Shown here: in pieces, positions 1 to 64,000 of the stretch | How positions within the stretch are numbered: the stretch's first letter is position 1 | Layout of the letters: the number at the start of each line of letters is the position of its first letter | From: a virus | Strand: one strand, 5' to 3' | Virus record (IMG/VR): IMGVR_UViG_3300032307_000797 | DNA: 64,000 bases | Made by a program: the position numbers and the translations under genes | Notes under the pieces: generated by a model | What the model was told of the DNA's origin: nothing | Databases searched by the model: none | Seen by the model: the letters and a program-made list of their open reading frames with translations, nothing else

Positions 1-1645
1 GTATGTTGTTTATAAATGGGTAACTTGTGCCAAAACCTTCGGGGTCAATAAACCCATGGTCATATAAATCTCTCCATTTCCACAATAACTCGTCCTCAAA
101 GTATTTTGCGTTTTGTGGTAATCCATATACTTGACTTGTATTTGAAGATTCAACATATGGCGATAACTGTCTTAGTTTTACCCTATGATGTGGTTGATAG
201 TATAAACCTACCATATTATCAACAGACGCACCTGAGAAGGTTGCCGAATCATCTTGGTCGTGGTCAAAAATTGTGGTGGGTGATGTTATCTTATGGTACG
301 CTTCACTAACCACTCTTTCCTTTAATTCTGATTTATTATATTCAATAAATGCACCGTTAAGAGTGGTTCCTGTTGTAATGGTTCCTCCCGAAATAAACGT
401 TGTTCCTGACTTTGTGAATGAACCATATGGTACGGTAGTTTCTACTGATGTTGTACCACTAAAATGTTGGTCAATCCATGTGTCATGGAAATTAAATTTA
501 TAACCAACTTTATATGGGTAATCAAAATATCCATTTTTGTTTTTGAATACAACTGAAACATAAACATCTGTTGGTAAGTACCCAAGGTTGTTGGTTAATC
601 CCGTTAATGTAAACGGCTCTTTGAAATCATAAATCAACGATTCCATTCTATTTCTAACCACTAACACATCATTATCACCAACACTATTTTCAAATACCAA
701 TTTTCTTTCGTTTTCCCATATAGATGATTCAAATCCAATCTTATCAAGGATGAACGCATCTCCCATGGTTATCACTTTATGTTTATGAACATAGTATGTT
801 GATATGGTCTCATCTAATCTGTTTCTATTAATACATCTTTTACCAAAAACTACCGTCGATAATGTGGTGCCCGATGGTATTTCAGATTTACTAATTTCTA
901 ACACATAATTTTCAGAATTATATAATTCACTTCCAACCGAAACAACTGAGAATGTTCTACCGGATTGTGGTACCGTGTTATTTAATGTACCACCCGAAAT
1001 CACCACATACTCACCCCTACTAATACCGTGTTCAACAGGACTCGTTAAGAAGTACGATGATTTGTTTTCTGTAACTCTAAACGGTATTCCATCACCCGCA
1101 GTAAAACTATAAACAGTATTACCACTTAACGTGTATTTCATCGGGTGAGACGAGTCACCTGAATAAACATATGATAAACAGATATTCCAATTATGGAATG
1201 GTGCCGTGATTGGGGTTATTTCAATGTGGTCAGTTTGACCCGTAATAACAATATTTTGAGTGAATGCCGATAACACACTTGTTGATGTCGGGTCATTAGT
1301 TTCCCTTACAACATCATCTCTTAAAAACGCAAATTCATTGTATGGTAAAAATCCATCAAATCTATTACCATCATCATACACCAAATATAAATTCTTTTTT
1401 AGTGGTTGGTATCCTGTTGTACCACTATAAAGGTTTCTAAAAACCATTTTAAGTTTTCCATGAATCTTATAATGAGGACTTTCATTTCTTTCTTTAGCAA
1501 AAAGAATTGATGTGTCTAATAGAATAGTTCTATCACCTTCTCTGAGCAAATTTTTAGATTCATCTAAATTTATTTTTAGATTTAAATCTTCATCAATTGC
1601 TCCGAAGAATTTTTTAGATGGTAATATGAGTCTTTTCTTTTCCAT
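1..1645 (-). CDS. Putative virion (baseplate-associated) structural protein, 3'-partial (runs off window start); missing from ORF track
   Basis: ATG at 1645 overlaps the TAA of the upstream gene (TAATG). Frame reads MEKKRLILPSKKFFGAIDEDLNLKINLD... and stays open to position 1. Rich in SGxT/TGxT motifs like neighbouring virion genes. Confidence 0.8.
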   Translation of the reverse strand, partial: MEKKRLILPSKKFFGAIDEDLNLKINLDESKNLLREGDRTILLDTSILFAKERNESPHYKIHGKLKMVFRNLYSGTTGYQPLKKNLYLVYDDGNRFDGFLPYNEFAFLRDDVVRETNDPTSTSVLSAFTQNIVITGQTDHIEITPITAPFHNWNICLSYVYSGDSSHPMKYTLSGNTVYSFTAGDGIPFRVTENKSSYFLTSPVEHGISRGEYVVISGGTLNNTVPQSGRTFSVVSVGSELYNSENYVLEISKSEIPSGTTLSTVVFGKRCINRNRLDETISTYYVHKHKVITMGDAFILDKIGFESSIWENERKLVFENSVGDNDVLVVRNRMESLIYDFKEPFTLTGLTNNLGYLPTDVYVSVVFKNKNGYFDYPYKVGYKFNFHDTWIDQHFSGTTSVETTVPYGSFTKSGTTFISGGTITTGTTLNGAFIEYNKSELKERVVSEAYHKITSPTTIFDHDQDDSATFSGASVDNMVGLYYQPHHRVKLRQLSPYVESSNTSQVYGLPQNAKYFEDELLWKWRDLYDHGFIDPEGFGTSYPFINNI

Positions 1646-4600
1646 TATTCAGCTGGTGGGAACGCCCCTAAAGGACCAAAACGTTTTATGAATTTATCAA
1701 CACCTGTGTTACCCGGTCTTAATCCAAAATAGAATTGGAATGGGGTCGATAATATTTGTTTATTACCCGAATAGTAATCTTGTGTTTTTCTTATTATAAA
1801 ATCCATTGTACTATCCCAAGTCAATGAATGCCACGTACCCGCGGTACCGTATCTTGTATACAGTATACCCGACGTTGGGGTTGTTACAGTTCCACCGGTT
1901 ACCCACAAATACGTAAAGCCAGGATATTGAGTATCATATGACGTGTGATTATCTGTTACAGAATCTTCAACAACATCAAATTCAACTGCGTTTGTTACAT
2001 TTAAACCACTGATTGATAAGCCACTAAAAGTGTATGTCATCGGTAACAATAAATAAGGGTCAGATGGGTCATTTGTACCACCTGTTAATGTATAACCATA
2101 AGTCATTCCTTGTAATGGTTGACTTTCAATCAATGTATAATCCCAAGATTGGTCGTCCTTTGTTGCATCGTTATATGGACCAAATCCCGGACCTCCTTTA
2201 TCCCATAAAAAGAAAGGAACTTCTTGGGAAGCTTCAGTTAATCTACCCGGTTCATTTAAACATGCACGGACTCTTTGACCATCGTTATCAAATTCCATGG
2301 TAATTGGTGTCGGTCCCCATACTGTTGTCCCACTTTTAAAAACCGTAGGATATGTTTCGGGGTCAAGAATTTGATAAGAGTAACCCAAATATTTTGGACT
2401 CTGTAAATTAAATTCTTCAATACCAACTTCATTATTAATTGATATTAATTGAAGTATGTCTCCGTCTAAAACTTTTCTACCAAATCCTGATTGTTGGAAT
2501 CCATCGTTGTCAAAAAATTCATTCAAACTAAAGTTTTCGTCTGCCTCGGTATCCATTCTATAGTTAATAACTAACCCAAGTAATTCCCCAAAACTTTGGA
2601 ATGATGATGGACCAATTGACCTTACAACTGAACAATTAGGGTCAAGTGCGGGGTCTGTACATATTTCTTTAATAAATTCATCTCTCGGACCTAAATCAAC
2701 CATTGTTGTTGGGTGCCCTAATCTTTTTTGATTTGTTGAGTATGTTTCGCCTTGGAATACACCGAATGCAGATGATTTAGTTGAACGATAATAGAAACGT
2801 TTCACCTCATCCCCACTAGTTGTTTCTTTGACTTTATAATAAAGTAAGTCTTCACAATAATTTGTTCGAGCATAATTTAAATCGAGAGCTTCTTCATCAT
2901 CCCATCTAACCTTTGCCTTGAATTGGAAAAAATATAATGAACCACTTAACCAATTATCGATATAACCGTAGTTTACAATTCCTCCACAGAACATTGTTCC
3001 TACTCTTTTTCTTCTTCTATATTCTTTTAGTATTGAGAATATTCTACCAACACTTTGTGAGCCAGGAAGAAAATAGAATACTCCGTTACTGAATTCACTA
3101 TAAGCCCTACCTCCAGTGTCTGCCGGAGTATTTGGTGAATATGTGTCACCAGCATAAGATGTTGGTAATCCGTATTCATTATTGTTTGATAATCTGGTTG
3201 CAGTAACATCCATTCCCGCGGTGTACGTTGAGGATGGGGTTCTACCTGTTCCTATATAATACGTCTCAACTATATTTTCATTGTATGGTATATCATATAA
3301 TTCACATCCTTCCTCTAATTGAGTCGTGACTGATAATGGATTTTCAACTTCGTTTACGTCTCTAATTTCACAATCATATACTTGTGAATCACTAAATAAA
3401 CCTTCAGGGTCTTGGAATGTTAATGTGTATCCCGTACAGATTGGGTTTAATGGGTCGGTAGTGTCATAATCAACAACGATACTAAATCCAGTATCCCCTG
3501 AACTTGTTATTGGGGTCAGAGGAACAATTGTGGTAGTTCCACCCGATGTTGTGTGTGTTAAAACATAGTTCGCCTGATTATTAACAAAATCTTGAGCACT
3601 TGTACATTGGTCAGTATTCCATATTAATGTTGCACCACTACATGTACCTCCGGTATATGGGTTAGTACTATAATAAACATCACTACCTACAATTAAATTT
3701 CTATTTCCTTCATCACTACTACCAGTAATGTCAATAGTACCAACTTCACAATAATCAAGTTCACTTACCTCACCCTGTGAAGTACCAAATTCACTATCAC
3801 CATTACATTCTTCACATTCAGGATAGTTTATTAAGTATAATTTTCTTTGAGTCGCATCTTGGAATCTATATGCCCCTTTTCTGATTGTTCTTGCCAATCT
3901 TCTAATTGGCCAGAAATCCACAGCATCCGCCAAACTATGTAGAAAATACGCAACCACATTTGTTAAGAAAAATGTGAATAGATTAATTAAGTGTTCAAAT
4001 AATAATAAAACATCCGCGATTAATAATTGGAATGTATAATTTTTAAATCCAAAATTAACGGGTGGAGTTAATGAACTTCCCGCACAATCTTCTTCTTCTG
4101 AAGGTACCAATTCTTTTAAACCTAAGAATCTATCTTTTGTAAATGAATCCCCTTTAAAATATGAACCTTGGAAAGATGATACCGTGTAAACTTTGTTATA
4201 ATTTAATCTATAGAAATAATCTTCGGGATAATAAAACCCATCAGTGTTACTCAAAATATAATTCTCAACCGCATGTGAAGGATAATCATCATAGTTTGTT
4301 GAGAACGCGTATGATGCGTCTACATTATTTGAATATTCTCTGATATTAGGGACTAAATAATCGGCATTTGCACGTACTCTTTCCAATCCTTCATCAGATA
4401 AACTAAATCTAAATCTATAACATGCTGAAGTTGGAATACCCTTATTTGGGTCATTGGTGTATTCATTTTCACCAAACTCGTTGGTGTATAAATAATCCAT
4501 ATTCATTGTTACAGGAACAATGAATGAACCATCCTCGTCAATATCCTCATTAAGTTCTACTTGTTCAAGAATTGGTCTATATTCTTCGTCTTTTCTACTT

Positions 4601-5487
4601 GAGAATCGTATTGCTTCTACCTTACCTGTTTTAGTAACAAGGTCACATTTACGACCCATTTTTCTTCTTGGTGTACAGTTCTTGTTTACCGAACTTTTAC
4701 CAGTGTCGGTGAATGTTCCACCAATAACATATGCCTTAGGTTCAATCCTTACCCCTTTACTTGACAAATCAAAGTCAGTTCTTGTGATTCCAATCTCACA
4801 TAAATCTTCATTACCCCAAAATGGGTAAACTTCTATAGTTTGATTGAATGAAACAATTTGTGGTAATGCGTCGAGGTCTTCTGATGTTTTAAAAGTGTAT
4901 TCGTTTTTGAATTGGTCGACACCCATACCTTGACGAATAAAATCGTCAGGTCTTAATGAAAAACAACCAATATCGGAAAGGTCAACATCAACATGAATTG
5001 TTTGGGTGCCGAGCGGTACTCCCCAAATCATGAAATCACCCGCATCATTTGTTTTTGCGGTGTACTTGTAATATTTTTCGTAAACCTCAAGAATCTCTTC
5101 TCGAGTTAAAACGTCTTTTTGGTCAGGAAATGTACCTGTCGGAGCATGTCCTCCGTGTTGTTTTCTTGAGGGTAAGAGATTATACCTGTGTCCTGTGTCA
5201 TTTTTATCGGTTACCGATGTAAATGGATATAATTGAGAAACAATAGGGTCTTCACTATCAGTTTCAGTTAAAGGAACAAATATTGAAATTCTTGCATTTG
5301 GTACTCCAAATCCGTTGTTAACAGAAATTCTACCGACAACTACCCCATAATCGGAGCACATTGATGTATAAACATCCGTTTGGGTGAATTTTAATGATAA
5401 AATTTCCAATAAGTCATAATCCTGTTTTAACTCGACTGTGACTTTTTGGTCCCTACCAATATTTGTACTTATTCTGTGTTTCTGCAT
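1645..5487 (-). CDS. Large putative baseplate/tail-associated structural protein (1280 aa)
   Basis: Directly downstream of the gp6-like wedge gene; preceded by TATTTATA; N-terminal GRISVNNGFGVPNARISIF...TNDAGDFMIWGVPLG resembles a carboxypeptidase-regulatory-like beta-sandwich; Cys-rich segments. Confidence 0.6.
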   Translation of the reverse strand: MQKHRISTNIGRDQKVTVELKQDYDLLEILSLKFTQTDVYTSMCSDYGVVVGRISVNNGFGVPNARISIFVPLTETDSEDPIVSQLYPFTSVTDKNDTGHRYNLLPSRKQHGGHAPTGTFPDQKDVLTREEILEVYEKYYKYTAKTNDAGDFMIWGVPLGTQTIHVDVDLSDIGCFSLRPDDFIRQGMGVDQFKNEYTFKTSEDLDALPQIVSFNQTIEVYPFWGNEDLCEIGITRTDFDLSSKGVRIEPKAYVIGGTFTDTGKSSVNKNCTPRRKMGRKCDLVTKTGKVEAIRFSSRKDEEYRPILEQVELNEDIDEDGSFIVPVTMNMDYLYTNEFGENEYTNDPNKGIPTSACYRFRFSLSDEGLERVRANADYLVPNIREYSNNVDASYAFSTNYDDYPSHAVENYILSNTDGFYYPEDYFYRLNYNKVYTVSSFQGSYFKGDSFTKDRFLGLKELVPSEEEDCAGSSLTPPVNFGFKNYTFQLLIADVLLLFEHLINLFTFFLTNVVAYFLHSLADAVDFWPIRRLARTIRKGAYRFQDATQRKLYLINYPECEECNGDSEFGTSQGEVSELDYCEVGTIDITGSSDEGNRNLIVGSDVYYSTNPYTGGTCSGATLIWNTDQCTSAQDFVNNQANYVLTHTTSGGTTTIVPLTPITSSGDTGFSIVVDYDTTDPLNPICTGYTLTFQDPEGLFSDSQVYDCEIRDVNEVENPLSVTTQLEEGCELYDIPYNENIVETYYIGTGRTPSSTYTAGMDVTATRLSNNNEYGLPTSYAGDTYSPNTPADTGGRAYSEFSNGVFYFLPGSQSVGRIFSILKEYRRRKRVGTMFCGGIVNYGYIDNWLSGSLYFFQFKAKVRWDDEEALDLNYARTNYCEDLLYYKVKETTSGDEVKRFYYRSTKSSAFGVFQGETYSTNQKRLGHPTTMVDLGPRDEFIKEICTDPALDPNCSVVRSIGPSSFQSFGELLGLVINYRMDTEADENFSLNEFFDNDGFQQSGFGRKVLDGDILQLISINNEVGIEEFNLQSPKYLGYSYQILDPETYPTVFKSGTTVWGPTPITMEFDNDGQRVRACLNEPGRLTEASQEVPFFLWDKGGPGFGPYNDATKDDQSWDYTLIESQPLQGMTYGYTLTGGTNDPSDPYLLLPMTYTFSGLSISGLNVTNAVEFDVVEDSVTDNHTSYDTQYPGFTYLWVTGGTVTTPTSGILYTRYGTAGTWHSLTWDSTMDFIIRKTQDYYSGNKQILSTPFQFYFGLRPGNTGVDKFIKRFGPLGAFPPAE

Positions 5488-5497
5488 ACCTTACCTA

Positions 5498-5505
5498 TAT
5501 AAATA
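5498..5505 (-). promoter_or_regulatory. Putative phage late promoter motif TATTTATA
   Basis: Sense-strand TATTTATA 10 nt upstream of ATG at 5487; same motif precedes about 14 structural genes. Confidence 0.6.
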
Positions 5506-5545
5506 GAAATCTATTTATTTTCTTAAAAAATACAGAAAATAAAAA

Positions 5546-7378
5546 TTAGAATGTAGTCGAACCGAGAGTTTTGACTCTTATTTTGATATCTTTATTCGGG
5601 AATCGTATTTGGAAAATCTGATTAGATTTCATGTATACCGTCATGTCAGATTGTAAGATTTCCTTAGTTGCAGGGTCAGAATAAGATTGTGCAACTTCGG
5701 CACTTGAATACTCACCACCGGTTAAGTTGAAAACTCGTACATCAACAACGTTCACGACCCCATTTACTTGTCCGATTAATCTATTTAAATCACCAACAAG
5801 AAGTGGGTCTCCCATCTTTCTTTTTTCAATCGCAAAATATTCAACAATGTCTTCAATAGAGGTTTTAATGATTTCAGTTTGATTACCGTTTTTATCAATA
5901 ACCAAATCAATCTCAAGTCCCATATCAATTACTTGTCCACTTTCAATATCCACATAATCGTTAATCATACGATATTCGGACAAGTAGTTAAGGATATTAT
6001 TTTTTAGGGTTGTCGACACGGTATCTGAAAGATTACCATTTTCGTCATATGATAACAATTTGATTTTTACCTTGTTATCTTCCTCCATCACATTAACCTT
6101 AGCCGGCGCACCATATGTTGACGGCATCGTCTCAATCAATGATTTATAATCGTTCAATGTCACCGCTCTGTTTTGTGCTGCGAAATTGTAAGCAATCATG
6201 TTTCTTATTTCATCGATTGATGGTTGGTCCGCTCCACCGATTGCCGGTGTTATGTTGGTAACAATCAATGATTGATTTACTTGTGAATTAATTGATGAGT
6301 TAGGACCGTTTAATACGAAATCAACGTCATCAATACTTGTAACGACATTCACACCTAAATTACTGTCCTTACCACCACCAATACGATATTTGATGAATAC
6401 AGTTGTACCCACCTTAGGTAATGCACCTAATGACATGTTATTTAAATAGGTCCCTAAGTTTACTTTTAGTGAACCATTCATGTAATCGTCAAGATTATCC
6501 ATTGGGTCCACATTACCACTACCAAATGTTACTGAGAAATAACCTTCAGGTGTATATTCTGTGATGAATTTATTGGCAACTGAAATATATTTTCCCGCCC
6601 TAAAATTATCCTTATCGGATGCGTTAGTTGGGTCCTGAACAAATACTTTATCTTGAATTAATGATTTAACTTCATACCATTTATTTGTTGGGTCCAAGAA
6701 TTCAGAGTTTGTTGGGTTACCCGCAAATGATGTACCATCTTTATGGATAACCGAAGTAATACCTAAAACATTTTGTTCAGGTAAATAAAGTTTTAAGAAT
6801 GGTTTTTGGTCAAGTTCAGTAATAACTTTTCTAAAGATTCTTGTTACACCGTTTACCACCGCTTCTCTTTTGGTAATGGTATATGATATCAAACGATTGT
6901 TCCCATCGAAATTAGGAATCTTTAATCTATTGGGTTCACCTTTACTATTGAAAGGGTTAGCAAAATCAATGTCTTCAATTGTTTCAAATGATTGTCCACC
7001 ACCACTAACTTGTGCACCTGCTTTGATTGTTCCTAAATAACGTTCATCTTCTTTATCACCTCTAACGGGTACATTAATACTAAAATCACATAGTGCAACT
7101 GAAGGTCTTGTACCGGGTAATCTAATACCATATGTTTTAGCAATATGGAAAAGAGATTGTCTTTGTTGAGCAAAATCCAACATTGTTTCTTGCCAAACTC
7201 TATCAATATGATAATGTAAGTTATCGGTAACCGCCGCGTTTAAATCCAATAGTACAGAATAAATCGATGCGTCATTAGTATTCTTTACTAAATCGGGATA
7301 GTATTCTTTTGTTAGATTAACTAATTCCTGTCTTAATCCCGCAAAATCTCTCGTTGCGTATGATATCTTTTTAGCCAT
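5546..7378 (-). CDS. Baseplate wedge subunit (T4 gp6 / P2 gpJ-like)
   Basis: N-terminal YATRDFAGLRQEL, AQQRQSLFHIAKTYG, and GGADQPSIDEIR...AQNRAVTLNDY motifs typical of gp6/baseplate J; next to gp25-like gene. Confidence 0.9.
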   Translation of the reverse strand: MAKKISYATRDFAGLRQELVNLTKEYYPDLVKNTNDASIYSVLLDLNAAVTDNLHYHIDRVWQETMLDFAQQRQSLFHIAKTYGIRLPGTRPSVALCDFSINVPVRGDKEDERYLGTIKAGAQVSGGGQSFETIEDIDFANPFNSKGEPNRLKIPNFDGNNRLISYTITKREAVVNGVTRIFRKVITELDQKPFLKLYLPEQNVLGITSVIHKDGTSFAGNPTNSEFLDPTNKWYEVKSLIQDKVFVQDPTNASDKDNFRAGKYISVANKFITEYTPEGYFSVTFGSGNVDPMDNLDDYMNGSLKVNLGTYLNNMSLGALPKVGTTVFIKYRIGGGKDSNLGVNVVTSIDDVDFVLNGPNSSINSQVNQSLIVTNITPAIGGADQPSIDEIRNMIAYNFAAQNRAVTLNDYKSLIETMPSTYGAPAKVNVMEEDNKVKIKLLSYDENGNLSDTVSTTLKNNILNYLSEYRMINDYVDIESGQVIDMGLEIDLVIDKNGNQTEIIKTSIEDIVEYFAIEKRKMGDPLLVGDLNRLIGQVNGVVNVVDVRVFNLTGGEYSSAEVAQSYSDPATKEILQSDMTVYMKSNQIFQIRFPNKDIKIRVKTLGSTTF

Positions 7379-7379
7379 A

Positions 7380-7832
7380 TTATATGTTAATAATTATAAA
7401 ATCTGACGAACTAAATGGTTCATTATTAATTTCGTAATCGAGTCTAACTTTTGCGGTGTATGGTTTGGTTGAACTGTCAGATACTCTAAATAATCTCGCA
7501 TCGTCCTCCTCACTTACACTCCTTGGTTCCTCGTCATCTTGGTCCGCCGCAGTAATTCTAATCGATGTTATATCTAAATTTGGAATGTATTTTTTTACCG
7601 TAGTTCTAATTTCATCCTCAATCATTTGAAATGTAACTGCGTCGTTTGGTTCAAAAATAAATTCATATAACCTTGTACCAAAATCAGGTAGATAATAACG
7701 TGTACCTCTTCTGGTCAAAATAAGGTGCAATAGATTCGCCCTAATTTCCCTGTCAGGAGCTTCTGTCATCTCAAGGAAATTACCCTTTCTACTAATTCTA
7801 AATGGATAATCTATACCATATGTTGTTGCCAT
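7380..7832 (-). CDS. Baseplate wedge / sheath initiator (T4 gp25-like, GPW/gp25 family)
   Basis: IRANLLHLILTRRGTRYYLPDFGTRLYEFIFEP motif. Confidence 0.9.
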   Translation of the reverse strand: MATTYGIDYPFRISRKGNFLEMTEAPDREIRANLLHLILTRRGTRYYLPDFGTRLYEFIFEPNDAVTFQMIEDEIRTTVKKYIPNLDITSIRITAADQDDEEPRSVSEEDDARLFRVSDSSTKPYTAKVRLDYEINNEPFSSSDFIIINI

Positions 7833-7867
7833 ATCAATAAATATAAAGAAACTCGGAATACATATAA

Positions 7868-7895
7868 ATAAAAAATCCCGACCTAAGCCGGGATT
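7868..7895 (-). terminator. Rho-independent terminator after nrdA
   Basis: Minus strand AATCCCG-gcttaggt-CGGGATT followed by a T tract. Confidence 0.75.
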
Positions 7896-7917
7896 ATTAC
7901 AATAATTCTATTTTATC

Positions 7918-10347
7918 TTATGAACCACAACCCTCACATTCGAATGGAGAATCCGTGGGTCTCGACATTGTAACCATTTCCATTAATTTCATCTCTTCGG
8001 ATGTGTCTTGTATGAAATTGTTAGTTGTAGGTACTTCTATCGCCTCTGAAATAGGTTTAACTGTGGAAGTATCGATTCCCAACCCTTTTAATGGGTCAAC
8101 CGCCGCTCTTGTTCTTAGGTAGTACATACCCGTTTTCAAACCAAGTTTCCAACCATAAAGATGTGCTGCCAATACCTTTTGTTTAGATGCATTATCAATG
8201 AATAAATTCAATGATTGTGATTGGTCAATGAAGATTGAACGGTTAGCAGCCATAGTTAAGATTCTCTTCTGTGACATTTCCCATACGGTCTTGAATACTT
8301 CTTTGATGTCTGTTGGGATTTCAGGAATATTCTGAACTGAACCGTTTTCCATAATCAACTTTTTCTTAATATCGTCAGACCATATTTTTCTTTCAAGTAA
8401 TACCTTAACTAAGTGTTTGTTTACAACAATAAATTCACCACCAAGAGTTCTTCTTGAAAATAAATTAGAAGTGAATGGTTCAAACGCTTCGTTATTACCT
8501 AAAATTTGTGCGGTTGATGCTGTTGGCATTGGTGCAACTAATAATGAGTTTCTAACACCGAATTTTACAACCTCTTTTCTTAGAGATTTCCAATCCCATC
8601 TACCGCTCATATCCTTATCGGTCTTACCCCATAATTGATATTGGAAAGTACCTTCAGAAAGTGGTGAACCGTTAAAGGTCTCATATGCTCCGTTTTCTTT
8701 AGCAACATCTTTTGATGATGACAATGCCGCGAAATAAATTGTTTCGAAAATATCTGTTTGTAATTTATCGGCGTTTTCGCTTTCAAATGGTAGTGACAAC
8801 ATACAGAATACATCGGCCAAACCTTGAACACCTAAACCAACAGGTCTGTGTCTCATATTTGAACGTTTTGTTTCTTCAGTTGGGTAGAAGTTCAAATCAA
8901 TTACATTATTCAAATTTTGTACAACTTGATATGTGTACTCATACAATAACTCGTGACTGAATTCTCCGTCCACTACATATTTTGGTAATGCAATTGACGC
9001 AAGGTTACAAACCGCTTGTTCCTCAGGACTTGAGTACTCAATAATTTCAGTACATAGGTTTGAAGATTTAATTGTACCAATATTCTTTTGGTTTGATTTG
9101 TAGTTCGCCGCATCCTTATACAACATATAAGGGGTACCTGTTTCGATTTGAGCGGTTAAGATTGCATCCATCAATTTTCTCGCCTTTACAACTCTACGTG
9201 CTCTACCTTCTTGTTCATATTGTTCATATAAACGAGTAAACGCTTTGTCTTCAGGGGTATCATAGATGTCGGATAATCCTGGAGCTTCGTCAGGTGAGAA
9301 TAATGACCAATCTCCGTCACTCTCAACTCTTTGCATAAATAAATCAGGTGTCCACATAGCTAAGAACAAATCTCTTGCTCTCATTTCTTCTTTACCGTGA
9401 TTCTTTCTCAAATCGATGAATTCAAATACATCTGAGTGCCATGGTTCAAGATAAACAGCAAAAGAACCTTTTCTTTTACCACCTTGGTTAATCCAACGAG
9501 CAACTTCATTATATGTTTTCATCATTGGGAGGAGTCCGTCAGATTCTCCGCCCGTTCCTTTAATATATGAACCTTTGGCTCTTACATCGTGAACGTGTAA
9601 TCCAATACCACCGGCCCATTTAGAAATCTTAGCAACGTCTTTGATAGTATCAAATAAACCATCAATATCGTCACCCTTGTTTCCAATTAAGAAACAAGAA
9701 GACATCTGTGGACGACGAGTTCCCGCATTGAACAATGTTGGAGTTGCATGGGTATAGAAGTGTTGTGATAAATCATCATAGATTCTCAACGCCATTTCTA
9801 AGTTACCATTACAAATACCAACAGCAACTCTCATGTACATGTACTGAGGTCTCTCAACAATTCGTTTACCAATTTTTAAAAGATACGAACGCTCAAGAGT
9901 TTTAAATCCAAAATAATCGAAATCTAAATCACGTTCTTGTCTAATGGCACCATCAAGTGCCTCTCTATTTTGATGAACAAACTTAGCAACTTCGTCATCA
10001 ATTAATGATGATTCCTTACCTGTTTTTGGTTCATTAAATGAGTGTAATTCTTTAATTGCTTGTGAGAATTTTTTTGGTGTTGTCTTGTGTAGATTGGATA
10101 CCGCTAAACGTCCTGCTAATTTTGCATAATCAGGATGTGTGGTAACCAAAGATGCTGCAGTTTCTGCAGCCAAAATATCAAGTTCAACAGTTGAAATACC
10201 ATCGTAAATTCCCTGTGTTACTTTAAGTGTGACCAATGTTGGGTCAACATATTCAATATCCAAATCATCACAGAAGTATTGCATTCTTCTTGTGATTTTG
10301 TCATATCTCATCTCCTCGAGGGAGCCATCTCTCTTCTTTACTTTCAT
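7918..10347 (-). CDS. nrdA: Ribonucleoside-diphosphate reductase class Ia alpha subunit with ATP cone
   Basis: N-terminal VKKRDG ATP cone, ATPTLFNAG, SSCFL, SNLCTEI, VCNLAS, PTAST motifs and C-terminal CEGC; no intein or intron seen. Confidence 0.97.
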   Translation of the reverse strand: MKVKKRDGSLEEMRYDKITRRMQYFCDDLDIEYVDPTLVTLKVTQGIYDGISTVELDILAAETAASLVTTHPDYAKLAGRLAVSNLHKTTPKKFSQAIKELHSFNEPKTGKESSLIDDEVAKFVHQNREALDGAIRQERDLDFDYFGFKTLERSYLLKIGKRIVERPQYMYMRVAVGICNGNLEMALRIYDDLSQHFYTHATPTLFNAGTRRPQMSSCFLIGNKGDDIDGLFDTIKDVAKISKWAGGIGLHVHDVRAKGSYIKGTGGESDGLLPMMKTYNEVARWINQGGKRKGSFAVYLEPWHSDVFEFIDLRKNHGKEEMRARDLFLAMWTPDLFMQRVESDGDWSLFSPDEAPGLSDIYDTPEDKAFTRLYEQYEQEGRARRVVKARKLMDAILTAQIETGTPYMLYKDAANYKSNQKNIGTIKSSNLCTEIIEYSSPEEQAVCNLASIALPKYVVDGEFSHELLYEYTYQVVQNLNNVIDLNFYPTEETKRSNMRHRPVGLGVQGLADVFCMLSLPFESENADKLQTDIFETIYFAALSSSKDVAKENGAYETFNGSPLSEGTFQYQLWGKTDKDMSGRWDWKSLRKEVVKFGVRNSLLVAPMPTASTAQILGNNEAFEPFTSNLFSRRTLGGEFIVVNKHLVKVLLERKIWSDDIKKKLIMENGSVQNIPEIPTDIKEVFKTVWEMSQKRILTMAANRSIFIDQSQSLNLFIDNASKQKVLAAHLYGWKLGLKTGMYYLRTRAAVDPLKGLGIDTSTVKPISEAIEVPTTNNFIQDTSEEMKLMEMVTMSRPTDSPFECEGCGS

Positions 10348-10360
10348 GTTGTTTGATTAA

Positions 10361-11335
10361 TTAAAAATCGATATCATCAATATTAGTTATGTCTTCAATT
10401 GAAGAATTGGTAGCTACTCCCGCTTTTTGGTATTCTGCAACTCTTTTCTCAAAGAAATTGGTTTTACCTTGAATTGCGATATTCTCCATAAAATCAAATG
10501 GGTTGTTAGAGTTGTAAACTTTAGAAACACCAAGTGACATTAACAATCTATCTGTAACAAATTCTAAGTATTGAGCCATAAGGTCTGAATTCATACCAAT
10601 CAAACGAACCGGTAATGCCTCAAGAATGAATTCCTTTTCAATCTCCAAAGCCCCGCAGATAATCTCTTTAATTTTTGCTTGAGTTAGTTTTTTCTGAATG
10701 TGATTGTTATGTAAATGACATGCAAAATCACAGTGCATTCCTTCATCACGTGAAATGAGCTCATTTGAGAAGGTTAAACCTGGCATTAAACCACGTTTTT
10801 TGAGCCAGAAAATGGAACAGAATGAGCCAGAAAAGAAAATACCTTCAACCGCAGCAAATGCAATAAGTCGTTCAACGAATGAGTCAGAGTTAATCCACTT
10901 GATTGCCCATTCCGCTTTCTTCTTGATAGCGGGTACTGTCTCAATTGCGTTGAACAAACGATTTTGTTCTTCCTTATCTTTGATGTAAGTGTCAATCAAA
11001 AGTGAGTATGTTTCACTATGAATGTTTTCCATCATGATTTGGAAACCATAAAACATTTTAGCTTCGGTATATTGAACTTCATTAACAAAGTTCATCGCTA
11101 AGTTTTCATTTACAATACCATCAGAAGCCGCGAAGAACGCCAACACATGTTTTACAAAGTGTTGTTCGTCTTCATTTAACTTATTGTCCCAATCATTAAT
11201 ATCTTGGGCTAAGTCGATTTCTTCTGCGGTCCAAAAACACGCTTCCTGTTGTTTGTAAAGTTTCCAAATATCGTGGTGTTCGATTGGGAAGAGGACAAAA
11301 CGTCCCGGATTTTCTTGTAAAATCTTTTCTTTCAT
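10361..11335 (-). CDS. nrdB: Ribonucleoside-diphosphate reductase class Ia beta subunit
   Basis: [44 protein letters not shown] di-iron/tyrosyl radical motifs. Confidence 0.97.
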
Positions 11336-11355
11336 GGTCTAATAAAGTTTTTTGA

Positions 11356-12729
11356 TTAACGGTTTAACAGTTCCTGTCTTTTCTTGAACATTTCTGCTGC
11401 CCTGTTTGAATTTGTTTTGACTTTTTCTTCTTGATGTCCAAGAAGTGTTGTTTGTGTTTCGGTATCGATAACTAAGAATTTGTTATCAAACTTACAGTTG
11501 TTCCAAATGATACCATCTTGACCAATACGTGATTTAAGTAAGGTCATTGTTGCTAAGTTGTGCTCTTTTTGTTCAAGAGTCTTACCAACAGATAAAACTA
11601 CGTGACCAATTTGTGCCTTTTTGATTGAGCCGCCCATTTGGTCAGTTGTAACAACCTCAGAAGAGATTGATTCTCTGTTACCCTGAGTTGCCGTCCAAAT
11701 GGCAATATCAAACTCACCCGTCATTGCTTCTAAACTTCTCATTACAGAACCTTCACCTTTCCACTCTTCACCGAAATTACTTCTTTCAGGTGAGATACAA
11801 TCAACGTAATCGATAACTAAAAGGTCAATCTTTTTACCGTCTGAAATGTGTTTTCTAATTCTTGATTTGATTTCAGAAATAGTAACAGAATCACTTGGTA
11901 ATTTAACAATGTTTAACGAACCCTCACTTGTTGTTTGGATTTCCTCAACCATTCTTTTAACCTCTTCTTTTCTATCGGGTTGTTCATCAGGTTCAATTCC
12001 TGTCCAAAGAGTGAAGTGTTTCTTTTTGATGTTTGACGGATTGTCTTCAAAAAAGATTTGAAGTACGTTGAAGTTACAGTTATAAGCGGTGTTAGAGAAT
12101 AAGGTTAACAAAGTTGTTTTACCTGTACCGGTTGGTGCAAGTACAACTCCGAGTTCTCCTCTACCTAAACCACCTTTTAGAACACTGTCAACACCATTAA
12201 TTCCCGTAGGAATAGCTTGACGATTGTCTTTTTCAAGTGCAGCATCAATATCGTGAAACACGTCCATTGATTCCTCGAGAGGAAGACCCACCTGTAACGC
12301 CTTCTGAATGATACCTTCAATTGTTGGGTACTCATGGAATGCACCGTTGTCAATAATAGAATTGATTTTTTTTAATTCTTTTCTGAGATTCTGTTGTTTA
12401 CAGAAATTCAACGCCTCATCTTTTACTAATGAAGGGTCTTGGGTGTTCTCTTTAATCGCTTCAAGTGTGTCCAAGTGGATTCTAGCACTATCCTGTGAAC
12501 CCATTTCCGAAGTAATTTTAAGTGCCAAACTATCGTAGTTCGGCACCTTAGAATACTTTTTATAATATTCTTTAATGTGTTCGGAGATGAACCTAAAAGA
12601 AACGTTATCAAAGTACTTGTTCTCGATTACATCAATGATTTGCTCACCGTATTTCTTGTCTTCAATAATTGCCTTCAATAGGGCTTGTTGGAATGATGTT
12701 CCGAGTGTTCCAAAGTTCTTTTCGCTCAT
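11356..12729 (-). CDS. Replicative DnaB-like helicase (T4 gp41-like)
   Basis: Walker A APTGTGKTT, Walker B LLVIDYVD, WTATQGNR, KSR motif. Confidence 0.9.
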   Translation of the reverse strand: MSEKNFGTLGTSFQQALLKAIIEDKKYGEQIIDVIENKYFDNVSFRFISEHIKEYYKKYSKVPNYDSLALKITSEMGSQDSARIHLDTLEAIKENTQDPSLVKDEALNFCKQQNLRKELKKINSIIDNGAFHEYPTIEGIIQKALQVGLPLEESMDVFHDIDAALEKDNRQAIPTGINGVDSVLKGGLGRGELGVVLAPTGTGKTTLLTLFSNTAYNCNFNVLQIFFEDNPSNIKKKHFTLWTGIEPDEQPDRKEEVKRMVEEIQTTSEGSLNIVKLPSDSVTISEIKSRIRKHISDGKKIDLLVIDYVDCISPERSNFGEEWKGEGSVMRSLEAMTGEFDIAIWTATQGNRESISSEVVTTDQMGGSIKKAQIGHVVLSVGKTLEQKEHNLATMTLLKSRIGQDGIIWNNCKFDNKFLVIDTETQTTLLGHQEEKVKTNSNRAAEMFKKRQELLNR

Positions 12730-12743
12730 TGTTTATTTTTTTC

Positions 12744-13187
12744 TTATAGTTGATATGTTAAGTAAGTTGTTTCCAATTCTCTTGAAGATAAAATGGTGGT
12801 TAAGTCCGCCAAGTATCTTTTCAGATGGGGACGAATGTCTACCGTGTATCTTACCTTTGGATGGAAAGTATACGCGGGAAACACTCTTTGAATAAATACA
12901 TCGTCCCCCATCTTAATTTCAAGCAAAAAGTTTTCTTTTTCCCCTTCTTCCAAGGGTTCTGCACTGTCCAAACCGTAAAAATATTCACGATTTTCGTAAA
13001 GATAATCCGAAGTTTTTATTTTCAAATCATCAAAAATTTCGCCACAAATTTCTTTTACATAATAATGTAAATCCATCGAGCGACGAGCTTTAGGGTTGTG
13101 TCCTTTAACGTTGAAATAACGCTGAACGACGATGTTTCCTTCAAGAGTTAAAAGGAATTCGAATTTAGTTAAATCTTGATTAGTCAT
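12744..13187 (-). CDS. Hypothetical protein in the replication operon (147 aa)
   Basis: Tightly packed between exonuclease and helicase, same strand, phage-like codon usage; no recognisable motif. Confidence 0.7.
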   Translation of the reverse strand: MTNQDLTKFEFLLTLEGNIVVQRYFNVKGHNPKARRSMDLHYYVKEICGEIFDDLKIKTSDYLYENREYFYGLDSAEPLEEGEKENFLLEIKMGDDVFIQRVFPAYTFHPKVRYTVDIRPHLKRYLADLTTILSSRELETTYLTYQL

Positions 13188-14202
13188 TGGTTTTAATTTT
13201 AATAATCTTTTTATTTTTTTCTTTTCTGGTTAATCTGAGGAATGGATTAAGGAAGTTAATCCAAGCATCATCTGATTTAGGGAGCAGAAGGAATATTCCA
13301 TCCTCCATCATCATCTTCATAGTATTCTTATATGACCGTCCTTCGGGGTCTAGGGGGTCGGTTATTAAAGAGTTTATTGACTCCTTCGCCTCGTCTGTTA
13401 AGAACGGGTCATCAAGACTTACAATTCTATTGTTTACATCGAAAAACTCCTCACCAAGAACTCCATATTTGGTCACTCCTGTGAGCAAATTGGTTACAAG
13501 ACGATTATCCTTATCTTCTTCAAAAAGGTCGTTAAAACGTCCTCTAATGAATTCTATGGTGAGTGGTTCGGTACGTAGTTCGGGTACCATTGTGAGTAAT
13601 CTTCTAACACCTAAGTTTTTAATACCTGCGATGTTGTCGGATGGGTCTCCACATAACATTTTGACCAATTTGATATTTTCGATTCTAATCTCTTCGTGGT
13701 CATAAACAAACATATCGTTGGGTTGATACAGTTTACTATGTGAAGGATTAAACAATTTGGTATTTTCAGATACGAGTTGGGTTAGGTCTCCGTCGGATGA
13801 ATAAATAATAATATTCTCCTTTTTTGAATTTTGACTATAATATGCAACAGCATCATCTGTTTCACAATAATCATATTCACCTTGTCTCACAAACAACTCC
13901 TCGAGATATTGTTTTACCCTGTTTCGTTGCTGTCCGTATGCGTGAACTTGTTCTTCGGTTCTAACCCGTTCTCTTCTATTTTCTTTGTATTGATGGTAAT
14001 ATCTCTTGCGAGATGATGAACCTTCTTTTCCATCCCAAAAAACAACTACTTTGTCTAATCTATGAGTCTCAATCGCTCTGCGTAGGGTATTGATAAAGTG
14101 GTATAACCCACCAATGTGATTACCCTTATGAAAGTGATTTTTGAGTCCAAAAAAACCGATGGTTAACAAGTTGTCACCATCGACCAATAAAACATTAGAC
14201 AT
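13180..14202 (-). CDS. 5'-3' exonuclease / flap endonuclease (PolI N-terminal, T4 RNase H-like)
   Basis: LLVDGDN, VFWDG, ETDD, SSDGDLTQL, GDPSDNIAGI helix-hairpin-helix motifs. Confidence 0.92.
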   Translation of the reverse strand: MSNVLLVDGDNLLTIGFFGLKNHFHKGNHIGGLYHFINTLRRAIETHRLDKVVVFWDGKEGSSSRKRYYHQYKENRRERVRTEEQVHAYGQQRNRVKQYLEELFVRQGEYDYCETDDAVAYYSQNSKKENIIIYSSDGDLTQLVSENTKLFNPSHSKLYQPNDMFVYDHEEIRIENIKLVKMLCGDPSDNIAGIKNLGVRRLLTMVPELRTEPLTIEFIRGRFNDLFEEDKDNRLVTNLLTGVTKYGVLGEEFFDVNNRIVSLDDPFLTDEAKESINSLITDPLDPEGRSYKNTMKMMMEDGIFLLLPKSDDAWINFLNPFLRLTRKEKNKKIIKIKTND

Positions 14203-14231
14203 TTCGTCTTTTACAATTATTCGTTAAACAA

Positions 14232-15263
14232 TCAATCTTCAGTATCCTCTTCTACTATCGGTTCAAATTTGATATCTGTTACACTTGATACCGTTTCACC
14301 GAATAGTTTACTAACATAATCAAGATGTTCTTTAATGTAAAGTTCTCTTGATGTTTTTTCTTCTGCCGACTCCTTTGCTTTCATGAACCCATGAGGAGTG
14401 ACCATAATCTTACCATCACCAAACTGAATACCGTTTACGTGATTCTTCATCACAGTAATCTTACTTCTTGTTGCGATAGTAATGGTTCTTTTGTTTCTTG
14501 TGATTGGAATTTTGGTTGTGCCAGCGTTTTTCTCATTACCAAAACGGAACACCAATGTTGAGTTCAACCAAACAGATTCTCCACCTTTAGCTTTGATTTT
14601 TGGTTGTTCGTATGGGTTACTTGGTAATTCAACCCATGGTTGGTTTACAATCACAAGTGTATTTGTGTGAGGTTTATCAGACCTTCTTGAACCTGAGATA
14701 CGTTGGTTGATACCCATACCAATTTTATCTGATAGAACAGATGCGTTGTGTTGTTTACCACCTTTACCTTCCCAAGTCATCTTACATGGAACTGAACCAA
14801 CAGAATCCCATAGGAACAATAAATCGTAAGGGATATCACCTTTTTCCTGAGCATCCATCATTTCATTGATGAAGTCGGTAATTTGTTCGATGTATTCAAA
14901 ATCATTTCTGAAAATGAAATTACCCGTAAATGTGATTTCACCTGTTGATGGGTCAACTTCTTCTTCTACGGGAATACCCATAATATTAGCGTGTTCAAAA
15001 TTGAACTTCTGTTCAGTAATGATGAACACGGGAAGAATGTCCTTTTTAATGGCATCAGCAGCAGCCGCTAACAATGCGGTAGTTTTACCCGTATCAGAGT
15101 GACCCAAGAACATATTGATATGTCCAAGAGCAGGACCCGGTAAACCCGTCGCATCCAAAAACGCATCACCTAAATCCAAAAACCTATCGGGTTTGTAGGT
15201 CATTTTACTTGAGTACTTGGATGTTATACTCGAAATTGAAAAATCTTTTTTCTTAATTGCCAT
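14232..15263 (-). CDS. RecA/UvsX-like recombinase
   Basis: Walker A GHSDTGKT, Walker B FLWDSVG, IVNQ, KGGE and KNH motifs; adjacent to SSB. Confidence 0.88.
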   Translation of the reverse strand: MAIKKKDFSISSITSKYSSKMTYKPDRFLDLGDAFLDATGLPGPALGHINMFLGHSDTGKTTALLAAAADAIKKDILPVFIITEQKFNFEHANIMGIPVEEEVDPSTGEITFTGNFIFRNDFEYIEQITDFINEMMDAQEKGDIPYDLLFLWDSVGSVPCKMTWEGKGGKQHNASVLSDKIGMGINQRISGSRRSDKPHTNTLVIVNQPWVELPSNPYEQPKIKAKGGESVWLNSTLVFRFGNEKNAGTTKIPITRNKRTITIATRSKITVMKNHVNGIQFGDGKIMVTPHGFMKAKESAEEKTSRELYIKEHLDYVSKLFGETVSSVTDIKFEPIVEEDTED

Positions 15264-15276
15264 ATTGATATTTTTT

Positions 15277-15325
15277 AAAAAGGAACACCCTCAAGGACAA
15301 AATGTCCAAGAGAGTGTCCTTGAGG
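15277..15325 (-). terminator. Structured intergenic element (terminator-like hairpin with an alternative fold) between SSB and UvsX
   Basis: Perfect 11-bp inverted repeat CCTCAAGGACA (15289-15299)/TGTCCTTGAGG (15315-15325), plus a competing long stem ending in a U tract on the minus strand. Confidence 0.55.
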
Positions 15326-15329
15326 TTTT

Positions 15330-16187
15330 TTAGAACGGTAAATCGTCGTCAGTGGCGTCTTCTGCCTGAGGGTCAACCACAGGAGTTGAAGGTGTAACAT
15401 TTACAGGAGGTGACATCAATGTGGTTTCTTCTTCTGAATTAGAAACCCATTTTTTATTTTCTGAATCCCATTTTGGAACTTCACCTTTAGCAATCATTTC
15501 CAAATACTCTTCAGGTTTCTTAGAGTAAACATCAGACCACGTCAATTCATCATTAACCCAAGTTTGTGCAACACTACTATCAGTATGTAGTGGTGAAGCA
15601 TCTTCAGGGATGATAGATGTGATTGTGGTGTACTCACGACCATTACCTGCTTTAGTTAAACCTAAAGTAATGATAAGGTCACGACCTGTGTTCATTTCAG
15701 TAATATCACCTTTGTTTTTGAATAGTGGGAAGATTTTATCGAGAACTCCCTCACCTTTACTGTTGTGTTTAAAACGCCAGAATTTAACACCATCCTGTTC
15801 GTTTTCTCTATCGATAACTTTTACAATGTAAAATTTACGAGCTCTGTACTGACGAGCAAGAACCTTATCGGATTCCAAACCTGTCATCTGAAGTGCATCA
15901 TATACCTCATTTAAAGGTGAACGCTTACCTTCTTGTTTAGGGTCGTAAAGTTTTACCCAATTTCCATCAACTTGTACTTCATGGAAATACGCCTCTTTAA
16001 AAGGAGAGGTACCATCTGTCGTAGGTAGGATACGAATACGTTTCTCACCACTACGAGCACCTTTCGGTAGAAGTGTAGTAAAATACTTCTTTAATCGGTC
16101 TTCTTGCGAAACCTTGTTAGCATTGTTGCCGCCAGCGGCTTGTTTGTTCTTTTCGTACTGTGCCAGTACTGCATCAAATGTGGACAT
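15330..16187 (-). CDS. Single-stranded DNA-binding protein (T4 gp32-like)
   Basis: IRILP, FYIVKVIDR, GVKFWRF, GRDL motifs and acidic C-terminus DDDLPF. Confidence 0.88.
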   Translation of the reverse strand: MSTFDAVLAQYEKNKQAAGGNNANKVSQEDRLKKYFTTLLPKGARSGEKRIRILPTTDGTSPFKEAYFHEVQVDGNWVKLYDPKQEGKRSPLNEVYDALQMTGLESDKVLARQYRARKFYIVKVIDRENEQDGVKFWRFKHNSKGEGVLDKIFPLFKNKGDITEMNTGRDLIITLGLTKAGNGREYTTITSIIPEDASPLHTDSSVAQTWVNDELTWSDVYSKKPEEYLEMIAKGEVPKWDSENKKWVSNSEEETTLMSPPVNVTPSTPVVDPQAEDATDDDLPF

Positions 16188-16224
16188 AAATCTTAATTTT
16201 AAGTTGTTATATATAAAGTATACG

Positions 16225-16252
16225 AAAAAAAAACCGGATTAAAAAATCCGGT
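16225..16252 (-). terminator. Rho-independent terminator upstream of the replication operon
   Basis: ACCGGATT-N4-AATCCGGT hairpin followed by a long T run on the minus strand; a TATACTTT host-type element follows (16215-16222). Confidence 0.75.
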
Positions 16253-16284
16253 CTTAAAGTTTTTCAAAAAAGTTTCGAGGAGTC

Positions 16285-16659
16285 TTACTCTAATGTTAAA
16301 AGATACAAAAGTTTATTCAATAAACCAAGCATCTCATCCTTTAAATTCAATAAATCAGTATCTCTCTTAGGGTCCAAATCTTCGGTAAACTCAATTATTG
16401 CATCAATACAAACCGAAACCATATCTTTTGGATTCATTTCGGATAAGTTTATAAGTTTTATATTATTAGTTTCATCATCCAATACAAACCTTCCATATTT
16501 ACCCATAGAAATCTCAACAAACTCGTCGATTAAATCTGAAAGTTCGTCGTGTGCCTTACCAAACGCTTTGTGTCGAGCAAGACCTTTAGTTTGCCAATGG
16601 TTGATTTTTAATTGTAATTGTAAACCTAATAAAAAATTTACTTTAGAAGCTAAATTCAT
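16285..16659 (-). CDS. Ferritin/Dps-like four-helix protein (DUF5856-like)
   Basis: HWQTKG-x3-HKAFG-x2-DELSDLIDEFVE resembles the Dps ferroxidase helix motif. Confidence 0.7.
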   Translation of the reverse strand: MNLASKVNFLLGLQLQLKINHWQTKGLARHKAFGKAHDELSDLIDEFVEISMGKYGRFVLDDETNNIKLINLSEMNPKDMVSVCIDAIIEFTEDLDPKRDTDLLNLKDEMLGLLNKLLYLLTLE

Positions 16660-17287
16660 CTTGTTCTTCGTCTTGTGGGTTGAATGTGTCTCTTATTGTT
16701 TCTTGTGAGTAGTTTTGAATATCGTCCTTAGTTAATACATACTCATTCTTACCACTCGCTCTCATCTCTCCTTGCTTTTGTGCAAAGAATTGTTGAGGGT
16801 TTTGGTTGAATGGGTATGAATCTAATGAACGCATCTGTAATCTTTCTTCAGGAGTTGGTTCTTTAACTTGTTCAATCTTACTACCTAACTCGTCGATTTT
16901 AGCCATTACCATATCCATGCTAGATAACTTCTGCTCCAAATCATTTAATTTGGTGAATACATCATCCATTTTAGTGATTACTCCCTGATGTTCACCCTTA
17001 GTGTCATCAAGGTCATTCTTAATAGATTTTGTCATGTTAACTAAATCGGTAATATCCAATTCTTCGACATCTGATTCCGCAGGTGCCGCTTCAGGTGCGG
17101 GTGCCCCCATTTCAGGTGCCCCTCCTTCAGGTGCTGGTGGTAATTCTCCTGCCGGTGGTTCAATACCAGGTTCAGCCGGAGCTTCGGGAGCCGGAGGTAA
17201 CTCTTGCTCGTTCATTAATTTTCTCGCGTACTTATTGATTTGGTTAAAACGAGCAACCTCTTCTAAGAGTTTCTTTTCCAATTCCAT
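16643..17287 (-). CDS. Acidic, Pro-rich coiled-coil protein; possible prohead core/internal protein
   Basis: N-terminal LLEEVARFNQI, P/A/E-rich linker, coiled coil; in a late-motif operon. Confidence 0.55.
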   Translation of the reverse strand: MELEKKLLEEVARFNQINKYARKLMNEQELPPAPEAPAEPGIEPPAGELPPAPEGGAPEMGAPAPEAAPAESDVEELDITDLVNMTKSIKNDLDDTKGEHQGVITKMDDVFTKLNDLEQKLSSMDMVMAKIDELGSKIEQVKEPTPEERLQMRSLDSYPFNQNPQQFFAQKQGEMRASGKNEYVLTKDDIQNYSQETIRDTFNPQDEEQDEFSF

Positions 17288-17291
17288 AGTT

Positions 17292-17495
17292 TTAATCTTG
17301 TAATAATTGTCTTCCGTCTTCGGTTATGAATTTTTTATTTATTCTTTCAACAATACCATCCTTACTTCTGATGATATAACATTCACCAGTACGTAAGTCA
17401 CACTCTTCTCTCTCCATACCATCGTTAGAAACGTTCTTTACGTTCTTCGGTGCCATGTAGTTGTTAAGTGCACTATTTAATTTTTCGTTATTCAT
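17292..17495 (-). CDS. Hypothetical protein (67 aa; start revised to ATG 17495)
   Basis: TATTTATA at 17508-17515 lies 12 nt upstream of MNNEKLNSAL; contains ECDLRTGECY. Confidence 0.65.
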   Translation of the reverse strand: MNNEKLNSALNNYMAPKNVKNVSNDGMEREECDLRTGECYIIRSKDGIVERINKKFITEDGRQLLQD

Positions 17496-17506
17496 AGTAT
17501 TTTCTT

Positions 17507-17704
17507 TTATAAATATCCAAGAAATGGTAAAATCCATGAAAAAACTACCGCTCTTATTAATAAATAACTAATACAGGAAATATTCAACTGCCACATAATC
17601 ATGGTGATTTCGTCAATAATACTTTCTATTGGGTGTTTCCTCACATAGAAGTATCTAAAAAGGACAACCCACATTAAAATGTTAAGAAATGCGGTTAATG
17701 TCAT
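17507..17704 (-). CDS. Small putative membrane protein with two hydrophobic segments
   Basis: ATGA overlap with the hub gene stop; hydrophobic stretches AFLNILMWVVLFRYF and ISCISYLLIRAVVFSWILPFLGYL. Confidence 0.45.
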   Translation of the reverse strand: MTLTAFLNILMWVVLFRYFYVRKHPIESIIDEITMIMWQLNISCISYLLIRAVVFSWILPFLGYL

Positions 17705-20700
17705 GACATCTTAAAGTATATCACTTCACCTTCGTGAATACCTAACTCTGACATTAATGCCGGTGACATACCCATTCCATATCCATCAACCTTCGGTCCC
17801 ACTGAAATCGGTCCCTGTACGGATAATGGTCCAAGATTACTATCTAATTGATAACTAGGACTTAGGGTCAATGTTTTACCGTTCTTTGGGTTTTTAAATT
17901 GAGTGGTTGCAGTTCTAATTTTAGATGCATTGGCTGTACTAAGTTGAAATCTAACATTATAGAACTTCATACTCGAACCACTAACATCTGACCATTTAAT
18001 ACCTTCTGCAACATTAAATGTGGTCCCACTCTCAATTGGGTATTTTTCTCCGCCCATCTTAACAACAATCGCTCTTAACCAAGTTTCACCATTATTATCA
18101 ATCTTTTGAATGGATGGTTCATTATTATATCCATTATACGGTACCCCAAACTCGGTGATACCAACTTTGGGTGATGATTTAGTAATGTCTTCTCCCGATA
18201 CGGTAACCGAACCCATATCCGTCGTATATGATACACCGTTGTAAACCACGGGTTTTTGTGTATCGGTTTTAGTTGATTCTTGTTGTTTCAATATCGATTT
18301 CGCTTTACTTGTTAACTTATCAAATAAAACTCGATAACTTGCTAAAAACGAATCTTTGGGGTCAGGTAATGAGGTGTATGGTATTCTTGTACCAACAAAT
18401 GTGGTGTTGATAACATTACTCTTAATCGAGTGACTTACCTCTGTAATCCAATAAGTCCCCTTAAACATTGGGATGTTTTTCAAATAGAAATACATTGTGG
18501 GTTGAATCATAACATTACCCATACAAGATACTTCACATCTATATGATGCTTGTTTGTAATAATCGAATAAACTTGTGTCTACGTTATACGCACCTGCACC
18601 AGATTCGGACCTCGCCAAGTTTTCCAATACCACAAATGATTCTGATGTATTCTTTAATGTTGATTGGTCAAGTTGTACTCCTTTAAAGATACCTTGATTT
18701 TGGTCACCAAAACTTACTTCAAATGCAACAACCTTATTTGATTTACTCAAATCATTCACTGAGAAACCTTCAAGTGACGTAATAACCAGAGGGTTATTAT
18801 TTACACTACCAATATAGAAACTATCATCAGCAAACTTATACTCCTTACTATTTGACATATCAGGACGTTTTGATGAATTACCCACTAACTGAATAATAAT
18901 CTTTGGTGACGATTCTTGGTAATCAACTTCGAGGAATGTTCCAAATAGGTTTTTAGCCACCGTTTTAGATGGTGCAATTTTACTCTTTGTTCTTAGATTG
19001 GTTCCGTAGAAATTTACATATGCCGGAAGTGCTCTCATATCGAGACCTGTACCCTGTATCAACATAGATATTGCACCGTAAAGATTCTGTTTTGCATTTT
19101 TTGGATTCAATAATGGTAGAATCTTATCTACGTTTAAATAAAATTTGTCACCAATATCTCGGTTCGCTTTATCTAAGAATAAAAACTCTTCAAGTAATAA
19201 TCGTTGTCCAATAGAATTTCCTGCAGTCCATTTATCATTGAATGACTTTAAGGTATTGTATACTTCCAATTTTGTTTGGTCGGTATTGTAACCTCTATAA
19301 AGTTTGATTTGTGAACTTTCGTTTTCTTGTTTTACACCTGTTTCTGAACTTATCTTTCTTAGTAGTTGTTCTAAGAAATATTTTAATCTTTGGTCAGAGC
19401 CCGCAGCATAGATTCCATTAGTATTACCTTGGAAAATTGATGTTCTAAGATATTCTCTAAATGCCGCTTTGGTATTTGTACCTCCCGCTTTTCTATAACC
19501 ACCATAAATTTGTGCCATTGGTCGGTATCTAATAATGTTCTCCTCATTAAGTTTAATGTCGTTAATCGAGAAGAAGTTTTGGTAGTAACCGTCGATATCT
19601 TCACCAATGTATAATTTAATTAAATCTAAATTAGTTGATGTTACATCCGATACACTAAACGGTAGTTCAGTAAATAATGAAACAGTAGATGGTAATCCCA
19701 TTCCATAGAATGTATATGGGTCAATCTCTTTTGGATTAGCTAAAGTAAATTTAATTAAGTTCTCACTGTTCAAAAGGTTTGATGTAACAACTTCTAATTT
19801 GGTTGTTTGTCTTGTTTTTAAAGTATTCAATAGTGTATCTGAACCAATAGAATCAGAAGTTTCTTTTCTAACGGTTGAGATATCTTTTAATAAATCTTGA
19901 AACTTCGGATAGTTTACGTTTTTAAATGTTTGATATGGTATTTCGGCATTACCTTTTTCAGATGCAAAGTCCAAGAACATTTCTTCAAATGTTTCCAATA
20001 TCTTAGGACTAAATGTTCCAATCAAATCAATTACTTTTCTATAATTTGTATCGATTGAATAAACGTTATCCGTTGTTGAACCCGAAACATAGTTTCTTGG
20101 GTACTCTGTATGTGATGCAAATGTTCTACCAGAAAACTCCGATGTTATACTTTCATCTTTCCATACACTTCTGAAATTATATTGTCTAGCAAAGTCAATT
20201 GTTTCAGTGTTTTTACTAACCAAATCGGAACTATTAAACCCGTTGGATGGTAATAACGTGTAATATAAATCTGTTGGAATGTATTGTGAATTATCTACGA
20301 ATACACTCCAATAGTTATTGTTTTTTACTTCTTTCTTGTGTACAATTTTATTTGATGTTGTTTCACCGCTATATGAAGTATTTCCCGACACAACAGTATA
20401 GTGGTTATATCCATTTACAATTTGATGATATAACGCTTGGTAGAATGGTGCAACACCAATATCAGTTGTATTTGTCACGGTTGATGAACCAATCGTAAAG
20501 TCAGTATATGTTGTTCCAGTAAATCCACCATCAAACAGGGTTGAACCTGTAATTGGTTGGGTAATATTGGTCGCGTCTAAGAATCCATCAAGAATATCAT
20601 CGCCTGTTGTTATCTGTTTTTTATAACGATGATAGATTGCTCCCCATTTTAACATAAGGTGATATGGAAGGAAATGTGTGGATGAAATCTCTCTAAATAA

Positions 20701-23484
20701 AGAAGACATCAAGATTGATTTACCATCAAATGTGATGGTATCCTCCAAATCTAAAAATGGTAGAGATGTCAATAACAAGTATGATGAACCGACATATTTT
20801 CCATAGATTGAATTATTGTGAAAATCACTATATAATTGTTTATGGAAATATGGGGTATTAAGAATACTGTTTAAGTTATTACCAACTTTAAAGTTTTGAG
20901 TGAACATATTTGTTTCATACCCTTGTTTTACCCATGATGTTGGTTTAACAGGTGAACACACAAACCCTTGATTTGGATTGATTGATAACACTCCATTGAA
21001 TTTGAAATTATCATCCGAAAAAGATGAAACATCCAAGTAATCCAAGTATAAATCAGAGTTAAATGGATATATGTTTTTTCTATATGGTTCAGGTACGAAC
21101 TTAACTAATTCCGCATTCAATTCGTCTTTTTTAAACGATTTGGATGTCCTTGATACATCAACGTACTTTTCTAACTTGAATGGGTATTCAATTATCTCTT
21201 TTAAATAAGGTACTGTAGGTAAGTTATCTCTGAAATATGGGAATCTTTCATATGGTGATGCACTTGGTATGTATCCGTCAAAAACGGTAGCAATCATTGG
21301 TTTACCATATGAATCCAATTGTGGAGTTCCGTCAGGTTTTGTAACCGGCGATGATGTTTTAAAACTAATTAAATCATCAACAGTTTTTAATTTTTTACAA
21401 AGACTTGTAAGGTCAATATCCTGATTAATTGATTCTGCAACATTTTCAAACTCCTCATCAATAAGATAATTTAAAAATGAATTACTATACGAATCGAATA
21501 GTGTTATGAACTTCGCTCTTTCATATAACTCATAAACAAATGATGAGAATATCTTATCTTGATACGGTATCTGTTCATTTATAACATCAATACCACTTAT
21601 ATCATCAATTTTACTCTTATCGAAATCAGTTTCAAAAATATATTCGATGTCACTTACTGTAGGTTCAGACGATACATTAGTTTCTTTTTTATTCGTCACA
21701 ATCTGAATATATTCTTCAACAAAGTCAACTTCGGGCCAAAGGTTCTTATCGTTTGATTTTAATTTATTAACTAAATCTATATCACCCGGATAAGCAATCA
21801 CATTTTGTTTACCTCCTGCGGTCGGTTTCTTAACTTCCGGCCACGGATAAATTGGTTGACCTTTTCCTTTTTGTTCGTCAGTTAAACCTGCAAGAAGTGA
21901 TGACCTCGCTTGTGCCGCATCAAATGCTTTATCGTGTACATCCTTCATTAATCTGATATACACCTCGGCATTCGCTAATAGAACCGCAAATATGTTTCTT
22001 ATTGTTGGTTCAAATCCAAAACCTTTAGAAGGGTCTTTGATGATTTCATTCATCTTCTTTTCCACCTCATCCTCAAGTTTCTTTCTTTGTTCCTCAAATG
22101 TTCTTCTAATTTCGTAGATGTCATTAATTAAGTTATCAATACCAACAAGAACTTTCTTCTCACCATTAATTTCGTAGTAATCTTTAACCGCTTTAACACT
22201 TTTTAAAGATATCTTTTTGAAATCGGCAGTGGTTTTGTTCATGAAACCATTTGTATATGTCAATGAGGTATTAATCTGACTTCTTCCATTTTCAATAAGT
22301 TTCTCAAGGGTACCGTTCTTATCTTTATTAATAATCTTATCTGTCGTGGTTTTATCATTACCTAACAAGTAATACCAATTTTCTGTACTTGTGGTATTAG
22401 TACCTGTTGTTTTTGTTTTAGTAATGTAATCTTTAGATATGTTTGTTTTTGCCCATGCTTTGATTGAATTCTCAAAGTTATCTAATGACTTCTCAATATC
22501 TTTTACACCTGAAAAGACCTCCATGGAGACCACACTATTAAAGATTTGTTTCTCTAATATTTTATCAAGTGATTCCGCTAAGTAACCTAACTCTTTTAAG
22601 GTTCTCACCGGCATGTCCTGAGGTATTAATCCTTTTTGTTTGTATTGAGAATAAATTGAACTTAGAATTGCATATCCTCTTGAACCTCGTGAAACATTTT
22701 TTTCATATCTACCGGTTGATTCGTTAAACTTTTTGTTTTCAACTTTTTCAGTTAAGAACATATATGGAGAATTGATAATCCCCGATAGTGGTACATCATT
22801 TAAATAAGCATATGTTGAACCAACAAATGTGGTACTAACTTCAAAATTTCCATTTGAATCATTAAATCTTGAACTGAATTTTGTCATATGTAAACGATAT
22901 CTAATCGCTTTACCATAATAACCTTTAACTGTTAAGTAAAATATTGGCCACGGAATATGAAAGAATGCTCGGTAAGGTGAGTTTTCAGATGCCTCAAATA
23001 AAACCTTACCTCGTATATCAACAAAATTAATCGAAACTTGGGGGGTAAAGTTTGCACCCTTAACCGTAATGTTAATAGAATCAATTCCAAAGTTTTGACC
23101 TGTGGGGTCAGTAAATGCAGTTGGTCCGAAAGTTAAGTCGTTACCATTTCTATAATTCGACTCGGCACCCTCAATTGGTTTGGGTACAAATGATTCTGTC
23201 CATGTTGAATCAAAATTACCGTCACCACTTTGATTTCTTAGAAAATTCAAATTTCCTTTTGCGATACTAACTAAGGTACTACCTTGTGATTCGGCAACAA
23301 GTCGACTTCTTGGAATTAAATCGGCTTCCAAGTTTGCATACATGACCAAATTTTCTTGTTTTAACCCTCTTGGTTGAATATTACCATCAGCATCTACGAC
23401 ACTATTTGGGTCAACATAAATAAGATTGTTTTGGTCAACTTTTACAAGTATGTTTTCACTATTTGATAAATCACTGTTCCCCAT
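17701..23484 (-). CDS. Large baseplate hub protein (gp27/late-control-D-like fold with long insertions, 1927 aa)
   Basis: C-terminal SYRCEVSCMGNVMIQP...GTYWITEVSHSI...TTFVGTR hub signature; follows the LysM/gpX gene in canonical myophage order. Confidence 0.7.
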   Translation of the reverse strand: MGNSDLSNSENILVKVDQNNLIYVDPNSVVDADGNIQPRGLKQENLVMYANLEADLIPRSRLVAESQGSTLVSIAKGNLNFLRNQSGDGNFDSTWTESFVPKPIEGAESNYRNGNDLTFGPTAFTDPTGQNFGIDSINITVKGANFTPQVSINFVDIRGKVLFEASENSPYRAFFHIPWPIFYLTVKGYYGKAIRYRLHMTKFSSRFNDSNGNFEVSTTFVGSTYAYLNDVPLSGIINSPYMFLTEKVENKKFNESTGRYEKNVSRGSRGYAILSSIYSQYKQKGLIPQDMPVRTLKELGYLAESLDKILEKQIFNSVVSMEVFSGVKDIEKSLDNFENSIKAWAKTNISKDYITKTKTTGTNTTSTENWYYLLGNDKTTTDKIINKDKNGTLEKLIENGRSQINTSLTYTNGFMNKTTADFKKISLKSVKAVKDYYEINGEKKVLVGIDNLINDIYEIRRTFEEQRKKLEDEVEKKMNEIIKDPSKGFGFEPTIRNIFAVLLANAEVYIRLMKDVHDKAFDAAQARSSLLAGLTDEQKGKGQPIYPWPEVKKPTAGGKQNVIAYPGDIDLVNKLKSNDKNLWPEVDFVEEYIQIVTNKKETNVSSEPTVSDIEYIFETDFDKSKIDDISGIDVINEQIPYQDKIFSSFVYELYERAKFITLFDSYSNSFLNYLIDEEFENVAESINQDIDLTSLCKKLKTVDDLISFKTSSPVTKPDGTPQLDSYGKPMIATVFDGYIPSASPYERFPYFRDNLPTVPYLKEIIEYPFKLEKYVDVSRTSKSFKKDELNAELVKFVPEPYRKNIYPFNSDLYLDYLDVSSFSDDNFKFNGVLSINPNQGFVCSPVKPTSWVKQGYETNMFTQNFKVGNNLNSILNTPYFHKQLYSDFHNNSIYGKYVGSSYLLLTSLPFLDLEDTITFDGKSILMSSLFREISSTHFLPYHLMLKWGAIYHRYKKQITTGDDILDGFLDATNITQPITGSTLFDGGFTGTTYTDFTIGSSTVTNTTDIGVAPFYQALYHQIVNGYNHYTVVSGNTSYSGETTSNKIVHKKEVKNNNYWSVFVDNSQYIPTDLYYTLLPSNGFNSSDLVSKNTETIDFARQYNFRSVWKDESITSEFSGRTFASHTEYPRNYVSGSTTDNVYSIDTNYRKVIDLIGTFSPKILETFEEMFLDFASEKGNAEIPYQTFKNVNYPKFQDLLKDISTVRKETSDSIGSDTLLNTLKTRQTTKLEVVTSNLLNSENLIKFTLANPKEIDPYTFYGMGLPSTVSLFTELPFSVSDVTSTNLDLIKLYIGEDIDGYYQNFFSINDIKLNEENIIRYRPMAQIYGGYRKAGGTNTKAAFREYLRTSIFQGNTNGIYAAGSDQRLKYFLEQLLRKISSETGVKQENESSQIKLYRGYNTDQTKLEVYNTLKSFNDKWTAGNSIGQRLLLEEFLFLDKANRDIGDKFYLNVDKILPLLNPKNAKQNLYGAISMLIQGTGLDMRALPAYVNFYGTNLRTKSKIAPSKTVAKNLFGTFLEVDYQESSPKIIIQLVGNSSKRPDMSNSKEYKFADDSFYIGSVNNNPLVITSLEGFSVNDLSKSNKVVAFEVSFGDQNQGIFKGVQLDQSTLKNTSESFVVLENLARSESGAGAYNVDTSLFDYYKQASYRCEVSCMGNVMIQPTMYFYLKNIPMFKGTYWITEVSHSIKSNVINTTFVGTRIPYTSLPDPKDSFLASYRVLFDKLTSKAKSILKQQESTKTDTQKPVVYNGVSYTTDMGSVTVSGEDITKSSPKVGITEFGVPYNGYNNEPSIQKIDNNGETWLRAIVVKMGGEKYPIESGTTFNVAEGIKWSDVSGSSMKFYNVRFQLSTANASKIRTATTQFKNPKNGKTLTLSPSYQLDSNLGPLSVQGPISVGPKVDGYGMGMSPALMSELGIHEGEVIYFKMS

Positions 23485-23797
23485 AATATAAGTTATACAA
23501 TTCTACGCCTCTTTTATAATCTTGTAAAGAGGTAGTCAAAGGAAATGGTATTCTTAATAAAGAATTATTTGGTATGGTAAATTCAAGACTTCCAACCAAA
23601 GGATTAGCCATTAGAATTAACCACCCATAAACAGGACTTCCATAATACTCTTGTGATAATTTATCCAATCTATCCTTACCTCTTTTATAAAACACATATT
23701 TGTCGGTTGTTTTGATTGGGATTTCAATACCCGGTACAATTCTAAAATCACCGTCTTCCACAAAAAATTGGTATCTGTCAAAATATTCTCTTGCCAT
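23471..23797 (-). CDS. LysM-like baseplate protein (P2 gpX / T4 gp53-like)
   Basis: KRGKDRLDKLSQEYYGSPVYGWLILMANP...LLRIP pattern. Confidence 0.8.
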   Translation of the reverse strand: MAREYFDRYQFFVEDGDFRIVPGIEIPIKTTDKYVFYKRGKDRLDKLSQEYYGSPVYGWLILMANPLVGSLEFTIPNNSLLRIPFPLTTSLQDYKRGVELYNLYYGEQ

Positions 23798-26700
23798 TAT
23801 TTCTTAGTTTTATAATAATTCAATTTATTACCAAGTGGTAGGTTATCCGAATGTACTTTTTTCGCTTCATCAATTACACTTGTATTTGTTTCGGCAGCTT
23901 CGGTTATTGTAAACGTAATATCCTTTTTGTTTTTTCTTTCCTTAAACTTACTAAACTTAAAGTTTTTCTCTTTAGGAATTTCAACAAATTTTTCAATCTG
24001 TTTTCTAATTTTATTTCTAACGTTTTCAGGGAAAACGATTGTATCTTTTTCGTATTCTTTAACGATTGCATCTACATTATCCGCCAACATTACTTTCATA
24101 ATGTTCTCAAAATCAACTGAAGAAATTACAGGATTTTGGAAGTTAATTGATGTCGTTAAATCGTCATACATTTTTGATGTATTCTTTTCAATATAATCAA
24201 TACATGAAGAATATGGGTCATACAATAAATCATAAGTGAATCCCGATAAAGTTGCCGATGTTGCAGTTTCTCCTGAAATCTTAGTATCCTTACCGAATTT
24301 TACCACAAAATTTACCTTATCCAAGGACGTAACCAAAGTGTTCCTTGTTTTCTCCAAATCTTCAAATGGATTTTTATCGGTCAATTGATTTATCTTATCC
24401 TCGACATATTTTTTCAATAATGGTTTTATCAACTCATTTGATTTTGTCAATTTCGGTGGAGTTAACTCTTTATCTAAATTCATCATCGTAGATAAATCTG
24501 TACTTTCGAGTTGAGTTACCAATCCACTTAATAAACCTCTTTTGAGAACCGATAATTCTTTCGCCTTCGGGTATTCTCCAAATATTGAAATTGTTTTACC
24601 CGGTGTTGTACTTGTTGTAGTATAAACATCGTATTGGTGTACACTTCTATATGTTGGGTCAAATAACATTTTACCTATCTCAGTACCGTATTTTGGTATG
24701 ATATCATTGTATGTTTTTTCATACGAATCAAAGTATGATTTAGTGTTAGTGAATACTTCATCAACCAATGGTGAATATTGTAATGCGGTTGACCCACTTA
24801 ACGTTCCAATGTAAACACCCTCACTTACTTTATTTGTGTTTTGTGATTCAGGTGCTTGTGGTGGTTTAGCAGATGCCGTTAATAGTTCCTCAAGGAATTT
24901 CTTTGTAAACTCCTCAGCTTTAACTCCACCAATTGTTTCATTAGTAGGTATTGACCTTTCATCATACATTTCGGTATTTGCGAAGAAGTTTGATGACAAT
25001 GCATTTTGTAATCTTTCCACCGGTTTTGATAAACCTTGACCACCAATAAATGCAATTTGACACGTCACATTCGCAATCATAGGTTGTACACCAATTCCTT
25101 CGGGGTTTAAATCCCATGGTGAATCATCATATGTAATGTTCACATCTCTAATAATAACTTTAGAGTGGTAGAAGTCACCAATTCTTAATACACATACAGG
25201 TGGAGGACCAAATGATGTGTTTCGTGCATTTAAATCCGAATCATCCGCAATTCCTTTAATTGGTATAGTATCACCGGGTCTTACACATTGTAACATGAAC
25301 GTTAAACGAGAGTTTAATCCTTCAGGTGTTGTAGAGTGGAAACCCGGATGGAAATACTTTAATTTTTCTTTTAATGATTTAAATGCCACAGGAGAATCTT
25401 CTTCAAGTTTCTTGAAGTAATAACACTCCGAAAGTGTTTTCATTATGATTCTCTTTAATGGGTCAATCGCCAATTTTTTAGTTGGTGATGGTACAATAAT
25501 ATTTTCACCCGGAACAATTTTTGTAACAGGTGTTGGGGTTGGGGTTGGTTTCTTTGGTTCAGGTATGTCAACATAATCAAACTTAACGGTCGATTGACGA
25601 CAGAAAAATGCGATTGGTGCATTGATTTTTAAACCTTTAATTGTAACAAATTCTTTACCCTTACAATAGTTATCTAAATTCGGATTTGTTCCTGTGAAAT
25701 TTTCACCATAATTTACCGTTTCGAATACGATTGAACCCGGATTATCTTTATATCCAAACTCACTTAATTTAAATTCTCTTTTGATTAATATTGGTTGACC
25801 CCTTTGAATTATAACTTTGTTATTTGAATTTTCTGGGTCAGTTTTTGTTTCAGAAGAGTTAATGGTTGTTACCCATCTTGTCTTTAAGTCAGGTTTACTA
25901 CCATTAGCAATTTTATCAAAGAAATCATTTATAATACTTGAGCTTCTTCTTAACGCTAATTTTTCATTATATAGTTCAGATGCCACTGATGAACACGACG
26001 ATTCGATACTCACATAAATCTTTTGTACGGTATTACCGCTAATTTTTTGTTTTAGTGTCGTAATCTCATTTGAATATTTTGTGTAATCGGTGTTTGCCGC
26101 CTCAAAATATCCCTCTAATTTGGTTTTTTGTTCTAAAATAGATGCATCACTAATCGTTGCACCACTATCACCAAAAATATAACTTTTTTCTTTTTTAATT
26201 TGTGCGGTTAATGTTTGACCCGTAATACTTCTTAAATCACTATCCAATCCATTAGCATGTGTTGTTTTCTTCGCTGGATAGAAACTATTAAATAAAGTTC
26301 CATATGGAGTACTAACATACAATGATTGTAAGTTCGGTCCCGGGTAATCGTTGTCATACTTTAAAACGAAAGGTCCTAATGTTTGTTTTTTACCACCGTT
26401 ACCTCCATTAGCACCACCACCATCACCACCGGTTTCAGGAATCTCTACCGGTTCAACAATTGTTTTATATGTTTTAATTACTTCAGGGTCCTTAGCTTTC
26501 TCGAGATACGATTGTATTAATTTAATATCATCTGAATCTAAGTATGTGTATCTTCTAATAAGTGAATAGAAATCAAGGTCTTGACAACCTGCAAAGAATG
26601 CGTTGATATAATTCTCAGCTTCTTCATCACTCATATTTCTAAAGTGTTCTCTAACCAATAGATTTAAAACACTTGGGTGGTCAACGACCACTTTAAATGA

Positions 26701-28581
26701 TAATGTTCCTGTTCTTGAAGTATCCTGATATGTGTAGATTGGTTCGGGTCTTCCTAAGAAAGTATTATCGGACCAACGAGCCGAGTTCTGTTCACTAATT
26801 TTTAAATCGTATGGTGGGAACCACATAACACGTCCACCATTATTACCTCTTTCACAATATGGTAAATCATTATATGTAAAACCTGGTGTATTAGATGTTT
26901 TCCAAGCCAAGTTCTCGATTGAGAACATGTATTTTTTAGCGTAGAATCCATCGCCCTTTTTGAATATGTTGGTTGAGAAGCCTTCGAATTCTCTATCACC
27001 ATTTGACATTGGTGCAATGTTCAAGTTCCATGGAGTTGACATTACACTATCATCGAATTTTCTGATATTACCAGTTCTTTTCATGGTATCAGAATAATTC
27101 ATATAACCTCTATCTTTCGTCCAAACTCTACAATACTCGACACCTGTTGTTTCATTTGTATATTGGTCAACGTATTGTATTGCAGAACCTCTCGATAACA
27201 TTTCGTTACCTTCTTTGAACACTCTACTTGTTTGGTCAATTACATTACCAACGTGAGTTCTTGCTGCTAAACCATCTTTTGGCATAGAATCAAGAATCTC
27301 TTGGGTTTTACCCATTATAGAATCTTCTCTAAATCCATATTTGGTTGACAATGAATCGTTAAGTTGTGTCGATTCTTGGGCCCACTCTTTATTATGTAAA
27401 CCTAATTCATTTCTTGAATTGGTACTTATCCATGTTAACTTACCTCCGATTTGTCCACCTTCGGTAATGTTTCTTCTTTTTTCAAATAACTCCGCAGAAA
27501 CGGGGTCGAACATCAAACTCAAATAGTAACTACTCTTAACAGTATTACCATTAAAATCTGACATTGTATATTTTACATCCTCACTTCTATCGTCACCAAT
27601 GTACGCTTCTCCTCTTGGCGCTTCTAAACCTAATATTGATTTTACACCTTGAGCAACACTATTAACAAAGTTGAAAAGTTTTGATGATTGTTGAGACCTT
27701 GCGGTTGTTGTGTAGTTTGGTGCGTATTTTGAATATGAAAGGTTATCGTACAGAAGTTGTTTTTGGCCTTCACCCATGTATTCAATCATTAAGTCCGATG
27801 GTTTTCTTGAAAGTTTTGGTCTTCTTTGAATACCAACTAATGAACCCAAGGCACCCGTAATATCTTGTAGAATTGCACCTGCTTCAGTTTTAGGTGTAGG
27901 TCGATTCTCAATTGGGTTTTGTGGATTACTTAAATAATCTCCCGGTATTTCACTAAATGGAAATTCAACACCCGCAACAGTTTGTAAGAAGTCAACCGCC
28001 TTTCCTGCCAATGTTTTGGCAACGGTAATCTTATAATTCTTTTCAATTAATGGTTCTCTACCTGTAACAATATTAACTGCGGTAGATAAGTTACCATTTA
28101 ATGCATCCGCCAATCTGATTCTACCTAATGTTGCCGCGGTTAAATTTTGTGTTATTCTAGCAAGAACAGGACCCTGTTTGTTTTCACGGATATTCTGTGC
28201 CGCAAATCTCATCAATCTCGAATCATTATCGAAATTGTCACCTGTCATAATACCAATTAACCCTGTAGAAACAGGTTGAAATGAATTGATATAACCAGAA
28301 TAAACAACACCGTTGTTTCCTATCTGTAAATTATAATTTGATAGAAATTCATATTCTCTAAATGAATCAGGTTGGAATAAGTTTAATCCGAAACTACCTC
28401 CGTATGAGGATGCCCATGTTGTTTTAACATCACCCGGGTCAACATTAGAAAAATTACTTAAATTTTGAACCGCATAGTTAGTACTTGTAAACGTTTGTGG
28501 ACCAAACGGTCTCTGTAGGGTCTTTGATATTAAAAAGTCCCTAAAAGTCGCGGTTGTATTAAAATCTAAATAAGTTGGCAT
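23797..28581 (-). CDS. Tail tube initiator-like baseplate protein (gp48/gp54-like) with inserted OmpA-like domain (1594 aa)
   Basis: WSDNTFLGRPEPIYTYQDTSRTGTLSF and PPVCVLRIGDFY...WDLNPEGIGVQPMIANV halves flank a segment containing YNEKLALRRSSSI. Confidence 0.65.
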   Translation of the reverse strand: MPTYLDFNTTATFRDFLISKTLQRPFGPQTFTSTNYAVQNLSNFSNVDPGDVKTTWASSYGGSFGLNLFQPDSFREYEFLSNYNLQIGNNGVVYSGYINSFQPVSTGLIGIMTGDNFDNDSRLMRFAAQNIRENKQGPVLARITQNLTAATLGRIRLADALNGNLSTAVNIVTGREPLIEKNYKITVAKTLAGKAVDFLQTVAGVEFPFSEIPGDYLSNPQNPIENRPTPKTEAGAILQDITGALGSLVGIQRRPKLSRKPSDLMIEYMGEGQKQLLYDNLSYSKYAPNYTTTARSQQSSKLFNFVNSVAQGVKSILGLEAPRGEAYIGDDRSEDVKYTMSDFNGNTVKSSYYLSLMFDPVSAELFEKRRNITEGGQIGGKLTWISTNSRNELGLHNKEWAQESTQLNDSLSTKYGFREDSIMGKTQEILDSMPKDGLAARTHVGNVIDQTSRVFKEGNEMLSRGSAIQYVDQYTNETTGVEYCRVWTKDRGYMNYSDTMKRTGNIRKFDDSVMSTPWNLNIAPMSNGDREFEGFSTNIFKKGDGFYAKKYMFSIENLAWKTSNTPGFTYNDLPYCERGNNGGRVMWFPPYDLKISEQNSARWSDNTFLGRPEPIYTYQDTSRTGTLSFKVVVDHPSVLNLLVREHFRNMSDEEAENYINAFFAGCQDLDFYSLIRRYTYLDSDDIKLIQSYLEKAKDPEVIKTYKTIVEPVEIPETGGDGGGANGGNGGKKQTLGPFVLKYDNDYPGPNLQSLYVSTPYGTLFNSFYPAKKTTHANGLDSDLRSITGQTLTAQIKKEKSYIFGDSGATISDASILEQKTKLEGYFEAANTDYTKYSNEITTLKQKISGNTVQKIYVSIESSCSSVASELYNEKLALRRSSSIINDFFDKIANGSKPDLKTRWVTTINSSETKTDPENSNNKVIIQRGQPILIKREFKLSEFGYKDNPGSIVFETVNYGENFTGTNPNLDNYCKGKEFVTIKGLKINAPIAFFCRQSTVKFDYVDIPEPKKPTPTPTPVTKIVPGENIIVPSPTKKLAIDPLKRIIMKTLSECYYFKKLEEDSPVAFKSLKEKLKYFHPGFHSTTPEGLNSRLTFMLQCVRPGDTIPIKGIADDSDLNARNTSFGPPPVCVLRIGDFYHSKVIIRDVNITYDDSPWDLNPEGIGVQPMIANVTCQIAFIGGQGLSKPVERLQNALSSNFFANTEMYDERSIPTNETIGGVKAEEFTKKFLEELLTASAKPPQAPESQNTNKVSEGVYIGTLSGSTALQYSPLVDEVFTNTKSYFDSYEKTYNDIIPKYGTEIGKMLFDPTYRSVHQYDVYTTTSTTPGKTISIFGEYPKAKELSVLKRGLLSGLVTQLESTDLSTMMNLDKELTPPKLTKSNELIKPLLKKYVEDKINQLTDKNPFEDLEKTRNTLVTSLDKVNFVVKFGKDTKISGETATSATLSGFTYDLLYDPYSSCIDYIEKNTSKMYDDLTTSINFQNPVISSVDFENIMKVMLADNVDAIVKEYEKDTIVFPENVRNKIRKQIEKFVEIPKEKNFKFSKFKERKNKKDITFTITEAAETNTSVIDEAKKVHSDNLPLGNKLNYYKTKK

Positions 28582-28595
28582 CTATGTTTTTACTA

Positions 28596-28603
28596 TATAA
28601 ATA
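28596..28603 (-). promoter_or_regulatory. Putative late promoter motif TATTTATA
   Basis: 14 nt upstream of ATG 28581. Confidence 0.6.
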
Positions 28604-28624
28604 GAATTTTATTTGTTTTCCTTA

Positions 28625-30466
28625 TTATGCGTAATTTCTTGGGTCTTGGTTTAAGAACCCATCTATTAAATCAGGACGTTGTTGTAGGTACCTCGCCATA
28701 TTGTCGGTTAACGGTTCTGATTTATATGTTAATTCTATTTGTTTTTTCTGTGGTTCGGAAGTTGTTGTGGTTGTGGTATTACCTTGTTTATCTTTTAATC
28801 CTGCCTTAACAGCTGCATCATCCATCATTCCTCTAATTGCTTCCCCTCCACCTTTTATTCCCGGTGCAGCCTCTTTTGATGCCTTTAATGTTTGTTCAGC
28901 AATTTTTGCCGGGTCAAAACCAATAGCATCAACAAGTTTTGCCCCTGTTTTACCAAATTCCATTCTTAGTAATGCGGCAACGAAATTCATATCTCTCGAT
29001 ATATTTTCAGTGTCTGTTGCTTGTTTTCTAACGATATCCTCTGTAGATAATTCTTTAAACTCATCTTGGAATTTCATTAATTGACTAACTTGAGCATCCG
29101 TTAATTCTTCAATCGCCACTTCATTTTTTCCAAAATACTCTCTCATTTTATCACTTTGAAGTTCAATGGTCATTCTACCACCTTTCATAGTTGAGATGTT
29201 AGTTAAAAATTCTTGTTGTTCGTCACTTAAACTCAGACCACTTGCCATTAATTCAGATGCGGCAGATGACCTTTCCGCCGCTGCAATTGCACCATTTGCC
29301 AACTCACTATAAGAAATACCGAGTTCAGCTGCCATTGCCTTTGCTTTTCTAAGATTCACACCTGTAATTTCAAATCTACCTTGTTCTTCATTGTATGTTG
29401 CTAATGAACCTGCAACACCGATTAATGCATCTTGTAAACCTTCAACATTGTTAGTTGCCATATACATTAATTTCAATGGGTCGTTGAAATCACCAATAGC
29501 ACCACCAATCGCTTGTAGATTAGCGGCCATATCAATTGCTTTATCAGGGTCCATTACATCATCCGCAACCTTAAATGCGGTTTCCATGCTCATTCTGAAT
29601 TCAATTGATTTTTGAACCATTTTTGTAAGTCCTTGAATACCATTTTGAAAACCGTATTCATTTATCTTACCAATATTAGTACCCAATTCTTTTGTTACTT
29701 TTTGTGCCTGTAACCCAAGAGCAATTGAACCTTTACCCGCCTTTTCAATTTGTTTTGATGCATCCGACGCACCAACACCAATTTTTTCAAATGCTGGATA
29801 CATTCTTACCAAATCACTTAATGTCCCAACATATGCAGATGCCGCGTATCCCGCATCTTTCCATGTTTCTCTATTTAAAGATAAAAATCTACCCGTTTCT
29901 TGCACCAAACCCGTCGCAGCATTTGATAATTCTTGAAAACCGATTCCAATTCTTAATAATTCGGGATTCGCTTGTGTTAATTCATCTCTAAATGCTTCAG
30001 AAAATTTACCCGTTAAACCAAGTTCTTTATTGACTTGTCCGAGTAATTCAGTTTGTTGTTTGTAGTATAATAAACCTTGGTCACCAATTGAACCCAATAC
30101 TGTTTTAAACATCTCAGTTGCACCTTTAAGGTTCCCCTGACCATCTATCATTCCCTTAATAACACCGGACATTTTAATATATTCCTCTGTCATTTGTGGA
30201 AGATAACCCGTTTGTTCTTGTGCACCGATAATTTCGGCACCAGCATTTAAAACACCTCCAGTTATTTTTTGAAATGTGTTGGCGGTTCCACCACCAGTTG
30301 TGTTTTTTCCCGCACTGGTATCATATGTTTTAAGTCGGTCGAATTCGGCCTTTGCTTGTAACCCATCAGAAGGATTTAAAGGATATGGTCTGTTGTTAGC
30401 TTTCGCCCACTCCTTTTCAAACTCGGTAACTCTTCCTTTCTTTGCTAAATCTAATAAATCCGCCAT
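28625..30466 (-). CDS. Tape measure protein (613 aa)
   Basis: Helical, Ala/Gly/Gln-rich; sits after tube and chaperone genes and before the tube initiator. Confidence 0.7.
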   Translation of the reverse strand: MADLLDLAKKGRVTEFEKEWAKANNRPYPLNPSDGLQAKAEFDRLKTYDTSAGKNTTGGGTANTFQKITGGVLNAGAEIIGAQEQTGYLPQMTEEYIKMSGVIKGMIDGQGNLKGATEMFKTVLGSIGDQGLLYYKQQTELLGQVNKELGLTGKFSEAFRDELTQANPELLRIGIGFQELSNAATGLVQETGRFLSLNRETWKDAGYAASAYVGTLSDLVRMYPAFEKIGVGASDASKQIEKAGKGSIALGLQAQKVTKELGTNIGKINEYGFQNGIQGLTKMVQKSIEFRMSMETAFKVADDVMDPDKAIDMAANLQAIGGAIGDFNDPLKLMYMATNNVEGLQDALIGVAGSLATYNEEQGRFEITGVNLRKAKAMAAELGISYSELANGAIAAAERSSAASELMASGLSLSDEQQEFLTNISTMKGGRMTIELQSDKMREYFGKNEVAIEELTDAQVSQLMKFQDEFKELSTEDIVRKQATDTENISRDMNFVAALLRMEFGKTGAKLVDAIGFDPAKIAEQTLKASKEAAPGIKGGGEAIRGMMDDAAVKAGLKDKQGNTTTTTTSEPQKKQIELTYKSEPLTDNMARYLQQRPDLIDGFLNQDPRNYA

Positions 30467-30477
30467 ACCTATAAATA

Positions 30478-30630
30478 CTAATTTGAACTATTTTCCAATT
30501 CAATTAGATAATTTATATAGTATCTCCTAATGTATATTGGCATAGATAAGATATCTCCATAAGAGAATCCTCTTTTAATTAGATACAATATTTCATCTAA
30601 CTGTCCTTTCTTATAATCCGTAGAAAGGGC
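30478..30630 (-). CDS. Frameshift-accessed 50-aa extension of the tail assembly chaperone (gpGT/gp51-like); missing from ORF track
   Basis: +1 frame opens right after a TAG at the slippery GAG TTT TTT CGC site and reads ALSTDYKKGQLDEILYLIKRGFSYGDILSMPIYIRRYYINYLIELENSSN*; no good independent start. Confidence 0.7.
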   Translation of the reverse strand, partial: ALSTDYKKGQLDEILYLIKRGFSYGDILSMPIYIRRYYINYLIELENSSN

Positions 30631-31360
30631 GAAAAAACTCTACCCCGAATCCGATATCTACTAGTACGGACTCTCCTGACGGGGATTTTACTTCTTTTTT
30701 AAGGTCTAAACCTGGAGTGTTATCTTTAACATATTTTCTAAAATCTTGACTGTCTTTAATCGGAAGTTTTTGGATAAAATTGTGAATATTCATCATATCT
30801 TTATTTCCTGCAACCGATTTAATCATCATTTCAAGTTGTTTGGTAACAATAGGTGGTACACCTTGTCCTTTCCAACTCTTTTCAATTTCATCAATATCGT
30901 TTTGTTGTTTCTTGTTTAAAAATTTAAAAGTGATGTCGACATTACTTTTTTCCATATGATAATGAAATTCACCATTCCCATCCGACTCTAATGTGAAATC
31001 TTTAAATTTCATTTCACTAATATCAATTGAGGCAGAAAAATCTTCATTAGTTTTTGGGTCCTTTAGATGAACTTTATATTCAGGACCAAATGCAGTATTT
31101 CTTAAAAATAATAATATTGCCTGTTTATCTTCATCAACCAAATCATCGATATTGAAATCTCTTTCTAAAACTTTTCTTTTTAAAAGTTCTTCAACGACAG
31201 TATTTGATGCAATCAAGTTCTGTGCGGAAAGAATGTTTTCATCCGCAGCAGTTAAATAAGCAACTCGTAATGATTTCTTTTTTGTTGGATAATGTATACC
31301 TCTTGAAGGTAATTCCACCACATCATACGCAATGGTGGGGTCGACTTTAAATTCTTCCAT
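30611..31360 (-). CDS. Tail assembly chaperone / T4 gp26-like baseplate hub assembly protein
   Basis: VELPSRGIHY, LTAADENIL, DKQAILLFLRNTAFGPEY, C-terminal FFRP; lies between tube and tape measure. Confidence 0.75.
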   Translation of the reverse strand: MEEFKVDPTIAYDVVELPSRGIHYPTKKKSLRVAYLTAADENILSAQNLIASNTVVEELLKRKVLERDFNIDDLVDEDKQAILLFLRNTAFGPEYKVHLKDPKTNEDFSASIDISEMKFKDFTLESDGNGEFHYHMEKSNVDITFKFLNKKQQNDIDEIEKSWKGQGVPPIVTKQLEMMIKSVAGNKDMMNIHNFIQKLPIKDSQDFRKYVKDNTPGLDLKKEVKSPSGESVLVDIGFGVEFFRPFYGL

Positions 31361-31384
31361 AAATGTTTTTGTTATAACTATATA

Positions 31385-31413
31385 AGTTTACGTAATTTAT
31401 ATAAAAAAGTAAA
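31385..31413 (-). promoter_or_regulatory. Host-type promoter TTTACT-N17-TAAACT upstream of the chaperone gene
   Basis: 17-nt spacer, same architecture as the promoters of polB, the SNF2 helicase and the 61147 gene. Confidence 0.45.
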
Positions 31414-31434
31414 GGTCTCCTTTTGAGAGACCTT
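31404..31434 (-). terminator. Terminator after tail tube gene
   Basis: AAGGTCTC-N7-GAGACCTT hairpin followed by TACTTTTTT on the minus strand. Confidence 0.65.
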
Positions 31435-31458
31435 CGCTTTGACAGATTTTGTTTTATT

Positions 31459-31947
31459 TTAGTATACTTGAATACATCTATCCATTCTCAATGAACAAGT
31501 GATAGTTGCGATATCATCTCTTGAATAATCAAGTTCATTGAAGTTTAAGTCGGTGATGAAAGTACCTTGAAGAATCCATTTTTCAACCACAACACCTGTT
31601 GGGTCTAACATTTCTAATTCAATGTCTTTCTTATAACCTGCAGCATAACCCATACGACCTGTTACCGATTCAGCGTGTAAACGGAACCACTCCATCAATG
31701 CTTGTGATGCCGAAGGACCAATTGGGTCTTTAAAGGTTACTCTTAATTCATTCCATTCAAATCTACCAGCAACGTAAGTTGAAGTATTGATAAATGGAAT
31801 CGCTACTGAGTTGATTTTAGCACTCGGTCTAGCCGCTGACGAAACGTACCATTCGTTGATTCCCAATGAAGAAGGGAAACGAAGGATAAATCTGTTTACT
31901 CTTTTCGGTTCGTAAGGAACCGGCATTTTCATTAATAAATCTGCCAT
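31459..31947 (-). CDS. Tail tube protein (T4 gp19-like)
   Basis: EPKRVNRF, YVAGRFEWNELRVTFKD, LEMLDPTGVVVEKWILQGTF...LDYS; immediately downstream of the sheath. Confidence 0.92.
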   Translation of the reverse strand: MADLLMKMPVPYEPKRVNRFILRFPSSLGINEWYVSSAARPSAKINSVAIPFINTSTYVAGRFEWNELRVTFKDPIGPSASQALMEWFRLHAESVTGRMGYAAGYKKDIELEMLDPTGVVVEKWILQGTFITDLNFNELDYSRDDIATITCSLRMDRCIQVY

Positions 31948-31987
31948 GTCTATGTTTTTTTAATTTTTTAAGTTTATCTTACTTTCT

Positions 31988-31995
31988 TATAAATA
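31988..31995 (-). promoter_or_regulatory. Putative late promoter motif TATTTATA for tail tube
   Basis: 40 nt upstream of ATG 31947. Confidence 0.6.
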
Positions 31996-32070
31996 TGTTA
32001 TTATCTAAAAAATATAATTTGTTTATCTGCACCTCTTGTTAATGTCATTTTTTTTTCGTATTTTTTCCAT

Positions 32071-32155
32071 ACTAGTATAATACTAGAACTAGAAATAAAA
32101 CTAGAAAATAATAATACTAGAACTAGATACTAGAATATTCTGGTATAATACTGGG
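32071..32155. repeat. Cluster of short direct ACTAG(A) repeats, origin-like / iteron-like
   Basis: ACTAG at about 32071, 32082, 32088, 32100, 32116, 32122, 32129, then degenerate CTGG copies; ATAATACTAGAACTAGA occurs twice; ORF-free. Confidence 0.7.
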
Positions 32156-32187
32156 TGGTTTATCAAAGTATATTTTTTATAAATTTT

Positions 32188-32203
32188 GGTTCCATGTGAA
32201 ACA
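32188..32203. promoter_or_regulatory. parS-like palindrome GGTTCCATGTGAAACA
   Basis: 14/16 match to the bacterial parS consensus TGTTNCACGTGAAACA. Confidence 0.5.
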
Positions 32204-32206
32204 TAT

Positions 32207-32238
32207 AAAAGGGGAAGCGGTTAAACTTCCCCTTTTTT
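32207..32238. terminator. Bidirectional rho-independent terminator after the sheath gene
   Basis: AAAAGGGGAAG-N8-CTTCCCCTTTTTT. Confidence 0.85.
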
Positions 32239-32241
32239 CAT

Positions 32242-35088
32242 TTAGATATTATCAAATGATGCTCCTGTTGGTGTGATTATGAACTCAACATCAATGAATT
32301 CAAGTGAACGAGTTGGTTTGATATAAATCTTACCTCTAAGAGTGTTTGCATCAATGTCCTCTGGGTCATTTGATACAGTTACACGGAATTCGTATAAACC
32401 TCTTTCTCTCTTAATTGCTTCAAGAATTGGGTTAACCAATCTCAAGAACTCATTTCTTACTTGCTCATCGTTTTGTTCAAATAGTAATCTAATCGCAACT
32501 GCCGAAATTAACTTTCTTGCTCTTAACAATAATCTTCTTACGTTAATTCTATCCAACGCAGATTCTCTAACTTGAAGGGTTTTGTTACCCCAAATGATAG
32601 TACCAGTATCTGAGAAGGTTGCGATTGGGTTAATTCTATTTTTGTATAACTCATCTCTTTCGTCAAGTGTCAATTTCTTAGTTGCTTTGATAGCTTTTAC
32701 TAAACCTCTTGAGTAACCTGCTACCGCGAACCATGGGAATGATACGTTGTCGGTAAGAGCGATGTTTCTAACAACCTCACCTGTTGGTGGGATGTATAGT
32801 TGTGTTGCATTATCTTGGTCTCTAACCTGAATCCAAGGCCAGTAGGTTGCTGAATAGTTAGTATCAAGTGCAACTCCATCTAATGCATCTACTACTTCCT
32901 CAACTGTTGAGAAATTAGGTGGTGCGATGATGTAAAGTGAATCCGCTCTATCATTTTCCATAATGTCAATTGCTTGTGAAGTCAATGAACTATGGTCGTA
33001 GAAGTTAATACCCGGAGTTGCGAAGATGTTAATGTCAACTGCTTCAGGGTTTGCGAATGTATTGATACCTTGTAGGTAAGCGTAGTAGTCAGAGTTTCCG
33101 ACAGTTGTACTGAAAACACCACCATTTGAAGTGTTACCACTTACATAAGTTGGTTTTCCAAAGATGTACGGGTCTCCGAATGTTTTAACTTCTCTGTAGA
33201 TATCCCAACCGTCAAAACCACCACATACTGCGAATGTGAATTTACGGTAGTTAATACTTGTCATTACGTTATCAACACCCGTTTGACCTTCTAAGTCATA
33301 AGGAGTGGTTGTAAACGTTGTACCTGTGATTGTAGATGCATTAGTTGATAAGTGGAAACCGCTAGTTGAACCCGCTGCCGCCGAACCTTTGTATTTGAAA
33401 AGGTCCTTATCATAACCAACTTGTGAAGAAAGACCAAAACTGATTTTTCTTACTTTATCACCTGATGATAATTTTTGAGTACCATCACTTTCATATCCAA
33501 TTACATCACCAGCTTCGAAGAATTGAGTTTTGTACATAACAGAACCCAAAGTTGTACCTGAGAATGATGTGTTAGCCGTGAATCCTTTGAAACCCGCAGG
33601 GAACGCATCCACCGGATGGTTACTTGCCATATTCAACATGATGTATTTTGAACGTAATTCATATTCACCGTCAGATGTACCAACTTTTCTTGCCACATAA
33701 CCCGGTAGGTCAGGGTTCATAGAACATCTTGTGAATTTTTCAAGAACCACCATATTATCGTCAGAATCGTTAAAGTCACGAACAATCATATCAAATTCAC
33801 CTGTTTCCAAGTTGATGTTGATGATTGAAACTTTAACTTGTTCGTTTGCTGCGTTACCATCAGAGATGGTGATAACATCAAACAAGTCAGATACTTCACC
33901 ACCACGAACTTCAGAAACAACTGTTGGTGACATTGGGGTATCCCATTGTCCTACGAAATTATTTCCTTCTGATACGAATACCTCTGTTAAACTCAAACCT
34001 CTTACGAAACCTTGTTCGAAAGCTGATTTTAAATAGTTAGGGTATGATTCGTAAACATAAACCGGAACTTCTGATTTTGGTTTATCAAATACATCCGTAC
34101 CTAAAACTTTAGTTACATATTTTGATGAAGTTGTGTCCATTGAACAAGTGAAAGTTTTTACTCCACTTGTTGCCCCTGTTACTGTGATAGTAAATTCAGA
34201 GAATGGATTAAACGGTAAATCGTCACCTGTAACATTGAAATGGTTGTTTGTTGTAACTTCTAAATTCAATGTTTGACCTGAGTAAGAACCTCTCGGACGG
34301 AAAGCGACTACTACTTGTTCGTCATAATCACTCATTAATGTTGAATCATAAACGAACTGTGTAACGTTGAATGTACCTGTACTTCCTGATGTGTATTCAA
34401 ATAGGTATGAGTAAACTTCAGTACCTGCCGCGTTACAGAATTGGTTGTACCATTCCTTACCATTTGGGTTATCTGCGTCATTTAAACCGGTCAAAGGAGA
34501 AATTTCCTCCAAACTTGAGTTTAAACCTGAAGTTGCCGATGATGGTACCTCACCAATAACGAACCATTGTCCGTCATTAGATGCGGTGTTACCACTAAAT
34601 GTTGAGAATAAGTAATCTGCCATTGATTGACCATCGTATGCGGTTACTCCTGACATGTTTGAGTAGAACGTACTACCCGTAATACCGTTAAATGTTGATG
34701 GGTCACAAGTTCCTGAAGTGTCTCCACTCAATGAACCCAAAGTAACTCCACCAAGGGTTTTTATTGCGAATGTTCTCACGGGTTTGTAACCTGTAAGACC
34801 AAGGATTCTTGTTACGAAAAGTTGATTTGATTCCTCAAGGTATGCTTTAGCAACATAAGGTAACTCGAATTTTGGGTTACCGTTTCCATCTTTTACTGGT
34901 GATGAACCTCCGAAGTAAAGTTTGAATTCATCGTAATCGGTTACAAGGATGGGTTCGAATGCCGGACCTTTAAGGGTCTCTCCAACCAATCCAAGAGTTG
35001 TAACACCAACACTCTGTGCTACGAATGTTAAATCTTTTTCTGACGTGTAAACACCCGGAGATACAAATACTCTATTTGAATTTGCCAT
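32242..35088 (-). CDS. Contractile tail sheath protein (T4 gp18-like)
   Basis: N-terminal FVSPGVYTSEKD; C-terminal YWPW, PWFAVAGYSRG, RINPI, WGNKTL, DRINVRRL, FEQND, PTRSLEFI. Confidence 0.96.
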   Translation of the reverse strand: MANSNRVFVSPGVYTSEKDLTFVAQSVGVTTLGLVGETLKGPAFEPILVTDYDEFKLYFGGSSPVKDGNGNPKFELPYVAKAYLEESNQLFVTRILGLTGYKPVRTFAIKTLGGVTLGSLSGDTSGTCDPSTFNGITGSTFYSNMSGVTAYDGQSMADYLFSTFSGNTASNDGQWFVIGEVPSSATSGLNSSLEEISPLTGLNDADNPNGKEWYNQFCNAAGTEVYSYLFEYTSGSTGTFNVTQFVYDSTLMSDYDEQVVVAFRPRGSYSGQTLNLEVTTNNHFNVTGDDLPFNPFSEFTITVTGATSGVKTFTCSMDTTSSKYVTKVLGTDVFDKPKSEVPVYVYESYPNYLKSAFEQGFVRGLSLTEVFVSEGNNFVGQWDTPMSPTVVSEVRGGEVSDLFDVITISDGNAANEQVKVSIININLETGEFDMIVRDFNDSDDNMVVLEKFTRCSMNPDLPGYVARKVGTSDGEYELRSKYIMLNMASNHPVDAFPAGFKGFTANTSFSGTTLGSVMYKTQFFEAGDVIGYESDGTQKLSSGDKVRKISFGLSSQVGYDKDLFKYKGSAAAGSTSGFHLSTNASTITGTTFTTTPYDLEGQTGVDNVMTSINYRKFTFAVCGGFDGWDIYREVKTFGDPYIFGKPTYVSGNTSNGGVFSTTVGNSDYYAYLQGINTFANPEAVDINIFATPGINFYDHSSLTSQAIDIMENDRADSLYIIAPPNFSTVEEVVDALDGVALDTNYSATYWPWIQVRDQDNATQLYIPPTGEVVRNIALTDNVSFPWFAVAGYSRGLVKAIKATKKLTLDERDELYKNRINPIATFSDTGTIIWGNKTLQVRESALDRINVRRLLLRARKLISAVAIRLLFEQNDEQVRNEFLRLVNPILEAIKRERGLYEFRVTVSNDPEDIDANTLRGKIYIKPTRSLEFIDVEFIITPTGASFDNI

Positions 35089-35124
35089 TTTTAATAGTTT
35101 GGTTAATTTATTTTATTTGTTTTC

Positions 35125-35132
35125 TATAAATA
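35125..35132 (-). promoter_or_regulatory. Putative late promoter motif (GA)TATTTATA for sheath
   Basis: 36 nt upstream of ATG 35088. Confidence 0.6.
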
Positions 35133-35166
35133 TCTTTGTTTTTAGCAAAGATTTCGTGACTTTTTT

Positions 35167-35194
35167 AAAAAAGGATAATAAAAAATCCTTTTTT
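35167..35194. promoter_or_regulatory. Inverted repeat AAAAAAGGAT-N8-ATCCTTTTTT (terminator or operator)
   Basis: 10-bp perfect stem between the divergent sheath and RHH genes. Confidence 0.45.
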
Positions 35195-35210
35195 ATCTTT
35201 ATTTATCTTT

Positions 35211-35372
35211 ATGGAAAAAGAGAACTCAAAAAACATCAAAGTCAGTGAAAAACATCATCAGATGTTGAAAGAATATTGCGATAAAAATGGCATGAAAATT
35301 TACAAGGTTGTTCAGAAGTGGATTGAGGAGACCTGTAAACCTAAAAAAAAGGATATATATGGTGAGAATTAA
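35211..35372 (+). CDS. Small ribbon-helix-helix DNA-binding protein (53 aa); below ORF-track cutoff
   Basis: MEKENSKNIKVSEKHHQMLKEYCDKNGMKIYKVVQKWIEETCKPKKKDIYGEN*: strand-helix-G-helix RHH pattern. Confidence 0.7.
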   Translation: MEKENSKNIKVSEKHHQMLKEYCDKNGMKIYKVVQKWIEETCKPKKKDIYGEN

Positions 35373-36622
35373 CTCAAGTATACCACACTAACTTTAGAAC
35401 CAACAACAGGTGCACCAAGTAGTTTTACGGTGTAGTTACCAGAAACTTCAAATCCCGCACCTTCGTCTTCCACAAGACCGTTAATATCCAAACTTATAAC
35501 GCTATCAATCGCGCTTGATGTTGTGAATTCTAAACCACTACCGTCATATGTAAAAGTATCATAAACGACATTTAGTGGTCGTCCAAAAGTATCCACAAAA
35601 GTGTCATTTCTTCCCTTATAGTATGTGATGGTCACAACCGAACCCTCTGGTGGTGGTTCAGAGAAAGTTATTTTTGATGTTTGAGCAATATGGAAATAAT
35701 CCTCATCCCTAACTTGAATAAGACCGTTAATTGCTACTGTGAATAATACATTTATTGTTTCACCAACACTGAATTGTGTTTGTAATCCGTCGGCAGGAAA
35801 CGAAGCAATGGTAACCTCGATGGTTTTAACCACATATTTCTTTGCGAAGTTGTTACTTTTGATGAATTCATTTAAAAGAAACATTCTACTAACTGCGGGT
35901 TTTACTTCGAACTCCTCGTCATCAATTAGGAAACCTAACATTGTGAAGGTATAGTTCTGAATATAGAATCTACGACCCTCTAATGTATCCATTGGGGTGT
36001 TATCTTCAATTCTATCTAATACAATTGGAATATAATGTCCTTTAACACTCGTATATGATTGACGAGATGAGAACTTCTGAAGTACAATTCTATTGAAACG
36101 GTTTACATCCCTAAGTTTTGTACAAACAACAGTAACATCGTATGTTAAATCAATTGCCACGGGTTGTGGTATTTTATAAATGTCTGCACCCATCTGAGTT
36201 CCGTTCCATGTTGGAACCGAAGCGTAAAAGAAATCTCTTCTATCGGGTATAGTTCTTTGTATTGACGGATTTGTACCGGGTTGAACGTCGGGTTTTCTAA
36301 TAACCGCAATGAATGGTAGTTTCATATTACCATCTTCATCTGCAAATGTCCAATTGTTCGACATCTCACCCCATCTTTGGATGGTTAAGATTCTTGGTAT
36401 GATTGGAATTTGGTCTCCATCCGATACGATTTTGAAGTTTTCTTTTACATAATCAAGCATACCTAAATCAAGGTCCTCGTGTAATATTGAATCAGGTAGA
36501 AAAGTGTCTGATTTTGTTATTCTTTCTAATAATTCTTTCCTTCTACCCACAATATCGGGTCCGTTCATATCGGATTTAACTCCGTAAACTTGAATATTAT
36601 TTTTTCTTTTAGGTATTCCCAT
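35369..36622 (-). CDS. Tail completion / sheath stabiliser (T4 gp15-like) with duplicated C-terminal beta domains
   Basis: LPFIAVIR, PQPVAIDLTYDV core; two C-terminal DG-x3-F...INGL...GS-V-x3-Y repeats; upstream of sheath. Confidence 0.6.
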   Translation of the reverse strand: MGIPKRKNNIQVYGVKSDMNGPDIVGRRKELLERITKSDTFLPDSILHEDLDLGMLDYVKENFKIVSDGDQIPIIPRILTIQRWGEMSNNWTFADEDGNMKLPFIAVIRKPDVQPGTNPSIQRTIPDRRDFFYASVPTWNGTQMGADIYKIPQPVAIDLTYDVTVVCTKLRDVNRFNRIVLQKFSSRQSYTSVKGHYIPIVLDRIEDNTPMDTLEGRRFYIQNYTFTMLGFLIDDEEFEVKPAVSRMFLLNEFIKSNNFAKKYVVKTIEVTIASFPADGLQTQFSVGETINVLFTVAINGLIQVRDEDYFHIAQTSKITFSEPPPEGSVVTITYYKGRNDTFVDTFGRPLNVVYDTFTYDGSGLEFTTSSAIDSVISLDINGLVEDEGAGFEVSGNYTVKLLGAPVVGSKVSVVYLS

Positions 36623-36624
36623 GA

Positions 36625-37137
36625 TTATATTCCTCTAAATTCAGATTCCTGAGCAGGTGTACAAAGTATTGTTCGGTAATATGGTTTAAAACCGAACATG
36701 TTATGTTTATTATCCGATGTTACTTTACCATCGTTTGTTACAGTATAATATCGTATTCTATCCTCGGATTCCGCATAACCGATATAATCACCATATCTAA
36801 TATCTACCTTTAACTCCTCCAAATGTCTTATGTATACCGATATTGACATATTCCCCGGCTCCAAGTACCTACCCAAACCACCCTTATATGTTGAGTTTTT
36901 TGGTTCCTCGATTTTTACCAATCCATTGAATTCAACAGGGGGTAAAAATTTGATTTGGTCCTTACCAACTTCGGCATAAACTTCATCGGTATCTGTTTTC
37001 TGTCTGTCAACTCTAAACAACACTAATTTCATGTTTAAATCCCCATGCAGATATTCCTGTCCGATTTGTTGGTTTAAATCAAAATCGGTTTCAGAAAAGA
37101 ATTTACTAATTCTTGTTATGGGTAACTTATGCTTCAT
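36625..37137 (-). CDS. Neck / head-closure protein (T4 gp14-like); start revised to ATG 37137
   Basis: DEVYAE...PPVEF...GDYIGY; TATTTATT motif at 37142-37149. Confidence 0.6.
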   Translation of the reverse strand: MKHKLPITRISKFFSETDFDLNQQIGQEYLHGDLNMKLVLFRVDRQKTDTDEVYAEVGKDQIKFLPPVEFNGLVKIEEPKNSTYKGGLGRYLEPGNMSISVYIRHLEELKVDIRYGDYIGYAESEDRIRYYTVTNDGKVTSDNKHNMFGFKPYYRTILCTPAQESEFRGI

Positions 37138-37150
37138 ACTCAATAAATAG

Positions 37151-37181
37151 TTTAAATATTCATTCTATTTTATTATATTTA
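37151..37181 (+). promoter_or_regulatory. Host-type promoter TTTAAA-N17-TATATTTA for SNF2 helicase
   Basis: Ends 7 nt before ATG 37188; same spacing as the other host-type promoters. Confidence 0.45.
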
Positions 37182-37187
37182 GATTAT

Positions 37188-38939
37188 ATGCAGAATAAAA
37201 TACCCGAAATAGAGGCGAGGGATATACTGTTAAACTACGAAGGTTTCAATAATCAATTATTAGATTGGAAATTGAAATTCTCAACCGTTAAAAATTTCCA
37301 ACTTACTCGTCCTCAATCTGAATACGTCTTAAAATATCATGAGACGGTGCCAAGGGTTGCTCGAAAATATCTTACAATTGCCAAGAATTTCGGTGAAAAA
37401 ATGATGGATGAGAAAAAACTAACATCTATCCCCGAAAAGGTTTGGTGTGAAAAATTACTATGTGAAAGTGACAAAGCTTACCACATTTGGGGTAAAATAG
37501 TTGACACTGAAAAACTATATGCATTTTGGTTACCAAAATCATCAATCATCCAAGAAGAAAAGAAATTAAACAGAGAGGTTGATTATTCACCGTATTCACA
37601 TCGAGCACCGATGTCACATCAAAAAGAGGCAATTGAAAAATTACTAGCTAATGACCGATTCATTCTTGCGGATGATATGGGTCTTGGTAAAACAACTTCG
37701 GCAATCATTGCATCATTAGAAAGTGGTGCAAAAAAGGTTTTAATTATTTGTCCCGCTTCTTTGAAAATTAACTGGTCACGAGAAATTGAAAACTACTCTA
37801 AAAAGAAAACTTTAATTGTTGAAGGTAGGAAATGGGGTTCCACTTATGATTATTATATCATCAATTATGACATTATAAAGAATTACCACACAACCGATAA
37901 AACAGAAGATAGTGAAGCTTATAAATTAATCATGAATGAAGGATTTGATTTGGTGATTATTGATGAAGCTCATTACATTTCAAATCCAACGGCACAGAGA
38001 ACTAAATTGATAAATGATATTGTTAGACAAATCCCTAAGGTTTGGTTGTTAACAGGTACCCCAATGACATCAAGACCAATCAATTATTATAATTTATTAA
38101 AGATTGTGAACTCACCAATTGCATTAAATTGGCAAGGATTTGTTAGAAGATATTGTGCGGGATATCAGTTCACTGTTGGAGGTAAAAAAATATGGAATAC
38201 CGGCGGTGCGAGTAATCTCGATGAATTAAGAGACAGAACTAAGAACCTCGTATTAAGAAGGATGAAAACTGATATTCTTGATTTACCTGAGAAGATTATT
38301 ACACCTGTTTTCTTAGATATGAAGAGTACCTTCTATGATGAGGAGTTAGAGGATTTCATGAGGATTACTAAGGACAATAAAAAGAACGAATCAATTAGTG
38401 TAACTCTTAATCGTTTGATGAAGATAAGACAAGTTATTGCATATGAAAAAGTACCATATACTTGTGAATTAATTGATAAGTTCATCGAACAAGGTAAGAA
38501 AGTAATTGTCTTTACAAATTTCACTATGAGTTTGGATATGATACATGAGAAGTACAAGAAAAATTCAGTAACTCTCGATGGCAGAATGTCAAAAGAAAGA
38601 AGACAAGATAGTGTTGATAGATTTCAAAATGATGATAAGATAAAAGTGTTCATTTCAAACATTAAAGCCGGTGGTGTTGGTATTACTCTAACCGCAGCAG
38701 AAACTGTTATTATGAATGACCTTTCATTCGTTCCTTCTGACCATTCACAAGCAGAAGATAGGGCATATAGATATGGACAAAAAAATAGTGTCCTCGTTTA
38801 CTATCCTGTATTTGAGAACACTATTGAGATGATTGTTTATAATATCTTACAGAAGAAAAAGAATATTATTGACCAAGTAATGGGTGACGGAGAATACTCT
38901 GAGAGTTTTGCTCAATCACTTCTTAACGAATTGTTGTAA
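37188..38939 (+). CDS. SNF2-family (SMARCAL1/HARP-like) helicase; start revised to ATG 37188
   Basis: LADDMGLGKT, DEAH, LTGTP, LRRMK, GGVGITLT, QAEDRAYRYGQ motifs. Confidence 0.93.
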   Translation: MQNKIPEIEARDILLNYEGFNNQLLDWKLKFSTVKNFQLTRPQSEYVLKYHETVPRVARKYLTIAKNFGEKMMDEKKLTSIPEKVWCEKLLCESDKAYHIWGKIVDTEKLYAFWLPKSSIIQEEKKLNREVDYSPYSHRAPMSHQKEAIEKLLANDRFILADDMGLGKTTSAIIASLESGAKKVLIICPASLKINWSREIENYSKKKTLIVEGRKWGSTYDYYIINYDIIKNYHTTDKTEDSEAYKLIMNEGFDLVIIDEAHYISNPTAQRTKLINDIVRQIPKVWLLTGTPMTSRPINYYNLLKIVNSPIALNWQGFVRRYCAGYQFTVGGKKIWNTGGASNLDELRDRTKNLVLRRMKTDILDLPEKIITPVFLDMKSTFYDEELEDFMRITKDNKKNESISVTLNRLMKIRQVIAYEKVPYTCELIDKFIEQGKKVIVFTNFTMSLDMIHEKYKKNSVTLDGRMSKERRQDSVDRFQNDDKIKVFISNIKAGGVGITLTAAETVIMNDLSFVPSDHSQAEDRAYRYGQKNSVLVYYPVFENTIEMIVYNILQKKKNIIDQVMGDGEYSESFAQSLLNELL

Positions 38940-40118
38940 GAACTCTAAATTTTCTTTTTTAGCTGGACCATCATCGTAGATTTCGATTAACTGTTTCCAC
39001 GCGTCAAGAACAACCGATTCATCAAAGTTTTCTTCCTTCTCGGGAAGTAAAAACTTAATTGATTTTTCTAAAATCTCGAACTTAGTTTCGTTTTCTGAAA
39101 CATCCATGTCAAATCCGATACCTTGTTTTGAACAGTATTTAAAAAATTCAAAGAACGGTTTTGATTTGAATATTGGACTTATATTTTCTTCCATAATAAT
39201 ATCTTTTGAATCGAATGTGTAAGTGTCTTTTGTACCGGTGAAGCTTTTATTAGTTTTCAATAAATCTTCCTTCATTGGTAAAAAAACTAATGTTGTAGGA
39301 TTTGGAACATATGTTGGGTCATCTTTAATATCTATTTGTGCCAATACCAAATAATCAACACCCTTCTTTTTGTAGTCCCTTGTGTTTATTGATGTATAGA
39401 TTGTGTTACCACTATAAATCTTCGAGTTTTTAACTTGGAAATTTTTGATGGTTTCAGGACTACTTTTTACGGTTACATATATATCGGTACCTGTAATCAT
39501 ATCAGAGAAATCACCTCTTGTTGATGAATTACGATATGTGTTGTACTTATCCTTATATTTTGTTTTGAGTAGGTATTCCGTGGACAACTCACCAAAAGTT
39601 CCCTGTGCCATTGTAAAGTTGGCAATCTCCAAAATCTGATGTAATGGGTCTTCCTTGGTTATTTCATTAAGGTTTTTGAAAATCTTATCACCAAAATAAT
39701 TTATCCAAAAGAAGTAATTGTCAAGTTCGGTACGAATGTACTCGGGGTCTTCAGATTTAGGGTCAAATTCAATTAGTTTTACCTTTCTCCCATCAACGTC
39801 TTCAATTCCTCGAGCAACAAACTTATTTGAAATCTGTTGGTTTAGATATTGAATTAGAATGTCCTGAGCGGTTGCGTGTGTATTAATTTGGTTCACCGCG
39901 GACCATGTTTTCTTTGAGGTTAAAACACCCTCAAGACCACTGTCAGGATTTACACCATATTGATTGTGAGGGGTATAAAACTTCTTATATACTTTATCCC
40001 AATTCTCCTTTAATCTTGGTTTTTCCTTACTATGTACGGTCTCTCTACCCGTACAAATCTTATAGATTCCCGAGGAATACTTGTTTTTATTATATTTAAA
40101 CTTATATTGAGGTTTCAC
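38916..40118 (-). CDS. Hypothetical protein with probable PD-(D/E)XK-like nuclease domain
   Basis: GTFGE...SDMITGTDIYV...NFQVK resembles the E...D...(Q/E)xK restriction-nuclease-like motif. Confidence 0.45.
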   Translation of the reverse strand: MKPQYKFKYNKNKYSSGIYKICTGRETVHSKEKPRLKENWDKVYKKFYTPHNQYGVNPDSGLEGVLTSKKTWSAVNQINTHATAQDILIQYLNQQISNKFVARGIEDVDGRKVKLIEFDPKSEDPEYIRTELDNYFFWINYFGDKIFKNLNEITKEDPLHQILEIANFTMAQGTFGELSTEYLLKTKYKDKYNTYRNSSTRGDFSDMITGTDIYVTVKSSPETIKNFQVKNSKIYSGNTIYTSINTRDYKKKGVDYLVLAQIDIKDDPTYVPNPTTLVFLPMKEDLLKTNKSFTGTKDTYTFDSKDIIMEENISPIFKSKPFFEFFKYCSKQGIGFDMDVSENETKFEILEKSIKFLLPEKEENFDESVVLDAWKQLIEIYDDGPAKKENLEFLQQFVKK

Positions 40119-40149
40119 AAAATATTTCTATGATATGCTAATATACGAA

Positions 40150-40157
40150 TATTTATA
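40150..40157 (+). promoter_or_regulatory. Late motif TATTTATA nested in a divergent host-type promoter (40138-40168, minus)
   Basis: 12 nt upstream of ATG 40170; the minus strand reads TTGTTT-N17-TATATTAG. Confidence 0.55.
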
Positions 40158-40169
40158 GATAAAAACAAT

Positions 40170-41288
40170 ATGGCATCCACAATAATTACGCAACCGGACA
40201 GAGAGAAGTTATATACACAGGTATTCCACCTATTGGGAATGCCCGTTAGAGGTATTGAATTAACAGAAGAACAAATGGATACATTTCTAGAATTATCCCT
40301 CTCTGAGTATGAACAATATGTAAGTGATTGGTTGATTGAATCTCAATGGTCTGCATTGGCGGGATTGGATGTTGATACACAATCATTAACGAGAGCTTTT
40401 ACCACAAGAAGTTTAGATTATGAAACTCAATATACTCACTCATATTCTAAGATAGTAGGTCTTCAGACAGGTGGTAATGCCGAGTTAAAAAAGGATTACA
40501 TATCACTTAGTGCAAATACCCAAACATATGTAATTCCTGCGGGAAGAGAAATAAATGAACTTTTATGGTTTACAAGGGCGGAGTTAACCGATTCGATTGT
40601 TGACCCATTTTTAGGTGGTTTTGGTGGTCTTGGTGGTGTTGCGTTTGGTGGTGTTGGTGGATTTGCACAAGTTGGTTCATCAGGTTCTTATTTTATGTTA
40701 CCTGCTTATGACTTATTGTTAAGAATGGGAGATAGAAATATTAAAAACCGACTTATTGGTGGTGAATTAACTTATCGAGTTACTGCGGGTCCAAATGGAA
40801 CTAAAATTGTTCATTTACACAATGTACCGGGTGGTAGATTTGATTTTGGTTCCTTACAAAACAATAGACATAAAGTTTGGTATTGGTATTACGACACTTT
40901 GGCTTTAGATACTTGTTTAGATAAAAATAGTGGCATTATTAAATTACCATCAGACGTAGATACCGAAGAATTGACTTGGGATATGTTAAACAAACCCGCA
41001 CAGAATTGGGTTAGAAAATATCTAATTGCGTATGCTAAAGAAGGATTAGCAAGAATTTGGGGTAAATTCTCAGGTGACCTACAAGTTCCTGATAGTTCAG
41101 TAAAACTCGATTACTCCTCACTTCTAACAGAAGCAAAAGATGAGAAATTAAAATTGGCGGAAGAATTGATGCAAAGATTAGAAAGACTTCGTCCCGAAAA
41201 AGTTCTTGAAAGAAAAGGAAACGAAGCTGAGAATCTTAACAAGTCACTAAAATACCGACCAATGCAATCTCCATTCAATGTAATTTAA
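40170..41288 (+). CDS. Neck / head-tail adaptor protein (T4 gp13-like)
   Basis: LLGMPVRGIELTEEQM N-terminus and WVRKYLIAYAKEGLARIWGKFS...LLTEAKDE C-terminus. Confidence 0.8.
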   Translation: MASTIITQPDREKLYTQVFHLLGMPVRGIELTEEQMDTFLELSLSEYEQYVSDWLIESQWSALAGLDVDTQSLTRAFTTRSLDYETQYTHSYSKIVGLQTGGNAELKKDYISLSANTQTYVIPAGREINELLWFTRAELTDSIVDPFLGGFGGLGGVAFGGVGGFAQVGSSGSYFMLPAYDLLLRMGDRNIKNRLIGGELTYRVTAGPNGTKIVHLHNVPGGRFDFGSLQNNRHKVWYWYYDTLALDTCLDKNSGIIKLPSDVDTEELTWDMLNKPAQNWVRKYLIAYAKEGLARIWGKFSGDLQVPDSSVKLDYSSLLTEAKDEKLKLAEELMQRLERLRPEKVLERKGNEAENLNKSLKYRPMQSPFNVI

Positions 41289-44182
41289 CTCTCAACAGCA
41301 TGAAATGCAAAATCGTTACCGTTGGTTTCGATTATTTCATCTTCATTACTTTTTGTGCTGGCAACTTGTAGATTTACAACTTTTCTATTGTGGTCAACCC
41401 AATATTGGTCAACCAATTCAATACTATTCTCCACATACATAAAGAATGGGTCACGTTGTACTCGGTTCCAAAATAACACCTCACTATCTGAAAGTGTCAT
41501 AACTTCATCGAACTTATCTTGACCATCACTCTTTAATGGTTGTCCACTTATAAGTTCACATTGAGACTTGGTAAAGTATTGTCTGTCTTTCGGGTCTTCA
41601 ACAAGAATATCTTCTCGAATTTCAGGTTTAAACGCACATAATAAAGGTTCGATGCGTTTATTAAAGTTTGTTAGGTATCGTGCAACATTATAATCACCTG
41701 TTAAGTCAGGATTGTTTACAATATCCTTTTCGGGAATCATATAACAATTGATTAATAAGTAATCATTTGGTATCGGAGTACCATGTTCTTTCATGTACTC
41801 CTCTTGCATTTTCTTTGTTGGTTTAGAAATCTTCTGAACATCACCGTCGGATTTCTTTATGCCGTTATTAACATAGTAAATCGTTTCACCAAGTCCCGCA
41901 GGATAGTTATTTTGTAATACTAATTCCATGTGTGCTTGACGAGACATTAACGAACCCGATTTAGTGGTTTTCTTAATGTGTTTTTTATAATCATCTACTG
42001 ATTGTTTAACACGTGCTTTGTTGGCGATTTTGGAAAGAGGAATTTCTTTATTATAAATCTTCTCAACGTATTGATAGTACAACTCAACAAAAGAAAGTCC
42101 ATCACCATTAAGTAAATGTTTCAATCCCTCATCCAAAAATTCTACAATGTATTGTTGTAGTTTTTTAGATTTAATTGTGTTACCGGTTAACTTAATAACC
42201 TCTTTACCTTTCTTATTTAATTTGATGATGTAGTTCTTACGAGAAACATTAATACAAGATGGTGCGGTATAATCAATGTCTAATCCCATCTCATTTCTCA
42301 TAAAGATGTCGTTAAACTCCGCGGTGTCCGCTTCGATACCTTTATATTCTTTACCCTCATCAACCAATTCATTTAATCCCTTACCGATGTAAGTGTGTTC
42401 ATTAATAGTGTCGGGAGTTTCAAAGTTCACACCGTCCGTATCCATTACGAGAGGTTTATAACCTTTCTTCATGAAGAACATAATCATCATACGAAGACAT
42501 TGACGCCCGGTACATGTAATGGTTTCACCCATATTCATATCTCCCCATGGAAACACTTGCGGTGCGGATAATGAACCAAAATATGCGTTGATGAAAATCT
42601 TGATTGGTAATTGTTTGCGGTCATACATCTCCGCTTGAACGGGGTCAGACGATTTCAATTCACCGGCAAGACGTTTGTACTTAATACGAATGTTACGGAA
42701 ATACTTTAACATCGATTTCTGTACGTGCATTACATCACAATCAGGAAATACATCATACACTAACTGAATTGATGGGTAAAGAGATGCGTAGTCAAACTTA
42801 ACGATGTTCTTTGCGTAACCAACGTTTAACAAACGTGATAATCCACCTGTGATTGCTCGTTTTTCGTCTTTTGCCGGAATGGCAAGATTGTTCTCATATG
42901 ACCACGCCAACATGATAATCTTCCACAGTGTTGCGGTACCCATCGTTGCGATTCTCTCATATGTCGTAGGTACCAACTTCGATAGTAAGAAAGTAGATTG
43001 TGAGAATGAATCGTCCACAATCATGGTTTCATACAAGTCATCATCAAGATACTGTTCCACAATCTTTCTACCTGGCCACACCTCAAATTTATTCGGATAT
43101 TTTTCAAGTAAACCATCTGTACCGGGTTCACCAATCTTTTTATAGTTACCTGTTTTTGGATTAACATAGTAGCTATCGTTTTCTAAATAAATCTTTGAAA
43201 TGTATGCACCATCAACGTAAACACGATTAGGTTTTTCTTTTTCCAAATACTTGGTGATGTACTTCAATCCCCAAGATTTGATTTCAGAGTTGATTGCTTG
43301 TGCTCTTCTAACGGAGTGAGCAATATCGATGATATTAAACCCCCATATAACGTGTTGAGTATATGGTTCAATTTCGTTTGCTAATTTTAATACCCCTTCT
43401 TTTTCCTTCATTCCTTGTGTTGTGAATATTTGTGTTAATCCACTAACATCCACATCCAATATTTTCGCTCGTTTAAGAATAAACGGCCAGTCAAAGAATG
43501 CTGAGTTGTACCCACCAATAATTGTTGGTTTTACTTCTCGTATTAATTCAAAGAATCTCTCAATACATCTTTTTTCACCGTCCTCACCAAATGCGGGAAT
43601 TGTTTCTTGTAAACCACGGTTATCTTTAACCCCAATCAAGATAATTTCACTTGATTCTGCCTCCAAACCCGTGGTCTCAATATCGAATACAAATCGATGA
43701 ACTCCCGAATAATCATCAATACCTTTAAAAAGACGTTTCTTTTTCTGTATCAAATATTGTTCAACAGGAGATAGTATAGTAAAAAGAGATTTTGTTTTTT
43801 CACCCCATGGGTCGACACCACCCTGTCTGAAGAAGTTTACCAATTCAGTATAACCTTTCATACACTTAACTAAGTGTGTCATACCATTCTGTAAACGTTC
43901 ATTACCATGGGTTTCCAATTTCTCAATTAGAATACCATACTCACCCATCTTTTTCTTTTGGAGGGCTTTGTTGTTTTGGTAAAAGTTCAAACCACTTAGG
44001 TCACCAACCCAAAGGAATGGTACCAAGGTATCTTGTTTTATAATTTTACCTTTTTCAGGGTCCTGAATTACTTTGAAAATTTTGTTGGTTCTGTAATCGT
44101 ACTCAACCCCCACTATGTATTGTTCGGGGTCCCAACCATTTAAGAAGTTCTCGATAACTTCTTGAGAAATTACTTCTGACAT
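41285..44182 (-). CDS. Family B DNA polymerase with 3'-5' exonuclease
   Basis: FDIETTG (ExoI), GYNSAFFDW (ExoII), DYASLYPS (motif A), KIFINAYFG (B), MDTDG (C), RKNY. Confidence 0.95.
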   Translation of the reverse strand: MSEVISQEVIENFLNGWDPEQYIVGVEYDYRTNKIFKVIQDPEKGKIIKQDTLVPFLWVGDLSGLNFYQNNKALQKKKMGEYGILIEKLETHGNERLQNGMTHLVKCMKGYTELVNFFRQGGVDPWGEKTKSLFTILSPVEQYLIQKKKRLFKGIDDYSGVHRFVFDIETTGLEAESSEIILIGVKDNRGLQETIPAFGEDGEKRCIERFFELIREVKPTIIGGYNSAFFDWPFILKRAKILDVDVSGLTQIFTTQGMKEKEGVLKLANEIEPYTQHVIWGFNIIDIAHSVRRAQAINSEIKSWGLKYITKYLEKEKPNRVYVDGAYISKIYLENDSYYVNPKTGNYKKIGEPGTDGLLEKYPNKFEVWPGRKIVEQYLDDDLYETMIVDDSFSQSTFLLSKLVPTTYERIATMGTATLWKIIMLAWSYENNLAIPAKDEKRAITGGLSRLLNVGYAKNIVKFDYASLYPSIQLVYDVFPDCDVMHVQKSMLKYFRNIRIKYKRLAGELKSSDPVQAEMYDRKQLPIKIFINAYFGSLSAPQVFPWGDMNMGETITCTGRQCLRMMIMFFMKKGYKPLVMDTDGVNFETPDTINEHTYIGKGLNELVDEGKEYKGIEADTAEFNDIFMRNEMGLDIDYTAPSCINVSRKNYIIKLNKKGKEVIKLTGNTIKSKKLQQYIVEFLDEGLKHLLNGDGLSFVELYYQYVEKIYNKEIPLSKIANKARVKQSVDDYKKHIKKTTKSGSLMSRQAHMELVLQNNYPAGLGETIYYVNNGIKKSDGDVQKISKPTKKMQEEYMKEHGTPIPNDYLLINCYMIPEKDIVNNPDLTGDYNVARYLTNFNKRIEPLLCAFKPEIREDILVEDPKDRQYFTKSQCELISGQPLKSDGQDKFDEVMTLSDSEVLFWNRVQRDPFFMYVENSIELVDQYWVDHNRKVVNLQVASTKSNEDEIIETNGNDFAFHAVES

Positions 44183-44188
44183 AATATA

Positions 44189-44237
44189 TTAGTTGACTTA
44201 TTAGCTTATACCACCGTGGTATAATTTGTCTTACTAA
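44189..44237 (-). promoter_or_regulatory. Structured 5' leader of polB (candidate translational operator)
   Basis: Inner palindrome TTATACCAC-N-GTGGTATAA (44206-44224) inside an outer stem UUAGU-aa-GAC / GUC-a-ACUAA that closes 6 nt before the AUG. Confidence 0.55.
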
Positions 44238-44269
44238 CAAATATAAGTAAAAAAAATTGAATTTACAAA
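44238..44269 (-). promoter_or_regulatory. Bacteroidota-type promoter TTTG-N20-TATATTTG for polB
   Basis: Exact fit to the Bacteroides/Flavobacterium -33 TTTG / -7 TAnnTTTG consensus. Confidence 0.7.
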
Positions 44270-44877
44270 ACGGGAGGATAATAATTTTCTTTTAGGTCAT
44301 GTTCACTAAAATTCCATCTTTTAATCAGACCTAATTGATACCCATTGAAAAACAATTCTAAATGTTTGTGAAATGCAAACGCGAATGAGTCCACCCCTGA
44401 TTTTACTTGTAGGTGTTTTTCTTGTTCTAAACCTCCTAAATAATCGTCAAATATCATCACACCACCATCTTTTAAACAATAAAATGCATTAACCGCATCC
44501 TCCAAGACATGACACGACATATGACTCCCATCAATATAAACAAAATCAAGAAATTCTTTTGTTTCTCCTTTATGAGTAAACGTTTTAAATGCGTCTCTTG
44601 ATTCCCCATGAAACAATGTGATGTTTTCGTAAGGTTCTATATTTGATAAGAGATATTCAGATTGATTTATATCCATTAGATATAGGTGAGAACCTTCTAA
44701 ACTACAAAGTCGTTCTCTTATGTAAACAGAAGACGCTCCGTGATAACTCCCAATCTCCAAACAGGTATTTGGTTTATCAAAAAGAAATGATAATGATTTA
44801 TCCCAATTATCTATATGGTCTTTAAACCACATACGTCCATTTTCGGGATAGTTAAAATGAGATGGATATTCAAACAT
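44263..44877 (-). CDS. Class I SAM-dependent methyltransferase (Methyltransf_24-like)
   Basis: LEIGSYHGAS, DFVYIDGSH, LKDGGVMIFDDY. Confidence 0.88.
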   Translation of the reverse strand: MFEYPSHFNYPENGRMWFKDHIDNWDKSLSFLFDKPNTCLEIGSYHGASSVYIRERLCSLEGSHLYLMDINQSEYLLSNIEPYENITLFHGESRDAFKTFTHKGETKEFLDFVYIDGSHMSCHVLEDAVNAFYCLKDGGVMIFDDYLGGLEQEKHLQVKSGVDSFAFAFHKHLELFFNGYQLGLIKRWNFSEHDLKENYYPPVL

Positions 44878-44916
44878 AATTCATATCAATAAATTATGAT
44901 ATGAAAAAATAAGTGT

Positions 44917-45285
44917 TTAGTAAATGGTAATGAATAACTTCTCCCTAATTGGTAGGATAAGTTTTGTTGTTGGATTTAAGTTTGTATCGAGGAATTGAAC
45001 GGTAATTTTTGCTTCGTATTTCCCAACATTTGAAGTTTGAGCTTCAGTAAACCTATGAACAATATAATATTCATCAGTTGTTTGGTCATATTTTTTATTA
45101 CGGGTAGTAATATTACATTCAGAACTTAAAATTTCAGGTTCCCCATCTTCAATTCTGAACATATCTAAAGTGATATCACAATTCTCTAACATGTCGTTAA
45201 ATGACGATTTATCATTCTTACCGTCATCAATTAATCTCATTTTTAGAATTGGTTCACTTGCCCCTTGTCGTATAAAAAATTCCAT
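44917..45285 (-). CDS. BppU-like baseplate/fibre-attachment domain protein
   Basis: FFIRQG...F-x4-T-x2-VGKYEAKITV...LP pattern; late motif at 45290-45297. Confidence 0.55.
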   Translation of the reverse strand: MEFFIRQGASEPILKMRLIDDGKNDKSSFNDMLENCDITLDMFRIEDGEPEILSSECNITTRNKKYDQTTDEYYIVHRFTEAQTSNVGKYEAKITVQFLDTNLNPTTKLILPIREKLFITIY

Positions 45286-45297
45286 ATTTTATAAATA

Positions 45298-47349
45298 TTA
45301 GTAACAGATATATTGAATTCCCGATGAATTATAGAAGTTGATGGTACGTCCTCCCGTTGACGAATCATATGTGGTTCCATTATCCCATCCATCCTCAGTT
45401 GCATATGTCACATCAAATGTATAGCTATCCACTCCGCCACCTAAGTTCGCGGTTTTACCTGTTATTGTATATGCGACCCAACCACTATTCATGTCCGGTT
45501 CATTATGAATTCTTATGATATCACCGGATGATAATGAACTAAAAAACGTACCCATATTTTGTAATGTAAAAGAAGTAACCGTCAAAGAAACTTTAGTAAC
45601 ATTTGCTGCCGTTGAATTATTACGTGACCATCCATAACCACCCATACTTGGTTGAGATAATGATATTGGATTTGTTAACCAAGTTTGATTTTGAGTGTTT
45701 ACTCCAAAACAACCACTTAAAGTAGGTGTACTTGTTAAAGTTGGTGTCGTCGTTAATGTTGGTGTAATAGTAGGTGTACTTGTTAATGTTGATGTACTCG
45801 TTAATGTTGGTGTATTTGTTGCCGTTAACGTTGGTGTTGGCGTTGGGGTATTACAATTTATTGTAACAGATTTTGCTAATATAGTTGAAGGGTTATTTGT
45901 ATCCCTTATTACCATCCAATATGTTCCTGTATTGGAACCAATCGCAACACTTAATCCACCCGAAGGCATTTCGGTCCAGTTTGTGTTGTTAAGTGCGTCG
46001 TTTTCAGACGCATAATTACCTAACCCAATTTCATATTGTCCTGAGCCACCCGTGGCACCACTTGCTATGGTATAATTGGGTGATACACAATTATATGTTA
46101 TACTAAAATCAAGTGGTGATAGTGTAGTTGTTAGTGTTGGGGTAACTTCCGGTGTTCCTGTTGGTGTTGGGGTCGATGTTGGTGTTCTTGTTAATGTGGG
46201 TGTGGGTGTTGGTGTTTGTGTAGGTACATTATCCAAAGTTACTCTTAATATATCCGACGTGGTAAATCCTGTTGTAAAATCATATGATATATTTGTCGGT
46301 ACAGATGCTGTCGGAGATGTATATAAAAGAACATCATTTCTATATATGTTAATACTATAAGAACCACTACCCCCAACAATAACTGCAATAGACTGACCGC
46401 TCACAATACCTGAGTGATTAGCATATCCTGTTTGACCTTGAGTTAATGGAAAACTAAAATTCCAACTACTACTAAAACTACTTGTATATAATTGCCAAGA
46501 AACTCCAACAGTATTATTATTTTCTAAAACGATATTATATGTTTGAGAAGTTGTTAATGTTGGTGTGGCAACAGGTTCAGATGTACTCGTAGGGGTACTT
46601 GTTAATGTTGGTGTCGGAGTTGGTGTTGGACAATCATCGACAGAAGCAATAATACCATTAACAACATATAATAAATTAAATGTATCTAATTTTATATAAT
46701 AACCGTTTGTTCCCGCATAATATGTGGTTAAGGTATCATCATTATATAGTTTATCACCAACCTCAGGTATATAATTTGAAAAATATGCACTGGTACCTGC
46801 CGTAGAATAACATGTTGCCAATTGTAAACATGACAACGAGTTACATGCTAAAGTTTGGTTATTTACAAAGCTACCTTGTGTGTTTGTTGAAAAACTTAAA
46901 TTGGCAAAATAAGCTTGCTCCCCTGAAGAACTAGTAGTATTTGTCAACGTAGGTGTTGGTGTACTCGTTAAAGTTGGTGTTTCGGTTAACGTAGGTGTAC
47001 TAGTTGAAGTTACTGTCGGTGTTGGTGTCGGAGTTTCTTCCGATGTTGTGGTTAATGTTGGAGTACTTGTTAATGTTGGTGTCGGAGTTGGGGTAATCAC
47101 ATAATGAGTGATGTAAACCTCACACTCTGAAAATGAATTGTATACAATAATTCTATCGGTGTCATTTGGCACTGTAACGGCGATACCTGTTCCAGTGGTT
47201 ATACTACTAAGAGCAATCAATGTTGCATCATCAGTGGTGCCATATAATTTGGCAAATTGATATTCTGAGGACCCCGTCGTTGTATAAAATATATCGTATG
47301 GTCCTACCGAATCCCCCTGAGTGATTTTAACATTGAAAAATTTTGACAC
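45298..47349 (-). CDS. Modular Pro/Thr-rich virion fibre/adhesin-like protein (683 aa)
   Basis: Four TPTPTPTLT linkers separating Cys-bracketed beta modules; GTG start. Confidence 0.7.
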   Translation of the reverse strand: MSKFFNVKITQGDSVGPYDIFYTTTGSSEYQFAKLYGTTDDATLIALSSITTGTGIAVTVPNDTDRIIVYNSFSECEVYITHYVITPTPTPTLTSTPTLTTTSEETPTPTPTVTSTSTPTLTETPTLTSTPTPTLTNTTSSSGEQAYFANLSFSTNTQGSFVNNQTLACNSLSCLQLATCYSTAGTSAYFSNYIPEVGDKLYNDDTLTTYYAGTNGYYIKLDTFNLLYVVNGIIASVDDCPTPTPTPTLTSTPTSTSEPVATPTLTTSQTYNIVLENNNTVGVSWQLYTSSFSSSWNFSFPLTQGQTGYANHSGIVSGQSIAVIVGGSGSYSINIYRNDVLLYTSPTASVPTNISYDFTTGFTTSDILRVTLDNVPTQTPTPTPTLTRTPTSTPTPTGTPEVTPTLTTTLSPLDFSITYNCVSPNYTIASGATGGSGQYEIGLGNYASENDALNNTNWTEMPSGGLSVAIGSNTGTYWMVIRDTNNPSTILAKSVTINCNTPTPTPTLTATNTPTLTSTSTLTSTPTITPTLTTTPTLTSTPTLSGCFGVNTQNQTWLTNPISLSQPSMGGYGWSRNNSTAANVTKVSLTVTSFTLQNMGTFFSSLSSGDIIRIHNEPDMNSGWVAYTITGKTANLGGGVDSYTFDVTYATEDGWDNGTTYDSSTGGRTINFYNSSGIQYICY

Positions 47350-47370
47350 TTACTGACCTATTTTAATATT

Positions 47371-47613
47371 TTATTTAATTTTTAATATAAATTCGTTACC
47401 GGATAAAAACGGTAATACATCCCCATCCTTTAATTCATCTGACATATAATAAAATTCTTCTTTTACTATTTCAAACGGTAATTTTAATTCATCCTTAATA
47501 ACATTTTTAACGTGCTCAACCGTTAACGGTTCATTAGTATGAAATGTCTTTTGAAATCTTTTTACTCTCTCTTTGTTCTTGATGATATTAACATCAACAT
47601 CTATTGTTTTCAT
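47371..47613 (-). CDS. Ubiquitin-like (beta-grasp) protein without C-terminal GG (80 aa)
   Basis: TVEHVKNVIKDELKLP and LKDGDVL align with ubiquitin TIENVKAKIQDKEGIP and LEDGRTL. Confidence 0.55.
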   Translation of the reverse strand: MKTIDVDVNIIKNKERVKRFQKTFHTNEPLTVEHVKNVIKDELKLPFEIVKEEFYYMSDELKDGDVLPFLSGNEFILKIK

Positions 47614-47627
47614 AATTTATATTTTTT

Positions 47628-57418: not shown

Positions 57419-57447
57419 AAATATTTATATTTTAAAAAACTATTAAA

Positions 57448-58014
57448 ATGTCAGGAAAAGGAGTAATATCAGAAAGTGGCTTGATGCAAAGATTGGTACA
57501 AGCGAAAAAAGTAATGAATAAGGTTGACGGTGGTAACTATGAGAGAGGTCATGTAAATGAAACAATGCTTAGGTCAACACCTGAGGAATTAAACATTCCC
57601 GAAATGAGTTCCCCACAACAAAAACCAGCTCAGTATACTCCAAATAAAGTTATGGAATCAAAATTACCTGAAGCGATTAAAAGAGCAATGATTGAAAATC
57701 CAATACCACAAATAAGTTTATCTGATTCTCTTGACATGGATTTTGTTAAGAACACCAAAAAACTGATGGAAGCTGAGGGTGTGTCCACAAAACCAAAACA
57801 AACCTCATCACCGAGAGCAACCTCACAACCATCAAACATTGATATGAACGAGATTGCGATTATAATCGAAAATACCGTAAGAAAGGTATTAGATGAGAAA
57901 TTAAATCAAATTCTAACCGCGCAACAAACCCTATCAATCAACGAAAACTTAGTATTGAAAGTGGGTGACTCGGTCTTCAAAGGTAAAATTACTGGAGTAA
58001 ATAAATCCAAGTAA
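57448..58014 (+). CDS. Hypothetical late protein
   Basis: TATTTATA at 57422-57429; SKLPEAIKRAMIENPI; C-terminal LKVGDSVFKGKI. Confidence 0.65.
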   Translation: MSGKGVISESGLMQRLVQAKKVMNKVDGGNYERGHVNETMLRSTPEELNIPEMSSPQQKPAQYTPNKVMESKLPEAIKRAMIENPIPQISLSDSLDMDFVKNTKKLMEAEGVSTKPKQTSSPRATSQPSNIDMNEIAIIIENTVRKVLDEKLNQILTAQQTLSINENLVLKVGDSVFKGKITGVNKSK

Positions 58015-58068
58015 CGTTTGTTTTTTTCAAATTTTTTTGTTATTATTTAGACATACAAGTATTATTTG

Positions 58069-59289
58069 ATGTCGAAAATTAGAATATTAGCAATACCACC
58101 CGACCAATTCGGAGTAGGTAAGTACAGAATCTTAGACCCGTTCAAGTATATCGGGGATAACTATGGTGGAGATTTCCATGTCGACATTTCAATGAATGCG
58201 GATGATAACGACGAATTCTTCAAGAATTACGATATTGTTGTTTTCCATAGTTTCATACACCAAGCAACTCACGAAAAAAATCTCGAGAGAATTCAAAAAT
58301 TAAAATCACAAGGAATCAAGGTTGTGATGGATATTGATGATTTTTGGACTGTGGACCACAGGCACCCAATGCACCATCAAATCAAAATGAATGAGATTCC
58401 AAGAAAAAAAGTGGAGTTGATGAGAGCTTCGGATTGGGTTACGTGTACAACCGAAGTGTTTGAAAAATCAATACGAACAAAGTTGGGTATCAAAAATGTA
58501 ATGGTTTTTCCAAATGCAGTTGACCCCAATGAACCTCAATTTCAATCAAAACCTACAGAATCAGATAAGATACGATTTGGTTGGTTAGGTGGTTCAACCC
58601 ATTATCATGATTTAGAATTACTCTCTTCAGGTATTTCCACAATTTTAAATCAAACTCAAAATACTCAATTTGTGTTGTGTGGTTTTGATTTAAGGGGAAA
58701 TGTTACCGAAATTAATCCACAGACAGGTCAACAAAGAGTTCGACCAATCCAACCAATGGAAACTGTGTGGTATCGATATGAAAAATTATTCACCGACAAT
58801 TACAAATATGCGGATGAAGAATATAAGAAATATCTTTTAACATTTAGTGATACTGAGTATAATACCTCAGATAAAAGATATCGTCGAGTTTGGACCCAAC
58901 CCGTTGGAAAATATGCATCCAATTATAATCTATTTGATGTGTCATTAGCACCATTGGTACCAAGTGAGTTCAATGCAAATAAATCACAATTAAAAGCAAT
59001 TGAAGCGGGATTCCACAAGAAAGCATTAATTGCCAGTGAAACACTACCATATACTCTCGATTTAGTAAGTGCCGTTGAATTCGGAGGAGGAATCAACAGT
59101 AAGGGTAATTCACTATTAGTTTCTCCAAGTAAAAACCATAAACAGTGGACACAACACATGAAGAGATTAGTAGATAATCCAAACATGATTGAAGATTTGG
59201 GTAATAAACTTTATGAAACAGTAAAGGATAAGTACTCACTTCCAAATGTTTGTAATAACAGAACACAATTTTTCAAATCAATAATTTAA
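58069..59289 (+). CDS. Glycosyltransferase, GT-B fold (GT4-like)
   Basis: GVGKYRI, MDIDDFW, FPNAVD, GWLGGSTHYHD, FNANKSQLKAIEAG. Confidence 0.88.
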   Translation: MSKIRILAIPPDQFGVGKYRILDPFKYIGDNYGGDFHVDISMNADDNDEFFKNYDIVVFHSFIHQATHEKNLERIQKLKSQGIKVVMDIDDFWTVDHRHPMHHQIKMNEIPRKKVELMRASDWVTCTTEVFEKSIRTKLGIKNVMVFPNAVDPNEPQFQSKPTESDKIRFGWLGGSTHYHDLELLSSGISTILNQTQNTQFVLCGFDLRGNVTEINPQTGQQRVRPIQPMETVWYRYEKLFTDNYKYADEEYKKYLLTFSDTEYNTSDKRYRRVWTQPVGKYASNYNLFDVSLAPLVPSEFNANKSQLKAIEAGFHKKALIASETLPYTLDLVSAVEFGGGINSKGNSLLVSPSKNHKQWTQHMKRLVDNPNMIEDLGNKLYETVKDKYSLPNVCNNRTQFFKSII

Positions 59290-59301
59290 AACCAAAAAAA
59301 C

Positions 59302-59532
59302 ATGCATTATTTAGTAACAGTAGGTTACGAGTTGGAGCAACTCGACCGCAATGGAAACCCAAGACTTCAAAAAGTAAAATACATTGTTGAAGCAGAATCA
59401 GTAGAAGAAGCAACTATCGTTGTTTCAAAATACAGAGCAGGAGATATGCGTTCAAGTGAAAGTTTGGCAATCGCTAAAATGGCAATTGAGTGTATCATCG
59501 ACAAAAACAATACACCTGAATATTATCAATAA
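59302..59532 (+). CDS. DUF4494-like small protein
   Basis: YLVTVGYE...NG...KYIVEAESVEEA resembles the Bacteroidota-associated DUF4494 N-terminus. Confidence 0.55.
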   Translation: MHYLVTVGYELEQLDRNGNPRLQKVKYIVEAESVEEATIVVSKYRAGDMRSSESLAIAKMAIECIIDKNNTPEYYQ

Positions 59533-59546
59533 TCAAATACACAACT

Positions 59547-59759
59547 ATGGAATTTCACAGCAAAGACATTCAAATTCTTAGACAGTCTCAAAGTAAGTTA
59601 GCATTGGAATATGTAAACTCAATTGGTGTTAAAATCACTGTAGAGGAGTTACAAAGAATTACCGATGTATTTGTTGAATCTTGTTTAAGACCTGCAGATA
59701 ATGACTTGAAAGAAAGAATCAAGAAATTAGATAAATGGTTAGAAAGTAAAAAAGGATAA
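59547..59759 (+). CDS. Hypothetical protein (70 aa)
   Basis: In operon, A-rich leader. Confidence 0.6.
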   Translation: MEFHSKDIQILRQSQSKLALEYVNSIGVKITVEELQRITDVFVESCLRPADNDLKERIKKLDKWLESKKG

Positions 59760-59764
59760 CCCAA

Positions 59765-60352
59765 ATGAATAAAAAAGATATCGAAGATTATCTTAGTAAA
59801 TTACAGGACATTGAGAAATCTCTTCAATCGGAAGATGGTGACTTTTCTGTTATTGGTGATTTGAACAAAGTATTGTCGGCATTGGATAACGATATCCAAA
59901 CGAGTACTATGGCTAAACACAATTCTCTCAATGTCAGAATTAAAAAATTGGACCCCAATGCTGTCATCCCCTCGTATTCAAAAACAGGGGATGCCGGTAT
60001 GGACCTAACAGCGGTCCGTATAGAATATGATACGGATGGTAATGTTGTTTATGGTACAGGACTGGCAATTGAAATACCAAACGGATATGTTGGTTTATTA
60101 TTCGCTCGTAGTTCAAACGCAAAAAAAGACGTTTATCTAACCAATCATGTTGGAGTAATCGATTCGGGATATCGAGGTGAAATCATGCTAAAGTTTAGAA
60201 AAACAAAAGAGAATTACCCTCGGTACTATGAAGTAGGGGATAGAGTAGGTCAAATTATAATTTTACCATATCCAAATGTAGAGTTCATTGAATCGGAAGA
60301 ACTTTCATCAACAGAAAGAGGTGAAGGTGGATATGGTTCGAGTGGGGCATAA
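59765..60352 (+). CDS. dut: Trimeric dUTPase with N-terminal extension
   Basis: AGMDL, RSS, GVIDSGYRGE, GQ, RGEGGYGSSG motifs. Confidence 0.95.
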   Translation: MNKKDIEDYLSKLQDIEKSLQSEDGDFSVIGDLNKVLSALDNDIQTSTMAKHNSLNVRIKKLDPNAVIPSYSKTGDAGMDLTAVRIEYDTDGNVVYGTGLAIEIPNGYVGLLFARSSNAKKDVYLTNHVGVIDSGYRGEIMLKFRKTKENYPRYYEVGDRVGQIIILPYPNVEFIESEELSSTERGEGGYGSSGA

Positions 60353-60375
60353 AAATATTATTAAAAATAAATCAA

Positions 60376-61107
60376 TTGAAACGAGCAACATCTAAGTCGG
60401 GAGTAACAAAGACAACATCCTTTGTTGAAGATAAAAGAGCAAATAAGAAGGATAGAATTCGACAAATAATTAAACAACCCAAAGAAAAATTCTTAACCAA
60501 AAATCAAGAAGAATATTGGAGAATTTTAGGGGATAATGAAATCACACTTTGTTTTGGTCCTGCCGGTGTAGGTAAGTCATACATCGCAATGAAACGTGCC
60601 ATCGATTTATTATGGGACGACTCCAATAAATTTGAGAAGATTATTATTGTTCGTCCGGCAGTGGAAGCCGAGGAGAAACTTGGTTCGTTACCGGGTGGTT
60701 TAGAAGAAAAACTTGACCCATACATTTATCCGTCATATTATCTTTTGAATAAAATTATTGGTAAAGACGCTCGTGAAAAATTAAAAGAAGAAGGATTCAT
60801 TGAAATTGCTGCGCTCGCGTATATGAGAGGTTGGAACGTAGATAATACCATTCTTGTTTTTGAGGAAGCACAGAATACTACTCCTGCACAAATGAAACTT
60901 TTACTAACACGTATCGGTTTCAATTCTAAATTCTTCATCTCAGGTGATTTAGAACAATCCGACAAGTTCAAAGACAAAACCAAAACAGGTTTATACGATG
61001 CAAAAGTCAAATTGGGGGACATTAAAAATGTTGGAATTTTTGAATTTGATACAAAAGATATCGTTAGAAATCCAATAATCAGTGAAATATTAAAAAGGTA
61101 CGACTAA
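60376..61107 (+). CDS. phoH: PhoH-family ATPase
   Basis: GPAGVGKS, RPAVE, LGSLPG, AYMRG, EEAQN, GDLEQSD, VRNP. Confidence 0.93.
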   Translation: MKRATSKSGVTKTTSFVEDKRANKKDRIRQIIKQPKEKFLTKNQEEYWRILGDNEITLCFGPAGVGKSYIAMKRAIDLLWDDSNKFEKIIIVRPAVEAEEKLGSLPGGLEEKLDPYIYPSYYLLNKIIGKDAREKLKEEGFIEIAALAYMRGWNVDNTILVFEEAQNTTPAQMKLLLTRIGFNSKFFISGDLEQSDKFKDKTKTGLYDAKVKLGDIKNVGIFEFDTKDIVRNPIISEILKRYD

Positions 61108-61110
61108 ACC

Positions 61111-61141
61111 TTTACTTATAATATTTTTAAATTTATATTTC
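61111..61141 (+). promoter_or_regulatory. Host-type promoter TTTACT-N17-TATATTTC
   Basis: Ends 6 nt before ATG 61147. Confidence 0.45.
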
Positions 61142-61146
61142 CTATT

Positions 61147-61824
61147 ATGGAAGTATTTGTAAGCATTGATGGTGTACTAAGAAATACACTACAAAAATTT
61201 GATTATCACTACAAGGATTATTTCTTAAATACTGAATCAGAATTAGAGGAATCATTTGAATATGGTGTTACTGAACCTATTTTAAATGACAACGTCCTAT
61301 CATCATATAAATTTCAATCATATGATGAGTTTGTGAAATTCTTATATTTTGATTATCCCATTGAAATTTTTGGTCACGCCGGATTAAGTTATAATCAAGC
61401 ATCAACTGAATTGAATTCTTTAATATTTGAAAATCCTGATATTAAATTCACTTTGGTTGGATTAACAGAAAAAGGTAAAGCTAAACCATCTTCCCTTTTC
61501 TTTCTATCGAGAAATGGTGTAATATGTGATAATATCACGTTCGCCAAGGAAGAGGATATAAAAAATCTTTGGAAAAAATGTGATTTATGGGTTACCGATG
61601 ATAAAAGAGTCATCGACAATTGTCCTTCAAATAAAAGGGTGATTAAATTCAAGACATCTTTTAATAATCACTTTACAAATCAACTAGAAATAAATAAATT
61701 ATCAGAAATAAAAAAGGAATGGTTGAAATATTCGGAAAAAACTATTGTATCGACATTGATGGTATCACTACGAAATGTCAAACAGGTACTACTGTCAAAA
61801 ATGAAGACGGTAGCGAAAGTTTAG
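61147..61824 (+). CDS. HAD-superfamily 5'(3')-nucleotidase-like protein with degenerate first motif
   Basis: VFVSIDGVLRN (DxDGV-like), K, VTDD, FNNHF. Confidence 0.55.
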   Translation: MEVFVSIDGVLRNTLQKFDYHYKDYFLNTESELEESFEYGVTEPILNDNVLSSYKFQSYDEFVKFLYFDYPIEIFGHAGLSYNQASTELNSLIFENPDIKFTLVGLTEKGKAKPSSLFFLSRNGVICDNITFAKEEDIKNLWKKCDLWVTDDKRVIDNCPSNKRVIKFKTSFNNHFTNQLEINKLSEIKKEWLKYSEKTIVSTLMVSLRNVKQVLLSKMKTVAKV

Positions 61825-62000
61825 AAATTAACATTTTTAAATATGAAACTGTAAAAATGTGTCTCGAAAGAGTCCTAAGTGAATATCAAGAAGTTGATGA
61901 GAAAATGGGACCATTCGCACAAAGTGAATTATCAATATCATTTAAAATTGCATTTAACACACTAATAAAGTATCAAATATTAATCGAAGAAGATGAATAA
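61719..62000 (+). CDS. Hypothetical protein (93 aa)
   Basis: KYETVKMCLERVL...SFKIAFNTLIKYQIL; overlaps both neighbours. Confidence 0.6.
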   Translation: MVEIFGKNYCIDIDGITTKCQTGTTVKNEDGSESLEINIFKYETVKMCLERVLSEYQEVDEKMGPFAQSELSISFKIAFNTLIKYQILIEEDE

Positions 62001-63060
62001 ACAAGAAAACATACAGAAATTAGAGAATTCATTGAGTAAATTGGTCTCAAATGAATACACGATTTATTTCTTAACTTATGACACAAGAAATAACGCCAGA
62101 GCGTCAGTCAAACATATCTATGACATGGCACTAACACTAAAAGAAAACGGTAAAAACGTTAAAATTTTAGTTGAGGATAAAACCTATACCGGAGTTCAAG
62201 GATGGTTGGACGATAAGTATGATTCACTTGAAGTGGTCACCATCAAAGACGATAGAGTTGAGATTAAAATCGAAGATGTAATCGTTGTTCCTGAATACTA
62301 TTCAAACGTATTGGAGAACTTGGCAAACATCAAATGTGTAAAGGTTATGTTGGTTCAGCAAAAAGAATACATGTTTGAAACTTTACCAATTGGTAGTAGA
62401 TGGTCAGATTTTGGTTTTGATAAAGTAATCACAACAACTGAATCAAGTAAAAACTATATTGAAGATTATTTTAAAGAATCCATGGTTTACATCATTCCTC
62501 CGATGATTGGGGAGAATTTTAAACCATCTGAAGTTAGTGCTAAACCAACTATCGCAATCTCATGTAGAGAAAGGTCAATAAACAAGAAAATTATTTCTGA
62601 ATTTTATTTAAAATATCCACATTTAAGATGGATTAACTTCAGAGATATGAATCAGATGACATATACTGAATTTTCAGAATCATTAAAAGAGTGTATGGTT
62701 TCGGTATGGGTTGATGACGATTCTACGTTTGGAACCTTCCCACTTGAATCAATGAAATGTGGGGTACCTGTTATTGGTAAAATACCTAAAAACGAACCTG
62801 ATTGGTTGGGGGAGAATGGTATGTGGACATACGATGAGACAAAAATCACTGAAATCCTTGGAAAGTTCGTAATGGCGTGGTTAGAAGGTGTTGAGTTAAC
62901 TGATGAAGTGACTCAAAAAATGAAAGATACCTTATTACCTTACGATTCAGAGATTACAAAAGGAAACATAAACGTAATTTTCGAATCTTTTAAAACCAGT
63001 AGAGTTTTAAGTATCGAAAAAGCATTAGAAAAATTAACTAAAGAGGAGGCAACAGTATGA
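61993..63060 (+). CDS. Glycosyltransferase, GT-B-like
   Basis: DVIVVPE, DDSTFGTFPLESMKCGVPVIG (GT-B nucleotide-sugar binding region). Confidence 0.75.
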   Translation: MNKQENIQKLENSLSKLVSNEYTIYFLTYDTRNNARASVKHIYDMALTLKENGKNVKILVEDKTYTGVQGWLDDKYDSLEVVTIKDDRVEIKIEDVIVVPEYYSNVLENLANIKCVKVMLVQQKEYMFETLPIGSRWSDFGFDKVITTTESSKNYIEDYFKESMVYIIPPMIGENFKPSEVSAKPTIAISCRERSINKKIISEFYLKYPHLRWINFRDMNQMTYTEFSESLKECMVSVWVDDDSTFGTFPLESMKCGVPVIGKIPKNEPDWLGENGMWTYDETKITEILGKFVMAWLEGVELTDEVTQKMKDTLLPYDSEITKGNINVIFESFKTSRVLSIEKALEKLTKEEATV

Positions 63061-63836
63061 AAAATATAACAGTTATTCTACCCATCCATAAATGGGACGA
63101 AGATTATAAATTAATGTTTGAAAACGCGGTAAAATCTGTTGAAGAATTTTACAACGACGTTAAATTAACAATCGTAGGACCAAATGATGTGGTGTCAAAT
63201 ATTCAACTTATTTCAGATAAGTTAGAATCTAAAATTTTAAACAATGATGGCGATACCGATTTCTGTAGTCAAGTAAACCTTGGTATCGAAGATTGTGATA
63301 CCGAATGGTTCTCTATTTTAGAAGTGGACGATGAGTACAAACCATCATGGTTAAAATCAATGAATACCTATTCTAAAGAAAACCCAACCGCAGATGTTTT
63401 CCTATCAATCGTAAAGGACATCAACGTTGAGGGTAAGTTCCTTAGTTTCACCAATGAATCTACTTGGGCATACGGCTTTACCGAAAAACAGGGTATTTTA
63501 GATAATGAGGCACTTTTAGATTATCAAAACTTCCAAATTAGTGGCGGTTTGTACAGAACGTCGGTTATTAAAGAACAAGGTAAACTAAAAGAGAACATTA
63601 AATTGACATTTGGGTATGAATTTTTGCTACGTCTTACCCATAATAACGTAGTTGTTATGTCTGTTCCAAAAATTGGATATCAACACGTTAATTTCAGAGA
63701 AAACTCATTGTTTTGGTCATATAAAAACGATGATTCTATGAAAATGTCTGAAAATGAGGTAAAATTCTGGTTGGATACCGCAAAAAGAGAATTCTTCTTT
63801 AAAAATAAACGAGAAATAAACTATGTAGAGAACTAA
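63057..63836 (+). CDS. Glycosyltransferase family 2 (GT-A)
   Basis: ITVILPIH, NLGIEDCDTEWFSILEVDD, YEFLLRL. Confidence 0.8.
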   Translation: MKNITVILPIHKWDEDYKLMFENAVKSVEEFYNDVKLTIVGPNDVVSNIQLISDKLESKILNNDGDTDFCSQVNLGIEDCDTEWFSILEVDDEYKPSWLKSMNTYSKENPTADVFLSIVKDINVEGKFLSFTNESTWAYGFTEKQGILDNEALLDYQNFQISGGLYRTSVIKEQGKLKENIKLTFGYEFLLRLTHNNVVVMSVPKIGYQHVNFRENSLFWSYKNDDSMKMSENEVKFWLDTAKREFFFKNKREINYVEN

Positions 63837-63837
63837 C

Positions 63838-64000
63838 ATGCCGCGTAAACGTACCCAAAAAATTTATTTTGGGGAGGAACAAGAACAAGCGGTAGTAAGA
63901 TATCTCGAATCCGACTCCGAAACAGAAAAGAACAAGATATTCAATGAATATTTAAGAGAACCTCTCATTATAATGGTCGAATCAATTATTCGACGATACA
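63838..64000 (+). CDS. 5' part of a putative phage RNA polymerase sigma-like factor (gp55-like); partial
   Basis: MPRKRTQKIYFGEEQEQAVVRYLESDSETEKNKIFNEYLREPLIIMVESIIRRY resembles sigma region 1.2-2.1; truncated by window end. Confidence 0.45.
   Translation, partial: MPRKRTQKIYFGEEQEQAVVRYLESDSETEKNKIFNEYLREPLIIMVESIIRRY

What the first reader, a model, noticed from the sequence alone, without database searches (positions are those of the whole stretch)
30478..30640. Probable programmed +1 (or -2) frameshift in the tail assembly chaperone
Seen: the gene ends GTA GAG TTT TTT CGC CCT TTC TAC GGA TTA TAA. In the +1 frame a TAG lies immediately before AGT TTT TTC GCC, and the frame then stays open for 50 more codons, filling the gap to the tape measure gene. 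The peptide contains GFSYGDILSMPIYIRRYY, typical of gpGT/gp51-like C-termini. tRNA-Phe can re-pair from UUU to UUC while a rare CGC codon sits in the A site, giving a 293-aa fusion. Established: lambda G/GT-type frameshifts lie between tube and tape measure genes and are usually -1 (Mu uses -2). Inference: a +1 variant in a T4-like gp26 gene, which would link the gp26/gp51 pair to the G/GT paradigm.
Basis: partly seen in the sequence, partly recalled or inferred. Interest (0 to 1): 0.8.

Follow-up and report, generated by a model that had tools for sequence, protein, structure and literature searches.

The report
Forward frameshift in phage tail-chaperone gene
One tail-assembly gene of this uncultured T4-related phage almost certainly makes a short (249 aa) and a long (293 aa) protein by shifting one base forward at UUU-UUU-CGC, where phage T4 uses two genes (26 and 51); the chaperone idea is already published, so this is a well-supported further case.

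Summary
On the minus strand the gp26-like gene (30611-31360, Pfam PF12322) ends GAG TTT TTT CGC CCT TTC TAC GGA TTA TAA. The +1 frame is open from just after a TAG (30640-30642) for 53 codons, to a stop 11 nt before the next gene.

The downstream frame is real coding sequence. Of 188 related loci, 178 carry the same conserved ~45-aa domain in the +1 frame. Among 148 distinct loci, 138 have a T6 or T7 run, and 84 have no possible start codon before the domain. Natural single-ORF long forms align with the predicted fusion without a gap at the junction. Where such a long gene exists, a separate short paralog sits beside it and has lost the T run, as in T4 (gp26 plus gp51).

CGC is very rare here (0.3 per 1000 codons). 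An unusual GGGG lies 5 nt upstream of the run.

Best reading: ribosomal +1 slip of tRNA-Phe. Transcriptional slippage is not excluded.

Vladimirov, Gautam and Davidson (Virology 2022, not readable here) already identified these chaperone genes in T4-like phages. This scan also found the same site before on other DNA.

The parts
30611..31360 (-). Short form (0 frame, 249 aa): gp26-like tail/hub assembly chaperone, stop TAA at 30611-30613
   Evidence: PF12322 T4_baseplate at 30.7 bits against a cut-off of 24.5. phrog_150 'baseplate hub' positions 18-233 of 282, ending where T4 gp26 ends at 235. 2796 homologs, the best 120 almost all of 249 aa.
30629..30637 (-). Recoding site UUU UUU CGC: T run at 30632-30637, rare Arg codon CGC at 30629-30631
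   Evidence: Consensus NNN TTT TTT (TGG|TAC|CGN) CCN across relatives. T7 in 110, T6 in 28 and T3-5 in 10 of 148 distinct loci. CGC is 0.3 per 1000 codons. The T run is lost in short paralogs that sit beside a separate long gene.
30481..30630 (-). Extension read in the +1 frame (50 codons, ALSTDYKKGQLDEILYLIKRGFSYGDILSMPIYIRRYYINYLIELENSSN), stop TAG at 30478-30480. With the 243 upstream residues it gives the 293-aa long, gp51-like form
   Evidence: Conserved domain. 1527 cluster representatives match its profile, including single-ORF proteins of 288-318 aa. The fusion P0124 extends the phrog_150 match to 277 of 282. It aligns without a junction gap with natural long forms. It is modelled as three helices with pLDDT around 90.
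30640..30642 (-). TAG in the +1 frame just upstream of the T run. It sets the 5' limit of any shift site in this genome
   Evidence: Relatives have TGG, TCG or TTG at this position.
30643..30646 (-). GGGG, 5 nt upstream of the first UUU: possible Shine-Dalgarno-like stimulator (inference)
   Evidence: The Gly codon here is GGG in 28 of 29 distinct proteins of the CGN clade and in 24 of 32 of the TAC clade. GGG is only 6.7% of Gly codons in the window. Neighbouring wobble positions vary freely.
31459..31947 (-). Tail tube gene (gp19-like), directly upstream
   Evidence: phrog_4542 tail tube at E = 1.9e-24. PF06841 scores 26.3 bits, just under its cut-off.
32242..35088 (-). Tail sheath gene
   Evidence: PF04984 and PF17482. 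phrog_23 at E = 7.8e-61.
28625..30466 (-). 613-aa gene directly downstream: tape-measure candidate by position only
   Evidence: No family match. No similarity to T4 gp29 or to the annotated tape measure of Flavobacterium phage immuto. In immuto the gene at this position is annotated as tape measure.

Best explanation
The single gp26/gp51-family gene encodes two proteins with a common N-terminus.

Most ribosomes read UUU UUU CGC CCU in frame and finish after 249 residues. This short form is gp26-like (TAC-N).

A minority shift one base forward. With peptidyl-tRNA-Phe on the second UUU and the very rare CGC waiting in the A site, the tRNA re-pairs from UUU to UUC. GCC is then read, and translation continues for 50 codons. 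This gives a 293-residue long form (gp51-like, TAC-NC) with the junction VEFF-ALSTDYK.

The two forms would act together as the tail/hub assembly chaperone next to the tape-measure-like gene, as lambda G and GT do. T4 reaches the same end with two paralogous genes, 26 and 51.

Shown: both frames are conserved coding sequence, the offset is +1, and the fused form exists naturally. Inferred: that the shift is made by the ribosome, the exact codon at which it shifts, its efficiency, and the chaperone role.
For: Frame and domain conservation
- 178 of 188 loci carry the extension domain in the +1 frame. These loci range from 29 to 100% protein identity to the window.
- The extension domain is conserved at the protein level.

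No independent start
- 84 of 148 distinct loci have no ATG, GTG or TTG before the domain, and only 9 have an ATG.
- In the window a TAG closes the +1 frame right before the T run.

Natural long forms
- Single-ORF long proteins of 288-318 aa exist.
- They align with the predicted fusion with no gap at the junction: SFF-GITPQYK against EFF-ALSTDYK. This fits +1 and leaves no room for the extra Phe that a -2 shift would add.
- Long genes of this kind in L108, L109 and L111 sit beside a separate short paralog. That paralog keeps the residues FFWP or FMWP but has lost both the T run (TTT TTC, TTT ATG, TTC TTC) and the extension.

Points favouring a ribosomal over a transcriptional shift
- Ten lineages have only T3-T5, for example GAC TTC TTT TGG in six distinct loci. 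They still keep a UUU_Y or CUU_U codon that can re-pair at +1.
- CGC is 0.3 per 1000 codons.
- The GGG codon is nearly invariant, giving GGGG 5 nt upstream, against 6.7% general GGG use.

Link to T4 and to tail assembly chaperones
- T4 gp26 and gp51 both match PF12322 and phrog_150. gp26 ends at profile position 235 and gp51 at 280.
- The window's 0-frame product ends at 233, and the fusion reaches 277 with a score rising from 36.6 to 41.3 bits.
- Phages with the shift have one PF12322 gene, while T4 has two.
- The fusion folds with pLDDT 90.3 and pTM 0.85.
- The three best of 48,161 PDB representatives are HK97 tail assembly chaperone 2ob9 (Z 4.6), YqbN 3klu (Z 5.5) and 3fgx (Z 5.7). The last two are prophage or Bacillus proteins that I take, from memory, to be of the same fold class.
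Against: - No product, RNA or ribosome data exist for this phage.
- The first TTT codon is almost as invariant as the second, and most relatives have a full T7 run. A P-site-only slip does not need that, but polymerase slippage would.
- In most relatives the 0-frame A-site codon is UGG or UAC, which are not obviously rare.
- No conserved downstream RNA structure was found.
- The GGGG lies 5 nt from the first UUU and 8 nt from the second. From my recollection of prfB this is longer than its 3-nt optimum.
[quoted passage not shown] I could not read which mechanism they mean.
Confidence: 0.6

Rival explanations
1. Transcriptional slippage. RNA polymerase drops one U (or adds two) on the T6-T7 run. 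A subset of mRNAs then carries the two parts in one frame, and ribosomes translate them normally.
For: - 138 of 148 distinct loci have a homopolymeric T6 or T7 run, and both TTT codons are nearly invariant.
- The cyanophage S-PM2 has the same gene pair joined at a T6C run, but needs the -1 frame. The shared feature across clades is therefore a T run rather than one direction of shift.
- The title of Vladimirov et al. 2022 points to a non-translational mechanism.
Against: - T6 in the window clade and T3-T5 in ten lineages are, from general knowledge of bacterial RNA polymerase slippage, too short for appreciable slippage. Known programmed cases use about 9 or more.
- The S-PM2 site is a canonical ribosomal -1 heptamer, U UUU UUC, in the right phase. 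The sites here are in the right phase for a UUU_Y +1 slip.
- The rare CGC codon and the conserved upstream GGGG have no role in polymerase slippage.
- Slippage would also produce +1U transcripts. In the window those terminate after 4 codons.
Confidence: 0.27
2. A ribosomal -2 shift on the U run, with tRNA-Phe re-pairing two bases back. This gives VEFFF-ALSTDYK.
For: It reaches the same frame. A U6-U7 run allows re-pairing.
Against: - Natural in-frame long forms have two, not three, hydrophobic residues before the Gly or Ala.
- Lineages with TTC TTT TGG or TTT CTT TGG cannot re-pair at -2.
Confidence: 0.06
3. The downstream frame is a separate small gene with its own start, or is translated by termination-reinitiation.
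For: - Gene callers and GenBank records annotate such small ORFs. Examples are the 36-aa ORF in phage immuto, the 78-aa ORF in Mel-JY01, the 57-aa 'gp51' in S-PM2, and most of the 1527 profile hits.
- 55 of 148 loci have a GTG or TTG upstream.
Against: - 84 of 148 loci have no start codon at all. In the window the first candidate (TTG) lies 17 codons into the conserved domain.
- The offset is +1 in 178 loci, whereas independent genes would show varied offsets.
- Natural fusions exist.
- The T run is lost exactly where a separate long gene exists.
Confidence: 0.03
4. An assembly or sequencing indel in a homopolymer, or a decaying gene.
For: Homopolymers are error-prone. One related contig (L112) has an in-frame junction but a frame break elsewhere in the gene.
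Against: The same arrangement occurs in 148 distinct contexts from many samples and in four GenBank phage genomes. Both the short-form tail (FFxP) and the extension are under purifying selection.
Confidence: 0.01

Closest known systems
T4 gp26 (208 aa) and gp51 (249 aa), hub assembly chaperones (Leiman et al. 2010, PMC3004832, Table 2), identified as the tail assembly chaperones of T4-like phages by Vladimirov, Gautam and Davidson, Virology 2022, 566:9
   Same: - It belongs to the same family, PF12322 and phrog_150.
- The short form ends at the gp26 end, in a similar motif: EFF-ELL* in T4 and EFF-RPFYGL* here.
- The long form is colinear with the gp51 tail.
- The logic of a short and a long form is the same.
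   Different: T4 uses two separate, divergently transcribed paralogs and no recoding. Here one gene carries a +1 site. Direct profile comparison of the extension with T4 gp51 alone was not significant. The link runs through phrog_150, the natural long forms and the S-PM2 'gp51' ORF.
The gp26 plus small 'gp51' gene pair of T4-like cyanophages, for example S-PM2
   Same: One PF12322 gene is followed by an overlapping extension ORF with no start of its own. The two are joined at a T6 run just before a large tape-measure-like gene. The S-PM2 extension matches phrog_634 (gp51) at E = 5e-31 and matches the window-clade extension profile at 16 bits.
   Different: In S-PM2 the extension is in the -1 frame, and the site TCU UUU UUC is a canonical X XXY YYZ heptamer. 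In the window clade the run is in phase UUU UUU Y and the extension is in the +1 frame.
Lambda gpG/gpGT and the conserved frameshift of tail assembly chaperone genes (Levin et al. 1993; Xu, Hendrix and Duda 2004; cited from reference lists)
   Same: The gene lies between the tube gene and a tape-measure-position gene. Two products share an N-terminus, and the recoding site is near the 3' end. The fold search puts the HK97 chaperone among its top three hits.
   Different: The direction is +1, not -1. No sequence similarity to lambda G was tested. The protein is about twice as long as lambda-type chaperones.
+1 frameshifting at UUU-pyrimidine and 'hungry codon' sites, and the prfB (RF2) site CUU UGA C with its upstream Shine-Dalgarno-like element (recalled from the literature; general features described in PMC10885494)
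   Same: The P-site tRNA can re-pair one base forward (UUU to UUC). The A-site codon is slow to decode (CGC, 0.3 per 1000). A G-rich element lies upstream.
   Different: The A site holds a sense codon, not a stop. The spacing of the GGGG is 5-8 nt rather than 3. Most relatives have UGG or UAC in the A site.

Membership tests
T4 gp26/gp51 family (Pfam PF12322 T4_baseplate; phrog_150) | Profile match above the curated threshold over the whole domain | tested here: met
   30.7 bits against a cut-off of 24.5, residues 24-228 on profile positions 9-202 of 219. phrog_150 at E = 6.7e-9.
T4 gp26/gp51 family (Pfam PF12322; phrog_150) | The long form carries the gp51-type C-terminal tail (phrog_150 positions about 236-280) | tested here: met
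   The match of the +1 fusion runs on to 277 of 282 and gains 4.7 bits. Five of ten other fusions extend to 265 or beyond. Natural long forms reach 273-280. The gain is modest, and a direct comparison with T4 gp51 alone was not significant.
T4 gp26/gp51 family | Needed for hub or tail assembly but absent from the virion | not testable with these tools
   Needs genetics and virion proteomics.
Tail assembly chaperone of the lambda G/GT type | The gene lies between the tail tube gene and the tape measure gene | tested here: inconclusive
   The tube gene is directly upstream. The 613-aa downstream gene has no family match, so it is called tape measure by position and by analogy with phage immuto only.
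Tail assembly chaperone of the lambda G/GT type | Two products with a common N-terminus, made by recoding near the 3' end | tested here: met
   Met by comparative evidence only: +1 extension in 178 of 188 loci, no start codon in 84 of 148, and natural fusions. No protein data.
Tail assembly chaperone of the lambda G/GT type | A -1 slip on an X XXY YYZ heptamer | tested here: not met
   The extension is in the +1 frame. The -1 frame closes 4 codons after the 0-frame stop.
Tail assembly chaperone of the lambda G/GT type | Chaperone fold | tested here: inconclusive
   VIA-align ranks 1-3 are 3fgx (Z 5.7, 90 aligned residues), 3klu YqbN (Z 5.5, 84) and 2ob9 HK97 chaperone (Z 4.6, 93), all on model residues about 61-224. 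The Z values are below the level the tool calls safe. Foldseek found nothing.
Programmed +1 ribosomal frameshift (hungry-codon or prfB type) | A P-site codon that can re-pair at +1, followed by a poorly decoded A-site codon | tested here: met
   UUU_C, with CGC at 0.3 per 1000 codons.
Programmed +1 ribosomal frameshift (hungry-codon or prfB type) | An upstream Shine-Dalgarno-like stimulator at short spacing | tested here: inconclusive
   GGGG is conserved against codon bias. However, it lies 5 nt from the first UUU, and the host and its use of Shine-Dalgarno pairing are unknown.
Programmed transcriptional slippage | A long homopolymer (about 9 or more A or T in known bacterial cases, from memory) | tested here: not met
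   T6 here. Among relatives, T7 in 110, T6 in 28 and T3-5 in 10 of 148. This lowers the rival explanation but does not exclude it.

The most novel reading that the evidence does not exclude
The gp26/gp51 chaperone family is a natural series in which one function, making a short and a long form, is achieved in three interchangeable ways: a ribosomal -1 slip (U UUU UUC, cyanophages), a ribosomal +1 slip (UUU UUU Y, with a hungry codon and a prfB-like GGGG element, this clade), and gene duplication (T4 and the L108, L109 and L111 lineages). The +1 version would then be a widespread sense-codon +1 frameshift in bacterial viruses, seen here in at least 148 distinct lineages.
Probability: 0.45. Interest if true: 0.6.

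Novelty: new member of a known kind. Interest (0 to 1): 0.45.

Why it matters
Programmed +1 frameshifts at sense codons are rare in bacteria and their viruses. Here one appears to be fixed in a large, environmentally abundant group of T4-related phages. The extension profile has 1527 cluster representatives.

The data include a built-in natural control. The slippery run disappears exactly where a duplicate long gene takes over.

Practically, hundreds of small 'hypothetical' or 'truncated gp51' ORFs in phage genomes and metagenomes should be re-annotated as the C-terminal part of a recoded chaperone.

The site is short, has no downstream structure, and would be easy to test in reporters. The general idea that T4-type phages have G/GT-like chaperones (gp26 and gp51) is already published, which limits the novelty. 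What may be new is the +1 geometry and its likely signals.

Tried and rejected
Searches that found nothing
- tblastn of the 53-aa extension against GenBank phages gave no match.
- The C-terminal 140 residues of the fusion, scanned alone against PHROGs and Pfam, gave no match.
- hhalign and HMM comparison of the extension with the single T4 gp51 sequence was not significant, although it aligned YSLNSISKMIPAERGFVL to the conserved motif. BLASTP of the fusion against gp51 was not significant either.
- Foldseek against the PDB found nothing below E = 0.08.
- The window encodes no tRNA, so there is no sign of a phage-encoded shifty tRNA within these 64 kb.
- Viral contigs related to the natural fusion P0218 were not found.
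- The 613-aa downstream protein showed no similarity to T4 gp29 or to the immuto tape measure.

Downstream RNA structure
- The window region folds no better than shuffled sequence (z = -1.28).
- A neat 7-bp hairpin, CCUUUCU/AGAAAGG, 2 nt after the site is not kept in relatives and shows no compensating changes. It was rejected as a stimulator.

Literature
- Three full-text searches found no paper on a gp26/gp51 frameshift.
- The relevant paper, Vladimirov et al. 2022, was found only through a reference list and could not be read by DOI or PubMed id.

No RNA evidence could be obtained.

Full report
**Observation**

The genes of this region lie on the minus strand. The order is:
- sheath (32242-35088)
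- gp19-like tube (31459-31947)
- a 249-aa gene (30611-31360)
- a 144-nt apparent gap
- a 613-aa gene (28625-30466)
- a 1594-aa gene

The 249-aa gene ends GTA GAG TTT TTT CGC CCT TTC TAC GGA TTA TAA. In the +1 frame a TAG (30640-30642) directly precedes AGT TTT TTC GCC. That frame then runs 53 codons to a TAG at 30478-30480, 11 nt before the next ATG. Reading the site as +1 gives a 293-aa protein, P0124, with the junction VEFF-ALSTDYK.

**What the gene is**

The 249-aa protein matches Pfam PF12322 (T4_baseplate) above its threshold, and it matches phrog_150 'baseplate hub' on positions 18-233 of 282.

T4 gp26 (208 aa) and gp51 (249 aa) both match PF12322 and phrog_150. gp26 ends at profile position 235 and gp51 runs to 280. 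Leiman et al. 2010 (PMC3004832, Table 2) list both as hub assembly chaperones.

The window is part of a large uncultured phage. It encodes ribonucleotide reductase, a DnaB-like helicase, a DNA polymerase and a gp6-like wedge protein. No host genome is held for it.

**The downstream frame is coding and always +1**

- Four distant GenBank phages have the same gene order and a +1 ORF overlapping the 3' end of the gene. They are Flavobacterium phage immuto, Microcystis phage Mel-JY01, an uncultured 484-kb phage and a 'Streptococcus' phage from pond water, at 25-33% protein identity. The peptide of the +1 ORF is conserved.
- Three scans of IMG/VR added about 180 loci.
- I classified the loci with two profiles, one for the N domain and one for the extension. 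178 of 188 loci have the extension in the +1 frame.
- The extension is a conserved domain of about 45 aa with consensus GLxPxYKxxLHxEIFxLxYxGnGFTxxdVYxMPxxLRRFYxxKL. Many relatives add a Lys/Arg-rich tail.
- Among 148 distinct loci, 84 have no ATG, GTG or TTG before the conserved domain, and only 9 have an ATG. Independent initiation is therefore not the general route.

**The fused protein exists in nature**

A profile of the extension found 1527 cluster representatives among 1.84 billion proteins. Most are orphan ORFs of 50-130 aa. About eleven are single-ORF proteins of 288-318 aa with the extension at the C-terminus. The predicted window fusion aligns with ten of them over its whole length, with no gap at the junction.

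In the viral contigs that carry such long genes (L108, L109, L111), a separate short paralog lies immediately upstream. It keeps the residues FFWP or FMWP at its end. It has lost both the extension and the T run, which reads TTT TTC TGG, TTT ATG TGG or TTC TTC TGG.

This is the T4 arrangement, and it works as a natural control. The T run is kept only where one gene has to give both products. In line with this, phages with the shift have one PF12322 gene and T4 has two.

**Link to gp51**

- With the +1 fusion, the phrog_150 match of the window protein runs on from position 233 to 277 and rises from 36.6 to 41.3 bits.
- Five of ten other fusions behave the same way.
- Natural long forms reach positions 273-280.
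- In cyanophage S-PM2 the gene after gp26 is annotated as a 57-aa 'gp51'. Its stop-to-stop frame matches phrog_634 (the gp51 family) at E = 5e-31, and it matches the window-clade extension profile at 16 bits.
- Direct comparison with the single T4 gp51 sequence was not significant. The link is therefore transitive.

**The site**

The consensus is NNN TTT TTT (TGG|TAC|CGN) CCN.
- Of 148 distinct loci, 110 have T7 and 28 have T6. The window type is TTT TTT CGN.
- Ten have only T3-T5, including a lineage with six distinct loci reading GAC TTC TTT TGG.
- The site pair is TTT TTT in 83 of 88 distinct proteins, although TTT makes up 74% of Phe codons elsewhere in these genes.
- Combining the window's +1 TAG with the early 0-frame stop of Mel-JY01 confines the shift to six codons around the run.

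**Mechanism**

I favour a ribosomal +1 slip of peptidyl-tRNA-Phe from UUU to UUC or UUU, at about 0.6. The reasons are these:
- Every variant, including those with short runs, keeps a codon that can re-pair one base forward.
- In the window clade the waiting codon is CGC, at 0.3 per 1000 codons.
- A Gly codon three codons upstream is GGG in 28 of 29 distinct proteins. GGG is only 6.7% of Gly codons in the window, and the neighbouring wobble positions vary. This gives GGGG 5 nt before the first UUU, which recalls the G-rich Shine-Dalgarno-like stimulator of prfB. That comparison rests on my memory of the literature and is an inference.
- The natural long forms have two, not three, hydrophobic residues at the junction, which argues against -2.
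- No conserved downstream structure exists.

Transcriptional slippage remains a serious rival, at about 0.27. Both TTT codons are nearly invariant. Most relatives have a true T7 homopolymer. The S-PM2 clade uses a T run for the opposite frame, although in the canonical -1 phase U UUU UUC.

**Structure**

The fusion was modelled with an alignment of natural long forms, close homologs and extension ORFs. The model has mean pLDDT 90.3 and pTM 0.85, and the extension forms three helices.

Foldseek found nothing. An exhaustive VIA-align search ranked 3fgx, YqbN (3klu) and the HK97 tail assembly chaperone (2ob9) first to third of 48,161 chains, on residues about 61-224. The Z values are only 4.6-5.7. 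This is suggestive and does not prove a shared fold.

**Prior knowledge**

Full-text searches for a gp26/gp51 frameshift found nothing. [quoted passage not shown] I could not read it.

Two citing papers summarise it:
- Some T4-like phages carry one short gene and one long fusion gene instead of a frameshift (PMC10885494).
- Poly-T sequences are slippery signals in the TAC-N genes of T4-like phages (PMC12846349).

The conceptual link to G/GT is therefore published. Whether the +1 phase is covered there is unknown to me.

Earlier agents of this scan reported the same +1 site and the -1 version on other DNA. I re-tested the main claims myself, and I did not use their notes as evidence.

**Verdict**

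That the long form is made by some kind of recoding I put at about 0.9. That the ribosome makes the +1 slip I put at about 0.6. I class this as a new member of a known kind. It could count as a new variant if the 2022 paper covers only -1 sites.

Noticed in passing
L001:4854-4964 (MW353176.1), L002:4776-5012 (PP395634.1), L190:1691-1864 (S-PM2 NC_006820): GenBank annotates fragments of the extension as separate small genes: a 36-aa hypothetical protein, a 78-aa hypothetical protein, and a 57-aa 'gp51 baseplate hub assembly catalyst'. They are better read as the C-terminal part of a recoded long form.
   Followed up: partly
L190:1660-1690 (S-PM2): In cyanophage S-PM2 the same gene pair is joined in the -1 frame at TCT TTT TTC GCA, a canonical U UUU UUC heptamer. 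The family therefore uses both directions of shift.
   Followed up: partly
L112:3886-4950 (IMGVR_UViG_3300045125_000089): This relative has an in-frame junction (GAC TTC TTT GGC, one T fewer than its +1 siblings) but a frame break in the middle of the N domain, near 4353-4408. It could be an assembly error, a decaying gene or a compensating pair of indels.
   Followed up: no
L151 (IMGVR_UViG_3300010883_007592), near 3940-3964: The T7 run is interrupted (TTTTTATGG) where all siblings have TTTTTTTGG. A slip at the first UUU would still reach the +1 frame.
   Followed up: no
L037 and L072: Two odd members. L037 has TTT TTT CGC GCT, with Ala replacing the otherwise invariant Pro. L072 is a 303-aa form with no recognisable T run at its end, yet it has a +1 ORF of 58 codons.
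   Followed up: no
window 17701-23484 and 23797-28581, minus strand: Two giant ORFs (1927 and 1594 aa) downstream of the 613-aa gene have no PHROG match and only a sub-threshold Pfam match. Which of the three large genes is the tape measure is open.
   Followed up: partly
window 30586-30628, minus strand: A perfect 7-bp hairpin, CCUUUCU(N10)AGAAAGG, starts 2 nt after the slip site. It is present in the closest relatives, but it is lost without compensation in others.
   Followed up: yes
L047:1501-2431: Only the +1 fusion of this relative, not its 0-frame product, matches phrog_23772 'baseplate protein' across the junction (residues 169-299, E = 7e-6). Some PHROG families therefore already contain fused long forms.
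   Followed up: no

Follow-up and report, generated by a model that had tools for sequence, protein, structure and literature searches.

The window analysed here is a 64-kb stretch of AT-rich phage DNA (35% G+C) in which the tail genes lie on the minus strand. The sheath gene and the tube gene are separated by a spacer of 294 bp, and no ORF of at least 40 aa overlaps positions 31948-32241. The initial annotation described this spacer as an ORF-free element and placed in it a host-type promoter on the plus strand, approximately seven ACTAG repeats over 85 bp, an AT-rich stretch and a strong terminator with a plus-strand T tract. All of these elements are present (Table 1), although the class of the promoter must be revised. 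The seven ACTAG copies are followed by two CTGG variants, which stretch the array to position 32154 and give it a total length of approximately 85 bp. A 15-bp palindrome, CTAGTATAATACTAG (32072-32086), bounds this array on one side and a variant of it, CTGGTATAATACTGG (32140-32154), on the other; the array is made of 34-bp duplicated units. The hairpin at the sheath side is predicted to end both the sheath mRNA on the minus strand and the putative antisense unit on the plus strand.

Table 1. Coordinates of the sheath-tube module, its neighbouring genes and related sites (positions refer to the window unless a locus is named).
Feature	Position	Strand	Description
Tube gene	31459-31947	-	162 aa, phrog_4542
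Late-type promoter of the tube gene	31988..31996	-	ATATTTATA; borders the module, outside the antisense unit
Predicted antisense promoter, Bacteroidota type	32036..32066	+	TTG (32036-32038), 20-nt spacer, TATTTTTT (32059-32066)
Box array	32069..32154	.	Seven CTAG boxes and CTGG variants
ACTAG starts	32071, 32082, 32088, 32100, 32116, 32122, 32129		Seven copies
AT-rich tract	32155-32206		Part 32155..32187 is the spacer between the array and parS
parS-like palindrome	32188..32203	.	GGTTCCATGTGAAACA, 14/16 positions of TGTTNCACGTGNAACA
Bidirectional intrinsic terminator	32207..32236	.	Hairpin with T tracts on both sides; called on both strands
Module order		+	TTGTTA-N17-TATTTT (32036-32064), ACTAG array, AT tract, palindrome (32188-32203), hairpin (32207-32236)
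Sheath gene	32242-35088	-	948 aa, phrog_23
Arc/RHH-like gene	35211-35372	+	53 aa; weak scores: Pfam RepB-RCR_reg E = 0.005, PHROG repressor families E = 2e-4 to 4e-3
ATATTTATA sites	17508-17516, 30466-30477, 31988-31996, 35125-35133, 40149-40157, 45290-45298, 49766-49774, 54351-54359, 54375-54383, 57421-57429		TATTTATAGG at 30477
Spacer insertions in relatives	L013:7257-8870(-), L049:3614-5275(-), L111:1054-2577(+), L128:1040-1738(-), L129:2337-3712(-)		

CTAG is avoided in the window, where 29 copies are observed and 205 are expected from the base composition, a depletion of approximately sevenfold. Seven of these 29 copies lie inside 63 bp (32071-32133). Because the Poisson probability of finding at least seven CTAG in 63 bp at the background rate of the window is P = 4e-16, chance clustering is excluded, and the claim that the density of CTAG is far higher here than in the rest of the window is confirmed. 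Avoidance of palindromic tetranucleotides was also observed in the complete 310-kb genome of a relative, G003, in which GCGC (0.12 of expectation), CTAG (0.21), AGCT (0.25), CGCG (0.35) and GGCC (0.39) are rare and GATC occurs at a normal frequency (0.87). A link to the recoding of TAG through a suppressor tRNA was considered and rejected, as G003 encodes 32 tRNAs and a tmRNA and no suppressor.

In IMG/VR, the sheath and tube proteins have more than 600 relatives, on contigs of up to 334 kb, and the carriers of the module are a large family of uncultured giant lake phages. The sheath-tube spacer could be delimited in 136 related IMG/VR loci, and its usual length is 250-380 bp. At least two CTAG copies lie inside the spacer in 129 of the 136 loci, so the conservation of the array between the two tail genes, which the initial annotation had proposed as a check, was found. 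In 118 related loci, CTAG density shows a 27-fold enrichment in the spacer relative to its flanks. The module keeps one syntenic place down to 73% sheath identity, within a spacer that has otherwise diverged, and it occurs once, rarely twice, per genome of approximately 300 kb. Clusters of three CTAG copies (20-nt gaps) are confined to the module in three genomes of 233-311 kb, and a fourth genome, G001, has one additional cluster. Each genome has 2-4 occurrences of the boundary word CCCAGTAT, one or two of them at each module. G001 carries a second, compact copy of the module (L176:2762-2834; G001 32261-32332), which consists of TACCCAGTAT, six CTAG and ATACTGGGTA and occupies the intergenic region between divergent genes, where an 89-aa ORF begins 9 nt away and the late promoter of a 439-aa gene is approximately 57 bp distant; no family match was found for either of these two proteins. 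At the nucleotide level, no match was detected in 50,697 genomes of isolated phages. Judged by the sheath protein, the nearest isolates are Microcystis phage Mel-JY01 and Flavobacterium phage immuto, whose sheath-tube spacers (94 bp and 45 bp, respectively) contain the late promoter and neither boxes nor parS. Moreover, we found no published description of this module in the literature on phage parS hijacking and CTAG repeat arrays.

The architecture of the array is more constant at its edges than in its interior. In the relatives, the array is bounded by TACCCAGTAT and ATACTGGGTA, which form 10-bp inverted ends, and by inverted CCAGTAT heptamers; read in the sense of the tail genes, it nearly always opens with (T/C)ACCCAGTAT and often closes with ATACTGGGTA. 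The interior is AT-rich and holds a hypervariable number of CTAG boxes (0-33), 73% of which read CTAGT. The boxes are both direct and inverted and are separated by variable AT-rich spacers. Their spacings are non-random, with peaks at 6-7, 9 and 14-16 bp, many of these counts being non-independent owing to recent duplications. Tandem duplication enlarges the arrays, the duplicated unit being 14-16, 20, 30-31 or, in the window, 34 bp long, and the gain and loss of boxes can be seen between phages with sheath proteins that are 93% identical. Furthermore, CTAG boxes are exchanged for CCAG, CTGG or CCGG among the relatives, and the module persists even in lineages that have no CTAG at all in 6-8 kb, where its boxes are CCGG or CCAG and its centre is AT-rich. 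Therefore, boxes of the form C-pyrimidine-purine-G between inverted ends are under selection, and not CTAG itself. As a separate observation, a 16-bp unit, CTAGtatCTAGgatct, has been amplified up to approximately 13 times in the clade of L012, L013, L019, L021 and L071, which yields 16-33 CTAG and one GATC per unit.

Inverted ends of this type could be the mark of a selfish or structural leftover, such as a MITE-like element, an invertible segment or a gene-less moron shell, that has no function for the phage. The second copy elsewhere in G001, the polarity of the interior, which varies by clade, and the use of the spacer as a hot spot by mobile genes agree with such a remnant. However, a remnant would not be expected to stay syntenic down to 73% sheath identity while the spacer around it diverges, to be limited to one or two copies per genome and to keep a fixed orientation within clades, and no serine invertase was found, while a tyrosine recombinase is present in one of four genomes only. 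We consider this explanation highly improbable. In particular, no support was obtained for an inverton beyond the inverted ends: no mixed orientations were seen within clades, and the recombinases looked for were not found or were confined to that single genome.

The promoter on the plus strand was annotated as a host-type TTGTTA-N17-TATTTT element. Its place is confirmed and its motif is conserved, but the Bacteroidota class suits it better than the sigma-70 class. The sigma-70 reading (TTGTTA at 32036-32041, a 17-nt spacer and TATTTT at 32059-32064) has a strict score of 8/12, which is below the threshold and was not called, whereas the same site matches the Bacteroidota pattern TTG-N20-TAnnTTTG with 7/8 positions in the -7 box. 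Of 77 non-redundant relatives, 73 have a motif of the form TTG-N19-21-TAnnTTT[GT] directly beside the array and none has it on the opposite strand; in one clade, the -7 box is a perfect match to the Bacteroidota box (TATTTTTG). The motif overlaps a conserved TACGAAA and the degenerate palindrome TTGAC-N4-GTCAA. In the sense of the tail genes, the conserved stretch past the array reads AAAAAATACGAAA-N7-TTGAC-N3/4-(G)TCAAG, and the opposite strand of this stretch is the antisense promoter motif. The palindrome TTGAC-N3/4-GTCAA, of which the copy in the window (32035-32048) is degenerate, overlaps the antisense -33 element and resembles an operator site to which a dimeric regulator could bind. 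A 965-aa gene (41285-44182, minus strand) is preceded, in a short spacer, by a near-consensus Bacteroidota promoter, TTG-N20-TATATTTG (44238-44268, minus strand), which has the same build as the antisense promoter motif of the module. This promoter and the absence of Shine-Dalgarno sequences before almost all genes of the window indicate a Bacteroidota host, and the hosts of the family are probably Bacteroidota, with freshwater Flavobacteriales or Chitinophagales as likely candidates. The lineage may be that of the 'moraphages', which are predicted to infect Bacteroidota (PMC12619734); such an element is not mentioned in that paper.

A second type of promoter lies on the tube side of the module. 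In the relatives, approximately 45 variable bases are followed, in the tail-gene sense, by ATATTTATA, and the start codon of the tube gene comes approximately 35 nt later. The window has nine copies of ATATTTATA, each in the right orientation just upstream of a gene start, and the sites listed in Table 1 are 11-50 nt from these starts. The same sequence is found upstream of the tube gene in all of the aligned relatives and also in Mel-JY01 and immuto, and it is probably the late promoter of the phage family.

Some relatives use the spacer as a hot spot for inserted genes, and the positions of these genes help to delimit the module. The insertions encode homing-endonuclease-like proteins (zinc ribbon, DUF723, REase_MTES_1575 and DUF7487) or, in antisense orientation, YkuD L,D-transpeptidases. 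They are found between the terminator and parS, between the sheath gene and the array, or in the interval that separates the antisense promoter from the tube promoter, and never within the segment from the antisense promoter through the array to parS. This integrity, together with the promoter motif in 73 of 77 relatives and a hairpin with an antisense T-rich tail in at least 58 of 77, supports the initial proposal that promoter, repeats and terminator form an autonomous non-coding unit. We also rejected the possibility that an antisense gene, now lost, once had the array as its 5′ leader, since the YkuD genes are located past parS and have a late promoter of their own.

The insertions also bear on the idea that the module is an operator or insulator that tunes the expression of the late tail genes, with a box-bound regulator that controls the tube promoter or blocks read-through from the sheath gene. 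The location between the sheath terminator and the tube promoter is suited to such a role, and both module copies of G001 are 55-130 bp upstream of a late-type promoter. However, because the insertions leave the segment from antisense promoter to parS intact, the view that the array merely regulates the tube promoter is weakened: where endonuclease genes have been inserted, the array is 1.6-1.7 kb from the tube promoter or is split from the sheath end, and it is still intact and joined to its antisense promoter. In addition, the late promoter is shared by the nearest isolated phages, which have no array. An operator of this kind is therefore very unlikely.

Whether the module acts as RNA or as DNA can be addressed through its terminator and its folding. 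Of 77 non-redundant spacers, 69 contain a G+C-rich hairpin; a T-rich tail follows it in the antisense direction in at least 58 and in the sense direction in at least 39, and one clade has the antisense tail only. In the window, the plus-strand RNA has a predicted folding energy of -44.5 kcal/mol (z = -5.0). These features could belong to the gene of a small non-coding RNA of approximately 165 nt, with its 5′ end near 32070 and its 3′ end at 32236, that would be transcribed early by the host RNA polymerase and act in trans, with repeated CUAG motifs or a long imperfect hairpin that might, for instance, titrate an RNA-binding protein or a nuclease as a sponge or decoy. The conserved and correctly oriented promoter and terminator, the clade with the antisense tail alone, the stable fold of the plus strand and the lack of ORFs all suit an RNA gene, and CUAG, being palindromic, would appear in the transcript whichever way the interior is oriented. 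However, no Rfam 15 family reached its gathering score (the best matches had 12-26 bits against thresholds of 35-115), and a G-U wobble test on the 77 relatives revealed no strand preference in folding, the sense strand being the stabler in 44 and the antisense strand in 32. Moreover, the body of such an RNA would be hypervariable in length and sequence, with box turnover already at 93% sheath identity; a DNA site, parS, lies inside the unit; and in the relatives with YkuD insertions the transcript would run into the inserted gene, so that its 3′ end is not conserved. We therefore regard a trans-acting RNA as rather unlikely, while still a serious candidate.

A known RNA locus that may be compared with the module is the type III antitoxin gene (ToxI), in which a promoter is followed by regular tandem repeats of 34-40 nt, a terminator and then the gene of an endoribonuclease toxin. 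The module likewise has a promoter, repeats, a terminator and no ORF. Its units are, however, irregular (6-34 nt), and the array is followed by the terminator and the sheath gene with no toxin gene. Every invariant motif of the module is dyad-symmetric, namely CTAG, the CCAGTAT/ATACTGG pair, parS and TTGAC-N4-GTCAA, and the array interior has opposite A/T polarity in different clades, whereas the flanks stay in the same orientation. Because of these symmetric motifs, the polarity flips and the lack of a preferred folding strand, a function at the DNA level is favoured.

One of the symmetric motifs is the parS-like palindrome between the AT-rich spacer and the terminator. The chromosomal parS of ParABS systems is the 16-bp palindrome TGTTNCACGTGAAACA (PMC7022226). 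The copy in the window is the sole site with no more than two mismatches in 64 kb, where 0.26 sites are expected. Across 87 non-redundant spacers, a parS with at most two mismatches is present in 49, six of which are exact, and the site is absent or badly degraded in 38. It is always positioned 33-84 nt past the sheath stop codon, and its left half, TGTTYCAC, is almost invariant, while its right half is looser. Exact TGTTCCACGTGGAACA occurs at this same place in relatives from several lineages, and in the complete genome G003 an exact parS is found solely at the module. Many bacterial chromosomes contain the exact 16-mer, frequently as a cluster of sites, and those of Flavobacterium, Chitinophaga, Algibacter and Bacteroidales are among them. 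Because exact words are also found on many unrelated IMG/VR contigs (among the matches listed, 2 of 120 belong to this phage family), a parS on viral DNA is not unique in itself. The phage site thus shares with chromosomal parS the 16-bp sequence, exact in several relatives, and a position beside an origin-like region as in bacteria. Unlike chromosomal parS, it is a single copy, often has one degraded half-site and has been lost in some clades, and the phages encode neither ParA nor a parS-binding ParB. In four near-complete relatives, we found no ParA and no HTH_ParB domain, only sub-threshold ParB_N matches, and a phage-encoded partition system was rejected on these grounds. Because the phages have no ParB of their own, the binder of parS, if the site is used, would be the host ParB.

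These observations raise the possibility that the module is a segregation or positioning site, at which the ParABS/SMC machinery of the host is borrowed through parS to place, compact or stably carry the genome, such as during a carrier or episomal state, and at which the box array would be an accessory centromere-like array for a small dimeric protein such as one of the RHH type. The tetramer boxes of TP228 parH are an array of this kind, bound by an RHH protein. Like the module, RHH arrays have very short boxes, direct and inverted and variable in number, and they are read by small dimeric proteins, and in this respect the boxes recall RHH centromeres (PMC9499535). However, the omega heptads of pSM19035 are contiguous, with at least four required without gaps (PMC9499535), and the boxes of the module are non-contiguous, being gapped by variable AT-rich spacers, and have no partner ATPase. 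A candidate binder is encoded 3 kb away by the 53-aa Arc/RHH-like gene. No other gene of the tail block lies on the opposite strand, and over 110 relatives retain this gene in divergent orientation to the sheath gene. This gene can nevertheless be lost, since in L021 it has been cleanly deleted, which leaves a spacer of 96 bp at that place, and the array is kept with 19 boxes. In addition, there are no boxes upstream of the gene itself, and we rejected the RHH-like neighbour as an obligatory binder of the boxes. The host-type parS at a fixed position in phages that lack ParA and a parS-binding ParB speaks for a segregation site. Against it, more than one third of the lineages that keep the array have no parS, the RHH gene is dispensable for retention of the array, and an integrase in one of four genomes and a partition ATPase in none give no sign of a plasmid-like lifestyle. 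On balance, a site devoted to segregation is quite unlikely.

The boxes may also be compared with clusters of a methylation site. GATC, a palindromic tetranucleotide that is a target of methylation, is clustered at E. coli oriC, P1 oriR and P1 pac, and in these sites, as in the module, one palindromic 4-mer is piled up in a unique cis-acting site. The likeness fails in the CTAG-free lineages, which keep the module with other boxes. The phages carry orphan methyltransferases of the D12 and N4/N6 classes; G003 also has an orphan C5 methyltransferase and one tyrosine recombinase.

The closest parallels to the layout as a whole are the replication origins of phage T4. T4 oriF and oriG are units of approximately 100 bp in which a promoter is followed by an A+T-rich unwinding element that has no sequence requirement, and replication is primed from an R-loop (PMC3016281). 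The module is likewise a non-coding unit of approximately 100-170 bp with a predicted pre-late promoter that faces an A+T-rich, easily melted stretch. Indeed, positions 31966-32115 are the least stable 150 bp of the 64-kb window, the instability of the array is above the 99.8th percentile of the window, and both the array and the AT-rich spacer at 32155..32187 are counted within its least stable stretch, so that an A+T-rich element of the unwinding type lies directly downstream of the predicted promoter. The freedom of sequence of the T4 unwinding element would fit the hypervariable interior of the module. Unlike oriF and oriG, the module has a promoter that is predicted to be of the host-type early class and not MotA-dependent, its melted stretch contains palindromic boxes and inverted ends, and parS and a terminator are included in the unit. 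T4 oriE consists of an early promoter and a cluster of 12-nt direct repeats that is syntenic in relatives, and the role of this cluster is unproven (PMC3016281). The module resembles oriE in having a putative early-mode promoter beside a cluster of short repeats that is positionally conserved in related phages, but the oriE repeats are 12 nt long and evenly spaced, whereas the boxes of the module have a palindromic core of 4-7 bp, vary from 0 to 33 copies and have the uneven spacings given above. Furthermore, no RepEB-like partner is known for the module.

The initial annotation inferred either a replication origin or a small RNA and named GC skew as a check of the former. This check turned out negative. 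In the complete genome G003, there is no skew inflection at the module, which is located at 59.2 kb; the turning points of the cumulative skew are at approximately 41 and 54 kb, that is, 18 and 5 kb away, and they coincide with sign changes of the skew (5-kb bins) that we take as switches in gene direction. In the window, the GC3 skew of the co-oriented tail genes does not shift across the module. T4 origins tend to lie near compositional shifts or switches in the direction of transcription, as a tendency and not a rule, and no such shift occurs at the module. An A-rich transcript is poorly suited to a stable R-loop, and the predicted transcript of the module would be A-rich, which also speaks against an origin. 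The proposed origin is supported by the promoter, the unstable stretch, the near-uniqueness and parS, and not by the skew; its RNA alternative is weakened by the Rfam result, the strand-neutral folding and the hypervariable body.

The sequence evidence shows a real, conserved and near-unique module, and the predicted promoter and terminator suggest that it is a transcribed unit. We tentatively interpret it as an autonomous, non-coding, cis-acting DNA locus that binds proteins and may have a role in replication initiation or genome organisation, following the combined logic of T4 oriF/oriG and oriE. An origin of the T4 kind would agree with a promoter that points into the least stable 150 bp, with the near-uniqueness of the module and with the adjoining parS. 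In this interpretation, the boxes and parS would be protein-binding sites on double-stranded DNA. Early transcription by the host RNA polymerase would open or activate the array, a dimeric protein would coat the boxes, and the host ParB would load at the phage parS, so that the adjacent site would recruit ParB, and perhaps SMC, to the phage DNA; the RNA would be a by-product or a primer and not a trans-acting product. Several observations temper this cis-acting interpretation: there is no skew inflection at the module, parS is absent or badly degraded in 38 of the 87 spacers and has two mismatches in the window, the RHH-like neighbour is gone in the relative with a 19-box array, and the conserved promoter and terminator would suit an RNA gene just as well. 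Neither an initiator nor a protein that binds the boxes was identified for the module. A more specific version, in which the locus is a combined origin and centromere where host transcription opens the array and hijacked ParB/SMC individualises, positions or stably carries the 300-kb genome, is unlikely as it stands.

To our knowledge, nothing is known about where replication starts in large uncultured Bacteroidota phages or how it is organised. A module that occurs once per genome and unites a host-type promoter, a cluster of an otherwise avoided tetranucleotide and a site for host chromosome partition provides a concrete place for testing this question, and it is a practical marker for recognising this phage family in metagenomes. 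If the locus is an origin, the T4 logic of a promoter plus an unwinding element would extend to a distant lineage, with an added layer of sequence-specific boxes. If the host ParB is recruited, a phage free of partition genes would be borrowing the bacterial machinery for segregation and condensin loading. Should the combined origin and centromere prove true, it would represent a hitch-hiking strategy that is undescribed for such phages.

Follow-up and report, generated by a model that had tools for sequence, protein, structure and literature searches.

A predicted phage beta-grasp protein without a C-terminal glycine, encoded next to a predicted propeller-type protein in uncultured jumbo phages

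Gene order at the locus

The window analysed here is the whole 64,000-nucleotide stretch of DNA from virus record IMGVR_UViG_3300032307_000797. Its gene content includes a tail sheath, a tube, a family-B polymerase (PolB), an SNF2-type helicase and a T4 gp13-like neck gene, and its source is an uncultured jumbo myophage of about 310–330 kb without a close cultured relative. The genes and features considered below are as follows.

49810–54345, minus strand: gene for a 1511-aa protein whose C-terminal domain is a ConA-like lectin, at the head of the minus-strand unit, with TATTTATA at -13 (Pfam, PHROG)
49766–49773, minus strand: promoter-like motif TATTTATA, 31 nt upstream of the start of the 704-aa gene (motif survey of the window)
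47628–49742, minus strand: gene for P0054, a 704-aa protein predicted to be all-beta and propeller-type, and the predicted partner of P0001 (AlphaFold2, Foldseek, VIA, synteny, co-fold)
47614–47627, minus strand: 14-nt spacer carrying no promoter-like motif, read as a sign of co-transcription (sequence; recurrent short spacers)
47371–47613, minus strand: gene for P0001, an 80-aa protein with a predicted beta-grasp (ubiquitin) fold, no glycine at its C-terminus and no tail (reading frame, homologues, AlphaFold2, fold matches)
45298–47349, minus strand: gene for a 683-aa modular protein with PT linkers, a lineage-specific insertion (translation with TPTPTP tracts; absent here in most relatives)
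44917–45285, minus strand: gene for P0056, a 122-aa protein whose place downstream of P0001 is conserved in the close clade; a separate TATTTATA precedes it at -12 (tblastn synteny)
54351–54358, 35125–35132, 31988–31995 and 40150–40157: further TATTTATA sites, given as examples (motif survey of the window)

The minus strand at 47371–47613 contains an open reading frame of 80 codons, whose 80-aa translation, P0001, ends in ILKIK; the plus strand across the same interval has many stops. About 50 metagenomic homologue clusters keep this gene, nearly all of them at 80–82 aa. In 40 clusters, on contigs of up to 322 kb, identity to P0001 is 59–93% and the length is exactly 80 aa in all but one, and an exhaustive search added further relatives with identity down to about 33%. 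Differences among relatives fall on codon positions 1, 2 and 3 in the numbers 243, 163 and 365, and thus favour the third position. Given the conservation across clusters, the constant length and this pattern of differences, the 80-codon reading frame is a real gene.

In a tblastn survey of 40 loci, a homologue of P0054 was found directly upstream of the P0001 gene wherever the flanking sequence suffices, and the spacer between the two genes measures 12–32 nt in related loci. The five loci fetched first share the order 704-aa, 80-aa, 122-aa and PolB genes, and in the close clade the start of the 122-aa gene overlaps the stop of the 80-aa gene. Pairing could be followed into three distant lineages with usable flanks. 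In one of them P0046, at 44% identity to P0001, comes after a 683-aa homologue with 39% identity to P0054. P0049 (38% to P0001) is preceded by a 685-aa homologue with 34% identity to P0054, and P0047 (39% to P0001) by a fragment that matches the C-terminus of P0054 with an E-value of 2e-15. In both of the distant loci open to comparison, the gene downstream of the pair differs from the 122-aa gene. Since the pairing holds in the distant loci while the downstream gene changes, the conserved unit is the pair of the 704-aa and 80-aa genes.

The surroundings of this pair are variable. The junction between the 80-aa and 122-aa genes holds other, unrelated genes in two related loci, both encoding beta-rich proteins (L015:4094–5071, 325 aa; L019:1303–2238, 311 aa), and resembles a hot spot at which variable genes, some possibly concerned with host range, are inserted. 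A search of PHROGs with these two inserted genes returned nothing useful, and the variable upstream genes matched only phrog_15511. This module of unknown function is common to the 1511-aa protein, the 683-aa protein and the variable upstream genes of the relatives, which suggests that binding modules have been shuffled among them. A Methyltransf_24 gene (E 1.1e-17) lies at 44263–44877 of the window, between the 122-aa gene and PolB, and is absent from that place in L001 and L004. On one 625-bp contig (L041:1–625), the 80-aa gene is followed by a 73-aa chimera and then by the 122-aa gene. The chimera combines residues 1–41 of the 122-aa protein with the C-terminal 32 residues of the 80-aa protein, the two parts meeting at an ‘FEM’ present in both. 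It could have arisen by tandem duplication at microhomology or be an artefact of assembly.

P0056, the 122-aa protein, has no significant match in Pfam or PDB, and PHROGs returned nothing for it. Judged by language-model features in the ESM Atlas, it is similar (0.94) to a phage cluster with the baseplate domain BppU_N on 12% of its members. Pfam searches with 14 members gave no confirmation of a BppU_N identity, which we therefore set aside as a lead from the Atlas only.

The sequence-only reading had placed the 80-aa gene among tail-fibre genes, and this description holds in part. Large beta-rich neighbours, PT linkers and a ConA-like lectin domain are indeed present, and the 1511-aa protein matches Pfam Laminin_G_3 (E 1.2e-27) and PHROG 8510, annotated ‘virion structural protein’ (E 1.8e-23). 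None of these neighbours is a demonstrated fibre or a proven virion protein, and a polymerase gene lies four genes downstream of the 80-aa gene.

A recurrent promoter-like motif

The motif TATTTATA occurs 14 times in sense orientation in the window, 12 of these within 50 nt upstream of a gene start. Genes preceded by it include those for the sheath, the tube, the gp13-like protein and the 1511-aa, 704-aa and 122-aa proteins, among others, and it is absent before the PolB, helicase and methyltransferase genes of the window. In reverse it closely resembles the T4 late box TATAAATA. Judged by the genes it precedes, TATTTATA is a candidate late promoter.

No copy of TATTTATA precedes the 80-aa gene. 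Because this gene lacks a motif of its own and is separated from the 704-aa gene by 14 nt, the two are probably co-transcribed. From the identity of the genes that carry TATTTATA in front, we infer that the pair belongs to the structural, late class.

Sequence relationships of the 80-aa family

P0001 has no significant match in PHROGs, Pfam or PADLOC, and PADLOC contains no defence-related model that matches it. Searching 50,697 phage records with tblastn detected neither P0001 nor P0054, and the region had no megablast match. Among 185,579 prokaryote species genomes there are zero relatives of the P0001 family, which on this survey is a phage-only family; for the same reason the genomes offer no prophage-based clue to the host. 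One source gives the name ‘barstar’ to one family member, which the evidence does not support, and we set it aside. The long matches that appeared in searches with P0001 (P0044 and P0051–P0053) are repeat or low-complexity artefacts.

We then considered how far the likeness to ubiquitin extends at the sequence level. The identities reported in the sequence-only reading are exact: 7 of 16 and 4 of 7 residues in two motifs, at P0001 residues 31 and 61 against ubiquitin residues 22 and 50, with a spacing compatible with that of ubiquitin. The likeness is local and weak, covering the helix and the following loop. A Smith–Waterman alignment of P0001 with ubiquitin scores 45, against 25.6 ± 4.8 for 2000 shuffles, and 0.45% of the shuffles reach 45; as one hand-picked comparison, this excess is suggestive. 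No ubiquitin-clan model of Pfam is matched above threshold by any of 40 family members, the only ubiquitin-related entry being UCH_UBL1, to which two members show a clearly non-significant likeness (E 0.026). A profile of the family retrieved no ubiquitin from PDB chains at E ≤ 10, and aIF2-alpha, at E 0.35 in the same search, is a chance match. The sequence likeness to ubiquitin is thus marginal.

Predicted fold and C-terminus

To obtain a structural view of P0001, we ran AlphaFold2 with the 40-sequence alignment of the family. The model has a mean pLDDT of 93 and a pTM of 0.81, and follows the order beta-beta-alpha-beta-beta (E2–12, E15–26, H32–43, E49–56 and E73–79). A Foldseek search of the PDB returned ubiquitin and ubiquitin variants with TM scores of 0.55–0.61 and E-values of about 3e-3 to 1e-2; staphylokinase and superantigen-like beta-grasps were also among the matches. 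VIA-align gave a Z of 8.4 to the ubiquitin-like F0 domain of kindlin and of 6–7 to many UBL, UBX, Ras-binding, MoaD and superantigen domains. In BFVD the closest models are uncharacterised phage proteins (TM 0.83, rmsd 1.8 Å). Another uncharacterised phage protein among the predicted models has a TM of 0.76, and a shape search of the ESM Atlas found an 80-aa viral cluster followed by ubiquitin, RnfH and ThiS/MoaD clusters. As the four structure libraries agree, the beta-grasp fold is well supported as a prediction, and P0001 is very probably a ubiquitin-shaped beta-grasp protein. Placing it in ubiquitin proper, as opposed to the wider beta-grasp fold, is not supported by these models. P0001 is a new family with a known fold.

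These models bear out several points of the sequence-only reading. It had proposed AlphaFold and Foldseek as a check for a beta-grasp, and the outcome is a confident beta-grasp whose nearest solved folds are ubiquitin-like domains. The beta strands it placed at both ends of the protein correspond to E2–12 and E73–79. Its statement that a protein ending in ILKIK is not conjugatable by the usual route agrees with the absence of a terminal glycine and of a tail in the model.

The last of these points extends to the whole family. All members end in a hydrophobic residue followed by lysine, and K80 is invariant. In the AlphaFold2 model the final strand, E73–79, runs flush with the C-terminus and leaves neither a glycine nor a flexible tail. 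Neither a ThiF-type E1 (PF00899) nor a Prok-JAB domain (PF14464) is encoded on two contigs from related phages, one of 310,691 bp (93% complete according to CheckV) and one of 245,393 bp.

P0001 can be compared with two groups of beta-grasp proteins. Its predicted fold is common to the conjugatable modifiers ubiquitin, ISG15, BilA and ThiS/MoaD, but these end in Gly or Gly-Gly on a flexible tail, or expose such an end from a precursor, and P0001 does neither. Unlike ubiquitin, P0001 is a stand-alone viral protein without Gly-Gly, and membership of the ubiquitin family is undetectable in its sequence. The UBL, UBX, RBD and FERM-F0 adaptor domains have the same beta-grasp topology and are, together with ubiquitin, its best matches among solved structures. 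UBL, UBX and RBD domains dock non-covalently, and P0001 would do likewise. It differs from both ubiquitin and the UBL adaptors in its much longer beta1–beta2 hairpin, with strands of 11–12 residues.

The propeller-type partner and the predicted complex

P0054 has 181 homologue clusters of very constant length. It has no sequence match in Pfam, PHROG or PDB, Pfam assigns it to neither BNR nor any other propeller family, and the best score of an Atlas feature search, 0.83, is uninformative. AlphaFold2, run with a 54-sequence alignment, produced an all-beta model with a pLDDT of 87.6. Foldseek matched this model to tandem-propeller proteins (EMC1, WD40 pairs of the SSU processome, tricorn and LRP6) with E-values of about 1e-10, and VIA-align gave a Z of 10–11.6 to the propellers of prolyl-oligopeptidase and eIF3b at an rmsd of 8–12 Å. 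On these models P0054 is a predicted all-beta protein whose blades form one or more propellers; given the high rmsd, any blade number and domain layout would be provisional.

The most conserved part of P0054 is its first 70 residues (49533–49742), where column identity is 0.84–0.89 against 0.46–0.72 elsewhere. This segment holds 25 of the 46 invariant positions and has a pLDDT of about 50. It may be a docking or oligomerisation segment, like the anchors of phage fibre-like proteins, and may fold only upon docking or oligomerisation.

To assess whether the paired genes encode interacting proteins, we examined co-folds of P0001 with P0054, made with the alignments of both families. The ipSAE scores were 0.88, 0.89 and 0.89, and the best of three controls scored 0.00. 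The models contain 75–78 contacts, of which at least 83% recur between runs, and the pLDDT of the partner is no lower than 88. In the calibration of the method, 58 of 80 solved complexes and 2 of 110 mismatched pairs attained this mark; the counts apply here only roughly, as the co-fold used our own alignments. The PDB contains no sequence relative of either protein, so that the prediction is unlikely to reproduce a complex already solved. The co-fold score, which is the model's own confidence and not a measurement, supports binding of P0001 to P0054.

On P0001, the predicted interface comprises residues 1–7, the hairpin at 12–21, residues 46–47 and 57–58, the loop 71–73 and K80. The invariant residues S71, G72, N73 and K80 all lie within it. 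On P0054, it is made up of about a dozen short segments within residues 120–565, among them the loops 163–166, 203–208, 232–233, 313–315 and 431–434, an arrangement compatible with a ligand that rests on many blades or lies between two propellers. Conservation was 0.51 at the interface and 0.64 in the remainder of P0054, and 0.79 and 0.81, respectively, for P0001. As the interface is no better conserved than other positions, conservation adds no support for binding.

Discussion

We propose that P0001 is a dedicated, stable, non-covalent subunit of P0054, a reading to which we assign a probability of roughly one half. According to this proposal, the 704-aa and 80-aa genes would be expressed from one late-type transcript, and P0001 would act as a free-standing, non-conjugated beta-grasp subunit that binds the protein encoded just upstream. 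Its N-terminal strand, beta1–beta2 hairpin, Ser71–Gly72–Asn73 loop and Lys80 would sit in a loop-lined groove of P0054. If the two proteins bind in this way in vivo, P0001 would probably stabilise its partner by locking or capping the propeller arrangement, or would supply an adaptor surface. The complex would most likely be present at the virion periphery, as a fibre-like or baseplate-attached unit for receptor binding or decoration. Beta-propeller domains have a precedent in phage host-recognition devices in Gp45 of the Staphylococcus aureus phage phi11 (PMC4901313). P0054 has no sequence relation to Gp45, its propeller body is much larger or tandem, it would have a separate small subunit, and its own location in the virion is only inferred.

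The same gene pair and the same co-fold would be expected if P0001 were a transient assembly chaperone, bound to P0054 only during folding or oligomerisation and absent from the finished particle. Small genes directly 3′ of fibre genes often encode chaperones, and the T4 fibre chaperones gp38 and gp57A are likewise transient and are not known to remain in the finished particle. Lambda gpI has been reported to act in this way as well. The predicted interface, with its 75–78 contacts on a folded propeller surface, is more like that of a stable subunit, and P0001 has no tie to gpI in sequence or architecture, so that we regard a transient role as unlikely. The sequence-only reading had itself offered a beta-grasp fibre assembly factor as an alternative, pointing to the ubiquitin-like nature of lambda gpI. 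That alternative comes close to the subunit reading favoured here, and gpI is indeed ubiquitin-like (PMC1779556), but P0001 is not a homologue of it. gpI (TAPI) shares with P0001 its phage origin and ubiquitin fold, and acts alongside tail-tip or fibre proteins, as P0001 may, instead of serving as an ordinary modifier (PMC1779556). In TAPI the Ubl domain ends in a conserved glycine and is followed by a linker rich in Gly and by a TAPI-C domain, and the neighbours are gpK (JAB plus NlpC/P60) and gpJ (PMC1779556); P0001 is a single domain lacking all of these features, with the propeller protein and the 122-aa protein as neighbours. No member of the P0001 family matches TAPI in Pfam, and neither of the two related phage contigs encodes a Prok-JAB.

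A function independent of the propeller gene, for instance as a replication accessory of PolB, a regulator or a small nucleic-acid binder, appears distinctly improbable. It could draw on the fact that most relatives have the order 704-aa, 80-aa, 122-aa and PolB with nothing between, and beta-grasp domains fill many unrelated roles (PMC1949818). In the window, though, 3.2 kb and three genes separate the 80-aa gene from PolB, which has its own leader and no TATTTATA, while the 80-aa gene follows the 704-aa gene by 14 nt. The distant lineages also keep the pair, and their short contigs show no PolB. We considered too that P0001 might be a detached beta-grasp adhesin module of the InlB-B-repeat/MucBP type, serving as a small carbohydrate- or surface-binding unit. 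A weak phmmer match (E 9e-5) links it to P0050, a 1716-aa secreted metagenomic protein with Flg_new_2 and Por_Secre_tail; P0050 contains about 18 repeats of about 74 aa, in which a local match to the C-terminal half of P0001 (FEI..d.CY.I.DVL.DG) recurs, and a phage MucBP_2 protein is among the Atlas fold matches at TM 0.57. A comparison with the alignment of the P0050 repeats by hhalign gave a probability of only 2.2% (E 0.021, over just 32 columns), and no family member matches the Flg_new or MucBP models of Pfam, which makes such an origin very improbable.

The sequence-only reading had favoured a decoy, in which a non-conjugatable ubiquitin mimic occupies the E1/E2 enzymes of host Bil or CBASS systems and so spares the phage's fibre proteins. 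The ubiquitin-like fold without a C-terminal glycine and the probable expression of the gene together with structural genes would suit this idea. It had also stated correctly that Bil conjugates a Ubl to a phage tail protein, the published target being the central tail fibre of a siphophage (bioRxiv 10.1101/2023.09.04.556158). That target belongs to a different kind of virion, since the window comes from a sheathed myovirus. Bil (BilABCD) and type II CBASS (Cap2/Cap3) do bring ubiquitin-fold proteins or E1/E2 chemistry into the conflict between phage and host, but they are host systems with conjugatable C-termini and enzymes; P0001 has neither, and its predicted ligand is a phage protein. With strand E73–79 at its very end, the P0001 model offers no free tail to thread into an E1 adenylation site, and PADLOC, as noted, holds no model for it. 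The family is confined to one jumbo-phage lineage, and both the conserved pairing and the confident co-fold tie P0001 to the phage propeller protein and not to a host enzyme. The specific evidence points to the adjacent phage protein and none of it to host E1/E2, and inhibition of these enzymes is the least probable of the readings considered here. Very improbable, too, is a variant in which P0001 sits on, or shields, a receptor-binding propeller of the virion and either mimics a host Ubl tag or pre-occupies a modifiable surface. If true, a displayed or shielding P0001 would be a counter-measure to Ubl-conjugation defences that acts on the phage's own protein and not on host enzymes.

Returning to the proposal that P0001 is a subunit of P0054, the two protein families, their obligatory pairing and their predicted complex are undescribed in the libraries and literature searched; the fold itself and non-conjugated adaptors of this kind were already known. 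Phage ubiquitin-fold proteins are now mostly interpreted through bacterial Ubl defences, and the present case would illustrate an older, non-covalent use of the fold. It also advises caution, in that a phage beta-grasp protein without Gly-Gly need not be a decoy. Two unannotated families that are always paired in uncultured jumbo phages thereby gain a testable relationship. If the complex belongs to the host-recognition apparatus, it would represent a new architecture among the receptor-binding devices of phages.
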